The notes under the pieces were generated by a model. It was not told the origin of the DNA. It did not search any database and saw nothing but the letters and a program-made list of their open reading frames with translations. Source: Pseudomonadota bacterium (lineage in GTDB: Bacteria > Pseudomonadota > Gammaproteobacteria > Burkholderiales > JABEVD01). Taken from it: a DNA stretch of 64,000 bases. This document shows positions 1 through 64,000 of the stretch, piece after piece (positions within the stretch are counted from its first letter, which is position 1; every line of letters starts with the position of its first letter). The position numbers were made by a program, and so were the translations under genes. Location of the stretch: contig JAJZRS010000001.1 of NCBI GenBank assembly GCA_021802545.1, positions 30,822 through 94,821 of the forward strand, given 5' to 3'.

Positions 1-1428
1 CTCGATCCGCCCAAAGGCGGATTGATCAGGATCTTTTATCTGCCGAAATCCGACGGCGGCAAGGACGGCCTGCATGCGCTGCTCGTGGTGACTGGGAGCG
101 ATACCAAGGCGCTCAGAATTGCAGCCGAGACATTCGCCAACATGACGCTTCCTTACCCGGGCACACAGGAGATGAATGTTTATTCCTTCGTGATGCCCGA
201 CATTTCCATGTACGGCGGAAGAAGCGAGATCGCGCCGGACAAGAAATATGCCTTCAAGACGATAGGCATGGAATCGATCACCTTCAACGGCCTGAGCGGC
301 GCCGTGCAGGGCGGCTCGCCTGACATCTCCTTCAGGCTGCCGCCCGATTTCCTGATCGAGCAGAATCAATATGCCAAGCTGGTTCTGAACTTCTCCTACG
401 GCTCCGGGATGATGCAGGATTCTGCGCTGGACATCGTGGTGAACGGCATCAGGGTGCAGGACATCCACCTCAACAACCAGGATGGAGCATACATCAGCGG
501 GTACAAGGTCCAGATCCCGACCTATCTTTTCAAGCCCGGCGAAAACGTGATCTCCTTCCAGCCTTATCTCAATGTCGACCATGCGCTGTGCAAAATGGTC
601 AACATCAACATGCCTTTCGTTTCCCTTTACAAGAATTCGACGCTTTATTTCCCCTCCATGCCGCATTTCGTCCAGATGCCCAAGCTGGAGCTTTTCACGC
701 TCAACGGTTTTCCATTCACGCGCTGGCCCGACGGCTACAAGACGCTCGTCTACCTGCCCAAGCACGACGACGCATCCATCGATACCGCCCTCAACCTGAT
801 CGGGACGATCACGCAGAAGAACGGCTTCCCGCTTTTCGGCTTGAAAATCGCCTATTCCGATCCGGGAGACTGGGACGGTGAAATGCTCGTGGTGGGCGAA
901 ATCGGATCGCTGCCCGCATCGCTCATGAAGAATGCGCCGCTCCAGCCGCAAGGAGTGGCCAGCATTTCCTACCCCGTTTCCCGCGGATGGGATAGCGACA
1001 GAACTGCCGTGGTCAGCAAGCAGCAGAGCGGGATTGGCGCAGGGACTGGGCTCGTGATGGAATTCGAATCACCGAAATACAAGGGAAGGTCGGTGATCAT
1101 GGTGACTGCCCAGGATGCAAACGACATGCGCACCCTCGGGGATGCTTTGCTCGATCCGGGCATTCAGGCCAGCCTATTCGGCGACGTTTCGCTGATACGC
1201 CTGGATTTGCCGAAATACCAGGCAAAATCGGTGATGATCGGAAAGATCTATTCAACCGGCCAGAACGGAGGCATCTCCGCTGTGGATGCCTTTCTGTACG
1301 ACCATACCTACCTGTTTTACGCATTGGTCGCTGCGATCATCATCTTGCTGAGCATGGTCGGCTTCTTGCTGATGAGACGCTACAGAAAGAAACGCACCAA
1401 AGTGACTTCAGATGAAAAGCGCGAATAG
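1..1428 (+). CDS. bcsB: Cellulose synthase periplasmic subunit BcsB, C-terminal part (5' end outside window)
   Basis: The frame is open from nt 1 (LDPPKGG precedes the listed Met at 22). BcsB-like blocks are present (LVLNFSYGSGMMQDSALDIVVNG, FPFTRWPDGY). There is a single C-terminal TM anchor (YALVAAIIILLSMVGFLLM) with a basic tail. It overlaps the next gene by 17 nt. Confidence 0.85.
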   Translation, partial: LDPPKGGLIRIFYLPKSDGGKDGLHALLVVTGSDTKALRIAAETFANMTLPYPGTQEMNVYSFVMPDISMYGGRSEIAPDKKYAFKTIGMESITFNGLSGAVQGGSPDISFRLPPDFLIEQNQYAKLVLNFSYGSGMMQDSALDIVVNGIRVQDIHLNNQDGAYISGYKVQIPTYLFKPGENVISFQPYLNVDHALCKMVNINMPFVSLYKNSTLYFPSMPHFVQMPKLELFTLNGFPFTRWPDGYKTLVYLPKHDDASIDTALNLIGTITQKNGFPLFGLKIAYSDPGDWDGEMLVVGEIGSLPASLMKNAPLQPQGVASISYPVSRGWDSDRTAVVSKQQSGIGAGTGLVMEFESPKYKGRSVIMVTAQDANDMRTLGDALLDPGIQASLFGDVSLIRLDLPKYQAKSVMIGKIYSTGQNGGISAVDAFLYDHTYLFYALVAAIIILLSMVGFLLMRRYRKKRTKVTSDEKRE

Positions 1429-4400
1429 GCTCAGGCGGCTTTTCCCCTTCTCCCTGCTTTTCCTGGCACTTGTCTTTTTTCCCGCCAAGGCCGTCGACCT
1501 CACAGTGGTGCGCAAGAAGCTGGCGATGATCGAGCTTCTGATCAAGGCGGGCAGGAAAGAGGAGGCTGCAGCCCAGATGCGCTCTATTTTCCCGAAAGGG
1601 CCGCCTATCGGGGGAGCGCTTGCGCTGGAATATTACGACGTGATCGGCAATACGGATCAAGGCTGGGAGGAAGCGAAGAAAGGGCTGGAGAAGCTGGTTG
1701 CAGCCGACCCGTACGATCTGGGCTACAAGCTGGCGTTTGCCAGGCAGCTGGCAAGAAGGTCGGAGACAAGGCATGAAGGCATGCAGATCTTTGCCGACTT
1801 GTCCAAGAATCCGGACATGAAGCAGCGGGTCCTTGCGGAATGGCGGAAAGCGCTTGGCGAGGTGGCCAATGACGAAGCCGGAATTGCGTTCATTCAGGAT
1901 TATCTTGCGGTCGATCCCGGCAATGCAGACATGCAGGATGCGCTGTCCGTCGCAAAGCGCATCGTGGCTGCCAGCCTGCCCTGGAAACTGCGCAAGCAGG
2001 CCGATATCCAGCTGCAAGCGGGGCACGCCGATGCCGCAATGGCAACGCTCGAAAAGGCGCTCAAGCTCGACCCGAAAAATCCCTGGGTGCGCTTCGATCT
2101 TGCCAGGCTTTTTCTCAAGAAGAAAGGCGAAAAGGCAGGGGATTTCGCGATGGAAAAGGGGCTTGTCCTGCAGCCTGACGATCCCGACATGCTGTACGCC
2201 TATGCCCTTTATCTGAGTCTCGATAACAGGCCGGGCGATGCGCTCAAGATGCTGGACAAGATCCCGCCGTACAGGCTTTCGGATGCCATGCAGCGGCTTA
2301 AGAAAGAGGCGGCGGCCCGCGAGAATGAGATGAAATATGCCTTGGCCCATCCGAATCTTGTCCAGCATGCCGCAACAGGCCCTTCGCCATGGAAACTGCG
2401 CGACGAGGCTTCCGCCCAGCTTGACGCCGGCCATTTCGAGGCGGCGAAAGACCTCCTGAAAAAGGCGCTGAAGCTTGACGCCAGGAATCCATGGGTACGC
2501 TTCGATCTGGCGCGCCTCTACCAGAAAGGTGGGGAGCAGCAGGCAGGGCTTTCCCTCATGAATGAAGGGCTCGGGCTCGCGCCCCAGGATGCGGCCATGC
2601 TCTATGTCAACGCGCTCTACATCGCGCTTTCGGACGAGGCTGAGAACGCGCTCGTGCTTCTCGAAAGAATTCCGGAAGCGAAGCGGAGTCAGGCGATGCA
2701 GCGCCTGGCCAAGGAAATGCTCGTCCAGGTCAGGATCAACCGCGCGCAAGCGGCATTCAAGAATGGCCATCTGGATCTCATGCGAAAAGAGATGCTTTCC
2801 GCCGAGCGCGAAGCAGACGGGAACGAAGGACTCATCGACAAGGTGGCCAATACATGGTTCGTTCTGAACAATCCGGAAAGGGGTCTCGCGATCATGAAGC
2901 CGCTCGCGACGACCAGCGACGCCATGATCGACTACGCCAGGCTGCTCGACCGCGCCGAAAAGGATGCCGAACTCGATGGTCTTCTGAGGAAGATTTCAGA
3001 GCAAAGCGGCCTGCTGCCCGAGCAGGAAGACGAAGTGCAGAAAATCCGCCTGTCCATGACGGAGCGCATGGCGAACAGGTTCCTGAAGGAAGGGAATATC
3101 GCCTCCGCCAGGGGGGCGATCGCCCAAATTCTGGAAGACACGTCGCCTCAGGATGTCGACAAGCGCATGACCATCGCCGGCTGGTATCTCGATGCGAATG
3201 ATGCGCGGGATGCGCGCGACATCGTCGAAACGGTGAAGCGGCACGCGCCGTTCGATCCCAGGGTGCTGACGATGGAAGGGCGGATATATCAATCAGAAGG
3301 GGAAGATGAAAAGGCGCTGCTCCGTTTCAAGGAGGCAGGCGCCCTTGAGAATCTCTCGGACATGTTGCGCCATCGCGCAAGGGCCTATCTCGAAACCGGG
3401 GAAAACTATCTCAGCAAGCGGGACGGCTCGCCGGGCATTTCGAACCTGAAGGAATCCGACAAATCGGTGGACATCCATATTCCCTACGGGTATAGGGATG
3501 CCCAGTTCTTCGTCCAGATGGACAGCGTCAGCCTGAATGCGGGCGCGCTTTCGCGCTCGGCGACCGGATCCTATGCGCTGAAGCAGTACGGACAGGTATT
3601 GGCCATGGACCCGCTCCTCAACAAGATCGAAGGCTCGGCCTATGCCAATCCGTCAACACAGGGCATCGCGCTCGGAGTCGGCCTGGAAAAAGGTGATTTT
3701 CGCTTCGATGTCGGCACGACGCCTCGCGGTTTCCCCGTCTCTTACCTGGTCGGCGGCATGAAATGGTCGCATTACACGGCCACAACAGGATTTTCCCTGG
3801 ATGTTTCGCGCCGTCCGGTCACGAGCAGCCTGATTTCCTATGCAGGTGCCCATGATCCAGTGACGGGCCAAGTCTGGGGAGGAGTCAGGAGCACGGGAGG
3901 AAGCCTCCATTTCAGCCGGAGCCGCGGGCCATTGACGGGTTCGCTGGACATGGATATGCACTGGCTGACCGGAACCAACGTGCTGACCAACAAGGAACGC
4001 AACGTCCGCCTCGGGCTCGATTGGGATTTCATCAGGGAGGAGGACATGCGGCTCAATGCGGGGATTGCCGTCAGCGACTGGCATTTCAGCGACGATCTCA
4101 GCAACTACACTTTCGGGCAGGGCGGCTATTACAGTCCGCAGAAATACCATTCGCTTTCCTTGCCCGTACGCTGGGAAGGGCGATGGAGGCGGCTTTCCTA
4201 TCTGCTTCAGGGATCCGTCTCGGTTTCCACAAGCTATTCAAGGGAGGACATGCCCTACTATCCCACAAGACCCGATCTGCAGGCTGCAGCGGGAAATCCC
4301 ACTTATTCCGGAGGGTCGGGGCATGGGATGTATTATTCCGTCGGCAGTGCGCTCGAATATCGGGTTGTCCCGCAACTCTATGTCGGAGGCAGGCTGGAAG

Positions 4401-4522
4401 TGGATCATACCGCCTATTATTCGCCCAACTATTTCACAGCCTACCTGCGCTACATGTTCGATCCCGATTCGGGGCCTGTTCCCTATCCGCCCCAGCCCAT
4501 CAGGCCCTATTCGCAATACTAG
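1412..4522 (+). CDS. bcsC: Cellulose synthase operon protein BcsC (TPR scaffold + C-terminal outer-membrane beta-barrel)
   Basis: Signal peptide (LLFLALVFFPAKA). A long TPR-like region contains a repeated KALKLD(P/A)(K/R)NPWVRFDLARL block. The C-terminal ~330 aa are Gly/Ser/Tyr-rich with alternating beta-barrel-type sequence ending YLRYMF. It follows bcsB directly. Confidence 0.85.
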   Translation: MKSANRLRRLFPFSLLFLALVFFPAKAVDLTVVRKKLAMIELLIKAGRKEEAAAQMRSIFPKGPPIGGALALEYYDVIGNTDQGWEEAKKGLEKLVAADPYDLGYKLAFARQLARRSETRHEGMQIFADLSKNPDMKQRVLAEWRKALGEVANDEAGIAFIQDYLAVDPGNADMQDALSVAKRIVAASLPWKLRKQADIQLQAGHADAAMATLEKALKLDPKNPWVRFDLARLFLKKKGEKAGDFAMEKGLVLQPDDPDMLYAYALYLSLDNRPGDALKMLDKIPPYRLSDAMQRLKKEAAARENEMKYALAHPNLVQHAATGPSPWKLRDEASAQLDAGHFEAAKDLLKKALKLDARNPWVRFDLARLYQKGGEQQAGLSLMNEGLGLAPQDAAMLYVNALYIALSDEAENALVLLERIPEAKRSQAMQRLAKEMLVQVRINRAQAAFKNGHLDLMRKEMLSAEREADGNEGLIDKVANTWFVLNNPERGLAIMKPLATTSDAMIDYARLLDRAEKDAELDGLLRKISEQSGLLPEQEDEVQKIRLSMTERMANRFLKEGNIASARGAIAQILEDTSPQDVDKRMTIAGWYLDANDARDARDIVETVKRHAPFDPRVLTMEGRIYQSEGEDEKALLRFKEAGALENLSDMLRHRARAYLETGENYLSKRDGSPGISNLKESDKSVDIHIPYGYRDAQFFVQMDSVSLNAGALSRSATGSYALKQYGQVLAMDPLLNKIEGSAYANPSTQGIALGVGLEKGDFRFDVGTTPRGFPVSYLVGGMKWSHYTATTGFSLDVSRRPVTSSLISYAGAHDPVTGQVWGGVRSTGGSLHFSRSRGPLTGSLDMDMHWLTGTNVLTNKERNVRLGLDWDFIREEDMRLNAGIAVSDWHFSDDLSNYTFGQGGYYSPQKYHSLSLPVRWEGRWRRLSYLLQGSVSVSTSYSREDMPYYPTRPDLQAAAGNPTYSGGSGHGMYYSVGSALEYRVVPQLYVGGRLEVDHTAYYSPNYFTAYLRYMFDPDSGPVPYPPQPIRPYSQY

Positions 4523-4525
4523 GCA

Positions 4526-5050
4526 TCAGGCGTCCTGCAGTTTCAATTCCTTGTAATAGCGGTCTATGGCCCACTCGACATCTTCCCTTTCCGCATATAC
4601 CGCAGTGGCGTATTTGCCGGTGGCAAATCGCAGCGCCTGCAGGATATCGTGATCGAGAGGATTGCGCATCGCGACAACCACATGACTGCGGTGCAGGAAG
4701 CAGGGCATCAGGACGAGCCTTCTTGCCGTCAGGTTGGGCACGAGCTTGACCGCCTCGGTCTCGATTTCCAGGCTGCGCAAATCGACCCTGGGTATGCCGA
4801 GCCGTGCGGCGAGAACCGAGTCGACCGAATCCGCATCCACCGCACCCGCTTCGATGAGGATCTCGCCGATGCGTTTGTCTTTCGCTGTGTTCTGGATCTC
4901 GACCGCCTTGTCAAGCTGCGCGCGGGTGATCAGCCCTTCGGCAAGCAGCTGTTCGCCAAGCAGCGAAATGGGTTCCCTGTTGCGCGTGTCGAGCGCTTGT
5001 CTGAGGCTGGCGGCGTCGGCGATGATCTTGCCGAATGCGGCTTGTTCCAT
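4526..5050 (-). CDS. Stand-alone MshEN + T2SSE_N domain protein (no ATPase domain); putative c-di-GMP receptor
   Basis: Two tandem 24-residue MshEN-type motifs are separated by a 5-residue spacer: LLGEQLLAEGLITRAQLDKAVEIQ-NTAKD-KRIGEILIEAGAVDADSVDSVLAA. A GspE/PilB N-terminal-like region follows (LGIPRVDL...VKLVP...). The protein ends at 174 aa with no Walker motifs. It lies 75 nt downstream of bcsG on the same strand. Confidence 0.7.
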   Translation of the reverse strand: MEQAAFGKIIADAASLRQALDTRNREPISLLGEQLLAEGLITRAQLDKAVEIQNTAKDKRIGEILIEAGAVDADSVDSVLAARLGIPRVDLRSLEIETEAVKLVPNLTARRLVLMPCFLHRSHVVVAMRNPLDHDILQALRFATGKYATAVYAEREDVEWAIDRYYKELKLQDA

Positions 5051-5125
5051 GGGTTTCCTGTGCGAGAGGCGCGTTCAGTAGATGGGGTTTAAGCTACCAC
5101 ACATTCTGTTCAAATTCAAAAACTG

Positions 5126-6673
5126 TCAGTTCGAATCGTATGGAACCCACGCCTGGTCGTTGGACTTGATGTAATACTGTTTGCCGCTTCTCATGACGAC
5201 GATGCCGGAATTTTCAGCGACATGATCCGTCTCTGGCAGGTCGTTGACGTAATCCGACATGCTCAGATTGCCCTTGCCGAAAGGGGGAATTTCGATGAAT
5301 TCTGAAAACAGCTTCGCGAGGGCAAGATAGCTGGACGGCTTGGACACGACGACCTGGCCTTTGCCTTGAAAGCCGAACAGCTTGATTCCGACTGGCACCG
5401 TCGTGATGAGCGGCGTGGGGATTTCCCTCAAGCCTGCGATCTGCATCTTGTCGCCGCGCACCGATGCGCCGTGTTCCCCGATGACGACCACCACGGCGTT
5501 CCGCTTCGATGCTTCAAGCAGGTCGAAGAAGCGGCTTATATCTGCAAGAAGCTGGTGCAGTCTGGGCGGATAGATCTTCATGCTATCCTCGCGGCGTCCC
5601 ATGTACTGGTCGCCGTCGTGCATGCTGATGGTGTTGTAGTACAGGGCGACGCGTGAATCTCCCGATTTGATGCGGTTTTCCCACCATTTGGAAAGCACCG
5701 TGTAATCGTCGTGAATCGGCGAACCGTCGAAGGCCTGAAGGTAGGTCGGAAGGCCGCTCGAATTGAAAGGCGTGACGTCCAGTCCGCCCCGGACCTGGAT
5801 GTCCGGGTTCAGGAAGCCCCCGTAGAGGCCGTCATGGTTCATCGCGATCTCCGGCGTGTAACCGATTTTCTGAAGATTGTCGAAAGTGAGGCATTCCTTG
5901 CGAGGCGGGTCGTAAAGCGCCTTGTGCATTTCTTGTCCGCAGCTGCTGCGCAGCAGGCGTATGGCTGCGGGGCCGCTGTATGAGACTGCGGAATTGAAAT
6001 CGGTGAAGAGGATGTTGAACCGCTTGAACAGCGGGTTGTCGTGCTCGTGGGTGAAATCGATGTCATCCCAGGAAAGCGAACAGATTTGCAGGATGATGAT
6101 GTCGAAAGGCGCATCGGATTTGTCCGGGATCTTGAAAGAGACGGACCGGCCTGCTTCATTCCTGAAGAATGCATCGAGCTGGGCGGAAAGGCTTGCATCC
6201 GTCGGCGCGCTCGACGTTTCTGCCGAAGCGGTATTATCGCCACTTGCCTCGAGGTTGGCTGATTTGCCGGTCAAGAACAGGGGAACGAACATGGCGATGA
6301 AGACGAAGGAGGAAATGCGCAGTTTTTTTCTGGTCAGGAAATAGACGAGGAAGGCAACGGCCATGCCTGCGACGACATACGGATTGATGAAGCGTCCCAG
6401 GAGCTCGATCAGGTAGCGAGGCGTGAATCCCCTGAGTTCGGAGGATTGGGAAAAAGCCCTTGAGATTGGCGGGAGCCATGTGTCATAGTAGAAAAGCGAG
6501 AAGCCAATGGGCAGCGAAATCAGCTTCTTGAATTTCGAAAAGCGTGCAAGCCGCACGGGAAGCGGGAAAATCAGGAACAGGGCGAATGCCAGGTTCAGCC
6601 AGGGATGAAAGCCCATGTGGTGGCTGAAATACAGATAGAGCTTGGAAATGAAATACAGGTCCCACAAACCCAT
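5126..6673 (-). CDS. bcsG: Cellulose phosphoethanolamine transferase BcsG
   Basis: N-terminal multi-TM region, then an alkaline-phosphatase-superfamily domain with the BcsG-type nucleophile context IIILQICSLSWDDIDF. Its size and bcs neighbourhood fit BcsG. Confidence 0.85.
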   Translation of the reverse strand: MGLWDLYFISKLYLYFSHHMGFHPWLNLAFALFLIFPLPVRLARFSKFKKLISLPIGFSLFYYDTWLPPISRAFSQSSELRGFTPRYLIELLGRFINPYVVAGMAVAFLVYFLTRKKLRISSFVFIAMFVPLFLTGKSANLEASGDNTASAETSSAPTDASLSAQLDAFFRNEAGRSVSFKIPDKSDAPFDIIILQICSLSWDDIDFTHEHDNPLFKRFNILFTDFNSAVSYSGPAAIRLLRSSCGQEMHKALYDPPRKECLTFDNLQKIGYTPEIAMNHDGLYGGFLNPDIQVRGGLDVTPFNSSGLPTYLQAFDGSPIHDDYTVLSKWWENRIKSGDSRVALYYNTISMHDGDQYMGRREDSMKIYPPRLHQLLADISRFFDLLEASKRNAVVVVIGEHGASVRGDKMQIAGLREIPTPLITTVPVGIKLFGFQGKGQVVVSKPSSYLALAKLFSEFIEIPPFGKGNLSMSDYVNDLPETDHVAENSGIVVMRSGKQYYIKSNDQAWVPYDSN

Positions 6674-6796
6674 GGCGGCAATCCTGAAGACGAACTGGTA
6701 GTATAATCCAGTCGTGCATGCACGAACTACTTGAAATGCGCTCTAAATTTGCACAAAATCATATTCAAACGATTTTAGGTACAATCGGGGTGGGCA

Positions 6797-7513
6797 GTGG
6801 AGGTAATCGAGCGATTTTCCACATTGCTGGAATGCAGGACCGAAGCTTCCTGGATGGATATGCTATTCGGGCTGGCGGGTCATTTCGGCTTCGATAGTAC
6901 GCTGATCGCAGTTGTTCCGGAGCCCGGCGCTTCCCTCGAGCAGGCTTTCCTGCGCAGCAACTATTCTCCGAAATGGCGCGGCGTCTATGACGAATCCAAG
7001 CTGGTTTACGTCGACCCGACCGTGGCCCATTGCTTAATGCATTCGACGCCGCTGATCTGGGAGCCCGACCTGTTCGATACCAAGCCCCGGAGAGCGATGT
7101 ATGAAGAGGCATGCAGCCATGGCTTGCGCTCCGGCGTCACCCTTCCTTTCCACGGTTCGAACGGGGAGCATGGCATACTGTGCTTCGTCAGCGACATCCA
7201 GCCGGACAGGCGTTTTCTGAACGATGTGCAAAGATTCATGCCCGAACTTGCACTGTTGCGCGATTTCGCTTTCGAGGCGGCCTTGCAGTATGCGAGGGAC
7301 GACCAGGATGATCAGCAGGTTCCTTCCGTCACGCGCCGCGAACTCGAGTGCCTCAAATGGGGCGCTGCAGGAAAAAGCTCCTGGGAAATCGCCAAGATAC
7401 TTCGATGTTCGGAATCGACTGTCAATTTCCATTTTGGCAACATCCGCCGAAAATTCGATGCAACTTCACGCCAGCAGGCGGTCGTCAAGGCAATCAAGCT
7501 GGGGATGATCTGA
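6797..7513 (+). CDS. luxR: LuxR-family AHL-responsive transcriptional regulator
   Basis: GTG start. N-terminal autoinducer-binding-type domain (W..Y....L..VDP, GILCFV). C-terminal LuxR HTH (RELECLKWGAAGKSSWEIAKILRCSESTVNFHFGNIRRKF). Confidence 0.85.
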   Translation: MEVIERFSTLLECRTEASWMDMLFGLAGHFGFDSTLIAVVPEPGASLEQAFLRSNYSPKWRGVYDESKLVYVDPTVAHCLMHSTPLIWEPDLFDTKPRRAMYEEACSHGLRSGVTLPFHGSNGEHGILCFVSDIQPDRRFLNDVQRFMPELALLRDFAFEAALQYARDDQDDQQVPSVTRRELECLKWGAAGKSSWEIAKILRCSESTVNFHFGNIRRKFDATSRQQAVVKAIKLGMI

Positions 7514-7760
7514 TTGATGCGCGCCGCCTGCGGGCTTGCCGCAAATCGCCGTCCGTGATTATCCCTTCCAGGTAAAGCGTCAGCAAAATGGCAACGGGCG
7601 GAGGAATTTCCTTTCCCAGTTCGAAGCGGCTGCCGCGCGATTGGGTCACCCCGAATCTTCCCCAGAAGAGGAACTGACTTTCTTTCTTCGCCTTTCTGTA
7701 GCTGCGCAATATGTCCGGAGTCATGTTTCGGTCATCATCCAATTGTTGCTCTACACGCAT
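7494..7760 (-). CDS. Small HTH protein between luxR and luxI, RsaL-like repressor candidate
   Basis: 88-aa ORF (alternative Met at 7724) antisense to both neighbours, overlapping the luxR 3' end by 20 nt. The central block ESQFLFWGRFGVTQSRGSRFELGKEIPPPVAILLTLYL looks like the RsaL-type HTH as I remember it. Position and orientation are the same as rsaL in las/ppu-type loci. Confidence 0.55.
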   Translation of the reverse strand: MRVEQQLDDDRNMTPDILRSYRKAKKESQFLFWGRFGVTQSRGSRFELGKEIPPPVAILLTLYLEGIITDGDLRQARRRRASIRSSPA

Positions 7761-7785
7761 ATTGCTACAAATTCCGACATTGCGT

Positions 7786-7805
7786 ACCTATCAGGTCTGA
7801 TAGTT
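7786..7805. promoter_or_regulatory. lux-box-like 20-bp imperfect palindrome in the rsaL-like/luxI divergent promoter region
   Basis: ACCTATCAGGTCTGATAGTT. The two 10-nt half-sites match as reverse complements at 8 of 10 positions, with CT...AG ends as in las/lux boxes. It lies 26 nt from the rsaL-like start and about 80 nt upstream of the luxI start. Confidence 0.55.
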
Positions 7806-7885
7806 ACAAATTTTAGCCAATAGGCATAATTTTTATGCGTCCTGGGTATTTCCAGATAACCAACATGGGGGCGCATATCATGTCT

Positions 7886-8467
7886 ATGTCGATTCAAATC
7901 GCTGCACGGAAGGACTTTCAAAGCAAGGAGCTGTGGCAGATGTTTCAGCTGAGGGCCAAGGTGTTCAAGGACAGGATGGGGTGGGATGTTTCCATCTTGA
8001 GCGGCATGGAAATCGACGGCTACGATGCGCTCGATCCGTATTACATGGTGATCCGCGAGCCTGGCAATACTGCGGTGCGCGGGTGCTGGCGGCTGCTTCC
8101 CACGGAGGGGCCTTACATGCTGAAGGATACTTTTCCTGAACTGCTGCACGGGCAGCCCGTTCCGGAAGGAAAGGGAATATGGGAGCTGAGCCGCTTTGCG
8201 ATCGAGACGAACGGGGATAGAAATTTCGGCTTCGCCGATCTGGCGCTCGATGCGATGCGCGAGATTGTTTCATTCGGCGACCGCATGGGCATAGATCGCT
8301 ACGTGACGGTGACCACCACGGCCATCGAACGCCTATTGCGGCGCACCGGCATCGTTATTCACCGCTTCGGTCCGCCGATCAGGATCGGGGTCGAAAATGC
8401 AGTTGCCCTGGAGATCGATATCGGGGAAGAGACTCACCAGGCGCTGTTCGGGAAAAAGGTGGCTTGA
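7886..8467 (+). CDS. luxI: Acyl-homoserine-lactone synthase (LuxI/LasI family)
   Basis: Blocks typical of LasI-like synthases: MSIQIAARKDF, LRAKVFKDRMGWDV, EIDGYDALDPYYM, GPYMLKDTFPELLHG, WELSRFAI, VTVTT. The ORF is open from 7835, but Met at 7886 aligns with the usual N-terminus. Confidence 0.9.
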   Translation: MSIQIAARKDFQSKELWQMFQLRAKVFKDRMGWDVSILSGMEIDGYDALDPYYMVIREPGNTAVRGCWRLLPTEGPYMLKDTFPELLHGQPVPEGKGIWELSRFAIETNGDRNFGFADLALDAMREIVSFGDRMGIDRYVTVTTTAIERLLRRTGIVIHRFGPPIRIGVENAVALEIDIGEETHQALFGKKVA

Positions 8468-8533
8468 GGCAGGGCTTGCTTTTACTGCATCGGCATCTAT
8501 GCTGAACCTGGCCTACCGAAAAAGGGAAAAATC

Positions 8534-8743
8534 ATGAAAAAGCTCGTTCCTGCTATTCTTTTCGCTTTTGCACTGTCATCTCTGCCCGCATATGCCGCAA
8601 GCGAAGGCAAACCTATGCCGGAGAAGAAGCTGACATCTCAGCAGATGAAGATGAAGAAATGCAATGCCGATGCCAAGGAGAAGAAGCTGAAGGGGAAGGA
8701 GAGGAAGGCTTTCATGAAATCCTGCCTCTCCGGAAAGAGCTAG
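8534..8743 (+). CDS. PsiF-repeat small periplasmic protein
   Basis: Signal peptide, then the PsiF-like repeat QQMKMKKCNADAKEKKLKGKERKAFMKSCL. AAGGGAAAAA lies upstream of the ATG. Confidence 0.6.
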   Translation: MKKLVPAILFAFALSSLPAYAASEGKPMPEKKLTSQQMKMKKCNADAKEKKLKGKERKAFMKSCLSGKS

Positions 8744-8744
8744 T

Positions 8745-9299
8745 TCAGAAGGGATCCCAGGTCTTGTTCCTCGTATAGTGCATGTAGCCGACGCTTGCGC
8801 CGGTGCGCAGGCCGACGCCCAGCCTGATCGGCGCTAGGATGATGTTGCCGAGCTGCTGGTAATTGATTCCAGCGCCGCCCACGTAATAAAAGCTGCCGTC
8901 CACGCCCGGAAAGCGCTGGAATATTTTGCTGGTCGAAGGCAGGTGGTAGACCAGTACGAATACCTTGGAGGCATTGCCGCCGAAGTCGAAGCCGATCGAA
9001 GGACCGCTCCAGTAGACTCGCGTGCTGCCTCCCGTCTTCATCCTGAGCCTGCCGTCCCCGTAGCGCAGGCCGACGCCGATCGCTCCGCTCGCTTCTTCAC
9101 CTTCGATGTAGGCGTTGGGGCGTCCATGCTCCTTGAACGCCTTTTCGATGATCTTGCCCAATCCCTCGGTGCTTTTGCCGAAGAAGTTCGTCGCGTCCCT
9201 GATAATGGAATCCTGGTCGTAAGTGTCTTCGGCGTTCGCACCGGCCGAGAAGCAGAGCGCTGCGGCCAGGAAGCAGGGCAAGATCCATTTGTTGAACAT
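8745..9299 (-). CDS. DUF1134-family secreted protein
   Basis: Start chosen at MFNKW (GGAGG 7 nt upstream) rather than the ORF top at 9344. Signal peptide (ILPCFLAAALCFSAGANA). The Gly-rich body (GEEASGAIGVGLRYGDG, SGPSIGFDFGG, YYVGGAGINY) is typical of DUF1134 as I recall it. Confidence 0.6.
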   Translation of the reverse strand: MFNKWILPCFLAAALCFSAGANAEDTYDQDSIIRDATNFFGKSTEGLGKIIEKAFKEHGRPNAYIEGEEASGAIGVGLRYGDGRLRMKTGGSTRVYWSGPSIGFDFGGNASKVFVLVYHLPSTSKIFQRFPGVDGSFYYVGGAGINYQQLGNIILAPIRLGVGLRTGASVGYMHYTRNKTWDPF

Positions 9300-9441
9300 T
9301 TGATCCTCCAGTTTTTCGGGCATTCTAGCGTGAGTTTTGTTCAAATGGAACCGGCTTCATGTGCTAGAAATAATATTGTGGGATGTTTAATGATAATAAT
9401 CGATGGCCTGCTCGGCAGGTATTCTTGAAAGGAGCTCAAGC

Positions 9442-10008
9442 ATGACGGTTTTGCCATTGAAGCGTGCAGAAGGAAATCTCCGCCTGCCGGATGCGGCCTC
9501 TTCTTCGGTGCCGAAAGCATCGCCAGACGACCCGGCTGTCAGCGTCATGACCGATTTCAGGAACACGGGCGTTTTCTCGATCAGACAGGATGTACCCGTC
9601 GATGAGGCACTGCTCTACATGAAGACGGCTGGCGTCAGGTTCCTTTTCGTCAAGGACAATGAGGGTCGGCTTTCAGGGCTAGTCACGTCGACCGATATCC
9701 AGGGAGAAAAACCGCTTCGCCATATCCGTGAATCGGGTGCCTCGCGCGATGACGTCCAGATCCGGCACATCATGGTTCCTGTCGATCAATGGGAAGTGAG
9801 CGCGTTTGCCGACGTCGAGAAGGCCAAAATCAGCCATGTCGTCGATTCGTTCAAGGCGGCAGGGCGGCGTCACCTCGTCGTCACAGAAAAAAACGTCGTG
9901 CGCGGCATTTTTTCTGCGACGAGGGTGGAGCAGGCGCTGGGGATCAGGCTGGAAATCGTCAGGACGGCGAAAAGCTTTGCGGAAATCGAAAGCGCGCTTT
10001 TGCGCTGA
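9442..10008 (+). CDS. CBS-domain pair protein
   Basis: AAAGGAG RBS before the ATG at 9442. Two CBS-like units are present (VMTDF...V.EAL..M...GVRFLFV.D..GRL.GLVTSTDI and IMVP...V......V.....VVDSF...GRRHLVV). Confidence 0.7.
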   Translation: MTVLPLKRAEGNLRLPDAASSSVPKASPDDPAVSVMTDFRNTGVFSIRQDVPVDEALLYMKTAGVRFLFVKDNEGRLSGLVTSTDIQGEKPLRHIRESGASRDDVQIRHIMVPVDQWEVSAFADVEKAKISHVVDSFKAAGRRHLVVTEKNVVRGIFSATRVEQALGIRLEIVRTAKSFAEIESALLR

Positions 10009-10016
10009 CGGTTGGG

Positions 10017-10047
10017 ACGGGTAGCGCGCGTCGCTACCCGTTCTCGT
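10017..10047 (+). terminator. Hairpin terminator candidate after the CBS gene
   Basis: Perfect 10-bp stem ACGGGTAGCG/CGCTACCCGT with a 5-nt loop, followed by TCTCGTT. The U-tract is weak. Confidence 0.45.
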
Positions 10048-10126
10048 TAAAAGATTAAACAGTTATAATCGGTCCAACTACAAATTGCGCTGTCCATCTT
10101 CTGGGCGGCGAGCTAGACAGCGGCGC

Positions 10127-13100
10127 ATGGACCAAAATTCATCTCCTTCCGATACGTATCCGGATGCTGCTTCCGAATCGACTTCACATTACGGTGTTTT
10201 CCTGCCGTATCTCGTGCTCATGCTGTCCCTGGCAGCGACTTTCCTGGTATGGACGGTGGAAAGTCGTGTGGTCAATCGGGACGCGCGGGATTATTTCGAC
10301 TTCCGCGCCGACGATGCGGTATTGCAGATGGAAGGGCGTTTGAGGCTTTACGAGCAGGCATTGCGCGGCGCGCAGGCGCTCTTCCTCTCTTCGGGCTCGG
10401 TGAGCCGGGACGAATTCAAAAGCTACGTACTGGGGCTCAACCTGAATGCCGTTTATCCAGGCATCCAGGGGATAGGCTATTCGCTTGTCGTCAAGCCGCT
10501 TGATCTGAAGAAGCACATCGAATCGATACGCAGGCAGGGCTTTCCCGAATACGCGGTGAAGCCTCAGGGCGTGCGCGACCTGTACAGCGCCATCGTCTAT
10601 CTCGAACCCTTCGACTGGCGGAACCAGCGCGCATTCGGCTACGACATGTATTCAGAACCCACGCGGCGCAAGGCGATGGAGACGGCGCGCGATACCGGAA
10701 AAATGACGATGTCTGGCAAAGTCGTTCTCGTCCAGGAAACCAAGAAGGACGTTCAGTCGGGCTTCCTCATGTACCTGCCGATCTACAAAAAGGGCATGCC
10801 TCATGAGACTCTGGCCGAGCGCAGGGCGAACATAGCAGGCTGGGTCTATTCGGTTTTCCGCATGGGAGACCTGATGCACGGCGTGTACAAGGACAGGAAC
10901 GACGAGATCGACATCCATGTCTACGACGGGAAGGAAATGGACGAAAAGTCCATCATGTACGATCTCGAGCCCGGGTTTCCTGCGCGTTCCGTATTCACCA
11001 CGGTGAAGGATCTCACGGTTGCCGGCCACGAATGGACCATATGGATAGGCTCAAGGCCGCAAATGGAAGCCAGGTTCAACTCGAACCAGCCCTTCTGGAT
11101 AGCCGGCGGCGGCACGCTGATCAGCCTGCTGCTCGCCCTCGTCACCTGGATGCAGGTGAACGGAAGAAGGCGGGCGGCAAGGCTTGCCGTCGAACTGAAC
11201 CAGGATCTGATCGAGAGCAGGAAGGCGCTGCAGAACGAGAACGAGAAGAACCTTGCGCTGCTGCACAACGCGAGCGACGGGATCCACATTCTTGACGAAG
11301 CCGGGAACATCATCGAGGCGAGCGATTCATTCTGTTCCATGCTGGGCTACAGCAGGGAGGAAGTGATCGGGATGAACGTTTCCCAATGGGACGCTGGATT
11401 CACGGACAGCGCCATGCTGCTTGCCGCAGTGAGGAAGCAGTTCGAGAGCCCGGTCAGGTCGCAGTTCGAAACGCTGCACAGGCGCAAGAATGGCACGGTC
11501 TTCGAGGTGGAGGTGAGCGGATATCCCCTGGAACTCGAGGGCAGGCAGGTACTCTTCAACTCCTCCCGAGACATCACCGAGCGCAAGCGCCTCGAGAAGC
11601 AGTTGATTGAGCGCGAGAGCCTGTTCCATGCCATCTTCGACCAGGCGCCGAACGCCATCGAGCTGATCGATCCGGAAACGCTGTGTTTCATCGAGGTGAA
11701 CCCGGCAGCTTGCCGAATGCTGGGTTATCCCTACGATGAATTCGTTTCGATGCGGCTGGTCGACACCCAGGTCGACCTGAGTGAAGAGGCGCTGAAATCG
11801 GCGGTGCGGAAAATCGAGGCGTCGGGCTCGATCACGCTCGAGAACCGCCATCGCTGCAAGAACGGCGAAATCCTGGATGTGGAAATCACATCCAAGATGC
11901 TCGACCTTCCCGGCAGAAGGCTCCTGGTCGGCGTCTGGCGTGATGTCACCGAAAGCAGGCGAGCGGAAAGAGCGATGCGCGTCACATCCAGCGTGTTCGA
12001 CACTTCGCAGGAAGGCATTTTGATCACCGACGCGGACAACGTCATCCTGGAAGTCAATCCAGCCTTCTCGAGCATTACCGGCTACTCGCGCGAGGAAGTG
12101 ATCGGCAAAAAGCCCAGTGTGCTGAGCTCGGGGCGCCAGGACAAATCCTTCTACGAGGAAATGTGGCGTATCTTGAATGAAAAGGACGCATGGCGCGGGG
12201 AAATCTGGAACAGGAAGAAATCCGGCGAAGTCTACGCCGAGCTGCTCTCCATCTCCATCATCCGCGACGAGGATGGGAAAACATTGCGCCACGTGGGCGT
12301 GTTCGCGGACATCAACGACCTGAAGCGGCACGAAGCCGAGCTCAGCCGCATCGCCCATTACGATGCGTTGACCGGCATCCCCAACAGGGCGCTTCTGGCG
12401 GACCGCATGAAGCAGGCCATCGCCCAGACCAAACGCGATCACAACTTGATGGCCGTATGCTATCTCGACCTGGACGGATTCAAGGCCGTCAATGACACGA
12501 TGGGGCACGAGGCGGGGGACGAAGTCCTGATCAGTGTCGCGGAGCGCATCAAGGGCACGATACGCGGCGGAGATACCGTGGCAAGACTGGGTGGAGACGA
12601 GTTCGTGGTTTTGCTGCTGGGGCTCGAGAAGGGTGAGGAATGCGTGGCGACGCTCGGGAGACTGCTTGAAGCGATTTCCATTCCCTTCGAGATCAAGGGG
12701 AAAGTCTTTGCCCTGGGTGCAAGCATCGGCGTCAGCATCTATCCGCTGGACGACGAGGATGCGGACACCCTGATGCGCCATGCAGACCAGGCCATGTACC
12801 AGGCCAAACAGTCGGGCAAGAACCGCTTCGACATCTATGACCCGTCGCTTGATTTGCGCGCCAGGGATCATCGAGAATTCATGAAGAGCGTCAGGCAGGC
12901 CATCGATAATGAGGAGTTCGAGCTTTATTATCAGCCCAAGATCAATCTGAGGACGAGGCGGATGGTCGGCGCAGAAGCCCTCCTGAGATGGCATCATCCG
13001 GAGCGCGGACTCCTTTCGCCGGCGGAATTTCTGTATCTGGTCGAAAACACCGAACTCGATATCGAAATCGGCGAATGGGTGGTCGAGACTGCGCTCGCCC

Positions 13101-13630
13101 AGCTCAGAAAATGGAACCGGGCAGGGCTCGACATCGGGGTCAGCATCAATATTTCGGCCTACCACCTCGAATCGAAAGGCTTCGTTGACATGCTGAAGAA
13201 GAAGCTCGACCTGTACCCGGATGTACATGCGAGCAGCATCCAGATCGAGATTCTGGAAACGGCCGCCCTTGCCGATGTGGCCATTGTTTCGGGCGTCATC
13301 GAGGCATGCAGAAAGTTCGGCGTGGGGTTCGCGCTGGACGATTTCGGAACCGGGTATTCTTCACTTGCCTATCTGAGCCGCCTGCCCATCGATTCGCTCA
13401 AGATCGACCAGTCTTTCGTCAGGGGCATGTTGAACGACAAGGGGGATCTCGCCATCGTTCAGGGCATCGTTGCGCTCGCCAGCGCATTCGAACGGCAAAC
13501 CATCGCTGAAGGCATCGAGTCGGATGCGCATTATGCTATGCTCGTTAAAATAGGATGCGATGCTGGGCAGGGCTACGGCATCGCCCGGCCGATGCCTGCA
13601 GAAGAACTGACGAACTGGAGGATGAAATGA
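10127..13630 (+). CDS. CHASE-TM-PAS-PAS-PAS-GGDEF-EAL signalling protein (diguanylate cyclase/phosphodiesterase)
   Basis: ATG at 10127; the listed ORF starts at a TTG at 10085. Periplasmic CHASE-like block (YPGIQGIGYSLVV, IVYLEPFDWRNQRAFGYDMYSEP). Three PAS-like units each end in RDITERKR- or RDVTESRR-type linkers. GGDEF site is RLGGDEFVVLL. EAL site is GAEALLRW...DDFGTGYSSL. Confidence 0.9.
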   Translation: MDQNSSPSDTYPDAASESTSHYGVFLPYLVLMLSLAATFLVWTVESRVVNRDARDYFDFRADDAVLQMEGRLRLYEQALRGAQALFLSSGSVSRDEFKSYVLGLNLNAVYPGIQGIGYSLVVKPLDLKKHIESIRRQGFPEYAVKPQGVRDLYSAIVYLEPFDWRNQRAFGYDMYSEPTRRKAMETARDTGKMTMSGKVVLVQETKKDVQSGFLMYLPIYKKGMPHETLAERRANIAGWVYSVFRMGDLMHGVYKDRNDEIDIHVYDGKEMDEKSIMYDLEPGFPARSVFTTVKDLTVAGHEWTIWIGSRPQMEARFNSNQPFWIAGGGTLISLLLALVTWMQVNGRRRAARLAVELNQDLIESRKALQNENEKNLALLHNASDGIHILDEAGNIIEASDSFCSMLGYSREEVIGMNVSQWDAGFTDSAMLLAAVRKQFESPVRSQFETLHRRKNGTVFEVEVSGYPLELEGRQVLFNSSRDITERKRLEKQLIERESLFHAIFDQAPNAIELIDPETLCFIEVNPAACRMLGYPYDEFVSMRLVDTQVDLSEEALKSAVRKIEASGSITLENRHRCKNGEILDVEITSKMLDLPGRRLLVGVWRDVTESRRAERAMRVTSSVFDTSQEGILITDADNVILEVNPAFSSITGYSREEVIGKKPSVLSSGRQDKSFYEEMWRILNEKDAWRGEIWNRKKSGEVYAELLSISIIRDEDGKTLRHVGVFADINDLKRHEAELSRIAHYDALTGIPNRALLADRMKQAIAQTKRDHNLMAVCYLDLDGFKAVNDTMGHEAGDEVLISVAERIKGTIRGGDTVARLGGDEFVVLLLGLEKGEECVATLGRLLEAISIPFEIKGKVFALGASIGVSIYPLDDEDADTLMRHADQAMYQAKQSGKNRFDIYDPSLDLRARDHREFMKSVRQAIDNEEFELYYQPKINLRTRRMVGAEALLRWHHPERGLLSPAEFLYLVENTELDIEIGEWVVETALAQLRKWNRAGLDIGVSINISAYHLESKGFVDMLKKKLDLYPDVHASSIQIEILETAALADVAIVSGVIEACRKFGVGFALDDFGTGYSSLAYLSRLPIDSLKIDQSFVRGMLNDKGDLAIVQGIVALASAFERQTIAEGIESDAHYAMLVKIGCDAGQGYGIARPMPAEELTNWRMK

Positions 13631-14457
13631 GCAAGAATCAAGCCCTGTTGCGTCTGCGTTCCCTGCCTGTCATGCCCAGGATCGCAATGGAAATCCTGTC
13701 GCTCAGAATCGCGACGGAAGAAGGGGAGAAGGCGCTGCTCGAACTGATCAGGAAGGATCCCGCGATTTCTGCGAAGGTCATCGGGCTCGCCAATTCCCCT
13801 GCATTTGGCACAACGAAAAAGATCGTTTCGGTGAATGATGCTGCAGCAAGGCTGGGCATCAAAAGGGTCAAGCTGACGGCGATGATTTTCGCCATGATGG
13901 CAGCGATGATGCGCACGCCGAGCGGGCTGCTCAATGCGGGGGGCCTGTGGAAGCACAGTCTTGCTGTTGCCATGACGATGAATGCCCTTGCTCAATACAT
14001 GCCCGAGGACATGCGCCCCATGGAAGACGATCTTTTTTTGGCAGGCCTGCTCCACGATATCGGTTTCCTGGTCCTGGATTCCATCGATCCGGTGCTGAGC
14101 GACAGTTTCCATGCGAGGCTGGTAGCTGAAAACGGGCATTCAGAAGAAGAAATCGAGAGCGCGATGCTGGAAATGAGCCACTGCGAACTGGGTGCCGAGC
14201 TGGCGAAGCATTGGGGCTTGCCGCAAACCATCATTGAGGTGCTGCGGCATCATCATCATCCCAAGAAAAAATCAGGGCCGATGGTGATGATGGCATGCAT
14301 TGCCGAGAAGCTGCTTCCCACTTTCGGCAATCCGGAAAATCAGCTTCCCATCTCCCAGGAGGAATGGAGATCCATCGGCATCGATCCCGAAAGGCAGGGT
14401 GAAATCAGCGAAATGGCGAAGCTGCACGCAAGGGAAGTTGCCGCATCCCTGGGCTGA
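13627..14457 (+). CDS. HDOD-domain protein
   Basis: The ATG overlaps the upstream stop (ATGA-type coupling). HDOD hallmarks are present: LPVMPRIAMEIL, DPAISAKVIGLANSPAFG, LWKHSLAVA, AGLLHDIGFLVL. Confidence 0.8.
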   Translation: MSKNQALLRLRSLPVMPRIAMEILSLRIATEEGEKALLELIRKDPAISAKVIGLANSPAFGTTKKIVSVNDAAARLGIKRVKLTAMIFAMMAAMMRTPSGLLNAGGLWKHSLAVAMTMNALAQYMPEDMRPMEDDLFLAGLLHDIGFLVLDSIDPVLSDSFHARLVAENGHSEEEIESAMLEMSHCELGAELAKHWGLPQTIIEVLRHHHHPKKKSGPMVMMACIAEKLLPTFGNPENQLPISQEEWRSIGIDPERQGEISEMAKLHAREVAASLG

Positions 14458-16716
14458 TCATTTCGATTCCATCACCCATACGCCGTCCCAGTCCTCGGGG
14501 GGAGGCGAGGCTTTCAGCATTTCGCAGCGATGCAGATAGAGCTTGGAAAGCTTGTCTTCAGCGTTCAATGACAGGGCCTGGTTGAAGAGCTCCATTGCCT
14601 GATCCCACTTCTTCTGGCGGTATTTCGCCAGCCCGTCCCTGAAGAAAGAGAGCACTTCAACGATATTCGGAAAGGTATGCTCGGAATGGTAGTCCAGGAT
14701 CTCGTAGACCGCGACGGGCTTGGTCTTGCCCTTCACGACCACGAGGTCGGCTTCCCTGCTTCTATAGGTGCCCTTGAGCTTTCTGAAGGTGCCTTCGCTC
14801 ACCAGTATCCTTGCGCCGTATTGCTTGCATGCGGATTCCAGGCGCGCTGCGAGGTTCACGCCGTCCCCGATGATGGTGTAGTCCATGCGCTTTTTCGAGC
14901 CGATGTTTCCCGATACGACGAAATCGGTATTGAGGCCGATGCCGATGTCGACGGGCATCTTGCCTTCCGCGCGGCGCACTTCGTTCCATGAAAAGAGCGA
15001 CTTCAGCATCTCGATCGCCGTCCTCACCGCCCTGTCCTCCTCGTCGCCCTTGGCCTCCGGAATGCCGAACACGGCCATGATGGCGTCCCCGATGAACTTG
15101 TCGAGCATCCCGCCTTCGTTCTGGATGCAATCCACCATCAGGGTGAAATATTCGTTGAGCAGGGACACCGTGGCCTGGGCGCCGAGCTGTTCGGTGACCG
15201 TCGTGAAGCCGCGCACGTCGGAAAAGAGGACGGTGCATTCGACACTCTGTCCCCCCAGCAGTTCTCCGCCCTGAGCGACCACGCGATCTGCAAGGGAGGG
15301 GTCCATGTAGCGCGCCATGGTCGACTTCAATCGCTTCTCGGAGCTGATGTCCTCGATCACCAGCATCGAGCCCATGCGCTTCTTTTCATTGCTCACCAGG
15401 GGCTGGACGGTCAGGTTGACGGAAAGCGTTTCGCCTTCCACGTCGATGTTGGCATCCATGGTCACTTCGGGCTTTTGCGACTCGGCCACCGCCTTGATCT
15501 TTTCGGCCACCCAGGCATTCTTTTCAGAGAAGAATTCGCCCACTTCCCTGTTCAGGATGCGGTCAGGGGAAACCCTGAGTATCTCGAGTCCGGCCGAATT
15601 GCAGGTGACGATCTTTTCGTTCTCGTCGAGCGTGATGAGGCCGTTCGTCATGTTCTCGAGCATCGCCTCGTTGTAGTTCTTCATGTTGTGGACATCGGCG
15701 AAAAGCTTGGCGTTCTCGAGCGCGATCGAAACCTGGGCGGTGAAGGCTTTCAGCCTGGCCTCGTCTTCCGAGGTGAAAGGGCCGCCGCGCTTGTTGAGCA
15801 CCTGGGTGACGCCGATGATCTTGCCGCTCTTGTTGACGACGGGAACGCAGAGAATGGAACGGGTGAAATAGCCCGTTTTCTTGTCGAAAGCGGGATTGAA
15901 GCGCAGGTCGGCATAGGCATGGGGGATGTTGACCGTCTTGCCCGAGGTGAAGACAGCGCCTGCGATGCCGAGATGGTTGGGGAGCCTGATCTGCATGGCG
16001 TCCAGCCCCTGTCCGACTTCTGACCAGAGCTGGTTCGTTTTCTCGTCGTTGAGGAAAAGGGTGGAGCGCTCGGCGTTCAGCATGCTGGTCGCCTCCCCCA
16101 TCACCTTCTGAAGCAGGGAGCCGAGCTGGATGTCGGCCGTGACTTCGGAGACGATATTGACGAATTCCATTTCCTGTTTGCGCAGTTTCTGCATGCGCTC
16201 GATGAACTGGGCGCTCAGCAGGGCCAGCGAACACTGGGCGACCATGTCTTCGAGCAGCGCCTGATCTTCATCGCCGAAATGGCCGGTTTTCTTGTTGAGG
16301 GTTTGCGCGACGCCGATGATCTCTCCCTTGTGGGAAGTGATCGGCACGCAGAGGATGTTCCGGGTGACGAATCCCGTCTGCTCGTCCACGCTCCGGTTGA
16401 AGCGCGGATCCGAATAGGCGTCGAGGATGATCTGGCTTTGTCCTGTCGAGAAGACATAGCCGGCAACGCCGGCATTGTTGGCCATGCGGATTTCGCGCAG
16501 GAAATTCCCCTGGGCCACGCGCGAATAGAGCTCGTTCGTCTCGGGATCGTTGAGGAAGAGAGTGCTTCTTTCCGTATCGAGCTCGATGGTGGTGTATTCG
16601 ACCAGGGTGCGCAGCACGTCGTCGAGGGTGTCCTGCTCGCCGATCCTCCTGGAAAGGGCGAGCAGCATTTCGGCGCGCATCAGGCGCTCTTTCTGAGTAT
16701 GTTTGGCTGCCGTCAT
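14458..16716 (-). CDS. GAF-GAF-PAS-class III adenylate/guanylate cyclase with C-terminal TPR-like tail
   Basis: Two GAF-like units (ERSTLFLND...TNELYS / ERSTLFLNDEKTNQLWS). A PAS-like segment is present. The cyclase catalytic block is VLFSDVRGFTTVTE...KFIGDAIMAVFG...GNIGS...DYTIIGDGVNLAARLE. The C-terminal helical repeat is AMELFNQALSLNAEDKLSKLY. Confidence 0.85.
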   Translation of the reverse strand: MTAAKHTQKERLMRAEMLLALSRRIGEQDTLDDVLRTLVEYTTIELDTERSTLFLNDPETNELYSRVAQGNFLREIRMANNAGVAGYVFSTGQSQIILDAYSDPRFNRSVDEQTGFVTRNILCVPITSHKGEIIGVAQTLNKKTGHFGDEDQALLEDMVAQCSLALLSAQFIERMQKLRKQEMEFVNIVSEVTADIQLGSLLQKVMGEATSMLNAERSTLFLNDEKTNQLWSEVGQGLDAMQIRLPNHLGIAGAVFTSGKTVNIPHAYADLRFNPAFDKKTGYFTRSILCVPVVNKSGKIIGVTQVLNKRGGPFTSEDEARLKAFTAQVSIALENAKLFADVHNMKNYNEAMLENMTNGLITLDENEKIVTCNSAGLEILRVSPDRILNREVGEFFSEKNAWVAEKIKAVAESQKPEVTMDANIDVEGETLSVNLTVQPLVSNEKKRMGSMLVIEDISSEKRLKSTMARYMDPSLADRVVAQGGELLGGQSVECTVLFSDVRGFTTVTEQLGAQATVSLLNEYFTLMVDCIQNEGGMLDKFIGDAIMAVFGIPEAKGDEEDRAVRTAIEMLKSLFSWNEVRRAEGKMPVDIGIGLNTDFVVSGNIGSKKRMDYTIIGDGVNLAARLESACKQYGARILVSEGTFRKLKGTYRSREADLVVVKGKTKPVAVYEILDYHSEHTFPNIVEVLSFFRDGLAKYRQKKWDQAMELFNQALSLNAEDKLSKLYLHRCEMLKASPPPEDWDGVWVMESK

Positions 16717-17123
16717 TTTTCTTCCAGCCTCTGACGCAGCAGGACGACCGTTTGCTTCAGCTGGGCGATCTCGTCCTGTGCGTTCTTCTTTTCCTGGGCG
16801 ACTGCGTTTTCCTGATCGATTTTCGCCAGTTCAAGGGCGTTCCTCAATGAAACGGCCGTCTCCTTGATCTGGTTCATTTCGTCATGGAAAAGCGAGGCGG
16901 CCTTCTGGATCATGCTCTCCCTGTCGGCGCGTTCTTCCTCGAGCTTGTCGCGCAATTCGGTGATCGTCGATTTGAGATGCAGGGTTTCCTGGGCGTGCTC
17001 CGTGCGCAGAACCTGAATCGCATGTTCGTGCTCGATGACGAGCTGTTCCAGCCTGTTGCGCAAGGCGAATACGGTTTGCTGCAGTTGCCTGATCTCGGCT
17101 TCCTGAAGCGCTTCATTTTCCAA
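16713..17123 (-). CDS. Coiled-coil protein of unknown function, upstream of and overlapping the cyclase gene
   Basis: Heptad-rich, Glu/Gln/Leu-rich sequence with a 4-nt overlap with the cyclase start. The ORF is open up to 17291 but no upstream ATG has an RBS. TTG at 17123 is preceded by AGGAG at 8 nt and leaves a normal divergent intergenic region. The start is uncertain. Confidence 0.45.
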   Translation of the reverse strand: MENEALQEAEIRQLQQTVFALRNRLEQLVIEHEHAIQVLRTEHAQETLHLKSTITELRDKLEEERADRESMIQKAASLFHDEMNQIKETAVSLRNALELAKIDQENAVAQEKKNAQDEIAQLKQTVVLLRQRLEEK

Positions 17124-17253
17124 TCTCGAGGCTCCTGTGAGGCCGCATTTGGAATCATTGCTTTCCCCAGGGGTCGATTCTAAGGTACATCCATGCGACT
17201 CACAAGGGGGCGGGGCATTGCATCGCCCCTTGCCCATGCCTAGAATAGGAAAC

Positions 17254-17736
17254 ATGGAAGAATTGGCTACGCTCGAAGAGATCATGAACATGCTGCTGGA
17301 ATGCGAAATGTTTTCCAGCTTCGACAGATTCGAAATAGGCTCGATTGCCGCCTATTTCAATTATGTCGAGGTCAAAAAGGGCGAAGAGGTGTTCAAGGAA
17401 GGCGATCCGGGCACGTTCATGTGCATCGTCCATACCGGAACGGTATCCATATTCAAGAGCGACCTCGAGGGGAACGTCTTCGAAATCGCGAAGCTGCCGT
17501 CAGGACGGCCTTTCGGGGAGATGGCCCTGCTTGACGGAGAGCGGCGTTCGGCAACCTGCAAGGCGGCCACGGATTGCGGCTTGCTGACGCTTTCGAAAGA
17601 TGCGCTCGACAGCATGGTCGACGAATCGCCGGCGACCGCGGCGAGGGTGGTGCGCGCGGTGGCTATTTCGCTTTCGAGGCGGCTGCGCATGGCCGACGGC
17701 CAGCTGATCGACCGCAGAAGACGCAACGCTTACTGA
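17254..17736 (+). CDS. Stand-alone cyclic-nucleotide-binding (cNMP/CAP-effector type) domain protein
   Basis: AGGAAA lies before the ATG at 17254. The cNMP-binding signature is FKEGDPGTFMCIVHTG......GRPFGEMALLDGERRSATCKA. No DNA-binding domain follows. Confidence 0.8.
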   Translation: MEELATLEEIMNMLLECEMFSSFDRFEIGSIAAYFNYVEVKKGEEVFKEGDPGTFMCIVHTGTVSIFKSDLEGNVFEIAKLPSGRPFGEMALLDGERRSATCKAATDCGLLTLSKDALDSMVDESPATAARVVRAVAISLSRRLRMADGQLIDRRRRNAY

Positions 17737-17891
17737 GGGCCTGGGCTTCCTTCATGGGCATGACCATCCTTTCCGAGAAGTTCTGCGGAAATCCTGTCAT
17801 GCACGATGTTCCTCGGCCCGGAAGTCTCCTCCACCACCTTCAGGATCTGTCTGAGCCAGTCAGGGTGCCTGTCGTCGATGATCTCTTTCAT
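17730..17891 (-). CDS. 53-aa hypothetical small protein (below the ORF-track cutoff)
   Basis: Hand translation gives MKEIIDDRHPDWLRQILKVVEETSGPRNIVHDRISAELLGKDGHAHEGSPGPQ. AAGGAA lies about 8 nt upstream of the ATG. The 3' end overlaps the convergent cNMP gene by 7 nt. No family was recognised. Confidence 0.3.
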   Translation of the reverse strand: MKEIIDDRHPDWLRQILKVVEETSGPRNIVHDRISAELLGKDGHAHEGSPGPQ

Positions 17892-18061
17892 TGCGTGTTT
17901 CCTTCTCTCTTCAGATACTTAAGATCTATTGATTTGCTGTGAGATAGATCGTTTGACTATTAAAATGGTATTAAGGCTCATTGGATTTGCAATCGCTTTA
18001 TCCATTGCGATTGGAACGGGCGATGAGCTGGGGGCGTTTCAGCTATTGGATACGCGCAAAC

Positions 18062-18093
18062 AAAAACAGCCTGGAGAAAACTCCAGGCTGTTT
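18062..18093 (-). terminator. Rho-independent terminator (best on the minus strand), now without an adjacent upstream gene
   Basis: Perfect stem CAGCCTGGAG/CTCCAGGCTG (extendable to 13 bp) with a 4-nt loop. On the minus strand it is followed by TTTTT. It sits directly beside the decayed tRNA-end repeat at 18102. Confidence 0.7.
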
Positions 18094-18101
18094 AGCTTGA
18101 T

Positions 18102-18119
18102 TGGTGCGCAATAGGAATC
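18102..18119 (-). repeat. Decayed copy of the tRNA-Thr 3' end (old att remnant)
   Basis: TGGTGCGCAATAGGAATC versus the tRNA 3' end TGGTGCCGGCAATAGGAATC: 18 matching nt with one 2-nt gap, in the same orientation as the other two copies. Confidence 0.55.
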
Positions 18120-18321
18120 TTGTGGAAATTGCAGCTACCTGTATAAAAACAACAAAAGCCGATTCGGTTTTTGCCATATACCCCCAGAAATACCCCCATC
18201 TTTGAAAGCCCCCGGAAAATCCGCGGTTCGGTTTCCAGTTGAATCATCCGGTCATTTTGTTGCATCCATGGGCATTCTGAAAAATTGCAGCAACAATATT
18301 CATTGAATCGGGAGCGATTCT

Positions 18322-18341
18322 GTAAACCCTGGTTGTAAACC
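18322..18341 (+). repeat. Direct repeat GTAAACC-N6-GTAAACC near the left end of island A
   Basis: GTAAACCCTGGTTGTAAACC. A closely related GTAACCCTGGCGTAACCC sits at 22217-22234 near the right end. Confidence 0.45.
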
Positions 18342-18818
18342 ATTTTGTCAACTCCGGAATTTTGCCACCGACTGGCGAAATGATGCGGCCCGAATTGCCC
18401 TCGACAAAATGCTCCGGGAAGGACCCGCTGGAGCTATCCATGCAGGGATCATCGATTTTTCTGCGGGACGGGCGGGACAGTCTTCTGCAAGCCGCATCTG
18501 GCCGCCTTCTTGCTCGTCCTGAAAGCGCATTTCAACGGCGGGACGCGCAGGGGCAGCCGGGACGCTTTCTCTTGCGGCCGGGCTCAAGGAGGGCACCGAA
18601 ATCATTCCGCTGAAGACCAATTGCAGTACCGCAATTGAAAACAATTCCCCAATTCATATGCAAAACCATTCACTTTTTGCAGATTTTTGCATACGGGATG
18701 GGCGTCGGGTCGATCGAGAAATTCAATATCAACCTGAGTTTATTATCTGAATAATAAGAAGAAAACTATTGAAATCAAAATAAGATCAATGGATTGATGT
18801 TGTTTTGCATGAATAGCA

Positions 18819-19547
18819 TCAATTCGCTGAGCTTGAGCTGCTCGACGTAATCGCCCTGAGGCGTTCAATTACAATATGCACCCTGGCCTGGCTGCCCGGG
18901 TCGCCCGGCATGTGTCCGGGCAAAGCCTCGAGAAATCTGTCATCCTTCAGCAAATCAGCCAAACGCTGCCCGAGATGAATTCTCAGTTTTTCATCGCAGT
19001 GCCTCACTTCTTCCACGATTTCAGGCCTGCCATCGAGAACTGCCACGATATCTTCCATGTCATGGCTCATCATGTAGTCGCCTTTTCCTCTCCCAGCGAA
19101 CGCTGCAAGTTTGGTCGCAAGGAAATAGGGTGCCGAGACCATCCGGATCTTTCTTCCCGAAGGCAATTCCTTCCATTGGGCCGCCTTGAATGCGGGTTGG
19201 TACCATTCGTTGCCGAAACCCAGGATCTCCGGATGGGTCGGCATCACATCGAGCAGTATTTCCCCTGAGCGCCAGCGGCAAATCGGCGCATCCGAACTCA
19301 TGTCTTCGCTGAATCCTGATTCCCGAAGCCGCTTTGACAGGCGCTGGTAATCCACCAGGGAAGCCACCTCGGAAATGGCATCCACGTCTTTTGTGGCGCG
19401 CACAGGCGGAGCAAGCGGATCCGTGATCAGGAGCCCGGTCGCGCAGCCGCCGAGAAACACGAGTTCATTTGCCCATTCGCCGAGTCTGGCAATGGCGAGT
19501 TCCATGATCTCGAGATTGGGATTTGCCGATCTACGCATATTTCGCAA
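18819..19547 (-). CDS. Nucleotidyltransferase-fold protein, AbiEii-like toxin candidate
   Basis: NTase signature (FLGGCATGLL...RATKDVDAI) and a later K..A...R......D.EDI block (ATKLAAFAGRGKGDYMMSHDMEDIVAVL) resemble AbiEii/DUF1814-type proteins. 17-nt overlap with the upstream gene. Confidence 0.5.
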   Translation of the reverse strand: MRNMRRSANPNLEIMELAIARLGEWANELVFLGGCATGLLITDPLAPPVRATKDVDAISEVASLVDYQRLSKRLRESGFSEDMSSDAPICRWRSGEILLDVMPTHPEILGFGNEWYQPAFKAAQWKELPSGRKIRMVSAPYFLATKLAAFAGRGKGDYMMSHDMEDIVAVLDGRPEIVEEVRHCDEKLRIHLGQRLADLLKDDRFLEALPGHMPGDPGSQARVHIVIERLRAITSSSSSSAN

Positions 19548-20049
19548 ACCGATCCTTCAGCTCCTTGATCGCCAATTCACGTTCACGCGCCCTTCCACCC
19601 CTTATGGCATCCACCAGGGCGAGCAGTTCGTAAAGGGTGGGGTCAATGCGCGAAGCCTGCGGAGCGAACTTGTACAGAGGCGAGAAGGCCACGCCCCGCG
19701 CGGAGCCTTCCGGGTCAGGCCAGACAGGAGGCGGCTCGGCGGATTCGGCAAAGTGCCGATCCAGGGGGGGCGCTGCGTAGGAAGTGGGGATGCCTCTGGT
19801 CAACTGCCCGAGTTCCGGCACGAAGACATAACGCAAGCCGTGCACGATGAATTCCTGGAGATTGCGGATATTCGGCGCGATGATGTCTTCCTTTTTCACG
19901 GCGATCTGCGCGGCAAGCGCGCGCCGCACGGCTGAATGAAGCTGCGATGGGCTCATCCCCAGGCTCACGGCCAGCGAGGCATAGGACCAGGGCTGTTGTC
20001 CCATGGCCACCAGCTTGAGCATCACCAGAATGTCCTGCGGCTTCAGCAT
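19531..20049 (-). CDS. Putative winged-helix partner protein (AbiEi-like antitoxin/regulator candidate)
   Basis: The N-terminus MLKPQDILVMLKLVAMGQQPWSYASLAVSLGMSPSQLHSAVRRAL looks like a wHTH. It is first in a two-gene overlapping unit with the NTase. No family assignment is possible by eye. Confidence 0.4.
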   Translation of the reverse strand: MLKPQDILVMLKLVAMGQQPWSYASLAVSLGMSPSQLHSAVRRALAAQIAVKKEDIIAPNIRNLQEFIVHGLRYVFVPELGQLTRGIPTSYAAPPLDRHFAESAEPPPVWPDPEGSARGVAFSPLYKFAPQASRIDPTLYELLALVDAIRGGRARERELAIKELKDRFAKYA

Positions 20050-20060
20050 TCCACATCCAT

Positions 20061-20077
20061 ATTCTAGATTCTAGAAT
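20061..20077. promoter_or_regulatory. Near-perfect 17-bp palindrome just upstream of the AbiEi-like gene (operator candidate)
   Basis: ATTCTAGATTCTAGAAT. The reverse complement differs only at the two central positions. It also reads as tandem TTCTAGA. It lies 11 nt upstream of the start codon at 20049. Confidence 0.4.
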
Positions 20078-20132
20078 TGAGAATACATTGCGGGAATCAG
20101 CAAGTCAAACTGCCCGACGTAAGCGTCTCTAT

Positions 20133-20471
20133 TCAGCTGGGATTCTGATCGAGCAAGGTCTTGATGGCATCTTCAAGTTCTTGAAGATGCTTGTCGATCA
20201 CGTCAGAAACCGTCAGCGGATCTATGTCGCCCAGATAATTGTGCACGAGAATATTGCGAAAACCACTGATATCTCGCCAGGGAATACCGGGAAAGGCGGA
20301 TTTTTGGTCGTCCGGGAGCAATTGGGTGGCTTCCGAAAGGGTTTGCAGGTTTCGCAGCGCTGCATCGTACAGAATTTCATCCTTGGCAATTTCGCCGCGC
20401 ATCTGAATGCGCCTGATCTTGGCGATGGCATCCAGGATGTGCAGCGCGTAGGGCTGCCAAGGTTTACTCAT
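20133..20471 (-). CDS. hepT: HepT-like (DUF86) RNase toxin
   Basis: The R-x4-H-x-Y motif is present as RNILVHNY. Size is 112 aa. 4-nt overlap with the upstream MNT gene. Confidence 0.8.
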   Translation of the reverse strand: MSKPWQPYALHILDAIAKIRRIQMRGEIAKDEILYDAALRNLQTLSEATQLLPDDQKSAFPGIPWRDISGFRNILVHNYLGDIDPLTVSDVIDKHLQELEDAIKTLLDQNPS

Positions 20472-20770
20472 AATTCCACGGCTTCGCCGATCACTTGCTC
20501 GCGAATATGCCGATTGAGTTCGTGCTCAGGTACCAGCTCCACTTTCCGGTGAAGCAGATTTTCGAGACCTGCGGCAAGTGGCATGCGCTGAGCGAAAAGA
20601 TCGTAACCGCGTGGGAGATCAACCAGAATATCCACGTCGCTGTCCGCGCGCTCCTCTCCGCGCGCAACGGAACCGAACACGCGGATGTGCTTCGCACCGT
20701 ACTGGCGCGCCAAGGCTTCGATCTGATTTCTGTTTCGCCTCAACTCATCAAGCAGCATTCCTGTCCCCAT
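20468..20770 (-). CDS. mntA: MNT-type minimal nucleotidyltransferase antitoxin (MntA)
   Basis: GSVARGEERADSDVDILVD NTase signature. Met at 20770 has AAGGTGG upstream. The ORF is open to a TTG at 20794, and another Met lies at 20758. Confidence 0.8.
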   Translation of the reverse strand: MGTGMLLDELRRNRNQIEALARQYGAKHIRVFGSVARGEERADSDVDILVDLPRGYDLFAQRMPLAAGLENLLHRKVELVPEHELNRHIREQVIGEAVEL

Positions 20771-20852
20771 GCTCAGCTGACCACCTTGATGCAATTATAC
20801 TTCTCGTCTGCATTGCGCTGTTGGATTTTTCTTTAATCGTATCATGGTGGAA

Positions 20853-20969
20853 TCAGAATCCGAGCATGCAGCTGGCATTCAACGCGACGAAAACCTGCAG
20901 CACCTTGATCCTGCTCTCGGGTGACTCAGCCCCCGAATAGTCGATGCCGATATAGCGGTCGAATTTCAT
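20853..20969 (-). pseudogene. 38-codon remnant of a gene with an MKFDRYIGIDYSGAE N-terminus
   Basis: Hand translation gives MKFDRYIGIDYSGAESPESRIKVLQVFVALNASCMLGF*. The IGIDYSGA opening is familiar to me as the N-terminus of much longer hypothetical proteins, and here it stops after 38 codons. Confidence 0.3.
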
Positions 20970-21117
20970 CAATCCTTCTTCGCAGTGCATGAAAGCGATA
21001 TTTCAAGCCTGGAGCCGATACAAGTCAACATTTCATGAAGGATCTCGTGCATCACAGATAATCACAGTTGCGGCGCTCAGGCGGCAGGGGTAGGATTCTG
21101 AAAAAAAGAAGAAAAAC

Positions 21118-22026
21118 ATGGGGGAAGACGAACAGATCCGCGCAGCAGCCTTCGAGCATGTCCGGCGTCTTGGCGAAACCATAACGTCCAACGACATCAG
21201 GGCAGGGTTCATGTTCAATGGCGTGCGGATACCGCTGGTCAATCCTCAGCGCGGAATTTTCAAGCCGCGACAGATGCAGCATCTGCTCTCCATCCGGACA
21301 GTTTTCCCCAAGCCCGGTGCAAGGGTTTGGTACGACGATCAGAAGCAAGTCCATCGGCAGATTTTTGAAGGGGAAGAGAGCGTCGATTACGCCTTCATGG
21401 GCGACAATCCCGATGCAGCTGAAAACCGCTGGCTGCGAGAGGCAATGGAAATGCGGAAGCCCTTGATCTATTTTCTCGGTGTTTCCCCAGGGAATTACCA
21501 GGCAATCATGCCGACCTATGTGGCGGGATGGGATGCAATGTCTCTGAAGGCCCAGGTGACATTTGGGTTGCCTAACGAGACCAAACTCGAAATTCCGGCG
21601 AGCGCATTGGAGAGAAGATATGCGCTGCGGGAAATCAAGCAAAGACTCCACCAGGCGTCATTCAGGGAAGCCGTCATCTCGGCATACAATGGACGCTGCG
21701 CTTTATCGGGTTTTCCTGAACCACTGCTTCTTGATGCAGCGCATATCATTTCAGACAAGGACGAAAATTTTGGCCAGCCGGTGGTCCCAAACGGCTTGCC
21801 GCTTTCCAAGATACATCACGCGGCTTTCGATTCCCATTTGATTGGCATTGACCCGGATTTCAAGATACATGTCTCGAAGCGGCTGCTGGATCTGAACGAT
21901 GGCCCGATGCTTGAAGCATTGAAGCAGCTTCACCATCGTTCTATCCACCTTCCCGGACGAATGAAGGATTATCCGGATCGGTCACGCCTCGAAAGACGAT
22001 TTCAGGAATTCAGACAAGGGATGTGA
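21118..22026 (+). CDS. HNH endonuclease (HNH_2 / COG3440-like predicted restriction enzyme) with an unassigned ~190-aa N-terminal domain
   Basis: C-terminal block: YNGRCALSGFPEPLLLDAAHIISDKDENFGQPVVPNGLPLSKIHHAAFDSHLIGIDPD (Cys...AAHI...NG..L....H..FD). The N-terminal domain (GVRIPLVNPQRGIFKP...) is not identifiable by eye. Confidence 0.7.
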   Translation: MGEDEQIRAAAFEHVRRLGETITSNDIRAGFMFNGVRIPLVNPQRGIFKPRQMQHLLSIRTVFPKPGARVWYDDQKQVHRQIFEGEESVDYAFMGDNPDAAENRWLREAMEMRKPLIYFLGVSPGNYQAIMPTYVAGWDAMSLKAQVTFGLPNETKLEIPASALERRYALREIKQRLHQASFREAVISAYNGRCALSGFPEPLLLDAAHIISDKDENFGQPVVPNGLPLSKIHHAAFDSHLIGIDPDFKIHVSKRLLDLNDGPMLEALKQLHHRSIHLPGRMKDYPDRSRLERRFQEFRQGM

Positions 22027-22216
22027 AAGAACATGAATTGCCATAACGTCGGGCAGCAAGTTGCCAGTAACCTGCCGATCAATCTGGGATAGCCTTGAAC
22101 GGTATCCACCAAGCTACTATTGCTACTCGTTTTAACAATCCATCCATGTTAGAGAGTATATCAAGGTAAGTTTAGGGAAATTCGAACCACGAAAGTGCTC
22201 GGGTTTTTCAATTCGT

Positions 22217-22234
22217 GTAACCCTGGCGTAACCC
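22217..22234 (+). repeat. Direct repeat GTAACCC-N4-GTAACCC near the right end of island A
   Basis: GTAACCCTGGCGTAACCC, 47 nt from the 45-bp att repeat. It is the partner of the repeat at 18322-18341. Confidence 0.45.
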
Positions 22235-22280
22235 AGTTAGAAACTGAAAAGGCGATTTGTTGTACAACTAATTGATTTAT

Positions 22281-22325
22281 TGGTGCCGGCAATAGGAATC
22301 GAACCCACGACCTTCTGATTACAAA
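22281..22325 (-). repeat. Perfect 45-bp direct repeat of the tRNA-Thr 3' end (att site between the two islands)
   Basis: TGGTGCCGGCAATAGGAATCGAACCCACGACCTTCTGATTACAAA is identical to 29772-29816. Sequence diverges immediately after, so this is not a second tRNA gene. Confidence 0.9.
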
Positions 22326-22400
22326 CCCTTTGGGGCCTAAAAAATATATGTTTTAAATCAATAGGTAATTTCTTAACTTATTGAAACATAATAATGGTAA

Positions 22401-22440
22401 GTCCTCTTGTGTCCTGTTGTGTCCTCTTATGCCCTATTGG
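22401..22440 (+). repeat. Four tandem 10-bp units phased at one helical turn
   Basis: GTCCTCTTGT GTCCTGTTGT GTCCTCTTAT GCCCTATTGG, lying in the AT-rich arm just inside the left end of island B. Confidence 0.6.
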
Positions 22441-22442
22441 TT

Positions 22443-22463
22443 TGTAGCCTATGTGTAGCCTAG
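22443..22463 (+). repeat. 21-bp motif TGTAGCCTA-N2-TGTAGCCTAG (left copy)
   Basis: TGTAGCCTATGTGTAGCCTAG. A 19/21 identical copy in the same orientation sits at 29697-29717, inside the other end of island B. Confidence 0.65.
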
Positions 22464-22677
22464 AAAATTGGGGACATCGAACCTAGAACACCCCGAAAGC
22501 ATAAAGCTATTCAATTTTGCCACGACAATTGTCTTATTGGCCGATCATCGGCCTTTGCTAACTGAGAAATGGTATGCCTTTTGGGGGCAGGTCAGACCCG
22601 CCATTCAGCGTTTGTTGGCCCTGAACAGCCACGTCGTCATCTGAAGAAATCGGAAAATGGTGGTCTGTCCCGGGTCC

Positions 22678-24099
22678 TTACATAAACATCCGATAGTCGT
22701 AGACATCGTTTACGATGTCGGGTGATTGCTTCACCACTTCAGCAAAGACCTGCGAATACACGAGCGTTACTGGCAGCGTCTTGTATAGTGTGTTGTTGTT
22801 CCAGTCGACCTTTGTGAGGGCAAGAGTGCTCGCGCATGTCGCATGCCATCCCCCAACACCTGAGAAACGGCGCAGCATTATCGGTTTGGGTAGAGGTTTC
22901 AGCGGTGCTTCCTTGAAAACCGGCTGATTGGGTTTCTCCTGATTGATACCATGAACGGCTCCTTGCGTCCAAAGCAGGCACTCGTTTTCTGTAAGTGGCT
23001 GGTAAAGGCCGCGATCAACAGGATATCCTGCAGGAGCCGAGTTCTTGTTCCATTTGTTCGGTCCGTCAATTTTCAACCCATACCAATTGGTTCCGCGGAC
23101 GATCTGAACAAGCTCTATCTCCATCTTCGATCCGAAGGCATCGAACGCGCCTTGGATTTCATCCTCGGTGAAGCCTGTTGTCTTATGGACATAGATCTTT
23201 TTCGGCAAGCGCCCGTTGTGTGAGTTTTGATAAAGCAACAGGCTTTTCGATAACACTGACTGCATCTCTTGATACGTCAGGTATGGATTGCCTTTACGAT
23301 CTGTCGTGTACTCGCGCGTGTCGTAGGCAACAAACTCGAAGCCGGTACCATCGGGATCAAAGACCTGGCTGCAACAAGTACTGTATTCGGCACCATTCTC
23401 AAGCTTCTTGATGGCGTAGCTTAGTCCGATATAAGCCTCATCCTTGTCCCAGTCAGCGAGCTTCCAGGGAATTCCATTTGCCTTTGCATAGAGGGCAACG
23501 CTCAATCCCCATGCGACCTGCGCACGACACGTGCGTTCGAACATAGTGTCGTTGATGATCTGGATTGGAATGTTGAGCGGTGCGACCTTCGCTTTGATCC
23601 TGTCGTGAAGATTGAAGCCTTCGTATAAATAGGCCGCCTTCCATGCAGCAGGCAGATGAACGATCAATACGTCAAACGAATGTGTGAGCTTCTGCAATGG
23701 AAGGATCGCCTGCAAGATCATGTCAGCTAGACCATTGCCATCCCTAGCAGCGGCCATGGTATTGCACTCATTCGGTGTGGGGACGCGCAGATTTTCCGTC
23801 GGCGGTACAAGCTGGGCCCGGAAGACCTTCTCAAACCCCTCATATGCAATGTAGTAGTTTGGAGCTTCACGTACCTGCAGTTTGTTCATCAATTCGCCGG
23901 CAAGCGCATCGAGCCTCGGAAGGAGATTGCTTGGCGGGTATGCAAGTCGGACCACTTTTGGCGCACCGATGTCGAGGCTATATGGGCCATAATCCACCAG
24001 ACCGCGTAACGGATGAGCGTGGGTCTTTCCACCCGCGAAGAGCAGATGCGGTTCCGGCAGAATGGAATTGGCAGGTAGCGCGTTTGGATCGTTAGACAT
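22678..24099 (-). CDS. Short prokaryotic Argonaute (MID-PIWI only, predicted catalytically inactive)
   Basis: 473 aa. MID/PIWI blocks: [54 protein letters not shown], and C-terminal YDYRMFM. The position of the first slicer Asp reads IGLSY. 8-nt overlap with the upstream SIR2-APAZ gene. Confidence 0.85.
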
Positions 24100-25873
24100 T
24101 TTTTCCGCTCCTCCTGCTGAACGCGGAGCGCATGCTGATTTGGAATTCCGCGGGATGTTCGGTGCCTTTGTACGCGATGATGTTCGCGTCCCCTTTCCCG
24201 ATGCCTCCGAGAAAAATCTCGATCCAAGCGCTCAGAATTTGGGAAGCTTGCTTGTTATATCGGCGTATTTTCTTATTGTAGAGAAAGTCGGTGGCTTCTT
24301 CGCGCATCTTGTATGGAGAAATCCAAACATCAGGTTGCAGCAGCAACCACAACTGTCCGTTCCGCTCCTCAACCTTCAGCGAAACGGCCTCTGCCCAATA
24401 GACATCTTTGAGGCCAGGAACCTGGCCGTTAACAACGCCGGGATGAAATTTGCCATTCACATCTTTCCAGGAAAGCGCGTCTCGCAAAGGTTTCAAAGCA
24501 TCGCTGTTGGCCTCCACATGGTAGGTGATGGCGTACCACGTCTTGCCCTGCTTACGCAGCAGGAGAGGTTTGTCAGCTACCAAGGCGGTCGCAACGGTTT
24601 GCTCCACCGTTGACTTCAAGTAAGTCGAAGCGTCGATTACACGAACAAGATCGTCGATCTCGAATGTCGAAATCGACTTAACCCGGTTCGGCTCGTAAAT
24701 CTTGGCAAGTTCCTTGCCGTCTCCCCAGAACAGGATGCGATCCGTGTAACAAACCGAGCAAGGAGGTTGCTTCTCGAACAAGACGTCTTTCAACTGTCTA
24801 ATGTCCAAAGTTCCGTCATAATCGATTGTGCCGCAGGTACTAGGAAAACCTGTGATTCGGAGCGCGTTCGTGCGAAGAATGGGATACGCAGTGCCAACAG
24901 GAGGTAGTGGAATCTTCATTTGCTCAACCGTCGCGCTCCTAACTTTTCCGTCTACGTCCGGATTCTTCTCGGCGACCAATCGCCAGATTTTCGCCAGCAT
25001 CTCATCGAAGGTACCGGTTTCGACGATCCCACCTTTAACGCCCTTACTGTGTGCATAGTCCATCAGCTCACGTACAGGCTTTTCGACGCGAGAAATCCGC
25101 GTAACGGTCCAATACAAACCGTGTGGAAAAGAGTTGTTCTGTTCGATGGCCTCACGGAACATCGCCATCACGTTGCCGTCGCGCCCGCTGTATCCGCTGA
25201 CGACCATCCCGAAGCGAGTAGCGGATGCCACAAGACATTTCTGAATTTCACGATCATTATGGAGCAGATCCTCTGTGAGATTCTTCACGGCCTGATACCG
25301 AAAGTCGCCGTGAACCTTCGCGTAAAACGGAAACCTCTCGGCGTTCAATGCCTCAAGCGCGGCGTAGGAACCTTCAAGATGGAAGGTCGTTAGATTCTTA
25401 CCTGTGATTGAGGCGTAAGCAGATTCAACAACCTCGTCGAAATTGGTTGTGAAGATGATCCGTGCAAGACCGAGGTGGAGGAGTGCAGCTAGCGCGCGGT
25501 GCCCGATCGTTGAGGAAATCTTATCTGTCGAAAGCGCTTTATTGAGATACTTCTGCTGTGCTGCATAGTCTTTCCCGAACAGCAACTCGAAATAGAAGGA
25601 ATATTCGGCCGGATCCCCAAGGGGCGGAAAGCTTCTGCTGTCCATGTACGTCTGTATGCGGGCTTGGACAGATCGATTGCTGACGTCATGTGCAACAACA
25701 TCTTGATTTTCCTGGGTACAGTAGTAACGAAGCTTAAGATCCCAAGTTAGGTCTGTTGCAGTCGGAAGGCCCGAACTGCGTGACGCTCCAGCTCCGAGAA
25801 ACCACATTAGTTGCTTCCCTGTTTGGGCGACAAGCTGGCGGAAGTCGATTTCCTTGATCTCTGGCATCGGCAT
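24092..25873 (-). CDS. SIR2-APAZ protein (NADase effector partner of short pAgo)
   Basis: N-terminal SIR2-type motifs: [38 protein letters not shown]-terminal ~300 aa of APAZ-like size follows. The ATG at 25873 has AAGAGGTG 9 nt upstream. The ORF is open to a GTG at 25885. Confidence 0.8.
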
Positions 25874-25994
25874 TGTGAGCTGCACCTCTTATAACTGCCC
25901 AATTAAATATAAACCCACAGGCTCCACAAAACCTACCAGTTATTCCGGTGTCGATAGGTTCGCTTATGGTCAGTAGCGATCATTCTAGCCCGTT

Positions 25995-26061
25995 GGCATC
26001 AGGCCGCAAAGGCCGATGCCCAGGCCTCGCCCGAGGCCGAAGAAGTTGTGTACTGTTACAC
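25995..26061. other. Cluster of GC-rich stem-loops in the divergent intergenic region (candidate structured RNA or protein-binding element)
   Basis: Hairpin 1: GGCATC-a-GGCC-gcaaa-GGCC-GATGCC (25995-26020). Hairpin 2: GGCCTCG-cc-CGAGGCC (26023-26038). Hairpin 3 is weaker: GTGTA-ctgt-TACAC (26048-26061). The surrounding island DNA is AT-rich. Confidence 0.4.
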
Positions 26062-26113
26062 GACCGCATTGGTGTACATTCCAGGCATTTAGGTTGTAAA
26101 GTACGTTTTGATT

Positions 26114-26142
26114 TTGGAACGATTCAGCCCAAATGTTAATAA
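26114..26142 (+). promoter_or_regulatory. Sigma70-like promoter candidate for the RT-nitrilase gene
   Basis: TTGGAA-N17-TAATAA, ending 35 nt upstream of the ATG at 26177. This is a pattern match only. Confidence 0.3.
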
Positions 26143-26176
26143 GCGGCAAGATAATTGTACAAATATCCAAGGATTG

Positions 26177-29100
26177 ATGATGGGTTATCAGGAAAACTTC
26201 TCCGGCTGGAATCAGATAACACTAGAAGATTTGGTGGTGGCTTACCGCAAAGCTAAGGCGGACTGTTTTTTTGAAAACACCTTTCCTACTGCCATCAAGT
26301 TTGCCGAATACGAACAAGATCTGCTTTATAATTTAAAAAAACTATTGTCTAGCTTGCATACTGAACAAGGGTTTTCCGATAATGATAAATATTTAGGTGA
26401 CATCCGCTTGTTGCCTAAGAAGCTGTCAATCAAAGCAAAGCCAGATGCAGTCAATGGGCACGTTCACTTTTCGAATCCTGCGCGATCCTTTGAGCATCTG
26501 ACCCACCAGAATGACCTGATTCCGGAATTTCGTGTTATCGGTGATTTTCCTGTAGAAACTCATATTCTCTCGGCTTTGTGGATCAATACGGTTGGGCACA
26601 AATTCGATGAACGTCTTGAAGACAGTTGCTATGGAGCGCGCCTCAAGCGGGTTCGTAATGATGAACTGCTTGGCAAAGACGCACCCAAACCATTCCATAT
26701 CAGTGCGATTGGCTCATTTGCCCCGTATTTTCAGCCATACCAGAAATGGCGCAATGATGGTTTGAATGCAATTCGAAGTGAGCTGGAGAAAGGGCACGAT
26801 GTCATTGCTGTGTCACTGGATTTGAAAAGCTATTACCACTTGATTGATCCGATGGCGCTTGCCTCAGATGGGCTACGTGAAGCGCTTGGACTTGAGCTGA
26901 CCGCCCAGGAGAAGTCTTTTACCCTGGAACTGGCTAATTTTCTTTGCCGCTGGTCGAGTCGAGCCAGCGAGTTTGCCGGAAAAACAATCATGGGTAGGAA
27001 GTCTATTCCTGGTGGTCTGGTCATTGGGCTAACTGCAAGCCGAATCATTTCTAATGCCTTGCTGCACCACTGGGACTGCATGATCAAGGAAAAGATCGGA
27101 CCTATCCACTATGGGCGTTATGTGGACGATATGTTTTTAGTGTTGCGTGATACGGGAGCCATTACGTGTAGCGAAGACTTTATGGTTTTTTTGCAGGAAC
27201 GTATGGGTAAAGAGTGCGTTATTCGTAAAAAAAGCGTCAATTCGAGCGCCGTCAATCAAGATCAACTATGGCAGATACAACAAGGTGAATCGATACAAGG
27301 CAAGAGCCAAATTAAGCTACAAGGGGATAAACAAAAACTCTTTGTGTTACAGGGACGAGCGGGGTTGGACTTACTCGACAGTATAGAGCGAGAGATTGCT
27401 GCGCTTTCCAGTGAGCACCGGTTAATGCCTTCACCGGACCAACTGGAGGACTCTACTGCGGCCAAAGTGCTTTCGGCAGCCGGAAGCGTGGGCGAAAATG
27501 CCGATAACTTGCGCCGTGCTGATGGTCTCACTATTCGCCGCTTGAGTTGGGCTTTGCAGTTGCGCCATGTAGAGACACTGGCCCGTGATTTACCGCCCCA
27601 TGAGTGGAAAAGTCAGCGTGAAGAATTTTACCAGTTTGCCCATAACCATATTCTCAGACCTGACACGCTATTTGCTCATTTCACATATTTACCTCGCTTG
27701 CTAGGTTTCGCCATCAGCATGAATGAGTGGAGGCAGGCTGAGCAGATTGTTGTAGCCACTTATGAGTCTCTTGCCATGCTGGAAGCTGAAGTCCGGCCAC
27801 GAGCAAATATCGCCATAAATGGTGTTGAATCCAAATCAGGCGAGGATATTTGGCGTTATATAAAAGGGACGTTGACTTGGTTGTTTATCGATGCTGCAAC
27901 ACGCTATTACGATCCGGACAAGTTACTTACTGATCGGCACGGGCGTAAAGAGCTACGGCTTGCGGAGTTATTTTTAAATGGTATATGGGGTGAGCTGGTT
28001 GATTTCGAGAACCTTCTTAATTTCCGATTCGGGTCAGAAGAGTTTTACCAAAAGGCTCCACTTGTAGCTATGGCCGATCTGGCCAAAGAGCCGTACAAGC
28101 GTATTTTGAAACGCAAAGCAGCAAGCGCATTGTTGAGTCAAGATAATAGGAGGCAAGAGAGTCGAATTCTCAAACTATTGGAATCGACAGAACTCCTCCA
28201 TACAGAAGATCTCAAGCGTTTTTTGCAGTCGACTCGTGTCAGTCGACTTGCAGCTGTTGCAGTGGGACATCGTAGTGGGGAAAGTTATTTGCCTTATCTG
28301 TTTCCAACGCGCCCACTTAGCGCTGCGGAAATTTCTGAATTGGCGCCAGAATGCGTAGGGCTGCCACAAATGGATGGTAAGGCTTGTGAAGATATGCCTG
28401 CTGTAATATGGGCCAAATACACTCAGGCGATACGTGGCGTTTGGGTGAAGCCGACCTTGTTGGCAGCAGATCAAGAAGAGGACGTGAAAGGAAAGAAAAA
28501 GAGAGCGAGCGCAACAAAGTTGCTGAGCATTGGTACAGACAAGAAGCGCAGGATAATTGTCGCTCTGTCCAACCTTAAAACTGAGGATGACGATTGGGCT
28601 GCCTCGGCTTGTGATAAGTCGAACCTTTCCAAGGATCGATATAGCCGTATATCAGACTTGGTAAACCAGACCTTGCGCTTAAATCCGAAACCAGATTACA
28701 TGCTGTTGCCTGAATTGTCTTTGCCGTTGCAATGGGTGGACAGTATTGCCTCTCGATTGACCGTTGCTGGTATCAGCCTAATAGCCGGTACGGAATATCG
28801 ACATTTCGGTAGAGATGAAATACTCAGCGAGGCATGCCTGGTACTAACGGATAATAGGCTGGGTTTTCCTGCAGCTATCAAGATATGGCAACCGAAACTT
28901 CAGCCGGGGGTGCGTGAAGATCAGCGACTGACTGATACATTTGGTAAGCGTTGGGCGTTCTCTGAGCTGACGGGTAAGAAAATCAAGCCAGTGTACGTTC
29001 ATAATGGGACTCATTTTGGCGTTATGGTTTGCTCCGAATTGCAGAACAGTAAAGCGCGAATCAAGTTCCAGGGTAAAGTGGATGCATTGATGGTGCTAAG

Positions 29101-29419
29101 CTGGAATCAGGATTTGGATACCTTTGCTGCGCTTATCGAATCGACTGCTTTGGATCTCCATGCATACACCATACTGGTAAATAATCGCGCATACGGAGAT
29201 AGCCGAGTAAGGTCTCCCGCAAAAGAAGTTTTTATGCGCGACTTGGCTCGTGTGCGTGGAGGGAATAATGATTTTGTAATAGCAGCCACGTTGGATATTG
29301 ATACATTGCGTGCCTTCCAAAGCCGTGCAAAGCGCTGGCCGCAAGAGGGAGATAAGTTTAAGCCGCTGCCGGAGGATTTTAGTTTGGCGGATGGGCGACA
29401 GAAGCTACCACCGAAATGA
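26177..29419 (+). CDS. Reverse transcriptase fused to a C-terminal nitrilase (C-N hydrolase)-like domain; DRT type 1-like (UG/Abi class RT)
   Basis: The start is taken at MMGYQ (AAGGA just upstream); the ORF is open from 26108. RT motifs: VIAVSLDLKSYYHLID (A), GGLVIGLTASRIISNALL (B), HYGRYVDDMFLVL (C, YVDD). A long helical middle region follows. The C-terminal ~300 aa has a Glu/Lys/Cys context typical of nitrilase-fold enzymes (YMLLPELSLP ... FGVMVCSELQN). Confidence 0.8.
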   Translation: MMGYQENFSGWNQITLEDLVVAYRKAKADCFFENTFPTAIKFAEYEQDLLYNLKKLLSSLHTEQGFSDNDKYLGDIRLLPKKLSIKAKPDAVNGHVHFSNPARSFEHLTHQNDLIPEFRVIGDFPVETHILSALWINTVGHKFDERLEDSCYGARLKRVRNDELLGKDAPKPFHISAIGSFAPYFQPYQKWRNDGLNAIRSELEKGHDVIAVSLDLKSYYHLIDPMALASDGLREALGLELTAQEKSFTLELANFLCRWSSRASEFAGKTIMGRKSIPGGLVIGLTASRIISNALLHHWDCMIKEKIGPIHYGRYVDDMFLVLRDTGAITCSEDFMVFLQERMGKECVIRKKSVNSSAVNQDQLWQIQQGESIQGKSQIKLQGDKQKLFVLQGRAGLDLLDSIEREIAALSSEHRLMPSPDQLEDSTAAKVLSAAGSVGENADNLRRADGLTIRRLSWALQLRHVETLARDLPPHEWKSQREEFYQFAHNHILRPDTLFAHFTYLPRLLGFAISMNEWRQAEQIVVATYESLAMLEAEVRPRANIAINGVESKSGEDIWRYIKGTLTWLFIDAATRYYDPDKLLTDRHGRKELRLAELFLNGIWGELVDFENLLNFRFGSEEFYQKAPLVAMADLAKEPYKRILKRKAASALLSQDNRRQESRILKLLESTELLHTEDLKRFLQSTRVSRLAAVAVGHRSGESYLPYLFPTRPLSAAEISELAPECVGLPQMDGKACEDMPAVIWAKYTQAIRGVWVKPTLLAADQEEDVKGKKKRASATKLLSIGTDKKRRIIVALSNLKTEDDDWAASACDKSNLSKDRYSRISDLVNQTLRLNPKPDYMLLPELSLPLQWVDSIASRLTVAGISLIAGTEYRHFGRDEILSEACLVLTDNRLGFPAAIKIWQPKLQPGVREDQRLTDTFGKRWAFSELTGKKIKPVYVHNGTHFGVMVCSELQNSKARIKFQGKVDALMVLSWNQDLDTFAALIESTALDLHAYTILVNNRAYGDSRVRSPAKEVFMRDLARVRGGNNDFVIAATLDIDTLRAFQSRAKRWPQEGDKFKPLPEDFSLADGRQKLPPK

Positions 29420-29696
29420 GATCGCCTAAATATCCATCACATTCTCAGCAACACGACGAACCTAGTTTAGAGGATGTCGAGGGCGTCCGGAAATTTACGT
29501 AAAACGGCCCTTGTCGCCTGAGTTCCGATGGTTCGTAAAGACCGAAGCCCGGTCATCGGCCGAAGCGGTCGATCTGAACATCCTGATAAGGCGACTGCCA
29601 GCACAAATGTTCGCCCCCCTTTTTTGTGAGGCTTGAGTGAAAAAGCGGCGAAGAGGCAATCCGAGCTACTGACTGATGTGAACTCACTTAGAAAAT

Positions 29697-29717
29697 GTAG
29701 CCTAGTTGTAGCCTAGG
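29697..29717 (+). repeat. 21-bp motif TGTAGCCTA-N2-TGTAGCCTAG (right copy)
   Basis: TGTAGCCTAGTTGTAGCCTAG, 55 nt from the tRNA 3' end. It is the partner of 22443-22463. Confidence 0.65.
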
Positions 29718-29771
29718 CGCATTTTGGGCGGGGTCAATGGCCTACAAATTTATCATAAGCCATTGTTTTTG

Positions 29772-29847
29772 TGGTGCCGGCAATAGGAATCGAACCCACG
29801 ACCTTCTGATTACAAATCAGCTGCTCTACCAACTGAGCTATGCCGGC
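29772..29847 (-). tRNA. tRNA-Thr (anticodon UGU), with encoded CCA
   Basis: The reverse complement folds by hand as GCCGGCA-TA-GCTC-AGTTGGTA-GAGC-A-GCTGA-TTTGTAA-TCAGA-AGGTC-GTGGG-TTCGATT-CCTAT-TGCCGGC-ACCA. It is 76 nt with the anticodon loop TT-TGT-AA. Confidence 0.9.
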
Positions 29848-29888
29848 GCGCTTGAATTATATAAGCTGGAACCGAGTCGGACAACCGC

Positions 29889-30269
29889 TCACTTGACGAT
29901 GTGGAGCTTCGGCTTTGTCGGGGCGGGGGGCGGCGGCTCTTGTTCTGGGCCGCTGGAGCCTTCGACCTGGAAGAACAATCCTTCACCGTTCTCCTTGGAA
30001 AAGATCCCCGCCACCCTGGAGACGGGGATCCATATGTCCCTGGGCACGCCGCCGAAGCGCGCGGTGAACTGGATCGAATCGTTGCCGAGCACCAAGCCGC
30101 GCGTCGCCGCAACCCCGATGTTGAGGACGATCTCGCCTTCCTTGACGAACTCCATCGGCACCTTCGTGTTGTCGTCAATCTTCACCGAAAGATAGGGTGT
30201 CATGCCGGAATCGGAGCACCATTCGTAGATTGCCCTGATGAGGTATGGCTTGGTGGAGGCCGTGCTCAC
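29889..30269 (-). CDS. sspB: Stringent starvation protein B (ClpXP adaptor)
   Basis: KPYLIRAIYEWCSDSGMTPYLSV block, a Pro-rich linker and the LHIVK tail. 4-nt overlap with sspA. Confidence 0.9.
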   Translation of the reverse strand: MSTASTKPYLIRAIYEWCSDSGMTPYLSVKIDDNTKVPMEFVKEGEIVLNIGVAATRGLVLGNDSIQFTARFGGVPRDIWIPVSRVAGIFSKENGEGLFFQVEGSSGPEQEPPPPAPTKPKLHIVK

Positions 30270-30865
30270 TTGCGCATGACCTTCTCGGAGGCGGTCAGCG
30301 CGGCGATGAAGGCGGGTCTGCTGAAAATGCGCTCGGCGTATTTCAGAATCGGCGCCGCCTGCTTGCCGAGCTGGATGCCGTAATAGTCTAGGCGCCAGAG
30401 CAGCGGAGCGAGCGCGACGTCGAGCATCGAGAATTCGTCGCCCAGTATGTATTTCTGCTTGGCGAATACGGGGGCGATCTGGGTCAGGCTGTCGCGTATG
30501 GCGATTCTCGCCTTTTCGGCGGACTTCTGGCTGCCGCGCTCGATTTCCTCGACATGGACGAAGAGCTCCTTTTCGAACCTGAAAAGGAAGAGCCTTGCCC
30601 TCGCGCGCATGATCGGGTCCGCGGGCATCAGCTGGGGATGGGGAAAGCGGTCGTCGATGTATTCGTTGATGATGTTAGATTCGTACAGGACCAGGTCGCG
30701 CTCGACGAGGACGGGAACCTGATTGTAGGGGTTCATGACAGCCAGATCCTCTGGCTTGTTGTAGAGGTCGACGTCTATGATCTGGAAATCCATATCCTTT
30801 TCGTACAGCACGATGCGGCATCGTTGGCTGAAAGGGCAGGACGTGCCCGAATACAAAGTCATCAT
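30266..30865 (-). CDS. sspA: Stringent starvation protein A (GST-like)
   Basis: MTLYSGTSCPFSQRCRIVLYEKDMDF...NPYNQVPVLVERDLVLYESNIINEYIDDRFPHPQLMP. Confidence 0.9.
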   Translation of the reverse strand: MMTLYSGTSCPFSQRCRIVLYEKDMDFQIIDVDLYNKPEDLAVMNPYNQVPVLVERDLVLYESNIINEYIDDRFPHPQLMPADPIMRARARLFLFRFEKELFVHVEEIERGSQKSAEKARIAIRDSLTQIAPVFAKQKYILGDEFSMLDVALAPLLWRLDYYGIQLGKQAAPILKYAERIFSRPAFIAALTASEKVMRK

Positions 30866-30957
30866 GGCCGTAATTTCCTGAAAATGGGTATTTTAACCCA
30901 TTTCTGCCACAAATACGAAATACTGTGAGATAACTCTATGTATATTAATGTGAAATG

Positions 30958-31704
30958 TCAGATCGGGTTGTTCGTGTCGATATGCGTGTGAATCAGCCCG
31001 AAGGTTTTCGCCAAATGCTCGCCGAGCGCCCGGATTCCGTATCGCTCTGTCGCATAATGCCCTGCGCAGATGTAGGCGATGCCGGATTCATTTGCTTCGT
31101 GAACGGTCTGCTCCGATATTTCCCCTGAAAGGTAGGCATCCGCACCCAGTCTGGCCGCTTCCAGAAGATAGCCTTGGGCGGCTCCGCTGCACCAGGCGAT
31201 TTTTTTCACCTGCCTGGATATATTCCCGACGACGAACGCATCCCTGCCGAGTCGGTTGCCTATCCTGTCTGCGAGTTCAAGCGCAGTAACGGCATCAATT
31301 GTATTGCCGAGCATGCCTATCCCCTGATCAGCGAATCTGGAGGCGACCGAAAAGCCGAGCCTTTGGGCAAGCATGGCATTGTTGCCGAGCTCGGGATGGG
31401 CGTCGAGCGGCAGGTGATAGGCGAAAAGACTCATGCCGCTTTTCAGGAGAAGTTCGATGCGATTTTTCTTGATGCCGGCGATCCTGGGGTCTTCGTTCTT
31501 CCAGAAATAGCCGTGATGGACGAAAACCGCGTCAGCCCCTGCTTCACTGGCCTTCTCGAGGAAAGCGAGGGAAGCGGTGACGCCGGTCGCGATTTTTCCG
31601 ATCTCGATCTTTCCTTCGACCTGGAGGCCGTTCGGGCAATAATCCCTGAACCGGTCGATCTCGAGCAAACGTCCGGTATAATCTTCCAATTCGTTTCGAA
31701 GCAT
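30958..31704 (-). CDS. Nif3-like dinuclear metal centre protein (YbgI family)
   Basis: PNGLQVEG...ADAVFVHHGYFW...AYHLPLDAHPELGNN...CAGHYATERYG. Confidence 0.85.
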   Translation of the reverse strand: MLRNELEDYTGRLLEIDRFRDYCPNGLQVEGKIEIGKIATGVTASLAFLEKASEAGADAVFVHHGYFWKNEDPRIAGIKKNRIELLLKSGMSLFAYHLPLDAHPELGNNAMLAQRLGFSVASRFADQGIGMLGNTIDAVTALELADRIGNRLGRDAFVVGNISRQVKKIAWCSGAAQGYLLEAARLGADAYLSGEISEQTVHEANESGIAYICAGHYATERYGIRALGEHLAKTFGLIHTHIDTNNPI

Positions 31705-31718
31705 AAGGATCCTCGGCC

Positions 31719-32861
31719 ATGCGCAGACTTTGGCTTATTTTTGCACAAACGGCGACCATAAGTCTTGCCATTCTGTTCGTCGTCTCGACCCTGAAATCCA
31801 ATCTGCTTCCTTTCGGCAGACATGGCTCCATCGCGACGATCAGGGAGGCGGTCGAGGTCAAGGGCGGCAAGATGAGCGGTTTTTCAAATGCGGCCGCCAA
31901 GGCCATGCCTTCGGTGGTCAACATCTTCACGAGCCATGAAGTCAGGGTGCCGAGAAATCCGCTCATGGACGACCCATTCTTCAGGCGCTTCTTCGGCGAG
32001 CCGGGGCGGTCCGAGACGAGGCGAAGCTTCAGCCTGGGTTCGGGCGTGATCGTGAGCCCCGAGGGATTCATCCTGACCAACAGGCATGTCATCGAGGCCG
32101 CTGACGAAATCGAGGTCGCGCTCTCGGACGGCAGGAAGTCGCTCGCCAAGGTGGTCGGGTCCGATCCCGAGACGGATCTGGCCGTGCTGAAGGTCGATTT
32201 CAAGAACCTGACCCCGATCACATTCGGGCAATCGGAAAGCATCAAGGTGGGGGATATCGTGCTGGCCATTGGGAACCCCTTCGGCGTCGGGGAAACGGTC
32301 ACCATGGGCATCGTCAGCGCATTGGGCAGGAACCACCTGGGCATCAATACCTACGAGAATTTCATCCAGACGGATGCGCCCATCAATCCCGGCAATTCAG
32401 GCGGCGCGCTCGTCGATTCGGGCGGCAATCTCGTCGGCATCAATACCGCGATCTATTCGCAAAGCGGAGGCTCCCTCGGCATCGGATTCGCCATTCCGGT
32501 GAGCCTCGCCAAGAACGTGATGGAGCAGATCATGGAGAAGGGTTCCGTGACGCGCGGCTGGATCGGCGTCGAAGTGCAGGACATCAGTCCCGAGCTTGCG
32601 GATTCATTCAGGCTTTCCGACACTAGGGGGGCGCTGATCGCCGGCGTGTTCAGGGGAGGGCCGGCCTATTCCGCGGGGATGCGCCCCGGAGACATCCTGA
32701 TCCAGCTTGAGGGCAGCCGTGTTGATGACGCCTCATCCATGCTGAACGACATCGCCGAGCTCGAGCCGGGCAAGGTTGCGCGCATGACGATCCTGAGGGG
32801 CGGGAAAAAGATGGAGCTCAAGGTCACGGTGGGCAAGCGCCCGAACATCCGGAGGCATTGA
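31719..32861 (+). CDS. Periplasmic trypsin-like serine protease with one PDZ domain (DegS/AlgW type)
   Basis: N-terminal TM anchor. Triad contexts are TNRHVIE, ETDLAVLKV and GNSGGALVD. There is a single C-terminal PDZ-like segment. Confidence 0.85.
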   Translation: MRRLWLIFAQTATISLAILFVVSTLKSNLLPFGRHGSIATIREAVEVKGGKMSGFSNAAAKAMPSVVNIFTSHEVRVPRNPLMDDPFFRRFFGEPGRSETRRSFSLGSGVIVSPEGFILTNRHVIEAADEIEVALSDGRKSLAKVVGSDPETDLAVLKVDFKNLTPITFGQSESIKVGDIVLAIGNPFGVGETVTMGIVSALGRNHLGINTYENFIQTDAPINPGNSGGALVDSGGNLVGINTAIYSQSGGSLGIGFAIPVSLAKNVMEQIMEKGSVTRGWIGVEVQDISPELADSFRLSDTRGALIAGVFRGGPAYSAGMRPGDILIQLEGSRVDDASSMLNDIAELEPGKVARMTILRGGKKMELKVTVGKRPNIRRH

Positions 32862-33616
32862 TGCTGGTCGACACCCATTGCCATCTCGATGCGGCCGAGT
32901 TCGACCCGGACAGGGCTCAGGTCATCGAGCGCGCGAGAATGGCGGGGGTGGGAGCATTCGTCGTCCCGGGAGTGGAGCGAAAATCCTTCGGCAATGTGCT
33001 CGAATTGTGCGCAGCTGAACTCGCCTGCCATCCCGCGCTCGGCATTCATCCCCTTTATGTCGAGGAGGCTTCCTTCGAAGATCTGGATTATTTGCGCGAA
33101 AAGGCGCTGGAAGTCGTCGCGATCGGCGAGATCGGGCTGGATTTCTTCGTCGAGCATTACGACAGGAATCTCCAGGTCGACTATTTCGAGGCGCAGCTCA
33201 AGATTGCGCGCGAATTCGATCTTCCCGTCCTCCTCCACGTGCGCCGCTCGCAGGACGCCATCCTTGCAAGCTTGAGGAAAGCAAAGGTCAAGGGCGGGAT
33301 CGCGCATGCCTTCAACGGCAGCCTGCAGCAGGCGGAGGAATTCATCAAGCTGGGCTTCAAGCTCGGTTTCGGCGGGGCGATGACCTACGAGCGGGCGACG
33401 AAAATACGCCATCTTGCCGAGATTCTTCCCCTGGAATCGATCGTCCTCGAGACGGATTCCCCCGACATGCCGCCATCCTTCATCGGAAAAAACAGGAATT
33501 CTCCTGAATATTTGCCGAAAATAGCAGAAGTTCTTGCAAATTTGAGGAAAATTACTGTAGATGAAGTGGCGATCGCAACGACTGAAAACGCAAGAGAAGT
33601 GCTGGAGCTGGAATGA
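32858..33616 (+). CDS. TatD-family metal-dependent hydrolase
   Basis: LVDTHCHLD...GEIGLDF...LHVR...GIAHAFNGS...ETDSPD. 4-nt overlaps on both sides. Confidence 0.85.
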   Translation: MMLVDTHCHLDAAEFDPDRAQVIERARMAGVGAFVVPGVERKSFGNVLELCAAELACHPALGIHPLYVEEASFEDLDYLREKALEVVAIGEIGLDFFVEHYDRNLQVDYFEAQLKIAREFDLPVLLHVRRSQDAILASLRKAKVKGGIAHAFNGSLQQAEEFIKLGFKLGFGGAMTYERATKIRHLAEILPLESIVLETDSPDMPPSFIGKNRNSPEYLPKIAEVLANLRKITVDEVAIATTENAREVLELE

Positions 33617-34329
33617 GCAGATTCGAAAGGACGCGCATCCTCATCGGGGATGAAGGTATAGCCAAACTGGCATCGAAACATGTTTTCCTTGCAGGTCTTG
33701 GCGGGGTGGGCTCCTATTGCGCCGAAGCGCTGGCGCGCGGCGGCATAGGCCGGCTCACTCTGCTCGACCACGACGTGGTGGCTGAGAGCAACATCAACAG
33801 GCAGTTGCCGGCCCTGGATTCGACAGTGGGGCAATCCAAGGCTGAATTGATGGCGTCGAGGATCCACGAGATCAATCCCGACTGCGTCGTCGCGATCAGG
33901 CGGGAATTCCTGAATGTCGAGAACGTCAACGACATCGTCCCCGTGGATGCGGATTACGTGATCGATGCGATCGATTCGCTCAACTGCAAGGTCGCGCTGG
34001 TTGCCGAGAGCGTGAAAAGAGGGCTGAAAGTCGCGTCCAGCATGGGCGCAGGAAACAAGCTCGATCCATCGAGGATCAGGCTCGCCGACATTTCGGAGAC
34101 GAGGATCTGCCCGCTTGCAAGCCAGATGAGGAAAAGATTGCGTAAGCGTGGCATCGAGCAGGGCGTGCTGACGGTTTACACGGACGAGCAGCCCAGGCCG
34201 CCGCTTCCCCCCGAGCCTGTCTCCGGGCACGGGCGCCCCAGGGCGGTCAACGGCACGATCAGCTACATGCCGCCGCTTTTCGGCTTCATGCTCGCAGGCG
34301 CCGTGATCAAGTCGCTCCTGGAAGCGTGA
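33613..34329 (+). CDS. tcdA: tRNA threonylcarbamoyladenosine dehydratase (ThiF-family, TcdA/CsdL-like)
   Basis: [39 protein letters not shown]...YVIDAIDS closely parallels E. coli TcdA as I remember it. Confidence 0.75.
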
Positions 34330-35596
34330 AGAGCGCGATCGACTCGACGTGGGAAGTGTGCGGGAACATGTTGATCACGCCCGCGCAGGCCAAATCATAG
34401 CCTTTCGAATGGACGAGTATCCCGGCATCCCTGGCGAGGGTTGCAGGGTCGCACGAGACGTAGACGATGCGCTTCGGATAAGGTTCCTTCAGCGCCTGGA
34501 CAAGCTCGTGCGCGCCCGCCCTGGGCGGGTCGATCAGCAGCTTGTCGTATCCTGAAAGATCGACTCCTTTTTTCTCGAACAGGTCGGCCACCTCGAAGCG
34601 CGCATTCGAGATGCCGTTCTTTCCCGCATTCTGCTTCGCGCGTTCGACGAGAACGGCGCTGCCTTCCATCCCCGTAACAAGCGCTCCCGACCTTGCGATA
34701 GGCAGCGTGAAATTCCCCAGCCCGCAGAAGAGATCGGCTATCTCTTCGCCTTTTCTCGGCGCGAGAAGATCGATGGCGCGCCTCACCATGACCCGGTTGA
34801 CCGAGAAATTCACCTGCGTGAAGTCCGAAGGCAGGAAGGGCATGGTGATGCCGAATTCCAGAAGGGAATAATGCAGGTTCGCGGATTCGGGCGGATGGAA
34901 AGGGTGGATCGAATCGACCCCCTTGGGCTGGAGGTAGATCGCCACGCCATGCCGATCTGCGAATTCCCTGATGATTTTCTCGTCCGATTCGGTGAGCGGA
35001 TCGAGGATCCTGAAAACGAGGAGATCGCAATCCTCTCCTGCCACGACCTCTATCTGGGGGAGGCGTCTTTTCACGGAAAGCCGCTCGATCATTTCCTTGA
35101 GATGCGGAATCAGTCCGGATATTTTTTCCGGGAGAACTGCGCAGCTTTCCATGTCGGTGACGTAGCGGGTGCGCTTTTCGTTGAATCCGACCAGGACTTT
35201 TTCCTTCTTCTCGACGTATTTCACCGAAAGCCTGGCCCTGCGCCGGTATTCCCAGTAGGGGCCATGGATGGGCGGCAGGATGCGATCCGCCCTCACCCTG
35301 CCCACATGCCAGAGCGCATCTTCCAGGATGCGCTGCTTCGCGGCGACCTGGGCCGATGGCTCGAGATGCTGCATGCTGCACCCGCCGCAGAGGCCGAAAT
35401 TGGGGCATTTCGGTTCGGTTCGCCAGGGACTGCTGACCTGTATCCTGGTCACGTTGGCAAATTCGACCTTCGGTTTCTTCTTGAAAACCGAATAGTCCAC
35501 CTGCTCTCCCGGAAGGGCGCCTTCGACGAAGACAGCCTTGCCTTCCACATGAGCGACCCCTCTGCCCTCGTGGTCGAGGGATTCGATTCTTGTCAT
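34307..35596 (-). CDS. rlmD: 23S rRNA (uracil-C5)-methyltransferase RlmD/RumA
   Basis: N-terminal TRAM-like region ([21 protein letters not shown]), Cys cluster ([15 protein letters not shown]) and SAM-MTase motifs ([18 protein letters not shown]). Confidence 0.85.
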
Positions 35597-36447
35597 GCCT
35601 TTTCCAATATCGTTTTCAATTTGGGGATTCTGTCGAGATCCCAGTTATTCATTGCCCAATTCCAGAAGGCTGGAATGTCTCCTTCGAGAAGCGCATCGGG
35701 CGGATCCTGCCCGAGAAAGTTCAGCGATCTGAAAAGCGTCCGGATTTCAGGACCGGCAGCTTCAGCCTGCGTCTGCTTGGAGAGCTTTTCTCCTTTCTCG
35801 TTGATTGCGACGGGAAGATGCGCATAAATGGGCATGTCGAACCCGAGAAGCCTCTGCAGGTGGATCTGCCGCGGCGTGGAGTCGAGCAGGTCAGCGCCGC
35901 GCACGACGCGCGTCACGCCCTGATCCCAGTCGTCGACGACGACGGCGAGCTGGTAGGCGAAAAAGCCGTCCGCCCTGAAAAGAACGAAATCGCCGACTTC
36001 CTTTTCGAGATTCTGCGCATATTCTCCCTGGATCAGGTCGACAAAGCTTGTCTTCTCGTCGTCCACCCTGACCCTGACCGATTTTGCTTCTCCCTTCGCC
36101 CCGTTCCTGCATGTTCCCCTGTAGATGCCTTCGATCTCGCGCCTCGAGCAGGAACAGGGATAGGCAAAGCCGCCGAGCGCTGCCATGGCCTCCCGGTAGA
36201 GATGCGTCCTTCTGCTCTGGTAGAGCACCTCCCCGTCCCATTCCATTCCGAGTTGCTCGAGCAGGTTCAGCATCCCTTCTGCAGCCCCGGAAACGGTTCT
36301 CGCCTCGTCGACATCCTCTATCCTGACGAGCCATTTTCCGCCGACCGACTTCGCGTCCAAGTAGCTCGCCACCGCGGCGAGGATGGACCCGAAATGAAGC
36401 GGGCCGGTTGGCGAAGGGGCGAAGCGCCCGACAGGTTTTGAATCCAT
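35593..36447 (-). CDS. gluQ: tRNA glutamyl-Q(34) synthetase
   Basis: [15 protein letters not shown]...VRIEDVD, a truncated GluRS-like catalytic domain of 284 aa. Confidence 0.85.
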
Positions 36448-36527
36448 GGCTCGCTATTCTGCCACAGCTTGATTAGGGATGCCCGCTGTCCTATAAATGT
36501 ATCCTGGCACCTCACAAGGAGAGGGAA

Positions 36528-36875
36528 ATGCTGAACATCGAAAACATGCTGAAGGACGATCCGGAAGGCCGCCTTGCCGCGCTTCCCGAATGGTCGGAAG
36601 AAATCGCCGAAAAGATCGCTGAAATGGAGGGGGTCAGGCTCACCGAAGAGCATTGGGAGGTGGTGAATCTGCTCAGGAACCATTACAGGCTGCACGGGCA
36701 TGACCTGAGCGGCCCCAGGCTGCTCGGCGCGCTCGAGGAGCCTTTCGGCGCAAGGGGCGGAAAGAAGCATCTTTACGAGCTCTTTCCAGGCGGTCCCGTC
36801 AACCAGGGGTGCAGGATCGCTGGCGTTCCGCCTCCGCCTTACAGCGCCGATCTTTCATTCGGCAGCGTGTCATAA
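36528..36875 (+). CDS. TusE/DsrC-family protein lacking the usual penultimate Cys
   Basis: LPEWSEEIA...LTEEHWEVVNLLRNHY...KHLYELFPGGPVNQGCRIAGVPPPP, but the C-terminus reads YSADLSFGSVS instead of the ...TGCV-type end. Confidence 0.7.
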   Translation: MLNIENMLKDDPEGRLAALPEWSEEIAEKIAEMEGVRLTEEHWEVVNLLRNHYRLHGHDLSGPRLLGALEEPFGARGGKKHLYELFPGGPVNQGCRIAGVPPPPYSADLSFGSVS

Positions 36876-36878
36876 GGC

Positions 36879-37184
36879 TCAGTCTTCCCTGGGCAGGTTT
36901 TCAAGCCGGCGCCTGATCGCCTGAATGGCCTTGTCCATTTCGCGATACTTGCGGATCCCGATCCAGACGGTCACGAGCCCGCTCGGCAGGCAGGCGAAGC
37001 CCACGGCGGTAAACCATGCCTGGTGGGAGAAATGGATGATGGAGACCCCGGCGATGAAGAGCGCAATCCCCGAGCGCAAGTAGGAAAGCAGCGTCCTCTC
37101 GTTGGCGAGCAGCGTGCGGTCTATCGCAAGCTCGTCTCTCAGGATCAGTTCGGATGCCTGGAAGCGGGTATAGGGGTTGCTCAT
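36879..37184 (-). CDS. DUF202 (YidH-family) small membrane protein
   Basis: The start at MSNPYT overlaps the tatC stop (ATGA). The LANERTLLSYLRSGIAL motif and two TM helices are present. The longer listed ORF (to 37340) runs antisense-free through tatC and is discounted. Confidence 0.6.
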   Translation of the reverse strand: MSNPYTRFQASELILRDELAIDRTLLANERTLLSYLRSGIALFIAGVSIIHFSHQAWFTAVGFACLPSGLVTVWIGIRKYREMDKAIQAIRRRLENLPRED

Positions 37185-37906
37185 GCGTTGGGTTCTTCCT
37201 TGGGAACGAACCTGGCGAGGAAGATGCCGAGTTCGTAAAGCAGCCAGAGCGGAACGGCGAGCATCGTCTGGGAGACGACGTCGGGCGGCGTGAAAAGTGC
37301 GCCCAGGACGAAGGCGCTGACGATCATGTAGGGGCGCCATTCCTTGAGCTTGGCGATTTCGATGAATCCCATCCTGACCAGGATGATGACGATGATCGGG
37401 ACCTCGAAAGTGATGCCGAAAGCGAGGAACAGCGTGAGGACGAAGTCCAGGTATTTCCCGATGTCGGTCATCATCGACACCCCTTCAGGCGTCACCTTCG
37501 AAATGAAGCCGAATACGACGGGGAAGACGAAGAAGTAGGCGAAGCTCATGCCGCAGAAGAAAAGGAAGGTGCTGCCCACGATGAGCGGGGCGACCAGCTT
37601 CTTTTCGTGCGCGTAGAGGCCGGGCGCGATGAAGGCCCATAGCTGGTAAAGAGTATGGGGAAGGGTGACGAGGAAGGAAGCCATGATCGCGATCTTCATC
37701 GGCACGAGGAAAGGGGTGGTCACTTCGGTTGCGATCATGCTGCCGCCTTTGGGCAGATGGGCGAGCAGGGGATGCGCGAGGAAAGTGTAAAGGTTTCTCG
37801 CCCAGGGTGCGAGAAACAGGAAGACGATGATGATGGCGATGCCCGCCCGCAGAAGGCGGGTCCTGAGCTCGATCAGGTGGGAAATGATGCTTTCGGACGT
37901 GCTCAT
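37181..37906 (-). CDS. tatC: Twin-arginine translocase subunit TatC
   Basis: HLIELRTRLL...six TM helices...PPDVVSQ motif. Confidence 0.9.
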   Translation of the reverse strand: MSTSESIISHLIELRTRLLRAGIAIIIVFLFLAPWARNLYTFLAHPLLAHLPKGGSMIATEVTTPFLVPMKIAIMASFLVTLPHTLYQLWAFIAPGLYAHEKKLVAPLIVGSTFLFFCGMSFAYFFVFPVVFGFISKVTPEGVSMMTDIGKYLDFVLTLFLAFGITFEVPIIVIILVRMGFIEIAKLKEWRPYMIVSAFVLGALFTPPDVVSQTMLAVPLWLLYELGIFLARFVPKEEPNA

Positions 37907-38310
37907 TTTTCGTCGAAATCGATCTTGAGCTGTCTAGGGTCCTCTTCGGCGACGGGCTCGGTTTTCTCTGCGACGTGCTCAGTCTTGTCGGCGAGCGGTT
38001 TTTTCACTTCGTTCAGCTCGACATGCATGGTGTCTTCGGCTTCCTTGAACTTGCGCTCGTATTCCATGGCCTTGGTCTTCAGCTCGGCCTCGAGCTTCAT
38101 CGCCGATTCCCTGGCGTCTTCCTGCATTTTCTTGATTTCATCGAAATTGGCTTCGCGCTGCAGTTCGACCTTGATGTCGTTGACGTAGCGCTGGGCGCGT
38201 CCGACCATGACGCCGAAGGCGCGCGCCACCTTGGGCAGACGCTCCGGACCGACGACGACCAGCGCGACGATCCCGATCAGGAAAAGCTCAGAGAAGCTGA
38301 TGTCGAACAT
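37903..38310 (-). CDS. tatB: Twin-arginine translocase subunit TatB
   Basis: MFDISFSELFLIGIVALVVVGPERLPK. Confidence 0.85.
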   Translation of the reverse strand: MFDISFSELFLIGIVALVVVGPERLPKVARAFGVMVGRAQRYVNDIKVELQREANFDEIKKMQEDARESAMKLEAELKTKAMEYERKFKEAEDTMHVELNEVKKPLADKTEHVAEKTEPVAEEDPRQLKIDFDEK

Positions 38311-38313
38311 GGA

Positions 38314-38532
38314 TCAGGATTTTGTCTTTTCCTTCACTTCGCCTTCGATTGTCTGCCCCGTCGATGAAGATTCGATCTTCTTGTGCTCTTCGTCCGCGCC
38401 TGCCATGCCTTCCTTGAAGCCTTTCACTGCGCCACCGAGGTCGCTGCCGATATTCTTCAGTTTCTTCGTGCCGAATACCAGGAGGACGATCAGAAGAACG
38501 ATGAGCCAGTGCCAGATGCTTAATGAACCCAT
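38314..38532 (-). CDS. tatA: Twin-arginine translocase subunit TatA
   Basis: [35 protein letters not shown]. Confidence 0.9.
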
Positions 38533-38547
38533 ATAAAACTCCTTGAA

Positions 38548-38901
38548 TTAAATCCTGACGAGCATGGGAGGAAGCCTGTTCTGCCCGCCGATGACATGCA
38601 TGTGCAGATGCATCACTTCCTGCCCGCCTATTCTCCCCGTATTGATGATGGTGCGGAATCCGTCGGGGAGGCCGGATTCCAGAGCGAGTTTCGGGGCGAG
38701 CACCATCATTTTTCCCATGAGATCCCGGTGCGAATCGCCGACATGCGCCAGGGATTCGATGTGTTCCTTGGGGATCAGCATGAAATGGACAGGGGCCACG
38801 GGATGGATGTCGTGGATGGCGATGATGTCTTCGTCCTCATACAGGCGCTTGCCCGGGATTTCCCCTCTGATGATGCGGCAAAAGATGCAGTTCTCGCTCA
38901 T
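38548..38901 (-). CDS. HIT-family (histidine triad) nucleotide hydrolase
   Basis: CIFCRII...[14 protein letters not shown]...HLHMHVIGG. Confidence 0.85.
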
Positions 38902-39209
38902 TTTCTCCCCGCCTTCTCCTCGATTCCGGACAGGCCTTCCCTTCTTTCCAGTTCCGCATACACGTCCTCCGGCCTCAGGCCGTGCCAGGCGAGCATGACC
39001 AGGCTGTGGAACCAGAGATCGGCCGTTTCCTTCACGACATGCAGTTTATCACCGTCCTTGGAGGCGAGCAGCGTCTCGCCGGCTTCTTCTGCAATCTTTT
39101 TCAGTATGGCATCCTGCCCCTTGCCGAAGAGGGAAGCGACATAGGAGGACTTGGGATCCGAACCTTTCCTCGATTCGATGGTATCCGCAAGGCGTTCCAG
39201 TATGCTCAT
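38898..39209 (-). CDS. hisE: Phosphoribosyl-ATP pyrophosphatase
   Basis: SYVASLF.KG...[11 protein letters not shown]...KETADLWFH, with 4-nt overlaps in the his cluster. Confidence 0.85.
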
Positions 39210-39601
39210 GGTTTTCTTCCGTAGATTTCATCAGGCGCCCTGATCACTTCGTCGGTGACCACCCAATGGCCGTTCTCCAGCTTCTGGAAAAAACAGCTCT
39301 CCCTTCCGGTATGGCAGGCGATTCCTCCTTCCTGCTCGACCTTCAGGAGGAGCACGTCCTCGTCGCAGTCAAGGCGCATCTCGATGATCTTCTGGGTATG
39401 CCCGGATTCTTCGCCCTTCTTCCAGAGCTTTTTTCTGGACCGCGACCAGTAGACGGCGACCCCTGTTTTCACGGAAAGCTCGAGGGACTCGCGGTTCATC
39501 CAGGCCACCATCAGCACGCGGCCGGATTTCGCGTCCTGCGCGACCGCAGGGACCAGTCCTTCGTTGGACCAGTTGATCTTGTTCAGCCAGTTGTCGTTCA
39601 A
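39206..39601 (-). CDS. hisI: Phosphoribosyl-AMP cyclohydrolase
   Basis: GLVPAVAQD...[12 protein letters not shown]...YWSRSR..LW.KGE.SG..Q......DCD.D.LL..V...G.ACHTG..SCF. Confidence 0.9.
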
Positions 39602-40359
39602 AGCCTCACCTCGATTTGGCGGGTGGCCATGTATTCCTTCGCCTGCCGCACGGTGTATTCGCCGTAATGGAAGATGCTGGCTGCAAGCACCGCATCGGCA
39701 TGCCCTTCGAGCACCCCGTCCGCGAGATGAGCGAGATTCCCCACCCCTCCGCTTGCAATCAGCGGGATGTCGAGCGCATCGGACACTTTTCGCGTGAGCT
39801 CAAGGTCGAACCCGTTTTTCGTGCCGTCCCTGTCCATGCTGGTGAGCAGGATTTCTCCCGCGCCGAGCGACTGCATCCTGACAGCCCATTCTATCGCATC
39901 CAGACCGGTTTGCCTTCTTCCGCCATGGGTGAATACTTCCCATTTGTTCTCGCTAACCTTCTTCGCGTCGATGGCGACGACGATGCACTGGGAGCCGAAA
40001 CGGTTTGATGCCTCCGCGACGAGATCGGGGTTGCTGACCGCGGAAGTATTCATGCTGACCTTGTCCGCGCCGGCGTTCAGGAGACTGCGCACGTCTGCAA
40101 CCGCTCTCACGCCGCCGCCCACGGTGAGCGGTATGAATACCTGGGAGGCCACATCCTCGATGATCTTGAGGATGAGTCCGCGTTCGTCGGAACTCGCCGT
40201 GATGTCGAGGAAGGTGAGCTCGTCAGCCCCCTGCTCGTCGTAGCGTTTGGCGATCTCGACCGGGTCGCCCGCATCCCTCAGGCCAACGAAGTTGACGCCC
40301 TTGACGACCCTTCCCCCCGTCACGTCGAGGCAGGGGATGATCCTTTTGGAAAGTCCCAT
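39598..40359 (-). CDS. hisF: Imidazole glycerol phosphate synthase cyclase subunit
   Basis: [18 protein letters not shown]...[13 protein letters not shown]... Confidence 0.95.
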
Positions 40360-40360
40360 G

Positions 40361-41113
40361 CTAATCCAGATATTTCGGGGAAAGCGTGTCGGCGAGCGCC
40401 TGCGCTTCCCTGAAGTTCAGCGTGCCTTCGTAGATGGCGCGCCCCGTGATCGCGCCCATGATGCCTTCGGCCTCGATGCCGCACAATGCCCTGACGTCGT
40501 CCAGGTTGGTGACACCGCCGCTCGCGATCACCGGAATGGTGAGCTCGCGCGCAAGCTTCAATGTCGCTTCGATGTTGACCCCGGTGAGCATGCCGTCACG
40601 GCCGATGTCGGTATAGATGACGGCTTCCACCCCGTAATCCTGGAACCGTTTGGCGAGATCCACGACGTCGTGTCCCGTCACCTTGGACCAGCCGTTGACC
40701 GCAACCTTGCCTTCCTTCGCGTCGAGCCCGACCATGATGTGGCCAGGAAACGCGTTGCAGGCGTCATGCAGGAACCCGGGGGTCTTGACTGCTGCAGTGC
40801 CGATGATGATGTAGGACACACCGTCGTCGAGATAGCGCTCTATGGTTTCGAGGTCCCTGATGCCCCCGCCGAGCTGGACGGGAATTTCGTCCCCGACTGC
40901 TTCGATCACGGAGCGGATGGCCTCTTCGTTCTTGGGTTTGCCGGCGAATGCGCCGTTCAGATCGACGAGGTGAAGCCTTCTCGCGCCCTGGTCGAGCCAG
41001 TGCTTCGCCATGGTGGCCGGATCATCGGAAAAGACGGTGGCGTCTTCCATCAGTCCCTGTTTGAGGCGAACGCATTCGCCGTCCTTCAAATCGATAGCAG
41101 GAATAATCAACAT
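40361..41113 (-). CDS. hisA: ProFAR isomerase
   Basis: True start at [17 protein letters not shown]. The listed ORF extends 94 codons further upstream through hisH. Confidence 0.9.
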
Positions 41114-41775
41114 AGCCTGACCTGTTTTTCTCCACTCGAAAATTCGCCATTCCAGGCGGAGAAATTGCGCAAAAGGGCAAGCCCGGCATGCTGGCTTTTC
41201 TCCGGATGGAATTGTACGGCAAAAATATTGCGCTTCGCCACGGCGCTTGCGAATCGGAAGGGATAGCGGCTCGTGGCCGCAACAATGCTTTCGTCTTCCG
41301 GTTCGACGTAATAGCTGTGCACGAAATAAAACCTGCTTTGATCTTCTATCCCTTCCCAAAGGGGATGGGACATGCATTCTTCGACCTCGTTCCATCCGAT
41401 GTGCGGCACTTTCAGCTTTTCTCCGGATGTGTCGAACATCTGGTCAGCCGGAAAGCGCTTGACGCGTCCCCTCAGGATCCCGAGTCCGGCGACATTCCCT
41501 TCTTCGCTGAACTCGAACAGCATCTGCAGTCCGATGCAGATGCCGAGGAAAGGCTTGTCGCGCGCCGCCTGCAGGACCGCATCGCGCAATCCCCTGGCAT
41601 CGAGCTCGCGCATGCAGTCCGGCATCGCGCCTTGCCCGGGGAAGATCACCCGGTCGGCTTCCAGGATCTTGCCGGGGTCGCTCGTGACGAGCACTTTCGA
41701 ATTCGGCGAAACGTGCTCGACCGCCTTTTCCACTGAGCGCAGGTTGCCCATGCCGTAGTCGACGATGGCGATCAT
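41107..41775 (-). CDS. hisH: Imidazole glycerol phosphate synthase glutaminase subunit
   Basis: True start at [22 protein letters not shown] and HSYY motifs are present. The listed ORF is N-terminally over-extended. Confidence 0.9.
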
Positions 41776-41776
41776 T

Positions 41777-42364
41777 TCAAAGGCAACCCTTGGTCGAAGG
41801 CGTCTCGCCGGCGATGCGCGCATCGATCTGGCAGGCCATTCTGAGCGCGCGCCCGAAAGCCTTGAAGATCGTTTCGCACTGGTGATGCGCGTTCTTTCCC
41901 TTGAGATTGTCGATGTGCACGGTGACGAGAGCATGGTTGACGAATCCCTGGAAGAATTCACCGACCAGTTCGACGTCGAATTCGCCCACATTGCTTCTGG
42001 TGAAATGCGCATCCATGGCAAGCCCCGGCCTGCCCGAGAGGTCGATCACGACCCGGGACAATGCTTCGTCCAGAGGAACATAGGCATGCCCATAGCGAGT
42101 GATTCCCTTCTTTTCGCCGAGCGCCCTGGAAAATGCCTGTCCCATGGTGATGCCGATGTCCTCCACCGTGTGATGTCCGTCGATATGCAGGTCGCCTTCC
42201 GCCTTGACATCAAGGTCGATGAGCCCATGCCTTGCGATCTGGTCGAGCATGTGGTCGAAAAAACCGATCCCTGTCGAGATGTTCGACTTGCCCATGCCGT
42301 CGAGGTTCATCCTGACCGTGATCCGGGTCTCGAGCGTGCTTCTTGTTATTTCGGCTTCCCGCAT
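41777..42364 (-). CDS. hisB: Imidazoleglycerol-phosphate dehydratase
   Basis: True start at [22 protein letters not shown] and DGHHTVED motifs are present. Confidence 0.9.
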
Positions 42365-42372
42365 GATCTTTC

Positions 42373-43677
42373 CTATTTTTTCTCGAAACGAAAGGCGGCC
42401 GATTGCGCATGCGCCTGGAGCCCTTCTCCCAGTGCGAGCGTCTTCGCCACCTTCCCCAATGTCGCTGCCCCCTTTTGGGAGACCATGATCAGGCTGCTGC
42501 GCTTCTGGAAGTCGTAGACGCCCAGGGGGGAAGAGAAGCGCGCTGTGCGGGAAGTGGGCAGCACATGGTTCGGGCCTGCGCAATAATCACCCAGCGATTC
42601 CGAAGTATAGCGTCCCATGAAGATTGCGCCTGCATGCCTGATGTGTTCGAGCAGGCCTTCCGGATTTTCAACGGAAAGCTCGAGATGTTCCGGTGCGATC
42701 CTGTTCGAGATTGCGCAGGCGTCCTGCAGGTCCTTCACCTTGATCAGCGCGCCGCGGCTCTTCAGGGAGGCTGCGATCACGTCCTTTCTCGGCATCTCCT
42801 GGAGGAGCCTGTTTATGCTTTTTTCGACTGCATCGAGATGAGCGTCGTCCGGGCAGAGCAGGATGGCTTGGGCGATCTCGTCGTGCTCGGCCTGGGAGAA
42901 CAAATCCATGGCGATCCAGTCCGGATCCGTTTTTCCGTCGGAGATCACCAGGATCTCGGAAGGGCCTGCGATCATGTCGATGCCGACCGTGCCGAAAACC
43001 CTGCGCTTGGCTTCGGCCACATAGGCGTTTCCGGGGCCGACGATCTTGTCGACCTTCGGCACCGTTTGCGTGCCATGGGCGAGCGCGGCGACAGCCTGGG
43101 CGCCGCCCACGCAGAAAACGCGGTCTACCCCGCACACCGCAGCCGCGGCAAGCACCAGTTCGTTTTTCTCCCCGCCGGGGGTGGGCACCACCATGACGAG
43201 CTCGGACACTCCGGCCACTTTGGCCGGAATCGCATTCATCAGGACCGAGGAAGGATAGGCGGCCTTTCCCCCCGGAACGTAAAGACCGACCCGGTCGAGC
43301 GGCGTGATCTTCTGCCCGAGCATGGTGCCGTCTTCTTCGACATGGCGCCATGATGACTGGAGCTGCTTCTCGTGGTAGATTTTTACCCTGTGAGCGGCGG
43401 CTTCGAGCGCTTCGCGCTGGGCCGATGGCAAGCCTTCGAGGGCTGATTTCAGCCGGGATGCGGGCAGGTCAAGGTCCTTCATCGAAGACGCGTCCAGCCT
43501 GTCGAAGCGGCGCGTGTAGTCGAGCAGCGCAGCATCACCCTGCGTCCTGACATTTTCGATGATTGAAGATACGGTTTCCTCGATTCTCGGATCGCGCACG
43601 GCCTCATAGGCGAGCAGGGTGTCGAGCCTCGATTCGAAATCGGGCGCGCTGGAATCTAAACGGGAAATGATGGACAT
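42373..43677 (-). CDS. hisD: Histidinol dehydrogenase
   Basis: 434 aa with [20 protein letters not shown] and SQAEHD blocks. Confidence 0.95.
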
Positions 43678-43697
43678 GTTCCGATTTTACACGAAAT

Positions 43698-45825
<2,128 letters not shown>

Positions 45826-45835
45826 GATATTTTCC

Positions 45836-46591
45836 TCAGTTGCGCAATTTATACCCGGATTTTAACAGGCCGAGCGTGAAGAGCGATACAGCAGCGAAGC
45901 AAATCGAGACGACGAGCAGGCTGAAATAGGGCGGGGCGTCGGATGCGCCGAAAAAGCCGTACCTGAAGCCGTCTATCAGGTAGAAGAAGGGATTCAGATG
46001 GGAGACCTGCTGCCAGAATGGAGGAAGGGAACGGATGGAATAGAAGACGCCCGACAGGAAGGTGAGCGGCAGGATGATGAAATTCTGGAAGCTTGCCAGC
46101 TGGTCGAATTTTTCAGCCCAGATCCCTGCAATGATGCCGGTCGCGCCGAGTATGAAGCTGCCGAGGATGCCGAAAACCAGCGCCCATAACGGATATTCGA
46201 GCGGCACGCGAATGGCCCAATGGGTGACGGCGAAGATGCCTATCCCGACCAGGATGCCGCGCACCGTCGATGCGAGCACATAGGCGAAAAAGATTTCGGG
46301 ATAGGAAACCGGAGAGAGCAGAAGGAAGATGATATTGCCCGTGATTTTCGACTGGATCAGGCTGGAAGAGCTGTTCGCAAAAGCATTCTGCAGAAGCGCC
46401 ATCATGGCGAGCCCGGGAATCAGGAAGGAAATGTAGGGTACGCCGGGGAGGGCTTGTACATGGCTGCCCAGCGCATGGGAAAAGATGAGCAGATAAAGCA
46501 GTGTGCTGAGCAGCGGCGAGAGGAGGGTCTGGAAACCCACCTTCCAGAAGCGCAACACTTCCTTGTAAAAGAGACTCGAAAACCCCTTCAT
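45836..46591 (-). CDS. ABC-2 type transporter permease
   Basis: True start at MKGFSSLFYKEVLRFWK, with six predicted TM segments. The listed ORF is over-extended. Confidence 0.7.
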   Translation of the reverse strand: MKGFSSLFYKEVLRFWKVGFQTLLSPLLSTLLYLLIFSHALGSHVQALPGVPYISFLIPGLAMMALLQNAFANSSSSLIQSKITGNIIFLLLSPVSYPEIFFAYVLASTVRGILVGIGIFAVTHWAIRVPLEYPLWALVFGILGSFILGATGIIAGIWAEKFDQLASFQNFIILPLTFLSGVFYSIRSLPPFWQQVSHLNPFFYLIDGFRYGFFGASDAPPYFSLLVVSICFAAVSLFTLGLLKSGYKLRN

Positions 46592-47487
46592 GCTTCGCTC
46601 ATGATTTCGACGAAAACTTCTTCGAGGTCGGGAGGGGGCAGGATCATGTCCGTGACTTCGGTTCCGAATTTTCTCAGCGCTTCGAGCAGGCTTTCGAGTT
46701 CCGAAAATTCGTCGAGTTTCAGCACGTGGTAGCCCGATTCCAGGCCAAGGCATCTGGATTTGAGCGCCTCTGGCATTTCATCGGGAGAGATCTGCAACTT
46801 GACGCGGCGCACCGAAAAGCCTTTGAGGAGATTTTCCGTCGTGTCCAGCGCGACGATATTTCCCGCCTTCAGCATGGCGATCCTGCTGCACAGGGATTGC
46901 GCCTCTTCCAGGTAATGGGTGGTGAGCACGATGGTATGCCCGGCTTCGTTGAGCGATCTCACGAATTCCCAGAGCGCCTGCCTCAATTCCACGTCCACGC
47001 CGGCCGTCGGCTCGTCGAGGATGATGACGGGCGGCTTGTGGACGAGCGCCTGGGCGACCAGAACGCGGCGCTTCATTCCGCCGGAGAGCGCCCTCATGTT
47101 GGTGTCGGCCTTGGCGGAAAGGTCGAGACGGGTCAGGATCTCGTCTATCCAGTCATCATTGTCCGATATTCCGAAATAGCCCGACTGGACTTCCAGCACT
47201 TCCCTGACCGTGAAGAAGGGATCGAAAACGAGTTCCTGGGGAACGACGCCGACTGAGCGCCTTGCATCCTTGTAGTTTCTCGATACGTCGAAGCCCATGA
47301 TGGAAAGCCTGCCGCTGTCGGGCTTGCAAAGCCCGGAGAGCAGGTTGATGAGCGTCGTTTTTCCGGCGCCGTTCGGGCCCAGGAGGGCGAAAAATTCCCC
47401 CTGTCCGACTTCGAGATCGACGCAGTTGACCGCTTTCAGGTCGCCGTATGCCTTGCAGGCCTGGCGGATTTCTATCGCAGGGGTCAT
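46588..47487 (-). CDS. ABC transporter ATP-binding protein (partner of the ABC-2 permease)
   Basis: Walker A is GPNGAGKTT, the signature is LSGGMKRR and Walker B is VIILDEPT. Confidence 0.85.
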   Translation of the reverse strand: MTPAIEIRQACKAYGDLKAVNCVDLEVGQGEFFALLGPNGAGKTTLINLLSGLCKPDSGRLSIMGFDVSRNYKDARRSVGVVPQELVFDPFFTVREVLEVQSGYFGISDNDDWIDEILTRLDLSAKADTNMRALSGGMKRRVLVAQALVHKPPVIILDEPTAGVDVELRQALWEFVRSLNEAGHTIVLTTHYLEEAQSLCSRIAMLKAGNIVALDTTENLLKGFSVRRVKLQISPDEMPEALKSRCLGLESGYHVLKLDEFSELESLLEALRKFGTEVTDMILPPPDLEEVFVEIMSEA

Positions 47488-47753
47488 TTTCCCGGAAACA
47501 GGCCGTTCAGGCCGTACAGTCTCGCCAGGCTCTCAAGATCGGGCTTGATGCCGGTAAAGACGAGATCCGGTTTCTTGCGCTTCCATTCGAGCATCATGCC
47601 GATCATGGACGAATCAGATTGATCGAGGCGCGAAAGATCGACCTCAAGGGCGCCGGAAGCGATTTCGGCAAGCCCCTGCGCGAGGATCCTCTTCACGTTG
47701 TCGACCGTGACCGAGCCCTCCACGCGCAGCCGGCTGCCTTCCCGGGTGATCAT
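47484..47753 (-). CDS. mlaB: STAS-domain protein, MlaB-like
   Basis: 89 aa, last gene of the mla string, with overlapping stops and starts on both sides. The assignment rests on size, position and loose STAS-like sequence. Confidence 0.55.
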   Translation of the reverse strand: MITREGSRLRVEGSVTVDNVKRILAQGLAEIASGALEVDLSRLDQSDSSMIGMMLEWKRKKPDLVFTGIKPDLESLARLYGLNGLFPGK

Positions 47754-48346
47754 TGTTTCGCTTCGAGGGTCTTGTTCTTGTCGACGAGCAGCTTGATGAG
47801 GCCGTCTATGCCCGAATTGCTGATCTCTGTCTGGAAGGTGCTGCGGTAATTCGTGACGAGGCTGACTCCCTCCACCGCAACGTCGAAGATCATCCATCCC
47901 TTGGGCGTTTTCTCCATCCTGTAGTCGATGGAAATGGGGGGCTTGCCGCTCTGGATGATGCGGCTGTGCACCATGACCTGGTTCGCATCCGGGGCGGCCG
48001 ACAAGGGTTGCACTTCGATGGGTTCGTTCCGGTAGGATTCGAGCGCGCTGGAGTAGGTGTTCATCAGCAGGGTGTGGAATTCCTGCGTCAGGCTCTGCTG
48101 CTGACCCGGCGTTGCATCGCGCCATGGCCGGCCGACAGCGAGCTTCGTCATCCTGATGAAGTCGAAATGGGGCATGATCTTGGCGTCCACCGCCTCGGCC
48201 AGCGCCTTCTTGTCCGAGTGCTTGGATTTTTCCTGCTTGATGATGGCGGCCACTTCCTGGGCCAGGTCCTTGATCAGCGCGTCAGGGGCCATTTCCGCAT
48301 GCGCAATCATCGGGACGAGGAGCAGCAATGTCAAAAGTTTTTTCAT
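47750..48346 (-). CDS. mlaC: Phospholipid-binding periplasmic protein MlaC (Ttg2D family)
   Basis: Signal peptide, with size and position between mlaD and mlaB. Confidence 0.75.
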   Translation of the reverse strand: MKKLLTLLLLVPMIAHAEMAPDALIKDLAQEVAAIIKQEKSKHSDKKALAEAVDAKIMPHFDFIRMTKLAVGRPWRDATPGQQQSLTQEFHTLLMNTYSSALESYRNEPIEVQPLSAAPDANQVMVHSRIIQSGKPPISIDYRMEKTPKGWMIFDVAVEGVSLVTNYRSTFQTEISNSGIDGLIKLLVDKNKTLEAKQ

Positions 48347-48356
48347 GTTTTCCTTC

Positions 48357-48821
48357 CTACTTGTGATTTCCTGAGCCTGCCTTGTTGAAAATGAACTGCC
48401 CGATCAGCTTCTCGAGCACCACGGCCGACTGGGTGATGGTGATGGTGTCTCCCGCTTTCAGCATTTCATCGTCAGCGCCCGTGTCGAGACCGATGTATTG
48501 TTCGCCCAAAAGACCCGAAGTCAGGATCGAGGCGGTCGTGTCCTTGGAGAACTGGTAGCGCTTGTCGATGTTGAGCGTGACCTTGGCCTTGTACTTGTTG
48601 GTGTCGAGAGCGATCGAGCCGACCCTGCCGACCACGACGCCTGCGCTCTTGATCGGAGCGCGCGTCTTCAGGCCGCCGATGTTGTCGAAATAGGCGTAGA
48701 CCTGATACGTGCTTGAGCCGTTCAAGCTGAAGTTTCCCACCTTCAGCGCGAGCACCAGCATCGCGCCGATGCCGGCCGCGATGAAAAGGCCGACCCATAA
48801 ATCCAGTGTTGTGCGTTCCAT
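48357..48821 (-). CDS. mlaD: MCE-domain protein MlaD
   Basis: N-terminal TM anchor plus an MCE-like block (APIKSAGVVVGRVGSI). Confidence 0.8.
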   Translation of the reverse strand: MERTTLDLWVGLFIAAGIGAMLVLALKVGNFSLNGSSTYQVYAYFDNIGGLKTRAPIKSAGVVVGRVGSIALDTNKYKAKVTLNIDKRYQFSKDTTASILTSGLLGEQYIGLDTGADDEMLKAGDTITITQSAVVLEKLIGQFIFNKAGSGNHK

Positions 48822-48825
48822 TGAA

Positions 48826-49608
48826 TCAAGCTCCCCGAAACATGAATGAGGTCAATACGAAATCAAGGACCAGTATGACCAATGAAGAAGTGACGACAGT
48901 GCGCGTGGTCGCGCCGGAGACGCCTTCCGCAGTAGGCGGAGAATCGTAACCTTCGAAGACGGCGATCAGGGTCACGGCAATGCCGAAGACCAGGCTCTTG
49001 ATCACCCCGTTCATGATGTCATCTCTGAAATCCACGCCAGCCTGCATCTGGGACCAGAAGGACCCTTCGTCAACGCCGATCAGCACCACGCCGATCAGGT
49101 AGCCGCCGAAAATGCCCATCGCGTTGAATATCGCGGTCAGAAGCGGGAGCGAAAACACGCCTGACCAGAAGCGCGGCGCCACCACCCTGGAAATCGGGTC
49201 GACCGCCATCATCTCCATCGCCGAGAGCTGCTCTGTCGCCTTCATCAGGCCGATCTCGGCGGTGATTGCGGAGCCGGCGCGGCTCGCGAAAAGAAGCGCG
49301 GAAACGACGGGTCCGAGCTCGCGCACCAGGGCGAGCGCCACCATCACGCCGAGGGCCGAGGATGAGCCGTAGCGCTGCAATGTTTCATAGCCTTGCAGTC
49401 CGAGCACCATGCCGACGAAGAGACCCGAGACGACGATGATGATGAGGGAGCGCACCCCGGTATAGTAGACTTCCCGAACGATGAGGTGGATGCGGCGGAA
49501 GCTCGTTCCCGAGCTGATCAGGGTCAGGAAGAAGAATTTTCCGGCATAGCCCAGGCGCCAGATGGCATTGACCGTCTTGTGCCCCAGATTCCTTACGAGA
49601 TCAAGCAC
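48826..49608 (-). CDS. mlaE: Mla ABC transporter permease MlaE
   Basis: 260 aa polytopic protein with the GP.V.ALL.A.R.GSA..AE.G.M block. Confidence 0.85.
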   Translation of the reverse strand: MLDLVRNLGHKTVNAIWRLGYAGKFFFLTLISSGTSFRRIHLIVREVYYTGVRSLIIIVVSGLFVGMVLGLQGYETLQRYGSSSALGVMVALALVRELGPVVSALLFASRAGSAITAEIGLMKATEQLSAMEMMAVDPISRVVAPRFWSGVFSLPLLTAIFNAMGIFGGYLIGVVLIGVDEGSFWSQMQAGVDFRDDIMNGVIKSLVFGIAVTLIAVFEGYDSPPTAEGVSGATTRTVVTSSLVILVLDFVLTSFMFRGA

Positions 49609-50443
49609 GGGATGGCTCCAGATCCAGGTCTTCGAGATAGGGTGGTGCGGGATAATGGAAAGGCACCGGCCCGTCTATTTCGCCATGGATGAATTGGTGA
49701 ACGAAGGGTTTTTCGGAAGAACGGATTTCGTCAGGCGTGCCATGTGCGACGATGACCCCTTCCGAGACGAAATAGACGTAATCGACGATCTGCAAGGATT
49801 CCTGGACGTCGTGGGTCACCACGATGGAGCTTGCGCCAAGCGCGTCGTTCAGCTTCCTGATCAGGTTGCCGATGACGCCGAGCGAGATCGGATCGAGGCC
49901 GGTGAAAGGCTCGTCGTACATGATGAGCATCGGGTCGAGCGCGATCGTCCTGGCGAGCGCGACGCGTCTTGCCATTCCGCCGGAAAGCGCATTCGGCATC
50001 AGATTGCGGGCGCCTCTGAGGCCAACCGCATCGAGCTTCATCAGGACGAGATCGCGGATCATGGATTCGGGCAGGTCGGTATGCTCGCGCATCTGGAATG
50101 CGACATTGTCGTATACGGACAAATCGGTGAAGAGCGCGCCGAACTGGAAAAGCATGCCCATCTTGCGCCTTGTCTCGTAAAGATCGCGCCTGCCGAGCTC
50201 GTGCATGATCTTGCCGTCGAACTTCACGTGTCCGCCTGTCGGGCGGATCTGTCCGCCGATCAGTCTCAGCAGCGTTGTTTTGCCGCATCCGCTTCCGCCC
50301 ATGATCGCGACGACCTTGCCCTTCGGGATATCCATGTTGATTCCCCTGAGGATGGGCCGCTCGTCGTAAGCGAAATTCAAATCCCTGATTTCCAGGAAAT
50401 GTTCAGGCTGCACGGTGAGATTTTTCGGGTTGCAAAGTCGCAC
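49601..50443 (-). CDS. mlaF: Mla ABC transporter ATP-binding protein MlaF
   Basis: GGSGCGKTTLLRLIGG, LSGGMARRVALAR, IMYDEPF. Confidence 0.85.
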   Translation of the reverse strand: MRLCNPKNLTVQPEHFLEIRDLNFAYDERPILRGINMDIPKGKVVAIMGGSGCGKTTLLRLIGGQIRPTGGHVKFDGKIMHELGRRDLYETRRKMGMLFQFGALFTDLSVYDNVAFQMREHTDLPESMIRDLVLMKLDAVGLRGARNLMPNALSGGMARRVALARTIALDPMLIMYDEPFTGLDPISLGVIGNLIRKLNDALGASSIVVTHDVQESLQIVDYVYFVSEGVIVAHGTPDEIRSSEKPFVHQFIHGEIDGPVPFHYPAPPYLEDLDLEPSRA

Positions 50444-50490
50444 ATTTTAAACCACCTTACATGACAAGGACAGTCATATCGCGGGGAAAC

Positions 50491-51204
50491 ATGGTCAGCG
50501 CGCTCAAATTCGAAAATGTAACGAAACGTTACGGAAAGTCGGCCGTTCTGGACGATGTCAGCTTCGAAGTGCCAAGGGGAACCATCGTCGGGCTTGCCGG
50601 GATCAACGGGGCGGGGAAGACGACGCTCATCAAATGCATGCTCGGGCTTTGCGGCATGGATTCGGGGGGCATCGAAATCTTCGGCATTTCGCATTCTGAC
50701 GCCATGGCGCGGTCCGCGCTGGCCTATCTCCCGGAAAAATTCAATCCGCCTGCGCATCTCAAGGGGTCCGATTTCCTGAGGCTGGCCAAGAGGCTTTATG
50801 CTGCGCATCCGGACGAGCGGGAAATCGCCGTCATGCTCTCCGAATTCGGCCTCGATCATGCGCTCGACCTTCCCGTTGGGCGCTATTCGAAAGGCATGGC
50901 GCAAAAGCTCGGACTCGCCGCATGCTTTCTGAGCGGCAAGGATCTTTTCGTGCTCGATGAACCGATGAGCGGCCTGGATCCAAGGGCAAGAGCCCATGTG
51001 AAGGAGAAGCTTCTGGGGCTGAGGGATGGGGGCGGGACGCTATTATTCACTTCCCATGCGCTTTCCACCATGGGCGAAATCTGCGACAGGGTTGCGGTGC
51101 TTCACGAAGGGCGCATGGCTTTCCTTTCGGGGCGCGACGACGTCGAGCGCGCCTTCCTCGAATGCACGCGCGTTGCAAATTCCGGTTCGGGTGCTAATGT
51201 GTAA
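50491..51204 (+). CDS. ABC transporter ATP-binding protein at the head of the pilus cluster
   Basis: The start is preferred at MVSALKFENV (GGGGAA upstream); the ORF is open from the ATG at 50461. Walker A is GINGAGKTT, the signature is YSKGMAQK and Walker B is LFVLDEP. Confidence 0.8.
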   Translation: MVSALKFENVTKRYGKSAVLDDVSFEVPRGTIVGLAGINGAGKTTLIKCMLGLCGMDSGGIEIFGISHSDAMARSALAYLPEKFNPPAHLKGSDFLRLAKRLYAAHPDEREIAVMLSEFGLDHALDLPVGRYSKGMAQKLGLAACFLSGKDLFVLDEPMSGLDPRARAHVKEKLLGLRDGGGTLLFTSHALSTMGEICDRVAVLHEGRMAFLSGRDDVERAFLECTRVANSGSGANV

Positions 51205-51230
51205 AAAACTATCGAATACGCACATTACAC

Positions 51231-52991
51231 ATGAGAAATACTATTGCAAGCCTTCTTGCCGTGCTGCTTGCAGGATGCGGGACCCAGCCCATCGCTCCAT
51301 CGCCGCACCATCTGAAGGCGGGACCCGCGCCGCAAGGCAGCATTCCTCAGCCTGTCCGATCGAGCATCGCGCTTCTTCCTCCCCCCAGGCCTGCTGCAAA
51401 ACTCGCCGTCTACAGCGTCTCAGTATTCAACGTGCCCGTCCAGGAACTGCTCTATGCGCTCGCACGCGACGCAGGCGTCAACATCGACATCCATTCCGGC
51501 ATCACCGGCACGGTGACCATCAATGCGATCGATCAGACTTTGCAGCAAATCCTGGGCCGCATCTCGGAGCAGGTCGACATGCGCTACGAGATGCACGGAT
51601 CCGACATTTCAGTCATGCCCGATACGCCCTATCTCATCAACTACAAGGTCGATTACCTGGACATGTCGCGCGAGACGAACGGTTCCGTTGCGATCATCAC
51701 CCAGGTCGCCACCCCGGGCGCAGGGGTGGCGACGGGAGGTGCAGCGACGGTTTCAGCGGGCGTCAACAATTCGACCACTTCAGTGACGAATGTCGCCAAG
51801 AACAAGTTCTGGGAAACATTGATCCAGAACATCAAGGACCTTCTGCACGAGACAGACAAGATTCTTCCGGCAGGCTCGTCCGAGACGGTGGTCCAGCAAG
51901 CCGGCATCCAGACCACGACGGGAGGCGCCGCGGCTCCAGGCAAATCTTCCAGAAAGGGGGCGAAGGATTCGATCGCAGGAAGCCCGACGCCAGCGACCTT
52001 GCAAAACATCGGCACCACCGTCATCAAGCGCACGACATTCAGGGAAGCCTCTTCCGTCATCGCGAATCCTGAAACAGGCATCATCAGCATCCGTGCAACG
52101 TCACGCCAGCACAAGAAAATTCAGGCTTTCCTGGACAGGGTCATGCAAAGCGCGAAAAGACAGGTCCTGATCGAGGCGACCGTTGTCGAAGTCCAGCTGA
52201 GCGACAAATATCAGCAGGGAATCGACTGGGCAGGGCTCGCGAACGGCGGGAAGGGCTGGAGCATCGTCCAGTCGCCTGTCGGGGGCATTCCATCGGCAGT
52301 CAACCAGAGCCTTTTCGTGCTGAGCTATACGAATCCTGCGTCAAAATTCGGAAACCTGTCTGCGACGATCTCCCTGCTCGAATCCTTCGGCAAGGTGAAG
52401 GTGCTTTCCAGTCCCCAGCTCAGCGTCCTCAACAATCAGACTGCGCTGCTCAAGGTGGTCGACAACCGGATTTATTTCACGATCCAGGCCAATACCAGTC
52501 AGAACCAGACCACTACCCTCACGACTTACACCACAACGGTCAATTCCGTTCCGGTCGGATTCGTGATGAACGTGACGCCTGAAATCAGCGGCAACGATTC
52601 GGTGATCATCAATTTGAGGCCGACCATTTCGAGAATTCTCGACTATGTGCCCGATCCAAACCCTTCGCTTCCTGCAACCGTCAAGAACCTGATTCCAGAG
52701 ATCCAGACTCGGGAAATGGAATCGGTGATCAGGGTGCAAAGCGGACAGATTGCCGTCATGGGCGGGCTCATGCAGGATTCGGTCAACAATCTGGACGATG
52801 CCGTGCCCGGACTGTCGGGATTGCGCGGCATCGGGAATTTCTTCGCCCACAAGAACGATACCGCGACCAAGTCCGAATTGGTCATCTTCCTGCGCCCGGT
52901 CGTCGTCAAGGATGCCAGCCTGAACGGGAATTTCGCAAGCTTCAGAACTGTTCTTCCGGACAGGGATTTTTTCGATACCGGAGGAAATTGA
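51231..52991 (+). CDS. Lipoprotein-type secretin (GspD/PilQ family, MshL-like)
   Basis: Lipobox LLAGC. The C-terminal secretin block is VKVLSSPQLSVLNNQTA...ESVIRVQSGQIAVMGGLM...VPGLSGLRGIGNFF.......ELVIFLRP. Confidence 0.85.
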   Translation: MRNTIASLLAVLLAGCGTQPIAPSPHHLKAGPAPQGSIPQPVRSSIALLPPPRPAAKLAVYSVSVFNVPVQELLYALARDAGVNIDIHSGITGTVTINAIDQTLQQILGRISEQVDMRYEMHGSDISVMPDTPYLINYKVDYLDMSRETNGSVAIITQVATPGAGVATGGAATVSAGVNNSTTSVTNVAKNKFWETLIQNIKDLLHETDKILPAGSSETVVQQAGIQTTTGGAAAPGKSSRKGAKDSIAGSPTPATLQNIGTTVIKRTTFREASSVIANPETGIISIRATSRQHKKIQAFLDRVMQSAKRQVLIEATVVEVQLSDKYQQGIDWAGLANGGKGWSIVQSPVGGIPSAVNQSLFVLSYTNPASKFGNLSATISLLESFGKVKVLSSPQLSVLNNQTALLKVVDNRIYFTIQANTSQNQTTTLTTYTTTVNSVPVGFVMNVTPEISGNDSVIINLRPTISRILDYVPDPNPSLPATVKNLIPEIQTREMESVIRVQSGQIAVMGGLMQDSVNNLDDAVPGLSGLRGIGNFFAHKNDTATKSELVIFLRPVVVKDASLNGNFASFRTVLPDRDFFDTGGN

Positions 52992-53921
52992 ATGGCGAGC
53001 ATGGACGAAGCCGTGCAGAAAAAACCAATCGATGCATGGCGACAGCTTCTCCGGTCGAGGCGATTCTGGCTTTGGACGGCTGCCGCCATCTGCATTTTTC
53101 TTGCCTTGGGCGTCGCCTACTATTATCTGCATCACAGGCAGGCCCCCAAGCCTGCAGCAGTGCATCCTATCGTGATGCCGCCCGCCCAGCCCAAAGCCCA
53201 GCCTGAGCCTGCGTCTGCGCCTACTCCCGAGCCCGAGACGGAAAAGCCCGAAACCAGCGAGGCCAAACCGCAGGAACCCCCACAGGAAAAGCAGCAGCAG
53301 GAAATCAACACCCTGAAAATCGAGAAGCGCGAAGCAAAAACCGCAATCAATCCGATTTCGGCAAAAGGATACAGGGCGATGATGTCCCATGATCTTGCCG
53401 GTGCGCAGAAGGACTATGCGCGTCTCCTTGCGCAGGACCCGCAGAGCCGGGAGGCGTTGTACGGGCTTGCCGCAATAGCCATGAAAATGGGGAAGGTGGA
53501 CCTCGCAGAACGCTATTACGAGAAGGTGCTGGAAATCGATCCCGAGGACCCTGTCGCCACAGCAAGTCTCGTCGACCTGGGGAATGTGTCCGACGGAGAA
53601 AGCAGGCTGAAGATCGCGCTCCAGCGTTCTCCCGATTCGGGCGCCCTCTATTTCAGCCTGGGCAACCGGTACGCATCCGAATCTTCCTGGGCGGAAGCGA
53701 AGCAGGCCTATTTCGAGGCCTATAGCCGCGACGTATCGAATCCCGATTTCGCCTTCAATCTGGCCGTGAGCTGCGACCACCTGGGGCAGTCTGGTTCTGC
53801 GCTGCGGTTTTACAGGAAGGCGATCGCGCTTTCTTCGGGCGGGTTTGCCGGATTCGATATCGAAGCTGCGAAAAAAAGGGCGAGCGAATTGGAAGAAGAG
53901 CATGTCGGGCGAACGCAATAA
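52992..53921 (+). CDS. Bitopic TPR-repeat protein (MshN-like by position)
   Basis: An N-terminal TM helix, a Pro/Glu/Lys-rich linker (PAQPKAQPEPASAPTPEPETEKPE...), then TPR-like repeats. Confidence 0.6.
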   Translation: MASMDEAVQKKPIDAWRQLLRSRRFWLWTAAAICIFLALGVAYYYLHHRQAPKPAAVHPIVMPPAQPKAQPEPASAPTPEPETEKPETSEAKPQEPPQEKQQQEINTLKIEKREAKTAINPISAKGYRAMMSHDLAGAQKDYARLLAQDPQSREALYGLAAIAMKMGKVDLAERYYEKVLEIDPEDPVATASLVDLGNVSDGESRLKIALQRSPDSGALYFSLGNRYASESSWAEAKQAYFEAYSRDVSNPDFAFNLAVSCDHLGQSGSALRFYRKAIALSSGGFAGFDIEAAKKRASELEEEHVGRTQ

Positions 53922-55332
53922 ATTGCTGGGCAGGATGCTGATCGAGAAGGGCGTGATCAGCGAGGATCAGCTGAGAATTGCGCTCCTTGAACAGGTGAGG
54001 GCGCTGCTCGGAGAGGACTGCGAACTCCATCTGATGCTCGCATCCGAATCCGAGGTCATGCGGTCGATCGATCAGTATTACGGATTCGAACTCTCGATCG
54101 AAGGCATCTTGCAGGAAATCGAGCCGGGGGAGGCGGAATATCCGATCCTTCAGGCCGGGACGGAGAGCGAATTCAGTCAGCCTGTCGTGCGCCTCATCGA
54201 TGCGCTGCTGTCCGATGCCGTGCAGCGCGGCGCATCCGACATCCATTTCGAACCCGAGCGGAGTTTCTTGCGCATACGCAGCAGGATAGACGGCGTTCTT
54301 CGCCAGATGCGGAGCCTGCACAAATCCTACTGGTCTCCCATGGCAGTGAGGCTGAAGGTGATGAGCGGGATGAACATCGCCGAGAATCGCGCGCCCCAGG
54401 ACGGGCATTTTTCGCTGCTCCTCTCGGGCAGGCAGATCGATTTCAGGGTCTCCGCCGAGCCCACCACCCATGGGGAGAATATCGTCCTCAGGATACTCGA
54501 CAGGCAGAAAGGGATCGTTTCCCTCGAAGACCTCGGATTGGGCGAAGAAGAGCTCGATATGCTCAAGTTCATGATTTCGAAGCCGGAGGGGATCATCCTG
54601 GTGACAGGACCGACGGGAAGCGGGAAAACCACGACACTTTACTCGATCTTGAGCCGGATCAATACCGAAGCGATCAACATCATGACGCTCGAGGACCCTG
54701 TGGAATATCCGATGCCGATGATCAGGCAGGCTTCCGTCAACGAGATGGCGAAACTGGATTTCGCGAGCGGCATAAGGTCGATGCTTCGCCAGGACCCGGA
54801 TGTCATCCTGGTCGGGGAGATACGCGATGAGCCCACTGCGGTCATGGCGTTCAGGGCGGCGATGACGGGGCATCAGGTCTATTCGACGCTGCATACCAAT
54901 TCCGCGATAGGCGCCATTCCGAGATTGTTCGACCTCGGCATCCATCCAGAGATCATGGCCGGAAATGTCATCGGCATGGTCGCGCAGCGACTGGCAAGAA
55001 GACTTTGCCCGGCGTGCAGGATGGCCCATGATCCCGATCCCGAGGAAGAGCGGGTGCTCGGCGAAAAAAGATCCATCTACAGGGCATCGGGGTGCGAATC
55101 CTGCGATTTCCAGGGCTATTCGGGCAGGTTCGCGATCATGGAGCTGGTTCTGCTCGACGAGGATTTCGACGATCTGATCGTGCGCCGCGGGACATTGAGA
55201 GAAATGAGGAATCTCGCCGGCATGAAGGGATTCAGGACGCTTGCGCAGAATGCGGTGCGCGCCGTGTCGTCTGGAATGACTTCGCTGGAAGAGATTTCGA
55301 GGGTGGTCGATTTGACCGGCAGGGCGGCATGA
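53902..55332 (+). CDS. GspE/PilB/MshE-family secretion/pilus-assembly ATPase
   Basis: ATG at 53902; the listed ORF starts at an upstream TTG. Walker A is GPTGSGKTT. The Asp box, Walker B and His box regions (LRQDPDVILVGEIRD, TGHQVYSTLHTN) and a CxxC...CxxC cluster are present. The N-terminus has one MshEN-like 24-mer, LLGRMLIEKGVISEDQLRIALLEQ. Confidence 0.9.
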   Translation: MSGERNKLLGRMLIEKGVISEDQLRIALLEQVRALLGEDCELHLMLASESEVMRSIDQYYGFELSIEGILQEIEPGEAEYPILQAGTESEFSQPVVRLIDALLSDAVQRGASDIHFEPERSFLRIRSRIDGVLRQMRSLHKSYWSPMAVRLKVMSGMNIAENRAPQDGHFSLLLSGRQIDFRVSAEPTTHGENIVLRILDRQKGIVSLEDLGLGEEELDMLKFMISKPEGIILVTGPTGSGKTTTLYSILSRINTEAINIMTLEDPVEYPMPMIRQASVNEMAKLDFASGIRSMLRQDPDVILVGEIRDEPTAVMAFRAAMTGHQVYSTLHTNSAIGAIPRLFDLGIHPEIMAGNVIGMVAQRLARRLCPACRMAHDPDPEEERVLGEKRSIYRASGCESCDFQGYSGRFAIMELVLLDEDFDDLIVRRGTLREMRNLAGMKGFRTLAQNAVRAVSSGMTSLEEISRVVDLTGRAA

Positions 55333-56528
55333 CGCCCTTCCATTACAAGGCGATTGACCAGTTCGGCATGGTGAGAAGCGGCGTGCTCGATGCCGTGGAC
55401 GAAGATGATCTCGAAGCGCGGCTCAAAAGAATCGGTCTTGAGCTTGTTTCGGGAAGACCTGCATTCAGAAAGGGATTTGTCTTCGGCAAAAGAGTGGGCA
55501 GGCGGGACTTGATCACCTTCTTCTTCAATCTGGAACTGTTGACGAGGGCAGGCGTTCCCCTGCTGGAAGCGCTTTCCGATCTGAGAGACACCATGGATGT
55601 TCCGCATTTTCGCGAGATCATCGCAGAGATGATCAAGAACATCGAAGGAGGGATGCAGTTTTCCCAGGCGATGGCGCTCAATCCCAACGTATTCGACAAT
55701 GTGATGGTCAACCTGGTGAAGGCGGGGGAAGAGAGCGCGCGGCTTCCGGCTATCTTCCAGCATCTGACCGAGTCGCTCAAGTGGCAGGACGAAATGCATG
55801 CGCAAACCAAGCAGATCCTGATCTATCCAGCTTTCGTCCTCACCGTCGTGATCGCCATCACCTTCTTCCTGATGATCTATCTGGTTCCCCAGCTCGGGAC
55901 TTTCTTCAGGAATATCGGGCAGACGCTTCCGCCGCAAACCAGGATGCTGCTTGCCGTATCGGATTTTTTCGTTCATTACCGCTATTTCCTGGTGCTGATC
56001 CCGATTGGCCTGTTCGCGGCGGCCAAGGCCGCCATGATGATGAGCGGGAAAGTCAGGTATGCGGTCGACCGGATGAAGACAAGAATATGGGTCGTCGGCC
56101 CCATTCTGCTCAAGATCATCCTGGCGCGGTTTTCCAACACATTTGCGATCATGTACGAGTCGGGCATCAGCATTCTCGACTGCATCGCCATATCCAAGGG
56201 AATAACGGGAAACCTGGTCATCACAGACAGGCTCGACCATGCATGGCGGGAAATCGAAGCGGGGAAAACGCTGCTCCAGAGCTTCCAGTCATCCAGCATC
56301 TTTCCAGCGCTCGTGCTCAGGATGATCAAGGTAGGAGAAGTGACAGGGCATCTGGACGAGGCATTCTACAACGTGAGCTATTTCTATGAGCGCGACACCC
56401 GGGAAGCCATCCGACGCGTCCAGGTGATGGTCGAGCCTTTCCTGACCGTCGTGCTCGGGGCCATGCTCGGATGGATCATGCTCTCCGCGATCACGCCGAT
56501 CTACGACATGCTCGGGAAGATCAGATGA
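55329..56528 (+). CDS. GspF/PilC/MshG-family inner-membrane platform protein
   Basis: The start ATG overlaps the ATPase stop. Two repeated GspF-type halves and three TM segments are present. Confidence 0.85.
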   Translation: MTPFHYKAIDQFGMVRSGVLDAVDEDDLEARLKRIGLELVSGRPAFRKGFVFGKRVGRRDLITFFFNLELLTRAGVPLLEALSDLRDTMDVPHFREIIAEMIKNIEGGMQFSQAMALNPNVFDNVMVNLVKAGEESARLPAIFQHLTESLKWQDEMHAQTKQILIYPAFVLTVVIAITFFLMIYLVPQLGTFFRNIGQTLPPQTRMLLAVSDFFVHYRYFLVLIPIGLFAAAKAAMMMSGKVRYAVDRMKTRIWVVGPILLKIILARFSNTFAIMYESGISILDCIAISKGITGNLVITDRLDHAWREIEAGKTLLQSFQSSSIFPALVLRMIKVGEVTGHLDEAFYNVSYFYERDTREAIRRVQVMVEPFLTVVLGAMLGWIMLSAITPIYDMLGKIR

Positions 56529-58018
56529 ACGTCCAGATTTTCATCTCCGACAGGCAATGCATCGTCGCGCAGCGGACCAGAAAGTCTCTGCATGTTCTGC
56601 TCGAAGTCGCGAACAGCGAAGAAGGATTGAGAAAGTTCGAGCGATTCATCATGGATGCCGGGGTGACCTGCTCAAGCATCTTGACCGATTTCGTCGAGGA
56701 GGATTATCGCGTCGAGTATATTCCCCATCTCGGCTGGCTGGACAGGAGGCGCTTCCTCGAAAAAAAGCTGAACCAGCTTTACAAGCAAACGCCTTTCCGC
56801 AACAGGCTCATCGATGGGCATGAAGGGGGAGGCGAGCGCGTCCTGTTTTCCGCGCTGACGAATCCGAATCTGCTGCTGCCCTGGGTCGATTCGCTTCTGA
56901 TGCGCAAAATTCCCATTTCCGGGATTTCCTCGGTGGCGATGCTGAGCGGGAAACTGCTGCCAAAAAACATTTCATCCCATCTCCTGCTGCTCAGTTTTCA
57001 GCAGGGATCCGGGCTGAGGCAAAGCTTCTTCCTGAACGGAAAATTGCATTTTTCGCGTCTGACGCTCGTTCATCCTGACGACGACCGAATCGGGATCGTC
57101 AGGTCGGAATCCGAAAAGGTGTACAAGTATCTGCACGCGCTCAGCCTCCTGCCAGAAAAAGGGATGTTGTCCGTCCTTATCCTATGCGGCATGGAAGAAG
57201 GCGAATTGCTCGATGAGGCAATGATGGAAAGCGTCGCCATTCATCCCATCATCCTGGATTTGAGCGAGATTGCAAAGGAAATCGGACTCGACGGTCGGAT
57301 TTCGGACGCATTGCCGCTTTTTCAGCATCTGTTCGGGAAGAGCGTCAATCATTACGGCAGCGAGCAGCACACGCACGGCTACGAATTGATGCAGTGGCGG
57401 CATGCCGCCACTGCATTGTCCATCGCGCTGATTCTCGGGGGGGTATCTCTTTCCGCGATCGATGCAGGCAGAGCGCTCGAATTCAAAAGCCAGGCAGCAT
57501 TGCTCGCCTCTCGAACACTGGAAGCGGAAAGCAGGTACCGTTCGATCCGGCAACCTGGCAGGGATTCCCCGCAGAAGATCAACGAGGTTGTATCCCTTGA
57601 CGAAATGATCGAGTCGAAATTTCCGAGCCCAGGGAAAATGCTGGTGAAAGTGGGCCATGCGCTCGTTCCATTTACTGACATCCGCATCAATCGTCTTTCT
57701 TGGCAGGTTGCCGGTAACGCTGGATCGGCAAAGGCGGTGTCCGGAGAATTCGAGCCCGGGAGCGGATTTTTCGAGCCGGGCCCAAGCCAGGTCGCGTTTG
57801 CCATCGATGGGGAGATCTATCCTTTCGACGGCAGCTACAGGCATGCCAACGAAACCGTCGAGCGGTTCTGCAAGGATCTGGAGAAAGCCGGGATGCACAT
57901 CAGCAAGGTCAAGTTGCCGCTCGACCTCAATCCTTCGGCAAATCTCGTCGGAAGGTTCAGACAGGGGGAGGAAAGCGCTTCCTTTGTCCTCGAAGGTTTC
58001 ATGAAGGTCGGCTCATGA
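56525..58018 (+). CDS. Hypothetical bitopic pilus-assembly protein (PilM/N-, MshI- or GspL-like by position only)
   Basis: ATGA-coupled to the platform gene. About 320 cytoplasmic residues, one TM helix (ATALSIALILGGVSLSAI) and about 160 periplasmic residues. No motif was recognised. Confidence 0.45.
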   Translation: MNVQIFISDRQCIVAQRTRKSLHVLLEVANSEEGLRKFERFIMDAGVTCSSILTDFVEEDYRVEYIPHLGWLDRRRFLEKKLNQLYKQTPFRNRLIDGHEGGGERVLFSALTNPNLLLPWVDSLLMRKIPISGISSVAMLSGKLLPKNISSHLLLLSFQQGSGLRQSFFLNGKLHFSRLTLVHPDDDRIGIVRSESEKVYKYLHALSLLPEKGMLSVLILCGMEEGELLDEAMMESVAIHPIILDLSEIAKEIGLDGRISDALPLFQHLFGKSVNHYGSEQHTHGYELMQWRHAATALSIALILGGVSLSAIDAGRALEFKSQAALLASRTLEAESRYRSIRQPGRDSPQKINEVVSLDEMIESKFPSPGKMLVKVGHALVPFTDIRINRLSWQVAGNAGSAKAVSGEFEPGSGFFEPGPSQVAFAIDGEIYPFDGSYRHANETVERFCKDLEKAGMHISKVKLPLDLNPSANLVGRFRQGEESASFVLEGFMKVGS

Positions 58019-58581
58019 AGCTGGGAAAATCGGATTTTCCTCTATTGGGAAAGCCACTGCTTCTCCTTGTCTTTGCCATTCTTTTCGCTCTGACCCTGTC
58101 GATCCTTGGACGGAGTTATCTCGGGAAGATGGAAGGAAAAGCGTACTCTGCGGAAAAGTCCCTGCTCCTTGCAGAGGACAAGATCAGACAGGCCAGGCGT
58201 GAAAGCAGCGCCGTTCCGCAAGCAGCCTACGCGCGCATGGAGGAGAGCGGCGCATTTCGCGAATTCAAGCGCATCGATCTCGTCGAACAGCTGGAAAAAG
58301 CGGAACCCATGCTGTTCGATCTGCAATATTCCCTCTTTCCACGGCAGAAGGTGAGGACATCCGGACATTTCATGCTGAACCTCAATCGGGTCAATTTCCA
58401 GCTGAGCCTCCTTCACGAGGGGAAATTGCTGGATTTCCTGGATTTTCTGGAAGCGCAGAAGAACGGCGTGCCGCTCTTTGCGGGATGCGGCATCGAAAGG
58501 CTGTCGACTCGCCCTGCCCTCGAACCCAACCTGAAGGCGGAGTGCACCGTAATCTGGATGACATTGGAGGATGAAAAATGA
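58015..58581 (+). CDS. Hypothetical bitopic protein (PilO/MshJ-like by position)
   Basis: Overlapping start, an N-terminal TM helix and a coiled segment. Confidence 0.4.
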   Translation: MKLGKSDFPLLGKPLLLLVFAILFALTLSILGRSYLGKMEGKAYSAEKSLLLAEDKIRQARRESSAVPQAAYARMEESGAFREFKRIDLVEQLEKAEPMLFDLQYSLFPRQKVRTSGHFMLNLNRVNFQLSLLHEGKLLDFLDFLEAQKNGVPLFAGCGIERLSTRPALEPNLKAECTVIWMTLEDEK

Positions 58582-58820
58582 GGTTGATTGGACTCGCAGT
58601 CCTTTTTTTGTCCATCAATTTACACGCCGAACCCCTGGGCAGACTTTTCTTCACCCCTGAGCAGCGCGCTTTCCTGGACAAACTGGATGAATCGAAAGGA
58701 AGGTTCATGCAGAAAGAAGCTTCGAAAGATGCGTCCGGGTCGGTTGAAGCGAAAGGCGGGGGGAAAACCGTCTGGATAGGCGGGGTTCCTCGCCATCTCC
58801 CGCAGGGAAAGAAAAAATGA
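58578..58820 (+). CDS. Small secreted protein of the pilus cluster
   Basis: Signal peptide (LAVLFLSINLHA), with overlapping start and stop on both sides. Confidence 0.4.
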   Translation: MRLIGLAVLFLSINLHAEPLGRLFFTPEQRAFLDKLDESKGRFMQKEASKDASGSVEAKGGGKTVWIGGVPRHLPQGKKK

Positions 58821-59992
58821 GGCGGAATGGATCAGCCCTCCTGATTGTCATGCTGGTCGTCATGATGCTTGGAATCTGGCTCTTTTCAGACATGCCGCAA
58901 TCGAATTCCGTAAATTCAGAACAGGACAATGCTTCCGTGCTCGCAGCTGCAAAGGAGGCGCTGATCGGGCGGTCGATCCAGGAGGATCACCGGCCGGGAA
59001 GCCTGCCTTGCCCGGATACGGACAACGACGGCGAGGCCGAAATGTTCTATGGAAACGAGTGCCCTTCGTATGTCGGCAGGCTTCCCTGGAAGACGCTCGG
59101 TCTTCCTGACCCCAGGGATGTTCACGGGGAACGGCTCTGGTACGCGCTTTCCAGGAATTTCAGGGATGACGATTCGGCGCAGCCGATCAACAGCGACACG
59201 AAAGGCACGCTGAAGGTTTTTGCGGCCGATGGCGTGACCGACCTGACGCCGCCAGGGTCGGAAGCGGTAGCCCTGATTTTCGCTCCAGGGGCGGCGCTTG
59301 GCACTCAGATCAGGGACGCAGTTGCGGCATCATGTGTTGCGACAGGCAAGAGTATCAGCCGAAATCTTTGCCCCGACAATTACCTCGATTCGACCAATGG
59401 ATTCAACAATGCAACCGGGCCTTTCATCGAAGGGACGGAATCGGGGACATTCAACGACCAGATGCTGATCATCAGGGCGAAAGACATCATGCCGCTTGTT
59501 GAAAAAAGAGTGGCGAAGGATCTTCTGAAAAGTCTCGCGAACTACCGTTACGAATACGGCTATTATCCCTATCCAGCAAAGCACGATGCATGTTCTGCAT
59601 CTCAATGCGATTCTGACGATACGGCATGCAGAGGCAGAATCCCGAGGAATGCGGCTGTTGCAGGTACGGAAGCCTTACCGCTCCCTGATTGGTTCATCCC
59701 CAACCAGTGGTACAGGGAAATCTATTACAGCGTCGGGGCAGATTCGCTGAAATCGAGCGCCAACCTTGATCCGCCATGCGGACACAGGCTTGTCGTGTCA
59801 GGGGCGCAGGTCGACATGGTTTTTTTCACGCCTGGAACCCCCATGGGCGCGATCGTCCGCCCAAGCGACACGCTTTCCGACTATATTGAAGACAATGAAA
59901 ACCAGGATGGATGGAGCGCCGGCGCAAATGACGTTTACGTCGTTCCGACCTCGACGCTCAACGACAGGGACAGGATCTATACGTTGCCATGA
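58817..59992 (+). CDS. Large minor-pilin/pseudopilin-like protein (GspK/PilX-like N-terminus)
   Basis: N-terminal GSALLIVMLVVMMLG hydrophobic segment without the canonical G-F-T-L-x-E. It shares an LPCP...C...G.LPW.TL block with the next gene. Confidence 0.45.
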   Translation: MRRNGSALLIVMLVVMMLGIWLFSDMPQSNSVNSEQDNASVLAAAKEALIGRSIQEDHRPGSLPCPDTDNDGEAEMFYGNECPSYVGRLPWKTLGLPDPRDVHGERLWYALSRNFRDDDSAQPINSDTKGTLKVFAADGVTDLTPPGSEAVALIFAPGAALGTQIRDAVAASCVATGKSISRNLCPDNYLDSTNGFNNATGPFIEGTESGTFNDQMLIIRAKDIMPLVEKRVAKDLLKSLANYRYEYGYYPYPAKHDACSASQCDSDDTACRGRIPRNAAVAGTEALPLPDWFIPNQWYREIYYSVGADSLKSSANLDPPCGHRLVVSGAQVDMVFFTPGTPMGAIVRPSDTLSDYIEDNENQDGWSAGANDVYVVPTSTLNDRDRIYTLP

Positions 59993-60672
59993 AGGGTTTC
60001 ACGCTCGTCGAAATCGCCATCGTGCTCGCCATCCTCGCGCTTCTTTTGGGCGGGATGCTCGTGCCGATTTCTGCTCAGATCGATCAGCAGAAGATCATGG
60101 AAACGGAAAAGTCGATCGAGCTTGCGAAGGAGGCGCTGACCGGATTTGCGATGGTCAAGGGCTATCTTCCCTGTCCCGCCGTGTCCGCGACGGACGGCAA
60201 CGAAGATCGATCCTCTGGAAACTGCAACAAGCGGGTTGGATTCCTTCCCTGGGTGACGCTCGCCTCTCCCAGGCAGGATGCCTGGGGACACCTTTTCCGC
60301 TACAGCGTCAGCCCGGCATTTTCTATGGCGACTCCCACGTTTTCTTTTTCCAGTTCCGCGGACATCACGATCTGGACAAGAAATGCAGCAGGAGTGCTGG
60401 CCAGACTCAGCAACGACAACGGCATTGCCGCGGTCGTTCTTTCCCACGGGAAGGACGGCTACGGCGGGACGAGCATATCCGGTGCAGCGCTGGTTTCCCC
60501 TCCCGCTGCCAACGTGGACGAAACCGCCAACGCAGTCAATGCGAACCTCTTCGTGTCTAGAACGCAGGTGACCGATCCCACCACAAGCGGCGGCGCTTTC
60601 GACGATATCGTCGACTGGATTTCGCCCTTTACACTGTTCGACAGGATGGTGGCCGCAGGGAGGCTGCCATGA
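59989..60672 (+). CDS. Prepilin-type N-terminal cleavage/methylation domain protein (minor pilin)
   Basis: MKGFTLVEIAIVLAILALLLGG class III signal. Confidence 0.8.
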   Translation: MKGFTLVEIAIVLAILALLLGGMLVPISAQIDQQKIMETEKSIELAKEALTGFAMVKGYLPCPAVSATDGNEDRSSGNCNKRVGFLPWVTLASPRQDAWGHLFRYSVSPAFSMATPTFSFSSSADITIWTRNAAGVLARLSNDNGIAAVVLSHGKDGYGGTSISGAALVSPPAANVDETANAVNANLFVSRTQVTDPTTSGGAFDDIVDWISPFTLFDRMVAAGRLP

Positions 60673-61424
60673 GCGCCATCGCAATCTATACCCTGCTCGA
60701 TGTCCTGAGAAACAGGGCGTTATGGCTCGCCCTTCTGCTTGCAGTAGTCGGAATATGCCTTTCGCTTTTCCTGCAGCAGGTCGCCGTCACGCAAAGCGTA
60801 CAGATCCAGTCCGGGACTTTGGCGCTGATCGAGCGGACAGGCTCGGTCTTCATTCTCGTTTCCGTTGTCTTGTCGGGCATGATCCGGGATTATCACGACA
60901 AGTCGCTCGAATTCTTCCTGGCCATGCCGATCAGCAGGGCGGATTACCTCTTGGGCAGATGGTCGGGCTATGCCGCATTTTCCCTCATGCTCGCCGCGCT
61001 GCTTTCAATTCCCCTGTTGTGGAGCTCCCCAGGCAAGGTTGTGCTCATCTGGGGAACTTCGCTTTTCTTCGAGCTCGTCCTGATGAGTTCGGTCAGCCTG
61101 TTCTTTTCGATCACGCTCACGCAAATGCCGGCAGCGCTCGCCGGGGTTCTCGGCTTCTATCTGCTTTCCCGTTCCATGGGGACGCTCCTTCTGATCATGA
61201 ACGGCCCGCTGGCCGATCACGGTCTTCTCCAGAAGGTAACGAATTCCGTGCTTTCATCGATCGGCTATTTCCTTCCCCGCCTCGACGAATTCACGCGGAC
61301 GGCATGGCTTGTCTATCCTTCCCCGCAGTGGCACGAATTGCTGTTTGTTGCGGTGCAAACGGGCATTTATTCAGCACTGATGTGTTGCGCAGCGCTTTTC
61401 GATTTCTACAGGAGGGAGGTGTGA
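60669..61424 (+). CDS. ABC-2-like polytopic membrane protein embedded in the pilus cluster
   Basis: Six hydrophobic segments in 251 aa with no soluble domain, overlapping its neighbours. It is the likely partner of the ATPase at 50491. Confidence 0.55.
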   Translation: MSAIAIYTLLDVLRNRALWLALLLAVVGICLSLFLQQVAVTQSVQIQSGTLALIERTGSVFILVSVVLSGMIRDYHDKSLEFFLAMPISRADYLLGRWSGYAAFSLMLAALLSIPLLWSSPGKVVLIWGTSLFFELVLMSSVSLFFSITLTQMPAALAGVLGFYLLSRSMGTLLLIMNGPLADHGLLQKVTNSVLSSIGYFLPRLDEFTRTAWLVYPSPQWHELLFVAVQTGIYSALMCCAALFDFYRREV

Positions 61425-62080
61425 GAAGAATTTCATTCTTCCTCGCCGCTATGCTCATCATTCAGCTGGCCTGGCAGGCCGAGGCGCGTAGAGAGGGCGC
61501 GCACGAGACAAAGCTTCCATCACCGCCCCAGATTGCGGCATTGAGGCTTGCAAGCTTCGACGAGTCGGTCATGGTGTCCCGCTATCTCATGCTCTACCTC
61601 CAGTCATTCGACATCCAGCCCGGCATCGTCGTTCCCTACCGGGATCTCGATTACGGCAATGTGGCGAAATGGCTGAAAAGGAGCATGGAACTCGACGAGC
61701 ATGATCCCTATCCACTCTTTGCCGCGAGCTATATCTATGCGAGCGCAAATGAAAAAGCGCAGAAAATGCGGATGCTTGATTTCATCTACGGCGAATTCCT
61801 GAAGCAGCCTGAAGCGCGGTGGCCCTGGCTTGCGAGAGGATATCTTGTCGCAAGATACGGGCTGCACGATTTTCCCCTGGCTGCAAAGTATTCTGCTGCG
61901 CTGCAGGAACATGCGGGCGTGCCGAACTGGGTGGGGGAAATGACGGTATTCACCCTGGAAGACATGGGGGAACTCAAGAGCGCGAAAATATTGCTCGGCG
62001 GCATGCTGGCAGGGGGAAGAATCAGTGATCCCAACGAAGTGGCCTTCCTGAAAAGGGAGCTTGGGCGCATCGAAAATTAG
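61421..62080 (+). CDS. Hypothetical exported protein of the pilus cluster
   Basis: GTG at 61421 overlaps the preceding stop (alternative ATG at 61451). Signal-like FFLAAMLIIQLAWQA is present. Only the 3' ~220 codons of the listed 452-aa ORF are taken as real. Confidence 0.45.
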   Translation: MRRISFFLAAMLIIQLAWQAEARREGAHETKLPSPPQIAALRLASFDESVMVSRYLMLYLQSFDIQPGIVVPYRDLDYGNVAKWLKRSMELDEHDPYPLFAASYIYASANEKAQKMRMLDFIYGEFLKQPEARWPWLARGYLVARYGLHDFPLAAKYSAALQEHAGVPNWVGEMTVFTLEDMGELKSAKILLGGMLAGGRISDPNEVAFLKRELGRIEN

Positions 62081-62138
62081 GTGAGCAGCGAATTTTTCAT
62101 GTGCTATGTTGAATCTGGGACACAAAAGGAGATAAATC

Positions 62139-62789
62139 ATGAAGATGAGGGGATTCACGCTGGTCGAGATCGCCATCGTGCTGGTGATCGTCGGACTCCT
62201 GCTTGCTGCGGTATTGAAGGGGCAGGAATTGGTCACGCAGGGCAAAATCAAGGGGGCGATCGCCGACTTCAACGGCGTGCTGACCGCATTCAACGGCTAT
62301 CAGGACAGATACAAGGCGATTCCGGGAGACGATGCGCACGCCGACAGATGGACCACGACCGGCCTTATCGTGGTCGACGGTGACGGAAATGGGATTGTCG
62401 CGGGGGACTACAATGCAACGCCTTCCAATCCGTCGACATCGGTTCAGGAATCGAACAATTTCTGGTGGTTTTTGCGTTTGGCGAATTTCTACCCTGGCGC
62501 GGCTACAGTCAGTGCTGGCCCTATCCAGCCCACGAACAGCGTCGGCGGAGTCATAGGGGTTCAGAATAGTGCGCTGGGGATGAACGGCCTAGTGATTTGC
62601 TTGACTGCGGTTCCCTACAAGATTGCAATCGCGGTGGATACGCAGATCGACGACGGAAATGCGACGACCGGTTCGGTGCGGGCTCTTGCCTATACCACGG
62701 CGCTGCCGACCGGAGCGGAACTCTCCGCAACACCGACAGCGGCTTACATAGAGGGCAGCACCTACGTGTTGTGCCGTTCCGCAAGCTGA
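62139..62789 (+). CDS. Type IV pilin-like protein (major pilin candidate 1)
   Basis: AAGGAG lies 7 nt upstream. The class III signal is MKMRGFTLVEIAIVLVIVGLLLA. The C-terminal Cys pair is spaced 40 residues apart (LVICLTAV...YVLCRS). Confidence 0.8.
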   Translation: MKMRGFTLVEIAIVLVIVGLLLAAVLKGQELVTQGKIKGAIADFNGVLTAFNGYQDRYKAIPGDDAHADRWTTTGLIVVDGDGNGIVAGDYNATPSNPSTSVQESNNFWWFLRLANFYPGAATVSAGPIQPTNSVGGVIGVQNSALGMNGLVICLTAVPYKIAIAVDTQIDDGNATTGSVRALAYTTALPTGAELSATPTAAYIEGSTYVLCRSAS

Positions 62790-62798
62790 GAGGCTGAA

Positions 62799-63506
62799 AT
62801 GAAAAGAGGGCAATCCGGTTTCACCCTGGTCGAAATCGCGATCGTGCTCGTCATCATCGGACTCCTTATCGGCGGCGTGCTCAAGGGGCAGGAAATGATC
62901 ACGCAGGGAAGGATCAAGAATGCGATCATCGATTTTTCTGGCGTCACGGCGGCCTATTACGCCTATATCGACAGGTACAAGGCCCTTCCCGGAGACGACA
63001 GTCAAGCTACCAGCAGGTGGGGGGCGGCTATTCTTCCTACCAACGCCTACGGCAACGGGGATGGCGTGGTCACGGGAAATTACTATCAAACAACACCAGG
63101 CTCGGCGGCATCCAACGAAACCGCAGATTTCTGGTTGCATCTTAGAGCGGCTGGGCTGGTGACAGGGAGTACAAGTCTTGATAGTAATGGTAAAGTCACG
63201 CTTCCCGTCAATTCCTCCGGCAGCATCATCGGGGTTCAAACGGGTGATGGCAATTCACCGCCTTCCGGGGTGTTGAAGTCCAGTGGATCTGATTCTGGGC
63301 TGGCAAGTCTGATGATTTGTTCATCGAACCTGCCGGACAGGGTAGCAGCGGCGGTCGATGCACAGCTCGACGACGGCCGTCCAAACACAGGAAGTATGCG
63401 CGCAAAGCAGACAGCGGTACCCGATACGATAACGAGCTCTACTAATCCAATGGGAGCTCCCTATTCCGATACTGGAACAGCCCTGACCATCTGCAGGGCG
63501 CTCTAG
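62799..63506 (+). CDS. Type IV pilin-like protein (paralog, major pilin candidate 2)
   Basis: MKRGQSGFTLVEIAIVLVIIGLLIGGVLKGQEMITQGRIKNAIIDF... parallels the preceding gene through about residue 70 and again at ...DAQLDDG..NTGS.RA. Confidence 0.8.
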   Translation: MKRGQSGFTLVEIAIVLVIIGLLIGGVLKGQEMITQGRIKNAIIDFSGVTAAYYAYIDRYKALPGDDSQATSRWGAAILPTNAYGNGDGVVTGNYYQTTPGSAASNETADFWLHLRAAGLVTGSTSLDSNGKVTLPVNSSGSIIGVQTGDGNSPPSGVLKSSGSDSGLASLMICSSNLPDRVAAAVDAQLDDGRPNTGSMRAKQTAVPDTITSSTNPMGAPYSDTGTALTICRAL

Positions 63507-64000
63507 CCCTGAAGCAGCTTGATTTCGGCAGCGGCAAGTCCCGCAGGTGCCCCTCTCAGGACGACGACGTCGCCGGCTTCCAGGACGGTTTCAGGAGATG
63601 GAGAAAGCCCCCTGATGTTGCGCCGCCTGACTGCGGTGACGTCGACAGAAAATCGGGAAAGGTCGAGGTTTTCGAGCGACTTGCCTATGCAGGACGCGCC
63701 TTCAGGGATCATGACGCTCATGAGACGCAATTGCAGCGCGTCGTTCTGCTCGGATGAATGGTCGGTCGTGCCCCTGAAAAAGCCGCGGAATCCGCTGTAG
63801 CGCTCTTCCCTCGTTTCCCTGATGCGCTTCAATACCCGGTTCAGCGGGACGCCCAGAAGCAGCAGCGCGTGGGAAGCGAGCATCATGCTGCCTTCCATGA
63901 TCTCTGCGACGACTTCAGCCGCGCCCGCTCGCCTCAACTGGTCCATCTCCGAATCGTCCAGGGTCCTCACCACGACCGGAAGATCGGGGCGAAGTTCGCG
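63503..64000 (-). CDS. C-terminal part of a CPA2-family cation:proton antiporter (TrkA-N end plus RCK/TrkA-C domain); 5' end outside window
   Basis: The frame is open to nt 64000 (RELRPDLPVV precedes the listed GTG-Met). The TrkA-C-like block is VMIPEGASCIGKSLENLDL......V.AVRR........P...T.LEAGDVVVL.G. Confidence 0.7.
   Translation of the reverse strand, partial: RELRPDLPVVVRTLDDSEMDQLRRAGAAEVVAEIMEGSMMLASHALLLLGVPLNRVLKRIRETREERYSGFRGFFRGTTDHSSEQNDALQLRLMSVMIPEGASCIGKSLENLDLSRFSVDVTAVRRRNIRGLSPSPETVLEAGDVVVLRGAPAGLAAAEIKLLQG

Follow-up and report, generated by a model that had tools for sequence, protein, structure and literature searches.

MshEN is one of the few widespread c-di-GMP receptor domains, and it is understood almost entirely as a cis module of ATPases and glycosyltransferases. 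The N-domain of V. cholerae MshE (5HTL) and the T. thermophilus PilF domains GSPII-B and GSPII-C share a two-subdomain fold with tandem 24-residue motifs, attached to a T2SSE ATPase. Regarding ligand binding, changes of Arg9, Asp12 and Gln32 shifted the affinity of MshE less than 5-fold; substitution of the hydrophobic residues lowered it more than 10-fold, and binding by the G11L variant was undetectable (earlier work, via Wang et al. 2016). As for PilF, GSPII-C binds c-di-GMP at about 0.5 μM; GSPII-B carrying K167L, a change at the first position of motif I, had a KD of 2 nM, and the consensus was extended to (R/K/L)LG (PMC11731258).

Two further architectures are relevant. P. aeruginosa PA3740 is described as 'MshEN - xT2SSE_N1' (Wang et al. 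2016, Supplementary Tables 3 and 4); its C-subdomain is highly diverged, and the protein has a link with swarming rather than with bcs genes. In E. coli NfrB and in 'MshEN - Glyco_trans_2_3' synthases (Wang 2016, Supplementary Table 4), an MshEN domain puts a processive GT2 polysaccharide synthase under c-di-GMP control. A different use of the fold is seen in the X. citri PilB(N)-PilZ complex (7LKM/7LKO), in which an MshEN-fold domain docks a PilZ-fold protein.

Finally, the pEtN-cellulose system of enterobacteria has a second c-di-GMP sensor encoded with bcsG, the GIL protein BcsE, which is built of RecA-like, REC* and GGDEF* domains and needs BcsF and BcsRQ. In the E. coli cryo-EM macrocomplex, BcsE works through BcsRQ and BcsA, keeping BcsRQ on the synthase ('activation by proxy'), and BcsG is recruited by the BcsA N-terminus, with neither BcsE nor BcsF contacting it (PMC11470070). 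The view that BcsE works with BcsG, from which the first-pass annotation of the present locus had started, is therefore only an operon-level statement.

The bcs locus and its bcsG-MshEN pair

The window is the whole stretch of 64,000 nt that was analysed (G000:C32:30822-94821); it belongs to a 2.77-Mb genome that is 99.98% complete (G000), and the 19 kb upstream of it were also read. The locus runs in the order bcsZ (GH8, minus strand), a gene for a 513-aa protein with Ser/Thr-kinase and class III nucleotidyl-cyclase domains, bcsA, bcsB and bcsC; of these, the kinase-cyclase gene and bcsA (1009 aa, tandem PilZ) fall immediately before the window, whose own features are given in Table 1. The gene of interest encodes an MshEN protein, P0001; its earlier placement just downstream of bcsG, co-oriented with it and convergent with bcsC, agrees with the ORF coordinates, and the stops of the two convergent genes are 3 nt apart. 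No terminator-like site was found in the 75-nt spacer that follows bcsG, so the two genes are likely co-transcribed, with MshEN second in the operon. At the other side of bcsG, the idea of a Lux box was considered; the palindrome there has no counterpart in the luxI promoter.

Table 1. Features of the bcsG-MshEN region, numbered by position in the window
Feature	Positions	Strand	Details
bcsB, 3' part	1-1428	+	rest upstream of window
bcsC, TPR + outer-membrane porin gene	1412-4522	+	BCSC_C 322.5 bits; convergent on MshEN gene
MshEN gene (P0001)	4526-5050	-	174 aa; ORF and profile matches
bcsG-MshEN spacer	5051-5125	-	75 nt; AGGAA ribosome-binding site ahead of ATG
bcsG (P0002), cellulose phosphoethanolamine transferase	5126-6673	-	515 aa; PF11658 595.8 bits, TIGR03368 599 bits
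Divergent bcsG/luxR promoter region	6674-6796		ACTGG-N9-CCAGT palindrome at 6694-6712
luxR/luxI pair, divergent from bcsG	6797-8467		followed by EipA, CBS protein and CHASE-PAS-GGDEF-EAL protein

As for BcsG, its TIGR03368 match was full-length and above the equivalog cut-off of 410 bits, and the protein combines a membrane domain at its N-terminus with a periplasmic domain of the alkaline-phosphatase type after it. Residues C198, S233, E400 and H401, which we take to be the equivalents of E. coli C243, S278, E442 and H443, were invariant in an alignment of 19 BcsG sequences; the catalytic core is conserved, and the bcsG next to the MshEN gene is, to judge by its sequence, intact. In both PilZ modules of BcsA, the RxxxR and DxSxxG motifs are invariant.

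The MshEN protein and its predicted ligand

Two profiles matched P0001 above their cut-offs: Pfam MshEN PF05157 at residues 84-168 (61.9 bits, cut-off 23.1) and NCBIfam NF053729, 'c-di-GMP_motif, MshE-related', at residues 31-82 (45 bits, cut-off 38). No ATPase domain, nor any domain besides MshEN, was found by profile search, which bears out the initial description of a 174-aa stand-alone MshEN protein. Residues 30-83 correspond to the MshEN_N half and residues 84-168 to the T2SSE_N1-like MshEN_C half. The NfrB model NF008411 matched residues 22-170 with its MshEN part only (47 bits against a cut-off of 1170), and P0001 carries no fused GT2 domain; unlike NfrB, in which sensor and synthase are joined in cis, it is a separate protein next to a BcsA that already has two PilZ domains. 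In a PDB sequence search, P0001 came closest to the PilF, PilB and MshE N-domains (E 1e-12 to 1e-20); the AF2 model had a pLDDT of 70, and its top Foldseek matches were 5HTL_A and 5HTL_B (probability 1.00, TM 0.53-0.62). P0001 is best explained as a cytoplasmic single-domain MshEN-type protein and a putative c-di-GMP receptor, with the same fold and tandem motifs as MshE and PilF but without their ATPase.

The motif borders were set by alignment to V. cholerae MshE 5HTL, which gave motif I as L30-Q53, a spacer N54-K59 (NTAKDK) and motif II as R60-R83, starting RIG. The two 24-residue motifs first reported therefore stand, whereas the spacer has six residues and not five, and the start of motif II had been set off by one. 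P0001 fits the tandem pattern (R/K/L)hGxxhhxxGhhxxxxhxxxhxx[Q...] with the Gly and hydrophobic positions kept, and all of these were invariant in 15 homologues. As for the spacer, that of PilF GSPII-C is one residue longer still in HMMER alignments; since this domain binds c-di-GMP, a 5-residue spacer appears not to be a strict feature of MshEN.

Two polar deviations from MshE are conserved across the P0001 family: MshE R9, which aligns with L30, is Leu or Met, and MshE Q61, which aligns with R83, is Arg or Lys. The Leu at motif I position 1 lies outside the relaxed motif of 2016 and inside the consensus extended in PMC11731258, being the residue of the engineered PilF K167L; R83, at the last position of motif II, is among the residues that the relaxed motif permits (Wang et al. 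2016). Given the published binding data on MshE and PilF and this tolerance of the motif, neither deviation argues against c-di-GMP binding, and P0001 probably binds the dinucleotide. It is improbable, by comparison, that the domain is degenerate and has lost its ligand, surviving as a scaffold only or on its way to loss: the missing Arg in motif I, the departure from the 2016 motif at position 1, the 6-residue spacer and a model pLDDT of only 70 would fit such decay, but Leu at that position raises affinity in PilF (PMC11731258), the rest of the motif positions do not vary, the score against NF053729 exceeds the cut-off and the dN/dS is about 0.18.

Linkage to bcsG and relatives without the pair

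A search of 5.8 billion clustered proteins returned only 15 near-length homologues of P0001 at 62% identity or more. Genomic contexts were read for P0006 (two), P0009, P0010, P0012 (three), P0016 (three) and genome G144. The bcsG gene was directly upstream, on the same strand, in every readable context (P0001, P0006, P0009, P0012, P0016 and G144), and for P0010 a partial upstream ORF at the contig end matched the BcsG C-terminus; bcsC was usually convergent downstream of the MshEN gene. On contig L005 the pair was kept with efp/earP downstream in place of bcsCBA. P0005, P0007, P0008, P0011, P0013-15, P0017 and P0018, whose contigs are too short for context, were assigned to the bcsG-linked clade by sequence; the longest P0005 contig measures 20,763 bp, the same as the contig carrying the BcsA homologue P0023, which suggests that the two share it. 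The bcsG-linked clade was monophyletic in the tree (support 99/99; context read for 7 of its 16 members).

The identities of MshEN and BcsG to the window proteins drop in parallel (88/85, 79/78, 65/67 and 62/67%), and the dN/dS values are 0.16-0.21 for the MshEN gene vs 0.16-0.19 for bcsG; by this measure, the MshEN gene is under the same purifying selection as its neighbor. The best explanation is that the gene has probably been inherited vertically with bcsG since its insertion. It should be noted that it sits inside an already conserved gene block, where retention could be passive.

Beyond these close relatives the pairing was not seen at the bcsG loci examined. In the clusters L081-L083, which have a tandem-PilZ BcsA and the same layout (bcsZ, cyclase, bcsA, bcsB, bcsC and convergent bcsG, with BcsG 54-60% identical to P0002), the MshEN gene is absent and bcsG abuts bcsC directly. 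These clusters also lack BcsE, and the MshEN gene would thus have entered, at a later time, a cluster that was already without it; on the best explanation, a single sub-lineage of a genus of uncultured betaproteobacteria gained the gene in the gap separating bcsG from the convergent bcsC. Elsewhere in the order, outside this genus, the neighbors of bcsG were bcsA, bcsZ or, once, bcsE (L057), and never MshEN. A class-level survey found BcsG in 2 of 400 other genomes, neither with MshEN nearby, which is too sparse for statistics.

Within a sample of 301 genomes of the order, short high-scoring family members were confined to the window's own genus, and the remaining matches were N-domains of T2SSE ATPases of about 600-900 aa. 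The genus holds more than one form. The bcsG-linked form occurs in G000 and G144; G043, G187 and G270 have a form 47-57% identical that shares the Leu/Met-Leu-Gly start and the spacer of 6 residues and is encoded behind a gene for an APH/AAA_33 kinase-like protein, with a convergent gene for an SLT_2 transglycosylase on its other side, and G270 has an additional 398-aa MshEN variant beside an OEP/HlyD efflux system. The AAA_33/SLT_2 slot of G000 is empty of any MshEN gene. As to whether the two clades are paralogues or relocated orthologues, the AAA_33 identities of 56-64% and rpoB identities of about 94% would fit a single relocation, and the support in the trees is low (0.28). As for the company that the family keeps, G187 (96% complete) retains the MshEN protein with bcsB and bcsG not found, and the basic function of the family would therefore need no Bcs; G097 has bcsB and lacks both bcsG and a stand-alone MshEN.

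A possible second c-di-GMP input to the Bcs machine

The first reading proposed for the locus was that the MshEN protein is a non-homologous replacement of BcsE, which in its strict form would make pEtN modification by BcsG, or activation of the synthase, dependent on this protein, as on BcsE in enterobacteria. A c-di-GMP receptor-type gene is indeed co-oriented with bcsG, as in bcsEFG, and the absence of bcsE and bcsF next to bcsG, noted at first for the window, extends to the genome: neither bcsE (PF10995) nor bcsF (PF11120) turned up in G000 or in four other genomes of the genus. Against this stand the clusters L081-L083, without BcsE and without MshEN, where BcsG works with neither and nothing needed replacing, and the sister clade housed elsewhere, including in a genome without bcsB and bcsG. 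The bcsE-bcsG pair at L057, in the same order, also argues that MshEN is not the order's general substitute. Moreover, BcsE acts via BcsF, BcsRQ and BcsA, not BcsG, and neither BcsF nor BcsRQ is encoded within the cluster or close to it: bcsQ was represented only by two weak PF06564 matches on another contig of the genome (about 36-39 bits, cut-off 21.3; all 14 control genomes have matches to this model too), and nothing in the genome exceeded the cut-off for bcsR (PF10945). P0001 itself has no PF10995 (BcsE/GIL) match, and the two folds are unrelated. A strict replacement is not supported and appears very unlikely; P0001 may nevertheless play a comparable part as one more c-di-GMP sensor whose gene accompanies bcsG, and the gene is best explained as an accessory add-on.

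As such an add-on, P0001 could be a c-di-GMP adaptor that serves the Bcs machine in trans, is specific to this lineage and is co-transcribed with bcsG, a reading that we hold at a little below even confidence. The MshEN_C-type module is the protein-docking module of GspE/PilB N-domains, and the fusion of MshEN to GT2 polysaccharide synthases, as in NfrB, sets a precedent. An adaptor acting in trans on the BcsA-BcsG complex is the most economical model, and we infer its action on the Bcs machine: the N-terminal half of P0001 would bind one c-di-GMP with sub-micromolar or better affinity, the MshEN_C half would then engage a cytoplasmic surface of the BcsA-BcsG inner-membrane complex, and a second c-di-GMP input would thereby be added to a cellulose system without BcsE, BcsF, BcsQ and BcsR. 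The X. citri PilB(N)-PilZ complex, to which P0001 has a fold match, is an analogy only, and it suggests the PilZ modules of BcsA as a possible partner. A fuller version, in which this dedicated sensor docks BcsA (for example, a PilZ module) or the BcsA-BcsG interface and tunes synthase activity or pEtN decoration at low c-di-GMP, is on the unlikely side.

Some observations sit uneasily with an adaptor for Bcs: L081-L083 function without the gene, the cytoplasmic surface of BcsG is small, and the sister clade keeps the same motifs at the AAA_33/SLT_2 locus, also in Bcs-less G187. The main rival is that P0001 is a general-purpose c-di-GMP adaptor or buffer with a target outside Bcs, its position by bcsG being a historical accident of a small gene relocating between convergent gene pairs; this is a real possibility, if a somewhat doubtful one. 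The three loci occupied by the family in one genus (bcsG/bcsC, AAA_33/SLT_2 and OEP/HlyD), its presence in a genome lacking bcsB and bcsG, and the empty AAA_33/SLT_2 slot of G000 all fit it. One candidate target is among the nine T2SSE-family ATPases of the genome, which include an MshE-like one of 495 aa in the window (53845-55332): this ATPase has no MshEN match, and the nearest relatives of P0001 that are not stand-alone are N-domains of T2SSE ATPases of about 800 aa. However, the ATPase is 49 kb away and is unlinked to the MshEN gene in relatives, only the bcsG-linked position has been kept across species, down to 62% identity and with a short co-directional spacing, and the purifying selection equals that on bcsG.

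A literature search found no paper linking MshEN to bcsG or to bcs clusters; the receptor domain and the gene cluster are each known, and what the locus offers is a free-standing form of the one embedded in the other, an arrangement not reported in the literature searched and of narrow distribution. A free-standing MshEN locked to bcsG is a concrete place to seek a trans target for the domain. If the adaptor reading is true, accessory c-di-GMP sensing would have been added to Bcs systems more than once, and, on its fuller version, the 'activation-by-proxy' logic of BcsE would have been invented independently; the weight of this is limited by the confinement of the arrangement to one uncultured genus and by sister clusters that manage without the MshEN gene. 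Finally, the tandem-PilZ architecture of BcsA is common among MAGs labelled Gallionella or Gallionellaceae, and the Bcs genes of the window's genus are closest to those of Gallionellaceae MAGs.

Nucleotide-binding elements around BcsA

Regarding BcsA, whose gene lies just outside the window, the protein carries two PilZ modules in tandem, each with the RxxxR and DxSxxG motifs (RKQVR...DVSISG in one, RKLKR...DVSLTG in the other); R584/R588/S614/G617 and R777/R781/D805/S807/G810 are unchanged in 44 homologues, many of them labelled Gallionella or Gallionellaceae. In all clusters of this type, namely the own locus (L003), those of relatives (L004, L007-L011) and the Gallionellaceae-type ones devoid of the MshEN gene (L081-L083), bcsA is directly preceded by a Guanylate_cyc gene, and in part of them a Ser/Thr kinase is fused to the class III cyclase. 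This placement, together with a kinase-cNMP-binding gene close to the bcs cluster of L083, suggests that cellulose synthesis has a cAMP/cGMP input.

Coordinates of the features discussed (G, genomes; C, contigs; L, loci; G000 is the source genome)
Feature	Position	Remark
luxR/luxI quorum-sensing pair	window 6797-8467	divergent from bcsG
ACTGG-N9-CCAGT palindrome	window 6694-6712	21-39 nt upstream of bcsG start
luxI-promoter palindrome	window 7784-7807	
class III nucleotidyl-cyclase gene	L003:13517-15058 (= G000:C32:25516-27057)	directly upstream of bcsA
bcsA	G000:C32:27064-30093 (= L003:15065-18094)	just upstream of window; 1009 aa
MSHA/T2SS-like pilus cluster	window 51231-58581	secretin, TPR protein, T2SSE ATPase, T2SSF
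T2SSE ATPase of this cluster	window 53845-55332	495 aa
sister-clade MshEN loci	L071 = G043:C1; L072 = G187:C11; L084 = G270:C68	
further MshEN variant of G270	L109:440-1636	398 aa; adjoins OEP/HlyD genes
MshEN-T2SSE ATPase	L074:898-3309 (G187:C11); also G097:C13, G043:C4	803 aa; adjoins mlaA
P0096, more distant stand-alone MshEN, with the divergent PilZ-only gene	L114:772-2008	236 aa; short metagenomic contig

The surroundings of bcsG

The divergent LuxR/LuxI pair recurs in the closest relatives (L010, L011), and one is also close to the bcs cluster of L083; the palindrome upstream of bcsG bears no resemblance to that of the luxI promoter. The bcs region appears to differ from strain to strain: one MAG has a phage-type integrase gene just upstream of bcsG (L004:78-1412), and the contig L005, whose MshEN protein is identical, keeps bcsG-MshEN and lacks bcsCBA, with efp/earP occupying the downstream side instead.

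Other MshEN proteins and the pilus ATPase

As for the T2SSE ATPase of the pilus cluster, no Pfam MshEN match was found in it; it is therefore a candidate target on which the stand-alone MshEN might possibly act in trans.

The sister-clade gene has been inserted into a slot flanked by an APH/AAA_33 kinase-like gene and, in convergent orientation, an SLT_2 gene; in G000 this slot holds no MshEN gene. Judging by these loci and by L109 and L110, the small gene seems to move from one convergent gene pair to another. The MshEN domain of the mlaA-adjacent ATPase, which is missing from both genomes with bcsG-linked MshEN (G000 and G144), is among the best non-stand-alone matches to the stand-alone family profile (117-119 bits). 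Finally, the P0096 gene is divergent from that for a 122-aa PilZ-only protein.

Follow-up and report, generated by a model that had tools for sequence, protein, structure and literature searches.

A tRNA-Thr(UGU) defence locus probably built by accretion of decayed integrative islands

How does a block of defence genes come to lie beside a tRNA gene without any recombinase gene in its company? The question is raised by an 11.7-kb stretch of the 64-kb DNA segment analysed here (the window), for which the original prediction had proposed successive site-specific insertions into one tRNA-Thr(UGU) gene. In our view, decayed integrative islands specific for tRNA-Thr(UGU) have probably accreted here, at a defence hotspot. 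The stretch comprises a distal block (18120-22280) and a proximal island (22326-29771), bounded by the tRNA gene and by copies of its 3' end:

29772-29847, minus strand: intact tRNA-Thr(UGU), whose 3' 45 nt (29772-29816) are the proximal att core (ARAGORN, Rfam, 45-mer search)
22281-22325, minus strand: perfect 45-nt copy of the 3' tRNA part as a direct repeat, where the two islands meet (45-mer search)
18102-18119, minus strand: decayed copy of the tRNA 3' end (local alignment of the 45-mer)
18064-18093, minus strand: intrinsic-terminator hairpin of 13 pairs (7 G-C) followed by a T-run (hairpin search)

The tRNA gene and both copies were recovered as predicted. ARAGORN and Rfam (71 bits) agree on tRNA-Thr(tgt) at 29772-29847(-), the sole tRNA that ARAGORN finds in the window, and a sigma-70-like promoter with 10/12 matches lies directly upstream (29884-29856(-)). 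The 45-mer TGGTGCC...TTACAAA has exactly two occurrences (0 expected by chance), at 22281-22325 and 29772-29816 and in the same orientation; read in tRNA sense, the identity block opens with the first anticodon-loop base (loop TTTGTAA) and continues to the CCA end. The decayed copy, TGGTGC--GCAATAGGAATC, outscores every other non-self local match of the 45-mer on both strands of the window (14 versus 11 for the runner-up). It begins at core position 1, is oriented as in tRNA-Thr and retains 18/20 nt across a single 2-nt gap; the part from the anticodon loop (the crossover region) is gone. The hairpin at 18093-18064(-), 8 nt past this decayed end in tRNA sense, is the strongest terminator-like hairpin of the region and probably the original terminator of tRNA-Thr.

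The DNA between the copies had been described as accessory or defence-type and richer in AT than its flanks, which is confirmed by gene content (below) and by the GC and tetranucleotide profile proposed as a check. GC content falls from 0.566 in the left flank to 0.525 in the distal and 0.490 in the proximal island and returns to 0.576 in the right flank, i.e. the islands are atypical (0.49-0.525 versus 0.57). In tetranucleotide distance the proximal island peaks at z = 11.5, the stretch at 17.5-19.5 kb gives z = 4.4-4.7, and the mid-part of the distal island (18.5-21 kb) is host-like (z = 0.2-1.5). The proximal island is composed as follows:

22326-22677: left arm, with 10-nt tandem repeats GTCCTSTTRT (x3-4) at 22401-22439
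22443-22463: left-arm tandem pair TGTAGCCTA x2, at +118 and +129 from the core
22678-24099, minus strand: short prokaryotic Argonaute, class I (PADLOC pAgo_I, 1.6e-183)
24092-25885, minus strand: SIR2-APAZ partner of the short Argonaute (PADLOC Aga_SIR2-PNTD1-PNTD2, 2e-196; Pfam SIR2_2)
26180-29419, plus strand: reverse transcriptase-nitrilase fusion, UG5-nitrilase type, DRT class (PADLOC RT_UG5-nitrilase, E = 0, full length)
29420-29771: right arm, with a weak hairpin AATGGC..GCCATT at 29736-29764 directly past the tRNA end (seen in the sequence)
29696-29716: right-arm tandem pair TGTAGCCTAG x2, 65 and 76 nt from the tRNA end (repeat family D14, enrichment test)

The SIR2-APAZ and short pAgo genes are adjacent with an 8-nt overlap and both PADLOC matches are full length; by gene pair and profiles they form a predicted SPARSA-type system. 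The short pAgo protein shares 85-92% identity with proteins from Pandoraea, Caballeronia and Bordetella, and nucleotide homology to the loci of these genera ends at the operon limits. The open frame of the RT-nitrilase begins at 26108 (1079 aa as called in the near-identical contig L004), its profile match spans residues 23-1102 (PADLOC) and its translation contains the YVDD RT active-site motif; by profile and motif it is classified as a defence-associated reverse transcriptase of the UG5-nitrilase type. The distal block contains other cargo:

18120-18552: rearranged left end, with a 100-nt block at 18331-18428 in common with L013
18178-18198: left-end pair ATACCCCC x2, whose reverse complement GGGGTAT is the repeat found beside L001/L067-type integrases
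18321-18341: left-end pair TGTAAACC x2
18553-18644, plus strand: what is left of a tyrosine integrase gene at its 3' end, roughly the final 25-30 codons (...LSLAAGLKEGTEIIPLKTN...IEN)
18819-20049, minus strand: PDC-M21B (18819-19505/19547; distantly AbiEii-like) and PDC-M21A (19531-20049) (PADLOC, 2e-67 and 2e-46)
20133-20794, minus strand: toxin-antitoxin pair of MNT (20468-20770/20794) and HepT (20133-20471) (Pfam NTP_transf_2, HepT-like)
21118-22026, plus strand: HNH_2 endonuclease-type protein (Pfam HNH_2, 1.2e-10; PADLOC HNH, 1.1e-25)
22027-22280: right arm, with the pair GTAACCC x2 at 22217-22234 (64 and 53 nt from the repeat)

Homologues of this block are found in L012/L013, which are 88-90% identical to it in nucleotides. 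PDC-M21A and PDC-M21B, a candidate defence pair, share 95-97% aa identity with their L012 counterparts and the HNH_2 protein is 93% identical in L012 and L013; the MNT/HepT module is an indel, missing in L012 between M21A and HNH_2. In genome L024, the tRNA-proximal end shows 81.6% identity to the right arm (22027-22280). The truncated gene that the prediction had placed among the distal genes was not found as such: no cargo gene is cut (the lengths of M21A, M21B and HNH_2 are approximately those in L012), and the sole truncated gene is the integrase remnant.

Searches for a recombinase ORF, among them a six-frame Pfam search, found none in the whole 64-kb window, and Pfam and PADLOC detected no integration or transfer genes in either island. 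The non-coding DNA beside the repeats measures 352 nt (29420-29771) and 254 nt (22027-22280), close to the anticipated 350 and 250 nt. The right arm at 29420-29771 gave zero matches in a six-frame Pfam search; next to the left arm at 22326-22677 there is no integrase, with zero matches in Pfam and integrase-family searches. The usual integrase position next to the tRNA, said to be empty, is indeed non-coding, but it is the wrong place to look since the closest relatives of the distal island carry the gene at the tRNA-distal end. Likewise, the claim that no recombinase exists in the roughly 11.7 kb holds for intact genes and fails for the 3' integrase stub at 18553-18644(+) in the distal island, a remnant whose detection leaves the boundaries unmoved. 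The remnant is short (~30 codons).

Positions 18573-18620 agree at 40/48 nt with the 3' end of the integrase gene in L116 and L117 (E = 6e-8). In blastx, many members of the integrase family align to the remnant with their C-termini (E = 0.003-0.03); the other intergenic segments gave nothing below E = 0.5 against this family, and in a shuffle test against the L012 integrase the outcome was 2/300. The stub sits at the tRNA-far end of the distal island, the place of the gene in the closest relatives (152 nt from the repeat in L012 and L116/L117). Judging from these sequences, the distal island is derived by deletion from an integrase-bearing element, as follows from the stub together with the integrase-bearing relatives L012 and L116/L117.

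In L116/L117 an identical core (45/45) adjoins a gene for a 431-aa tyrosine integrase with Arm-DNA-bind_3 and Phage_integrase domains, and at this independent junction the identity block likewise starts at the first anticodon-loop base. The metagenome sample of L117 (ERZ27237470) also yielded the window-type contig L004, and further integrases adjoin tRNA-Thr in L001 and L067. These junctions bear on a reading in which no integrase ever acted, turnover being purely homologous or illegitimate recombination and the tRNA-fragment repeats incidental (e.g. a local duplication). Such a reading could appeal to Pseudomonas, where 29-47% of core defence hotspots beside tRNA/tmRNA genes lack a mobile gene (PMC10250203), and to a junction in the variant contig L003 that is not at the repeat. 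However, the repeat stops exactly at the anticodon loop both here and at the integrase-linked junction, the distal island holds an integrase remnant, and arm-like repeats occur at conserved distances. This explanation is already disfavoured, and we regard it as extremely improbable.

Tandem 8-mer pairs with 9-12 bp spacing are concentrated beside the att cores, where 4 of the 13 pairs in the window fall within 1 kb (Poisson p = 6e-5). The left-arm pair of the proximal island lies at +118/+129, as compared with +122/+133 in L012 and L117; the right-arm pair of the distal island lies at 64/53 nt, exactly as in the integrase-bearing island L013, with a matching motif. Motif families track integrase types, TAACCC going with the P0242/L012 type and GGGGTA with the L001/L067 type; the proximal arm motif TGTAGCCTA differs from both motifs of the integrases seen. 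The grounds on which we infer that the tandem repeats of both islands are putative integrase arm sites are their position, their enrichment and the Arm-binding domain of the related integrases. The repeat motifs at the two ends of the distal block belong to different integrase types. The block probably joins remnants of two kinds of element, and a composite distal block would mean that probably at least three insertions took place at tRNA-Thr. The block is fixed and probably old, and it can probably no longer excise.

The proximal cassette differs among 99.7%-identical contigs in which the distal island is fixed. It is replaced in L003, L005, L110 and L007, at least three alternative cassettes, also defence-type, lie behind tRNA-Thr, and two proximal-cassette variants occur within one sample. 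Atypical composition is thus combined with presence/absence polymorphism among relatives, a genomic-island trait. The predicted order, with a recent proximal island younger than the distal block, is supported by the repeats (45/45 versus 18/20) and by the contrast between a strain-variable proximal and a fixed distal island. The islands could nevertheless have arrived as one pre-assembled composite, through a single integration or homologous recombination of a large fragment: transfer of composite tandems has been documented (PMC5704250) and conserved flanks would permit replacement by homologous recombination (PMC10250203). We find this very doubtful, as the two outer repeats have decayed so unequally, the distal island is common to strains with other proximal cassettes (L003, L005, L110), and remnants of the HNH_2 gene are present even in the 82-90% relatives L001 and L111 while the proximal island is strain-specific.

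Successive site-specific insertion, which the repeat extent, the integrase-bearing relatives with an identical core and the strain polymorphism all uphold, does not account for every junction. In L003 the left junction lies 48 nt inside the distal right arm, without a repeat (population breakpoint 22232), which implies that later turnover also proceeded by deletion or homologous recombination. In L111 (82% relative) the left flank lies away from tRNA-Thr altogether, which counts against this reading in that it makes the ancestral arrangement less certain. Comparison with relatives, proposed with the prediction as a search for an empty site, yielded neither an empty site nor an excision product in any relative examined.

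The proximal island retains both 45-nt cores in perfect form and TGTAGCCTA tandem pairs that match on both arms. No integrase remnant was found in it, and searches of loci, viral contigs and plasmids gave neither an integrase-bearing relative nor a second copy of its arms; by analogy with the distal island it may also stem from an integrase-carrying element. Since the att cores and arms are kept and the island has no integrase of its own, it would need an integrase in trans. It might even be an active cis-mobilizable cassette that sibling-element integrases regularly excise and re-integrate, the locus approximating a defence cassette array. Perfect repeats with matching arm repeats at both ends, the alternative cassettes (at least three) behind the same tRNA in 99.7%-identical strains, an integrase-bearing element with an identical core in the same sample and the documented cis-mobilization of such elements (PMC5704250) speak for such a cassette. 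Yet the TGTAGCCTA arm motif is unlike the motifs linked to the integrases seen, leaving no known cognate enzyme, no circular junction or empty site was observed, and the only readable variant junction (L003) is off the att core. We consider an active cassette unlikely. The broader proposal, that the tRNA-Thr(UGU) locus of this betaproteobacterial clade is a population-level cassette array, integron-like but on tRNA att sites, is less probable still. Integrase-less defence cassettes would then keep full att arms (tRNA 3' end, terminator, tandem arm sites), and integrases of sibling islands in the same community would swap them in and out. An integron proper was rejected: there is no integrase in the 64 kb and the boundaries are tRNA fragments, not attC hairpins.

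Accretion of decayed islands, the reading we prefer, is based on the observed repeats, gene content, integrase remnant, integrase-bearing relatives and polymorphism; the arm-site role of the tandem repeats, the order of events and present-day mobility are what we infer. Each element would have been brought in by a tyrosine integrase that recombined the element's own copy of the last 45 tRNA nt with the chromosomal tRNA, crossing over at the anticodon loop, and each entry would have rebuilt the tRNA, supplied a new terminator and displaced the earlier 3' end outward. In the distal block the integrase would then have been cut to a 3' stub and the outer repeat to 18 nt, with loss of excision. The proximal island would be an element of the cis-mobilizable type, movable only by a cognate integrase in trans; the prediction that the islands are immobilised or reliant on such an enzyme agrees with the lack of a recombinase ORF in the 64 kb. 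The defence cargo (SIR2-APAZ/short pAgo, RT-nitrilase, HNH, MNT/HepT, PDC-M21) was most likely kept by phage-defence selection, and strain-to-strain turnover also draws on homologous recombination or deletion.

Overall, a decayed element lies beside a cis-mobilizable-like one, which is a known kind of system and not a new one. The published three-step model of CIMEs fits: integration, decay to attL and attR without integration genes, and entry of a newcomer into the gene-end att site. Both att sites are present in the proximal island, which lacks an integrase, and the distal island displays the decay step through its stub; the latter is not a CIME in the strict sense because its outer att site is destroyed. 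Cis-mobilization of CIME-like elements and transfer of composite tandems have been documented (PMC5704250). Here, however, the target is a tRNA gene of an uncultured betaproteobacterium, the parents resemble not ICEs but small islands with P4-like (Arm-domain) integrases, the cargo consists of anti-phage defence genes and mobility is predicted from sequence.

Genomic islands integrated into tRNA genes by tyrosine integrases reportedly use an anticodon-loop sublocation. Our locus shares with them an intact tRNA at one end, an anticodon loop-to-CCA direct repeat at the other, atypical composition and, in relatives, integrases with an arm-binding domain; it differs in that neither island of the window has an integrase gene and that the closest relatives carry theirs tRNA-distally. 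Integrase loss by deletion is a well-known route by which bacterial defence hotspots grow. Core defence hotspots lie beside tRNA-Pro or tmRNA genes in Pseudomonas aeruginosa (PMC10250203), and 18 hotspots of E. coli defence islands are in tRNA loci (PMC10121019). These share with tRNA-Thr a fixed small-RNA site and varying defence cassettes in near-identical strains, often without a detectable mobility gene; the tRNA-Thr locus is smaller (~12 kb), belongs to another clade and has att scars, arm repeats and an integrase stub that make the mode of entry readable.

The locus thereby offers a readable example of how a defence hotspot without mobility genes is built. Its att scars, arm-like repeats and 30-codon integrase stub suggest that seemingly immobile tRNA-side defence islands began as integrase-borne elements, the missing recombinase being explained by accretion and deletion with no need for an unknown mechanism. 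For annotation, it should be borne in mind that the integrase of this island family can be tRNA-distal and that short integrase remnants slip past ORF- and HMM-based screens.

P4-like satellites and islands with a P4-like integrase also carry defence hotspots. The islands of the window were rejected as a P4-like satellite: the backbone (integrase, AlpA-type regulator, primase) is absent from them and present only in the relative L001. L001 resembles these satellites, with an integrase, AlpA and a DUF927 primase-like gene beside the same tRNA and a defence cargo, a retron-type RT.

The only tRNA gene in the window, tRNA-Thr(UGU) (Rfam, 71 bits), has a well-matching sigma-70-like promoter directly upstream. 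Its 3′-terminal 45 nt (the core), which run in the tRNA sense from the first anticodon-loop base (TTTGTAA) to the CCA end, were used as a 45-mer query and recur perfectly in the same orientation at 22281–22325, with 0 copies expected by chance. The top non-self local match to the 45-mer on both strands of the whole window is 18102–18119 (TGGTGC--GCAATAGGAATC; score 14 versus 11 for the next), which begins at core position 1. The three tRNA 3′-end copies noted from the sequence, the third decayed, were recovered, and the islands are, as also noted, AT-richer than their flanks (GC of 0.566 in the left flank, 0.525 in the distal island, 0.490 in the proximal island and 0.576 in the right flank). 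The tetranucleotide distance rises to z = 11.5 in the proximal island; composition in the centre of the distal island (18.5–21 kb) is host-like. Among the terminator-like hairpins of the region, the strongest (18093–18064, minus strand, 13 pairs plus a T-run) lies 8 nt beyond the third copy in the tRNA sense and is probably the original terminator of tRNA-Thr. The main features are as follows, the three proximal-island genes matching PADLOC profiles over their full length:

29772–29847, minus strand: tRNA-Thr(UGU)
22326–29771: proximal island, with the three genes that follow
22678–24099, minus strand: short pAgo
24092–25885, minus strand: SIR2-APAZ, partner of the short pAgo
26180–29419, plus strand: reverse transcriptase with nitrilase domain, UG5 type
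18120–22280: distal island cargo, comprising PDC-M21B/M21A, a HepT/MNT toxin-antitoxin pair and an HNH_2 protein

The RT-nitrilase gene and the pAgo operon are divergently transcribed, and PDC-M21B/M21A is a candidate defence pair in which M21B is distantly AbiEii-like. The remaining genes of the window are of housekeeping or signalling type (cellulose synthesis, LuxR/LuxI, GAF/PAS signalling, sspAB, his and tat operons, Mla, pilus/T2SS).

A relative of the distal island (88–90% nucleotide identity; M21B/M21A 95–97% and HNH_2 93% identical at the amino acid level) was found in contigs L012 and L013. A 45-nt tRNA-Thr fragment stands at either end of it, and it possesses a 431-aa tyrosine integrase (Phage_integrase and Arm-DNA-bind_3 domains), encoded at the tRNA-distal end with a start 152 nt from the repeat. 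M21A, M21B and HNH_2 of the window are nearly equal in length to those of L012; no truncated cargo gene, such as the original prediction had placed in the distal island, was found. An integrase 88% identical to the L012/L013 one, P0242, is present in L116 (GCA_027331305.1) and in L117, from ERZ27237470, a sample also holding a window-type contig; in both, its gene comes after a repeat that matches the window core at 45/45 nt, with the same end base. In L001 and L067 the tRNA is immediately followed by an integrase of a second type. The tRNA-Thr from which the repeats at L012 5272–5316 and L013 7953–7997 come has an anticodon loop of CGU type (TTACGAA), and the two repeats differ by paired T-stem changes; the core of the 88%-identical L116/L117 integrase is of UGU type.

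Annotation of the Pfam/PADLOC type identified no recombinase among the eight island genes (0/8), and tblastn with three integrases from relatives against the full 64 kb returned nothing below E = 2. The claim that the islands lack a recombinase thus holds for intact genes, but an integrase 3′ remnant is present in the distal island: 18573–18620 (plus strand) shares 40/48 nt with the P0242 gene 3′ end (E = 6e-8), LSLAAGLKEGTEIIPLKTN aligning with LS-AAGLKEGAEILPLKTK of the protein. The proposed six-frame profile screen, run with Pfam on every intergenic stretch, gave no match at E ≤ 1 and overlooked this stub, which was detected only against close family members. In blastx the segment matched the C-termini of many members of the integrase family (E = 0.003–0.03); the other intergenic segments of both islands gave no match below E = 0.5. 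Since the remnant corresponds to an integrase 3′ end and agrees with the L012 integrase gene in strand and in its place between the outer repeat and M21B, the comparison indicates that the distal island lost its integrase by deletion. Two other candidates were rejected, the conserved block 18331–18428 as an integrase 5′ end (without blastx support) and ORF 22468–22644 as a remnant (no similarity to the integrase family).

The arms, i.e. the non-coding stretches next to the core copies, contain short tandem repeats. Exact 8-mer pairs with 9–12 bp spacing occur 13 times in the window, 4 of them within the 1 kb adjoining att cores (Poisson P = 6e-5). In the proximal island TGTAGCCTA is found twice, in direct orientation, on both arms (+118/+129 from the repeat on the left; 76/65 nt before the tRNA end on the right). 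The pair CTAACCCC lies at +122/+133 in L012 and L117 and 64/53 nt before the repeat in L013; the distal island carries GTAACCC twice on its right arm, again precisely 64/53 nt ahead of the repeat. TAACCC pairs, one chance coding match aside, are confined to ends associated with integrases of the P0242/L012 type; GGGGTA pairs are located beside the L001/L067-type integrases and in the leftmost part of the distal block (18178–18198, reverse complement). Because related integrases carry an arm-binding domain, we infer that the tandem repeats are arm-type sites. Viral contig scans for the pattern TGTAGCCTA-NN-TGTAGCCTAG and blastn of both proximal-island arms against plasmids gave no match; the single viral contig match to GTAACCCTGGCGTAACCC (L102), within a coding region and with no tRNA nearby, was taken as chance. 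In the proximal island, 3–4 tandem 10-nt units (GTCCTSTTRT, 22401–22439) stand between the TGTAGCCTA pair and the 45-nt repeat; they may serve as an array bound by an accessory factor, e.g. an excisionase.

On its left side the distal block has the arm motif of L001/L067-type integrases, together with a non-coding 100-nt block that includes TGTAAACC repeats (18331–18428) and is found at a right end in L013 (7709–7806, 81% identical); this block had no match in Rfam or in protein comparison. The segment 18120–18552 is therefore probably what remains of a still older element, which would imply at least three insertions at the tRNA-Thr locus.

Contigs encoding an identical SspA, taken as close relatives, show that the tRNA-Thr locus is a hotspot. 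L004 has the window arrangement (99.86% identity). L003 and L005, 99.7% identical in both flanks, have the distal island in common, decayed repeat included, and carry from the tRNA to window position 22232 a different 2.5-kb cassette encoding a ParA/CbiA-like ATPase and a ThsA/LmuA-like SIR2 protein. L007 displays a third type of tRNA-proximal end, and position 22232 is an assembly branch point, L009 and L011 breaking off precisely there. One sample, ERZ27237470, contains contigs of two types, L004 of the window type and L110 of the ParA-SIR2 type. In the ∼90%-identical genomes L001 and L002 other cargo again lies at tRNA-Thr. All alternative cassettes found behind tRNA-Thr in close relatives are of defence type:

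L003 11095–13632: ParA-SIR2 type
L110 15252–17254: ParA-SIR2 type
L001 11346–19996: retron-type RT-Toprim, HNH and HIT, behind an integrase/AlpA/DUF927 module
L002 11298–17695: ArdA, HKD-Snf2 helicase and PDC-M07A/B

The empty site expected in relatives was seen from neither flank: on the right (exact SspA) every contig extending past the tRNA was occupied, by several cassette types, and on the left (exact cNMP-binding protein and homologues) only occupied or rearranged sites were found. In L111 (left flank 82% identical) homology stops at 17987 and is followed by a 64-nt HNH_2 3′-end remnant and then unrelated genes, without tRNA-Thr. In L003 the junction falls 48 nt within the distal island, so the locus is also shaped by homologous or illegitimate recombination. 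At this junction L003 has a ∼230-nt GC-rich non-coding stretch with hairpin-like segments (13400–13632), in which Rfam found nothing; at permissive thresholds Rfam found nothing besides the tRNA in the islands and the variant cassette. The last 64–98 nt of the HNH_2 gene are kept at 81–89% identity in two more distant relatives, and the HNH_2 3′ end is a recurrent recombination junction:

window 21931–22030: HNH_2 3′ end
L001 20064–20161: C-terminal 27 codons of a gene otherwise 32% identical
L111 1546–1609: isolated remnant adjoining the left flank

The cargo itself is mosaic. The pAgo operon is 77–88% identical at the nucleotide level to loci in Pandoraea, Caballeronia and Bordetella; homology ends at the operon ends and the surrounding contexts differ, and these loci were rejected as island relatives, the common part being the two-gene operon only. 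The MNT/HepT module (20126–21064) is missing in the otherwise collinear L012, where the M21A-HNH_2 gap is 69 nt. Judged from such comparisons, this pair is a separate insertion or deletion within the island, and the islands are built from exchangeable modules. The SIR2-APAZ/short pAgo operon stands beside a reverse transcriptase in two unrelated contexts (window 24092–29419; L106/L107 8227–13113): in Bordetella L106/L107 a 500–508-aa RVT_1 protein directly follows the operon, whereas in the window the RT-nitrilase is divergent. This proximity may reflect chance clustering or functional pairing. Full-length RT-nitrilase homologues (66% amino acid identity), annotated as hypothetical proteins, are encoded on two E. 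coli plasmids:

CP088862.1 32098–35304
NZ_CP146678.1 22787–25993

A published three-step accretion model (PMC5704250) fits the evidence here: an element would integrate, lose its integration genes by decay, and be joined by a newcomer accreting at the att site with the gene end. The proximal island fits the structural definition of a cis-mobilizable element (CIME), which keeps attL and attR without integration genes. Its excision would restore the site ...CCTATTGCCGGCACCA -> ATAAATCAATTAGTTGTACAAC, and the circular junction would run from the right arm (...CTAGGCTACA..hairpin) through the 45-nt core to CCCTTTGGGGCCTAAAAAA. No excision product, empty site or cognate integrase for the proximal island was found among the relatives compared. 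The distal block, in contrast, is not a CIME because its outer core is without the crossover region, and we consider it fixed. Integrase-less defence hotspots by tRNA/tmRNA genes, as at the window locus, are already known in Pseudomonas, where 29–47% of core defence hotspots are without a mobile gene (PMC10250203), and 18 E. coli hotspots are in tRNA loci (PMC10121019). Since such hotspots are known and CIMEs are rare in databases (PMC10201445), the tRNA-Thr islands are a useful example and not a new kind of system.

The sspB-tRNA-Thr(UGU) linkage is conserved across Betaproteobacteria; in 80 betaproteobacterial genomes no tRNA-tail repeats beyond the window type were found downstream of tRNA-Thr. 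Usitatibacter-like genomes have tRNA-Tyr, tRNA-Gly and tRNA-Thr(GGU) after tRNA-Thr(UGU), with tRNA-Trp ∼1.3 kb further in longer loci. The Thr-Tyr spacer, 63–185 nt in most of them, reaches 0.5–5.4 kb, without a detectable tRNA-tail repeat, in 13 loci (L029, L031, L033, L035, L036, L043, L049, L051, L054, L057, L058, L072 and L101), where it may represent small insertions of another kind. The same hairpin-plus-tandem-repeat architecture follows tRNA-Thr in Nitrosospira/Nitrosovibrio (L080, L084, L086, L097 and L099), so the island family seems, on this likeness, to be widespread in Nitrosomonadales. L086 (Nitrosospira briensis Nsp8) has a second tRNA 3′-half-like fragment ∼120–160 nt downstream, at about 10689–10734.

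Follow-up and report, generated by a model that had tools for sequence, protein, structure and literature searches.

The locus under study raises the question of whether two adjacent minus-strand genes, coding for a Sir2-APAZ protein and a short prokaryotic Argonaute (pAgo), make up a complete defence system, how such a system came to lie where it does, and whether it acts independently of its neighbour. We addressed these points in a 64,000-nt stretch of contig JAJZRS010000001.1, referred to here as the window. Judged from its sequence, the locus very probably represents an intact SPARSA system, in which a split-gene S1B short pAgo would be co-transcribed with its Sir2-APAZ partner and the two would act against phages and plasmids. 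The features that bear on this reading are collected in Table 1.

Table 1. Features of the Sir2-APAZ/pAgo locus and of the island that carries it (positions are those of the window)
Feature	Position	Strand	Remarks
Left island border	22271..22325		Att-like direct repeat: the 3'-terminal 45 nt of tRNA-Thr and ~10 nt more, as a displaced copy; its 55 nt match 29762-29816 at 95% identity
Short pAgo gene	22678..24099	-	473 aa; MID and PIWI only; PIWI predicted to be catalytically dead
8-nt gene overlap ATGTCTAA	24092..24099	-	Read from the sequence: ...AAT GTC TAA versus ATG TCT AA
Sir2-APAZ gene	24092..25873	-	593 aa from ATG 25873; N-terminal Sir2 NADase domain, linker, C-terminal APAZ
Divergent intergenic region	25874..26107		Common to the Sir2-APAZ operon and the RT-nitrilase gene; 234 bp; GC-rich hairpins
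Shine-Dalgarno-like AAGAGG	25885..25890	-	11 nt upstream of ATG 25873; seen in the sequence, putative function
UG5-large RT-nitrilase (DRT11-type) defence gene	26108..29419	+	Context, outside the SPARSA system; PADLOC RT_UG5-nitrilase, E = 0, 1012 bits
Intact tRNA-Thr(UGU)	29772..29847	-	Right island border and integration target; Rfam tRNA, 71 bits

An earlier note on this DNA had described two minus-strand genes that overlap by 8 nt. Both open reading frames lie where that note had placed them, the overlap was confirmed in the sequence, and all the motifs it cited were found in the translations, including YDYRMFM at the pAgo C terminus. The longest Sir2-APAZ frame begins at GTG 25885 and ends at 24092, whereas the note had used ATG 25873; the latter is the likelier start, and the same initial methionine and a length of 593 aa are annotated in Sir2-APAZ homologues with 90% and 81% identity. 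The Sir2-APAZ gene is located directly upstream of the pAgo gene on the same strand, as in a SPARSA operon, and both frames are open and of lengths typical of the family. The 8-nt overlap, which is also present in two homologous loci (L022 and L027), points to a single transcript, and translation of the two genes is probably coupled through it. The operon promoter presumably lies within the divergent intergenic region; a promoter and terminator scan yielded no excess of sites over shuffled sequences, and the single sigma-70-like site that it gave here, on the minus strand (26139-26111), is weak and no more than expected by chance.

The upstream product had been read as a SIR2 domain followed by about 300 residues of the size expected for APAZ, and profile searches bore this out. 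More specifically, the protein matched Pfam SIR2_2 (E 3.8e-14), PADLOC Aga_SIR2-PNTD1-PNTD2 (E 2e-196, model positions 2-557 of 558) and the GsSir2 chain in the PDB (8in8_B/8JL0, E 6.4e-199). As the PADLOC model is covered end to end and the alignment with GsSir2-APAZ reaches residue 582, the APAZ assignment is right. Seven GsSir2 residues (N142, H186, D230, A26, A37, Y168, and Q192) are identical here, the first three corresponding to N144, H188, and D232 in the 593-aa numbering; in GsSir2, N142 and H186 are catalytic and D230 binds NAD (PMC11452484). Substitutions are seen at the GsSir2 oligomer interface, where N7/E8 are replaced by I/D and Q297 by L.

Likewise, the description of the downstream product as a 473-aa MID-PIWI-only Argonaute stood, in that PADLOC pAgo_I (E 1.6e-183, model positions 3-457 of 457) and the solved MID-PIWI chain of GsAgo (PDB 8in8_C/8Y80, residues 3-473, E 2.9e-226) aligned over its full length; an N or PAZ domain is absent. 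The earlier note had suggested Piwi/MID, SIR2_2, and APAZ profile searches; SIR2_2 and the PADLOC pAgo_I and Sir2-APAZ models gave matches and Pfam Piwi did not: with Pfam, the pAgo matched no Piwi or MID family at E ≤ 0.01, and NCBIfam gave sub-threshold matches only. Profile support for the pAgo thus comes from PADLOC and the PDB, and the missing Pfam/NCBIfam Piwi match reflects what those libraries can detect and does not speak against the pAgo assignment.

The residues of the pAgo on which guide and target binding depend in GsAgo could be followed one by one. The 5'-phosphate pocket of the MID domain consists of H165, K169, and Q180 (H166, K170, and Q181 in GsAgo), and among 35 diverse homologues the lysine and glutamine occur in all 35 and the histidine in 31. 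The PIWI sensor-loop residues N271 and Y273 (N272 and Y274 in GsAgo) are kept here and in 22/22 close homologues, and all of the GsAgo residues that are essential in GsSir2/Ago (K170, N184, R190, N272, Y274, Y359, N82, and Y84) are conserved. Three positions differ: H104 of the oligomer interface is N here, at a position that varies among the 22 close homologues; D164 is N, as in most family members; and N195, a MID residue that contacts the second guide base, is Q194, so that the preference for the guide 5' end (5'-AU) may differ from that of GsAgo.

The earlier note had read IGLSY at the first slicer aspartate and had named an intact DEDX tetrad as evidence against its assignment. To locate the slicer positions, we used hhalign to compare 35 diverse short pAgos with the TtAgo family (probability 98.7%, E 2e-16), the TtAgo profile being built from 21 close relatives, which is sufficient for a profile but low in diversity. 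This significant alignment set S227 opposite TtAgo D478, T307 opposite D546, and Q450 opposite D660; with these residues at three slicer positions, there is no DEDX tetrad. The position of TtAgo E512, the glutamate finger, is uncertain, as it falls inside a sensor-loop insertion with acidic residues (D260, E263, and D267) and corresponds to T265 in the 35-sequence alignment or to N271 in shallow alignments. Shallow alignments of close homologues (Neff 1.7, probability 4-6%) also disagreed over D478 (L233 versus S227), and the L233 placement was discarded in favor of S227, as given by the 35-sequence alignment. We also examined whether the protein could be a slicing-competent pAgo, for which the acidic residues in the sensor loop might speak, or a member of another class (SPARTA, SPARDA, or long-B) mistaken for SPARSA, given that the class is unreadable from Pfam alone when Piwi is unmatched. 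This reading proved unsupported and is vanishingly improbable: S, T, and Q occupy three of the four slicer positions, the partner bears Sir2 and neither TIR nor a nuclease, and the Sir2-associated class ranks best in both PADLOC and the PDB by >70 orders of magnitude.

Comparison with known systems places the pair more precisely. The earlier note had matched it to Geobacter-type Sir2/Ago (S1B, SPARSA); architecture, sizes, and full-length GsSir2/Ago alignments agree with this, but its nearest relative among characterised systems is CcSir2/Ago, from Caballeronia cordobensis (Ago WP_053571899.1, Sir2 WP_053571900.1). The two pairs are 86% (Ago) and 81% (Sir2-APAZ) identical with no internal gaps, have lengths of 593 + 474 aa (CcSir2/Ago) versus 593 + 473 aa, and share gene order and the 8-nt overlap, the differing residues amounting to ~14-19%. 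The host here differs, being an uncultured lineage of the Burkholderiales, for which the named relatives closest by MurA are Sulfuricella and Sulfurimicrobium (~74-75%), as does the context, in which a tRNA-Thr island with a UG5 RT-nitrilase takes the place of a chromosomal site beside TIR_2 and bestrophin-like genes. [quoted passage not shown] 2022). Given the degree of identity to this laboratory-tested pair, the operon is real but ordinary.

GsSir2/Ago, the SPARSA system of Geobacter sulfurreducens, shares the architecture, and both of its chains align throughout (E 3e-226 and 6e-199). Its catalytic N/H/D residues, cofactor loop, 5'-phosphate pocket, sensor loop, and target-end contacts are kept here, and the DEDX tetrad is lost in both. 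In contrast to CcSir2/Ago, it is a more distant relative (755 bits by phmmer, comparable to homologues listed at 67-69% identity), with a gene overlap of 11 nt instead of 8 nt. Its NADase activity is guided by RNA, activated by ssDNA, and dependent on tetramerisation (PMC11452484), and its structures have been determined (PDB 8JKZ, 8JL0, 8Y7Z, 8Y80, 8Y82, and 8IN8; PMC11452484, PMC10781750). PgSir2-Ago and other fused Sir2-APAZ-pAgo proteins (S1A) have the same three modules, which are split into two overlapping genes here; the PADLOC fused model PDLC02420 matches both proteins (E 2.7e-84 and 5.7e-74), and fused representatives of ~1000-1060 aa occur among the homologues. SPARTA (TIR-APAZ + short pAgo) has an inactive short pAgo and an APAZ partner in common with the present pair and likewise depletes NAD+ after guide/target binding and oligomerisation, and related pAgo chains give matches of E 1e-19 to 1e-23; its effector, however, is TIR rather than Sir2, and its inhibitory C-terminal peptide is absent from SPARSA (PMC11452484). 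The pair thus belongs to the known, well-characterised SPARSA kind, relatives of which have been solved structurally and tested functionally.

Carrying the steps of the SPARSA mechanism over from the tested orthologues, we infer that the Sir2-APAZ protein and the pAgo would associate 1:1 as a heterodimer, with APAZ standing in for the missing N and PAZ lobe. The MID pocket (H165, K169, and Q180) would grip the 5'-phosphate of small RNA guides from highly transcribed regions of the invader, and base-pairing between the guide and complementary ssDNA of the invader would be sensed by the PIWI sensor loop (N271 and Y273), the PIWI domain itself being predicted to be incapable of slicing. Tetramerisation may then bring H188 of the Sir2 catalytic loop beside N144, enabling hydrolysis of NAD+ to ADP-ribose and nicotinamide, and the resulting NAD+ depletion would kill or arrest the infected cell (abortive infection).

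As to its origin, the operon lies on an island of 7.45 kb (22326-29771) that holds the Sir2-APAZ/pAgo operon and the UG5-large RT-nitrilase as its only gene units and has a GC content of 0.49 versus 0.57 in the flanks. The border repeat is unlikely to be fortuitous, two matches being found in 0/100 shuffles. The tRNA-Thr adjoining a GST gene is kept in 7/8 congeners, and in one of the congeners (G006) the left-junction sequence lies directly beside tRNA-Thr, which provides a site without the island; there, the region by tRNA-Thr had no protein-level similarity to island A of the window beyond ~60 nt. We therefore read the operon as a horizontal acquisition, carried on the 7.45-kb island, for which the tRNA-Thr 3' end served as the insertion site. 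pAgos are otherwise rare in the Burkholderiales surroundings of the host, the present pAgo being found in none of the eight congeners and in two of 401 sampled genomes of the order. A related-locus search with Sir2-APAZ returned four loci and added nothing.

An integrase was sought within the 7.45-kb island and none was found. This result, together with a few interface residues that are unlike those of GsSir2/Ago, could suit an operon left inactive while its island decays, in which the sequence was retained and function lost. Such decay is highly improbable, as the frames are open and of full length and align gap-free with their functional orthologue (81% and 86% identical), the mutationally essential residues are all kept, and the 8-nt overlap and Shine-Dalgarno site are intact.

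The island's second gene unit belongs to a family, the UG5-large RT-nitrilases (DRT11), that is antiviral by itself (PMC13436386). That the SPARSA operon and the divergent RT-nitrilase form one cooperating system, for example through shared regulation via the 234-bp intergenic region or through RT products feeding the pAgo, is suggested by their being the only two gene units on the 7.45-kb island and by the single divergent intergenic region with GC-rich hairpins between them. We nevertheless consider such cooperation very unlikely. The Sir2/RT junction occurs in 0/400 other genomes of the order, and the nearest Sir2/Ago homologues have other neighbours, namely, DISARM, IS110, and AlpA in Pandoraea, PRTase-CE in a metagenome, and TIR_2 and bestrophin-like genes in Caballeronia. 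CcSir2/Ago and DRT11 protect separately (Zaremba et al. 2022; PMC13436386). In addition, the intergenic fold is near that of shuffled sequences (marginally better, z-score -1.96), and an Rfam search found no family in this region and only tRNA. An extended version, in which the island would be a mobilisable defence cassette moved in trans by a tRNA-Thr-specific integrase, with SPARSA and the RT-nitrilase co-regulated from the structured intergenic region and acting together, is likewise unlikely; if true, it might mean, for example, two abortive-infection triggers covering one another's escape routes.

Read as an independent SPARSA system, the locus offers little mechanistic gain, the family having been structurally solved and functionally tested and every known essential feature being kept here. 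Its value is modest and twofold: it is a natural variant, 81%/86% identical to CcSir2/Ago and with Gln at the GsAgo N195 position, and it is a clean example of travel, in which a cassette of two systems, inside which no integrase was found, has tRNA-Thr 3'-end repeats as borders and a congener shows the island-free site.

Two minor observations concern the tRNA end. A third copy was not recovered by a 25-nt fuzzy search; by eye, only a degenerate piece of 18 nt can be made out, at 18102-18119. The ends of the island carry TGTAGCCTA doublets together with the tRNA-Thr 3' end.

The Sir2-APAZ/short Argonaute operon is another member of the thoroughly characterised SPARSA class. The earlier note had proposed a Geobacter-type Sir2/Ago system encoded by two minus-strand genes overlapping by 8 nt, and both the observation and its interpretation proved right. 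The upstream gene ends and the downstream one begins within the shared sequence ATGTCTAA, and all motifs quoted in that note are present in the translations of both frames. For the Sir2-APAZ gene, ATG 25873 is a better start than GTG 25885: AAGAGG lies 11 nt upstream of it, and gene calls for a metagenomic homologue (90% identity) and for a Caballeronia homologue (81%) both give 593 aa from the same Met. Profile searches recovered the proposed SIR2-type domain (Pfam SIR2_2, residues 143-268, E 3.8e-14) and, with it, the APAZ-sized remainder (PADLOC Aga_SIR2-PNTD1-PNTD2 across the entire model, E 2e-196). The second product drew no match in the Pfam search and matched PADLOC pAgo_I over positions 3-457 of 457 (E 1.6e-183), consistent with its description as a short Argonaute. 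Likewise, both proteins align end to end with PDB entries 8IN8, 8JKZ, 8JL0, 8K87, 8K88, 8Y7Z, 8Y80 and 8Y82 (best E-values: 2.9e-226 for pAgo, 6.4e-199 for Sir2-APAZ), of which 8JKZ/8JL0 and 8Y7Z/8Y80/8Y82 represent the Geobacter sulfurreducens SPARSA complex (PMC11452484, PMC10781750). Among the candidates scored, 2694 proteins were homologous to the pAgo at E <= 1e-20, the closest coming from a metagenome (92% identity), Pandoraea (91%), Caballeronia cordobensis (86%) and Bordetella (85%). Zaremba et al. tested the CcSir2/Ago system, whose Ago is this C. cordobensis protein (WP_053571899.1); its Sir2 neighbour lies upstream, aligns gap-free with the Sir2-APAZ protein described here (81% identity), and overlaps the Ago gene by 8 bp, as in our operon.

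To locate the slicer tetrad, we took TtAgo from plasmid pTT27 and aligned the short pAgos with a reference profile of 17 Thermus-type long pAgos. As hhalign was unreliable while the query side held close homologues only, we derived a deeper query alignment (35 full-length short pAgos, 23-86% identity) from an exhaustive representative search (1090 proteins at E <= 0.001), and the two profiles then aligned with a probability of 98.7% (E 2.2e-16). TtAgo D478 falls on S227 within IGLSY, the block that the earlier note had put at the first slicer Asp, D546 on T307 within IYVHKTTGF, and D660 on Q450; the glutamate finger E512 lands inside the sensor-loop insertion, where it has no unique placement. 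Three of the four slicer positions are non-acidic, and the DEDX tetrad is therefore not intact. GsAgo likewise lacks an intact tetrad, as judged from structural superposition (PMC11452484).

Residue states were mapped through HMMER alignments to the G. sulfurreducens chains, with residue roles taken from the structural papers (PMC11452484, PMC10781750). In the Sir2-APAZ protein, the catalytic residues (GsSir2 N142 and H186; here N144 and H188 in 593-aa numbering), the NAD-binding D230 (D232), the cofactor-loop A26 and A37, and the tetramer contacts Y168, Q192 and R296 are all conserved; interface residues N7, E8 and Q297 are I, D and L, respectively, and F532 is Y. The pAgo keeps the 5'-phosphate pocket (GsAgo H166, K170, Q181; here H165, K169, Q180), guide-base contacts N184 and R190, target-end contacts N82, Y84 and Y359, and sensor-loop N272 and Y274 (N271, Y273). 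Two further guide-base contacts are substituted, i.e., D164 by N (the family majority, 17/22) and N195 by Q (5/22), as is H104 by N at a variable interface position. Nothing in these sequences suggests departure from the known mechanism, which by orthology with CcSir2/Ago and GsSir2/Ago is most likely as follows. Sir2-APAZ and pAgo would form an obligate heterodimer carrying NAD+, which would load small RNAs with a 5'-phosphate and bind complementary invader ssDNA. The sensor loop, together with the freeing of the Sir2 domain, would then allow a dimer-of-dimers tetramer in which the catalytic His is aligned with Asn, and NAD+ would be hydrolysed to ADP-ribose and nicotinamide, resulting in abortive infection.

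Features of the Sir2/Ago island and the adjoining left-hand block
Feature	Position	Strand	Details
PDC-M21B	18819-19547	minus	candidate defence gene
PDC-M21A	19531-20049	minus	candidate defence gene
PDC-S09	20468-20794	minus	candidate defence gene
HNH_2 nuclease	21118-22026	plus	candidate defence gene; N-terminal half without assignment
Displaced tRNA-Thr fragment	22271-22325		copy of 3' 45 nt and ~10 nt beyond; 95% identical; 55-nt direct repeat with 29762-29816
Short pAgo gene	22678-24099	minus	open frame, 473 aa
Sir2-APAZ gene	24092-25873	minus	open frame; longest frame from GTG 25885
Intergenic region	25874-26107		divergent; GC-rich hairpins ~25995-26061
RT-nitrilase fusion	26108-29419	plus	1103 aa; YVDD motif; PADLOC RT_UG5-nitrilase, E = 0; UG5-large/DRT11 type
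tRNA-Thr(UGU)	29772-29847	minus	

Searches of 8 congeners and 52 other families turned up no copy of the pAgo, and sampling of 401 genomes across the order yielded its pAgo_I family in 2. By MurA, the host belongs with uncultured Burkholderiales, closest to Sulfuricella and Sulfurimicrobium (~74-75%), whereas the pAgo is 85-91% identical to proteins from Pandoraea, Caballeronia and Bordetella, which points to acquisition by lateral transfer. The operon and one divergent 1103-aa ORF are the sole content of a 7.45-kb island between the tRNA-Thr repeats (GC 0.49 vs 0.57 in the flanks), an interval with no integrase-sized ORF. In congener G006 (locus L015, G006:C32, 1739-1852), the tRNA-Thr is followed directly by the homologue of 22212-22270, the sequence immediately left of the displaced fragment, as expected for a site without the island. 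Of the 8 congeners, 7 keep the tRNA-Thr and GST of the right flank, frequently where a contig ends. The DNA past the tRNA is either unlike ours (locus L014, G007:C12) or lost to a contig break (G001, G004, G006, G008), which suggests that this tRNA is a hot spot of variation throughout the genus. Just inside both island ends (22443-22463 and 29696-29716) are doublet motifs in direct orientation, TGTAGCCTAnnTGTAGCCTAG, and a related doublet, TGTAACCC..GTAACCC, occurs at the ends of the neighbouring block (22215-22235, 18322-18341) and beside the tRNA in G006; these may be recombinase arm sites.

The divergent ORF, which probably begins at an internal ATG near 26177, matches the RT_UG5-nitrilase family; recent work, under the name DRT11, showed this family to be antiviral by itself (PMC13436386). 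Its pairing with the operon looks incidental, because none of 400 other genomes searched yielded the Sir2/RT junction and the neighbours of the nearest Sir2/Ago homologues are unrelated to those found here. The shared intergenic region (RNA fold z-score -1.96) matched no Rfam family; it may act as an operator or a 5' UTR structure, or be a leftover terminator.

Left of the island, a second low-GC block at 18121-22270 (GC 0.53) holds more candidate defence genes. At its GC boundary, directly past a terminator hairpin, TGGTGCGCAATAGGAATC (18102-18119) is similar to the tRNA-Thr 3' repeat over its first 20 nt, apart from a 2-nt deletion; it may represent a third, degenerate att copy at the outer limit of a stacked island. 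Just outside the islands, a chromosomal GAF-GAF-PAS class III nucleotidyl cyclase (752 aa) adjoins a small protein consisting only of a cNMP-binding domain (14458-17736). Farther left, 1412-6673 and 10085-13630 carry ordinary chromosomal content, i.e., cellulose biosynthesis genes (BcsC-like, BcsG) and a large PAS-GGDEF-EAL c-di-GMP phosphodiesterase.

Follow-up and report, generated by a model that had tools for sequence, protein, structure and literature searches.

The window, meaning the whole 64,000-nt stretch of DNA analysed, carries a gene for a reverse transcriptase (RT) fused to a nitrilase-like domain, which is an ordinary further member of an already described and tested family, UG5-large (DRT11). 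By analogy with published relatives, its product would very probably be a self-sufficient, single-gene anti-phage system needing neither the adjacent Argonaute operon nor a membrane partner. That this RT-nitrilase lies beside an Argonaute system appears to be an accident of the small mobile island carrying both, and no sign of the two working together. Features of the locus are listed in Table 1.

Table 1. Features of the island and of its ends (columns: feature; position in the window; strand; basis or comment).
Left island boundary, exact 44-nt copy of the tRNA-Thr 3′ half	22282..22325	.	0 mismatches; 0 expected by chance
Tandem TGTAGCCTA pair, inside the left island end	22443..22463	+	motif count
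Short pAgo (MID-PIWI), SPARSA (473 aa)	22678..24099	-	PADLOC pAgo_I 609 bits; PDB 8IN8_C 755 bits
SIR2-APAZ gene, SPARSA (593 aa)	24092..25873	-	PADLOC Aga_SIR2-PNTD1-PNTD2 652 bits; Pfam SIR2_2; PDB 8IN8_B 665 bits
Divergent spacer, 303 nt	25874..26176	.	composite junction
Relic 3′ end of type I R-M hsdS	26114..26177	+	reads FWNDSAQMLISGKIIVQISKD then stop; stop codon overlaps the RT ATG
RT-nitrilase gene, UG5-large / DRT11 family	26177..29419	+	ORF; PADLOC; DRT11 alignment
RT (palm/fingers) domain	26177..27352	+	aa ~1-392; motif A D215 = nt 26819; YVDD aa 315-318 = nt 27119-27130
Alpha-helical middle region	27353..28489	+	aa ~393-771; AF2 model
C-N hydrolase (nitrilase-superfamily) domain	28520..29356	+	aa ~782-1060
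Tandem TGTAGCCTA pair, inside the right island end	29696..29716	+	motif count
tRNA-Thr(TGT)	29772..29847	-	ARAGORN; Rfam 71 bits; 3′ half 29773-29816 = right boundary repeat

The open reading frame extends on the plus strand from 26108 (TTG) or 26177 (ATG) to 29419. Translation yields 1080 aa when started at ATG 26177 and 1079 aa from ATG 26180. The second ATG has an AAGGA ribosome-binding site 6 nt upstream and is the position at which the relatives and an identical database protein (P0001, 1079 aa) begin; it appears the likelier start of the two. A sequence-only reading of this DNA had described a plus-strand gene of about 1,080 aa with RT motifs A, B and C, and all the motifs that it quoted are found in the translation: SLDLKSYYHLID (motif A, aa 213-224, nt 26813-26848), GLVIGLTASRIISN (motif B, aa 280-293) and YGRYVDDMFLV (motif C, aa 312-322), together with LLPELS (aa 843-848) and VMVCSEL (aa 949-955) on the nitrilase side. 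Residues D215, Y315, D317 and D318 of the RT domain are invariant in both sets of relatives (67 and 94 sequences). The predicted nitrilase catalytic residues E846 (nt 28712), K907 (nt 28895), E914 (nt 28916) and C952 (nt 29030) are likewise 100% conserved in the two sets. The protein was modelled by AF2 with a pLDDT of 86.6 and a pTM of 0.88 using a 94-sequence input that included distant relatives, while an input of 26 close relatives gave a pLDDT of 58.8 and left the C-terminus unmodelled. The long helical region said to follow the RT is seen in the model as helices at aa 393-771. Foldseek matched the RT domain to the RTs of DGRs, group II introns and DRT9, and the C-terminal domain, with probability 1.00, to nitrilase-superfamily amidases and nitrilases (target-normalised TM-score 0.57-0.67). 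The proposal of a C-terminal C-N hydrolase fold with a Glu-Lys-Cys arrangement, here the invariant E846/K907/C952, was thus confirmed.

Family assignment relied on PADLOC, since Pfam and NCBIfam were uninformative. The PADLOC model RT_UG5-nitrilase (PDLC03780) covers aa 2-1079 of the protein with 1010.7 bits (E=1.9e-304), a score near the 1015.7 bits that the validated Sinorhizobium DRT11 (S. meliloti) obtains on the same model; RTasNitrilase gives 124 bits and the next non-UG5 model, Drt1a, 79 bits. The Pfam scan returned no family at E<=0.1, and NCBIfam only weak retron and Drt3a matches, all under the cut-off. The check with RT and CN_hydrolase profiles that had been suggested was therefore positive through PADLOC but empty through Pfam, where a search with RVT_1 and CN_hydrolase alone would return nothing. 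By profile score the protein is a UG5-large (DRT11) enzyme of class 3 of the UG/Abi RTs. The earlier labels, DRT type 1 and class 1 UG-Abi, have to be replaced. Identity with DRT1 (UG1) was rejected on the Drt1a score (79 bits versus 1010 for UG5), on length (1080 aa versus an expected 1200-1300) and on the match to PDB 9YFD, which comprises short stretches only. Class 1 membership was rejected because the classification of Mestre et al. puts both UG1 and UG5 in class 3, whose members carry (phospho)hydrolase domains (PMC9226505; PMC13275509).

The mechanism of RT-nitrilase systems had been called poorly understood, a statement that is now outdated: a cryo-EM structure and a mechanism are available for DRT1, and the validation of UG5-large, as DRT11, dates from 2026. 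Class 3 DRT1, “DRT5S” and “DRT5L” carry out template-free synthesis of protein-linked DNA (PMC13275509; “DRT5L” is read here as UG5-large, the main text of that paper being without the term “UG5”). DRT11 requires only its RT and nitrilase, shows no ncRNA and confers MOI-dependent protection, which is abolished by mutation of DD296-297 or C876 (PMC13436386). Anti-phage protection needing both active sites, with an abortive phenotype, is known just for DRT11 and DRT1, and control by filaments and a C-terminal lid was demonstrated for DRT1 alone (PMC13275509). In its mode of DNA synthesis, its control by oligomerisation and its abortive infection the window protein most likely resembles these relatives. 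With the protein itself as primer and no RNA as template, its RT domain would make short DNA, and the resulting adduct would drive oligomerisation through the nitrilase domains, so that the enzyme stays inactive yet ready. The block would be lifted by a phage replication factor, whereupon the Glu-Lys-Glu-Cys nitrilase would hydrolyse some essential small molecule and the infection would abort. The priming residue can only be guessed at. The segment LSSEHRLMPSPD (aa 410-421, nt 27404-27439) is invariant and adjoins a low-confidence loop (pLDDT <50 at aa 438-445); within it S412, E413 and R415 are invariant in the 94 relatives, and S412 is a conceivable candidate. Comparison of aa 380-518 with the DRT1 priming region produced only spurious dipeptidase matches and no usable alignment, and the serine that primes synthesis in DRT1, S402, has no conserved counterpart elsewhere in class 3 (PMC13275509).

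No ORF longer than 54 aa was found between 29420 and the tRNA-Thr gene, nor any downstream membrane-protein ORF in the window. A downstream membrane protein was detected by a crude hydropathy test at three of 74 RT loci, and one (clusters 85/1858) is present in 31 of 299 UG5-large members. It is optional and not a defining component, as only this fraction of the members has one and DRT11 is also without it. The E. coli E101 “RT-nitrilase + TM” system (P2/P4 hotspots) reportedly requires its downstream membrane protein (PMC9226505), so that autonomy would not be universal in the UG5-large family.

The two tRNA-Thr repeats are spaced by 7,491 nt and bracket just three genes (pAgo, SIR2-APAZ and RT-nitrilase), in agreement with the earlier description of an island that contains nothing else. 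Its GC content is 0.47-0.51 versus 0.56-0.59 outside. A third tRNA-Thr repeat was not found further left at <=3 mismatches. The motif TGTAGCCTA occurs four times in the window (0.05 expected by chance) and nowhere but at the island ends; its pairs could possibly be arm-type sites of a recombinase. The tRNA-derived repeats and the deviating GC are those of a tRNA-integrated genomic island, whose third mark would be an integrase of its own; none is encoded in the window, the island included. In contig L002 the island stands in tandem with an integrase-bearing element, the integrase adjoining it, while contig L003 holds a circular junction, one metagenome having yielded the island in circular form. 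Five metagenome contigs from several samples carry the island with 100% identity, and it is apparently still excising. CIME-type elements are integrase-less, att-flanked and mobilised in cis or in trans. The island is like them in its direct repeats of a tRNA 3′ half, the lack of its own recombinase, its circular or tandem junctions and its accretion beside an integrase-bearing element; its cargo consists of two defence systems only, and for its excision we infer a helper integrase. We tentatively regard it as an integrase-less defence cassette that a neighbouring integrase might mobilise in trans, a reading that falls somewhat short of an even chance.

Divergently from the RT gene, SIR2-APAZ and then short pAgo are encoded in one operon with an 8-nt gene overlap. 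Both proteins match the solved SPARSA complex 8IN8 (665 and 755 bits), of which the operon is a full close homologue, so that its identification as SPARSA in the sequence-only reading was correct; it is a system separate from the RT. A 20-nt inverted repeat around SPARSA (22546-22565 / 25999-26018) was considered as a cassette boundary and discarded, as homology to L085 stops at the pAgo stop codon.

The spacer between the two systems had been taken for a shared control region of 303 bp. Its length is exactly that, but the notion of shared control did not survive comparison with homologous loci. SPARSA relatives remain homologous as far as 25901-25934, L085 adding 25958-26018, and homology with RT relatives starts at 26133/26134, 43 nt upstream of the ATG. 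The RT side of the spacer (~60 nt) retains the last ~20 codons of a type I restriction-modification (R-M) hsdS gene, with in-frame likeness to the intact HsdS C-termini found just upstream of the RT relatives L084 (LRDWLLPMLMNGQVTVQTTKE then stop), L038 and L010. The spacer, judged by these homology limits, joins two segments that travel independently of each other; it is no conserved control region serving both systems. A GATAAT box (26150-26155) lies, with the ribosome-binding site, in the conserved 43 nt preceding the RT. Within the spacer only one promoter-like match was obtained, at 26139-26111 of the minus strand; the scan gave no plus-strand site there and fewer sites than in shuffled sequence, hence it is uninformative. 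Searches with Rfam (E<=1, 20-32 kb) identified tRNA only, the RNA folding z-scores of the two spacer strands (-1.7 and -1.2) were not significant, and no conserved non-coding flank is common to the RT relatives.

Could the two systems nevertheless work together? Molecular cooperation, in which RT-made DNA or another RT product would feed or trigger the SPARSA sensor and both systems would be co-regulated from the 303-bp region, is suggested by the divergent arrangement of the genes, 303 nt apart and alone together in an island that is identical in the five metagenome contigs. At two independent loci, L047 (SPARDA) and L093 (SPARSA), a UG5 RT also follows directly after a short pAgo system. However, the survey of RT-nitrilase loci, proposed earlier as a search for recurrent pAgo neighbours, did not reveal recurrence, and the homologous loci are not enriched in pAgo, an outcome named beforehand as counting against cooperation. 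Short pAgo was found at one of 76 RT loci in species-representative genomes, the single case being SPARDA. A UG5 RT was present at just one of the 80 SPARSA loci; flanking sequence of 700 nt or more is available upstream for 52 of these and downstream for 58. Among the six RT lineages nearest to the window gene (83-90% identity) none has a pAgo; their neighbours are glycerol genes, Kiwa, Gabija, unknown genes, type I R-M, and R-M fragments with AbiE. A UG5 RT is likewise missing from the four nearest SPARSA loci (L085, L086, L088 and L089; pAgo 87-92% identical). Samples of ~80 loci leave room for a weak RT-pAgo association, but pAgo type and orientation vary among the three loci where the systems adjoin, and the spacer is a patchwork with an hsdS relic. 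The DNA made by relatives is semi-random and covalently attached to the enzyme, an unlikely source of guides or targets (PMC13275509), and in published tests DRT11 and SPARSA each act alone. We consider cooperation very improbable. The same low standing is given to a functional unit of SPARSA and RT-nitrilase travelling on a helper-integrase-dependent 7.5-kb minicircle, joined for instance by a common metabolite pool or by RT-made DNA influencing the pAgo sensor. As to a common pool, SIR2 destroys NAD+, and an amidase of the nitrilase type might have a nucleotide with an amide group as its substrate. Homologues of type I R-M genes are present at 27 of 76 RT loci and at 12 of the 41 SPARSA loci that span 8 kb or more. 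Both systems probably derive from such neighbourhoods, where each is often found, and their common habit of lodging by these genes leads to occasional adjacency.

Linkage might also be adaptive and not mechanistic, the island being a transfer unit whose two systems cover complementary threats and are selected together without molecular cross-talk. The 7,491-bp unit with its att-like repeats, the recovered circle, the tandem with an integrase-bearing element and the identical copies in several samples fit this idea, which overlaps the preferred explanation and departs from it solely in claiming selection for the pairing. It is rather unlikely, given that the pairing is represented by one sequence variant only, with no sign of long-term co-retention, and that the two partners have their nearest relatives at separate loci. 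A decaying passenger, with the gene intact in sequence yet unexpressed or inactive within the remains of an eroding island, would be compatible with the lack of an integrase in the island, with the spacer devoid of a detected plus-strand sigma-70-like promoter and with the replacement of the native upstream context. We hold it to be improbable: the frame is full-length with every conserved catalytic residue present, the sequence is identical in five assemblies of an island apparently still excising, and the 43 conserved nt keep a ribosome-binding site and the GATAAT box. Least credible is an RT that copies a structured ncRNA encoded in the spacer or flank, as in DRT2, DRT9 and retrons, even though the 303 nt upstream are non-coding and hold two GC-rich hairpins (~25995-26040). 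Those hairpins move with SPARSA (e.g., in L085); Rfam found no match and the fold is not significantly stable; conservation with RT relatives ends 43 nt before the ATG and is that of a coding relic. DRT11 shows no ncRNA and tolerates upstream deletion (PMC13436386), and class 3 enzymes make DNA even with RNase A present (PMC13275509).

With the autonomous UG5-large system as the preferred reading, the value of the analysis is mostly negative yet useful, as the RT-nitrilase/Argonaute pairing is not worth chasing as a new composite system. It draws attention to the genomic habitat of these genes, UG5-large being very often directly behind type I R-M hsdS genes and SPARSA likewise near type I R-M, and to a two-system defence payload on a 7.5-kb att-flanked integrase-less element captured as a circle in one metagenome. 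The window protein is in addition a convenient partner-free UG5-large orthologue for biochemical work on the priming residue and the nitrilase substrate.

Among characterized systems, DRT11 of S. meliloti RMO17 (WP_040120558.1; PMC13436386; genome record NZ_CP009145.1) provides the closest functional reference, with a collinear full-length alignment at 31% identity (E=2e-139). Window D317/D318 correspond to DRT11 D296/D297, the window YVDD to YVDD 294-297, and K907/C952/E954 to K833/C876/E878. Both genes are without a membrane partner and without evidence of an ncRNA, and both lie in a variable defence region; DRT11 is on a megaplasmid, whereas the window gene is chromosomal, in the tRNA-Thr island, and its protein is 75 aa longer. 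The protein is 66% identical to E. coli UG5-large plasmid homologues (WP_000222103.1). The E. coli copy examined adjoins AbiE and a non-membrane 156-aa neighbour and may differ from the E101 allele, which reportedly needs a downstream membrane protein for which the window has no counterpart. DRT1 (PDB 9YFD; PMC13275509) has in common the class 3 architecture of RT, helical region and nitrilase. In sequence and profile alignments (the Foldseek PDB library, to April 2026, did not yield 9YFD) the window YVDD aligns to DRT1 D324/D325, the motif A region to SLDLK and C952 to C1116; DRT1 is 1229 aa long and the 9YFD match (E=1.5e-4) is confined to the C-terminal ~100 aa. DRT1 is nevertheless the likely model for protein-primed, template-free synthesis and for nitrilase control by oligomerisation in the window protein.

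The plus-strand gene facing the SPARSA operon (Table) is, as judged from its sequence, a new member of the known and validated UG5-large/DRT11 family, its own activity being only predicted. A Pfam scan found no family in the protein and NCBIfam gave only sub-threshold reverse transcriptase (RT) matches. The PADLOC model RT_UG5-nitrilase aligned over its full length with 1010.7 bits (E=1.9e-304) as compared to 79 bits for Drt1a (UG1), which assigns the gene to UG5-large and rules out the DRT type 1 label of the sequence-only reading. The class 1 label given with it has also to be replaced: UG1 and UG5 both belong to the class 3 UG/Abi RTs, fused to (phospho)hydrolase domains (PMC9226505; PMC13275509). 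Anti-phage activity of a UG5-large enzyme was validated in 2026 in Sinorhizobium meliloti and the system was named DRT11 (PMC13436386). The DRT11 gene taken from S. meliloti pSymA scores 1015.7 bits with the same PADLOC model and its product aligns collinearly with residues 14-1078 of the window RT (31% identity, E=2e-139). The long reading frame can be opened at a TTG or at an ATG, the latter followed directly by a second ATG at 26180. This second ATG is the likelier start because it is used in the relatives and in a 1079-aa database entry with the identical sequence, and because an AAGGA ribosome-binding site lies 6 nt before it. All motifs quoted in the sequence-only reading are found in the translation from 26177, which defines the residue numbering used here.

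Features of the RT-nitrilase island and its surroundings
Feature	Position	Strand	Remarks
MNT/HepT nucleotidyltransferase toxin-antitoxin pair	20133-20794		
HNH_2-domain protein	21118-22026		
Short pAgo gene	22678-24099	-	473 aa; PADLOC 609 bits; 8IN8 755 bits
SIR2-APAZ gene	24092-25873	-	593 aa; PADLOC 652 bits; 8IN8 665 bits
RT-nitrilase ORF	26108 (TTG) or 26177 (ATG) to 29419	+	1080 aa from 26177
Motif SLDLKSYYHLID	aa 213-224 of RT		
Motif GLVIGLTASRIISN	aa 280-293 of RT		
Motif YGRYVDDMFLV	aa 312-322 of RT		
Motif LLPELS	aa 843-848 of RT		
Motif VMVCSEL	aa 949-955 of RT		
tRNA-Thr(TGT)	29772-29847	-	
tRNA-Thr near UG5-large genes (Pseudomonas x3, Jeongeupia)	L025 19020-19095, L027 16791-16867, L034 20628-20704, L045 4510-4603		

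Conservation and predicted fold uphold the proposed succession of RT domain, helical region and nitrilase domain. Residues D215, Y315, D317, D318, E846, K907, E914 and C952 are invariant in two separate alignment sets, one of 67 relatives whose full-length sequences were translated from the RT loci (35-87% identity) and the other of 94 database proteins (40-87% identity). The spacing of the C-terminal residues (E - 61 residues - K - 7 residues - E - 38 residues - C) is as expected for the Glu-Lys-Glu-Cys site of nitrilase-superfamily enzymes. AlphaFold2 modelling with 26 close relatives gave a pLDDT of 58.8, and with 94 sequences a pLDDT of 86.6 and a pTM of 0.88. In the model, an RT domain is followed by helices spanning residues 393-771 and then by an alpha/beta C-terminal domain in which a strand precedes K907 and C952 is placed at a strand-to-helix turn. 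Foldseek searches of the PDB matched the C-terminal domain to amidases, nitrilases and carbamoylases of the nitrilase superfamily (probability 1.00; TM-score normalised to the target 0.57-0.67) and the N-terminal part to diversity-generating retroelement (DGR), group II intron and DRT9 RTs. Conserved residues and fold matches thus indicate that the nitrilase triad is present.

The divergent neighbour was also correctly recognised: by its matches to PADLOC models and to the solved complex 8IN8 it is a bona fide SPARSA operon, whose two genes overlap by 8 nt and which is separated from the RT gene by exactly 303 nt. The cooperation between RT and Argonaute proposed from this arrangement finds no support in the neighbourhoods of either partner. 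On the RT side, one genome per species gave 76 distinct UG5-large loci (34-74% identity) which, with three metagenome loci of close relatives, make 79 RT loci, 57 of them with at least 5 kb on both sides. The window pAgo and SIR2-APAZ were used as tblastn queries and an HMM was built from 72 pAgos; these searches identified a pAgo in a single one of the 76 genome loci, so that pAgo is not a recurrent neighbour. This locus, L047 of Saezia sanguinis, carries SPARDA (nuclease-APAZ and pAgo) and not SPARSA, in the co-directional order SPARDA, UG5 RT, bSEFIR (6710-15267). None of the six closest RT lineages with readable context (83-90% identity) has a pAgo. Found alongside are glycerol-metabolism genes (90% identity), Kiwa and transposase fragments (89%), Gabija-like genes and an integrase (87%), unknown genes (84%), and, in two lineages at 83%, a complete type I restriction-modification (R-M) operon or R-M fragments with AbiE. 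For SPARSA, the survey covered 80 metagenome loci whose pAgos are 46-92% identical to that of the window. Sequence of 700 nt or more is available beyond the SIR2-APAZ start in 52 of them and beyond the pAgo stop in 58. SIR2-APAZ lies directly upstream of pAgo in 71, the other nine being short or truncated contigs. A UG5 RT was found in one of the 80 (L093), and none beside the four closest complete pAgos (87-92% identity; L085, L086, L088, L089). The L093 RT, 30% identical to that of the window, is directly downstream of SPARSA inside a type I R-M locus with the co-directional order hsdS, hsdR, SPARSA, UG5 RT and a 419-aa unknown gene (1794-13731). L047 and L093 are the only short-pAgo/UG5 adjacencies found besides the window, and the three are unlike in pAgo type, orientation and RT lineage. 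An adjacency of about 1% is approximately what is expected for two defence-island systems, a judgement and not a computed statistic.

Co-regulation through a shared control region, the other proposal made for the pair, is not supported by the composition of the spacer, where the homologies of the two sides end separately. At the DNA level, SPARSA relatives match the window from the pAgo stop as far as 25901-25934, and L085, the closest SPARSA relative, shares a further block (25958-26018). The spacer has two GC-rich hairpins side by side at 25995-26040, GGCATCAGGCCGCAAAGGCCGATGCC and CAGGCCTCGCCCGAGGCCG, without a T-run; L085 shares the first of them, upstream of its SIR2-APAZ gene. A 20-nt partial inverted match to this first hairpin is found downstream of pAgo (22546-22565). 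Homology to RT relatives starts abruptly at 26133/26134, 43 nt before the ATG, in three different contexts. The RT-proximal ~60 nt (26114-26177) read in frame as FWNDSAQMLISGKIIVQISKD followed by a stop codon that overlaps the RT start. L084 (7930-7998), L038 and L010 have a complete specificity-subunit C-terminus from a type I R-M system at the same position (LRDWLLPMLMNGQVTVQTTKE, then stop, being one example). The window RT, which still carries this in-frame hsdS stump, thus descends from a copy that was located immediately behind hsdS. Type I R-M genes are found at most 3.5 kb upstream in 23 of 73 RT loci; in UG5-large loci with such upstream genes the hsdS stop often abuts the RT start. 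Considering only loci of at least 8 kb, type I R-M homologues occur anywhere in the locus in 27/76 RT and 12/41 SPARSA loci, a shared preference that suffices for an occasional meeting of the two systems. The sole promoter-like match in the spacer faces SPARSA. Read from its sequence, the spacer is a junction, with nothing pointing to a co-evolved bidirectional promoter.

No ORF longer than 54 aa was identified between the RT stop codon and the tRNA, and the window RT thus lacks a membrane partner. Such a partner is optional in UG5-large (31/299 members; PMC9226505), absent in DRT11 (PMC13436386) and was detected by a crude hydropathy test in 3/74 RT loci. An Rfam search of the 20-32 kb segment returned nothing but the tRNA, and the folding of the 303-nt spacer is not significantly more stable than that of shuffled controls (z=-1.7 and -1.2). 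Both results fit the literature, in which class 3 enzymes are described as independent of an ncRNA (PMC13275509; PMC13436386).

The description of an island that contains nothing else is accurate. The 3' 44 nt of tRNA-Thr are repeated exactly at 22282-22325, 7,491 nt away, and the segment bounded by the repeats (22282-29816) holds only the pAgo, SIR2-APAZ and RT genes, at a GC content of 0.47-0.51 versus 0.56-0.59 in the core flanks. A search for an integrase within the island found none. The 9-mer TGTAGCCTA has four copies in the 64-kb window (0.05 expected by chance), arranged as two tandem pairs with 11-nt spacing, one just inside each island end (22443-22463 and 29696-29716), possibly arm-type binding sites for a recombinase or excisionase. 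The simplest reading is an att-flanked element with putative arm-type sites and without its own integrase. An RT identical to that of the window is present on five metagenome contigs (L001-L005). L001 reproduces the window context. In both L004 and L005 the break falls within the right repeat. In L002, which carries the same island, the place of the tRNA 5' half beyond the right repeat is taken by genes for a tyrosine integrase (352 aa) and a DUF4258 protein. L003 measures 7,632 nt and its two ends overlap exactly over 141 nt. The remaining unit of 7,491 nt has the length of the repeat spacing, and across its junction the right island end is followed by a single repeat and then by the left island interior. 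Judging from its name (k141_...), the contig was assembled with k=141, and a circular contig is expected to have ends that are identical over k nucleotides. L003 fits either a circle or a tandem duplication of the island, which would excise or duplicate in tandem through the integrase of a neighbouring element.

To the left, the region at 18-22.3 kb (18000-22270) has an intermediate GC content (0.52-0.54) and probably accreted earlier at the same tRNA-Thr. Besides the HNH_2-domain protein and the MNT/HepT pair (Table), it contains two genes without Pfam family. In Jeongeupia and three Pseudomonas genomes, the UG5-large gene has a tRNA-Thr at a distance of 3.5-7.5 kb that is 82-88% identical to the one of the window. 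The tRNA-Thr setting suggests a repeated landing site for islands with a UG5-large RT. The core flank at 30000-39400 (L001 8001-17531) encodes SspB, an SspA-like GST, a DsrC-family protein, TatABC and His-pathway genes; DsrC presumably hints at a sulfur-oxidising proteobacterial host. The hsdS relic with its type I R-M association and an integrase-less, apparently circularising island with two systems are modest but real side points.

The mechanism of RT-nitrilase systems, described in the sequence-only reading as poorly understood, is no longer obscure after the reports on DRT1 and DRT11 (PMC13275509; PMC13436386). DRT1, DRT5S and DRT5L carry out template-free, protein-primed synthesis of short semi-random DNA (PMC13275509); we take the latter two to be UG5-small and UG5-large, the term "UG5" being absent from the main text of that paper. 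By homology with these class 3 enzymes, the window RT domain would make the same kind of product. The segment LSSEHRLMPSPD, S412 in particular, is a candidate priming site: it is invariant and lies beside a low-confidence loop of the AlphaFold2 model that recalls the unresolved DRT1 segment holding S402. An alignment between the two regions was attempted and none was obtained. Activation of DRT1 requires a phage 5'-3' ssDNA helicase, and its adduct drives tetramer and filament assembly via the nitrilase domains, an assembly that both enables and locks the active site (PMC13275509). By homology, this would also be the most likely mode of action of the window RT. The residues on which immunity depends in the known systems have counterparts in the window RT. 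D317/D318 align with D296/D297 of DRT11 and K907/C952/E954 with its K833/C876/E878, and protection is lost in the DRT11 DD-to-AA and C876A mutants (PMC13436386). C952 also aligns with C1116 of DRT1, whose mutation abolishes immunity (PMC13275509).
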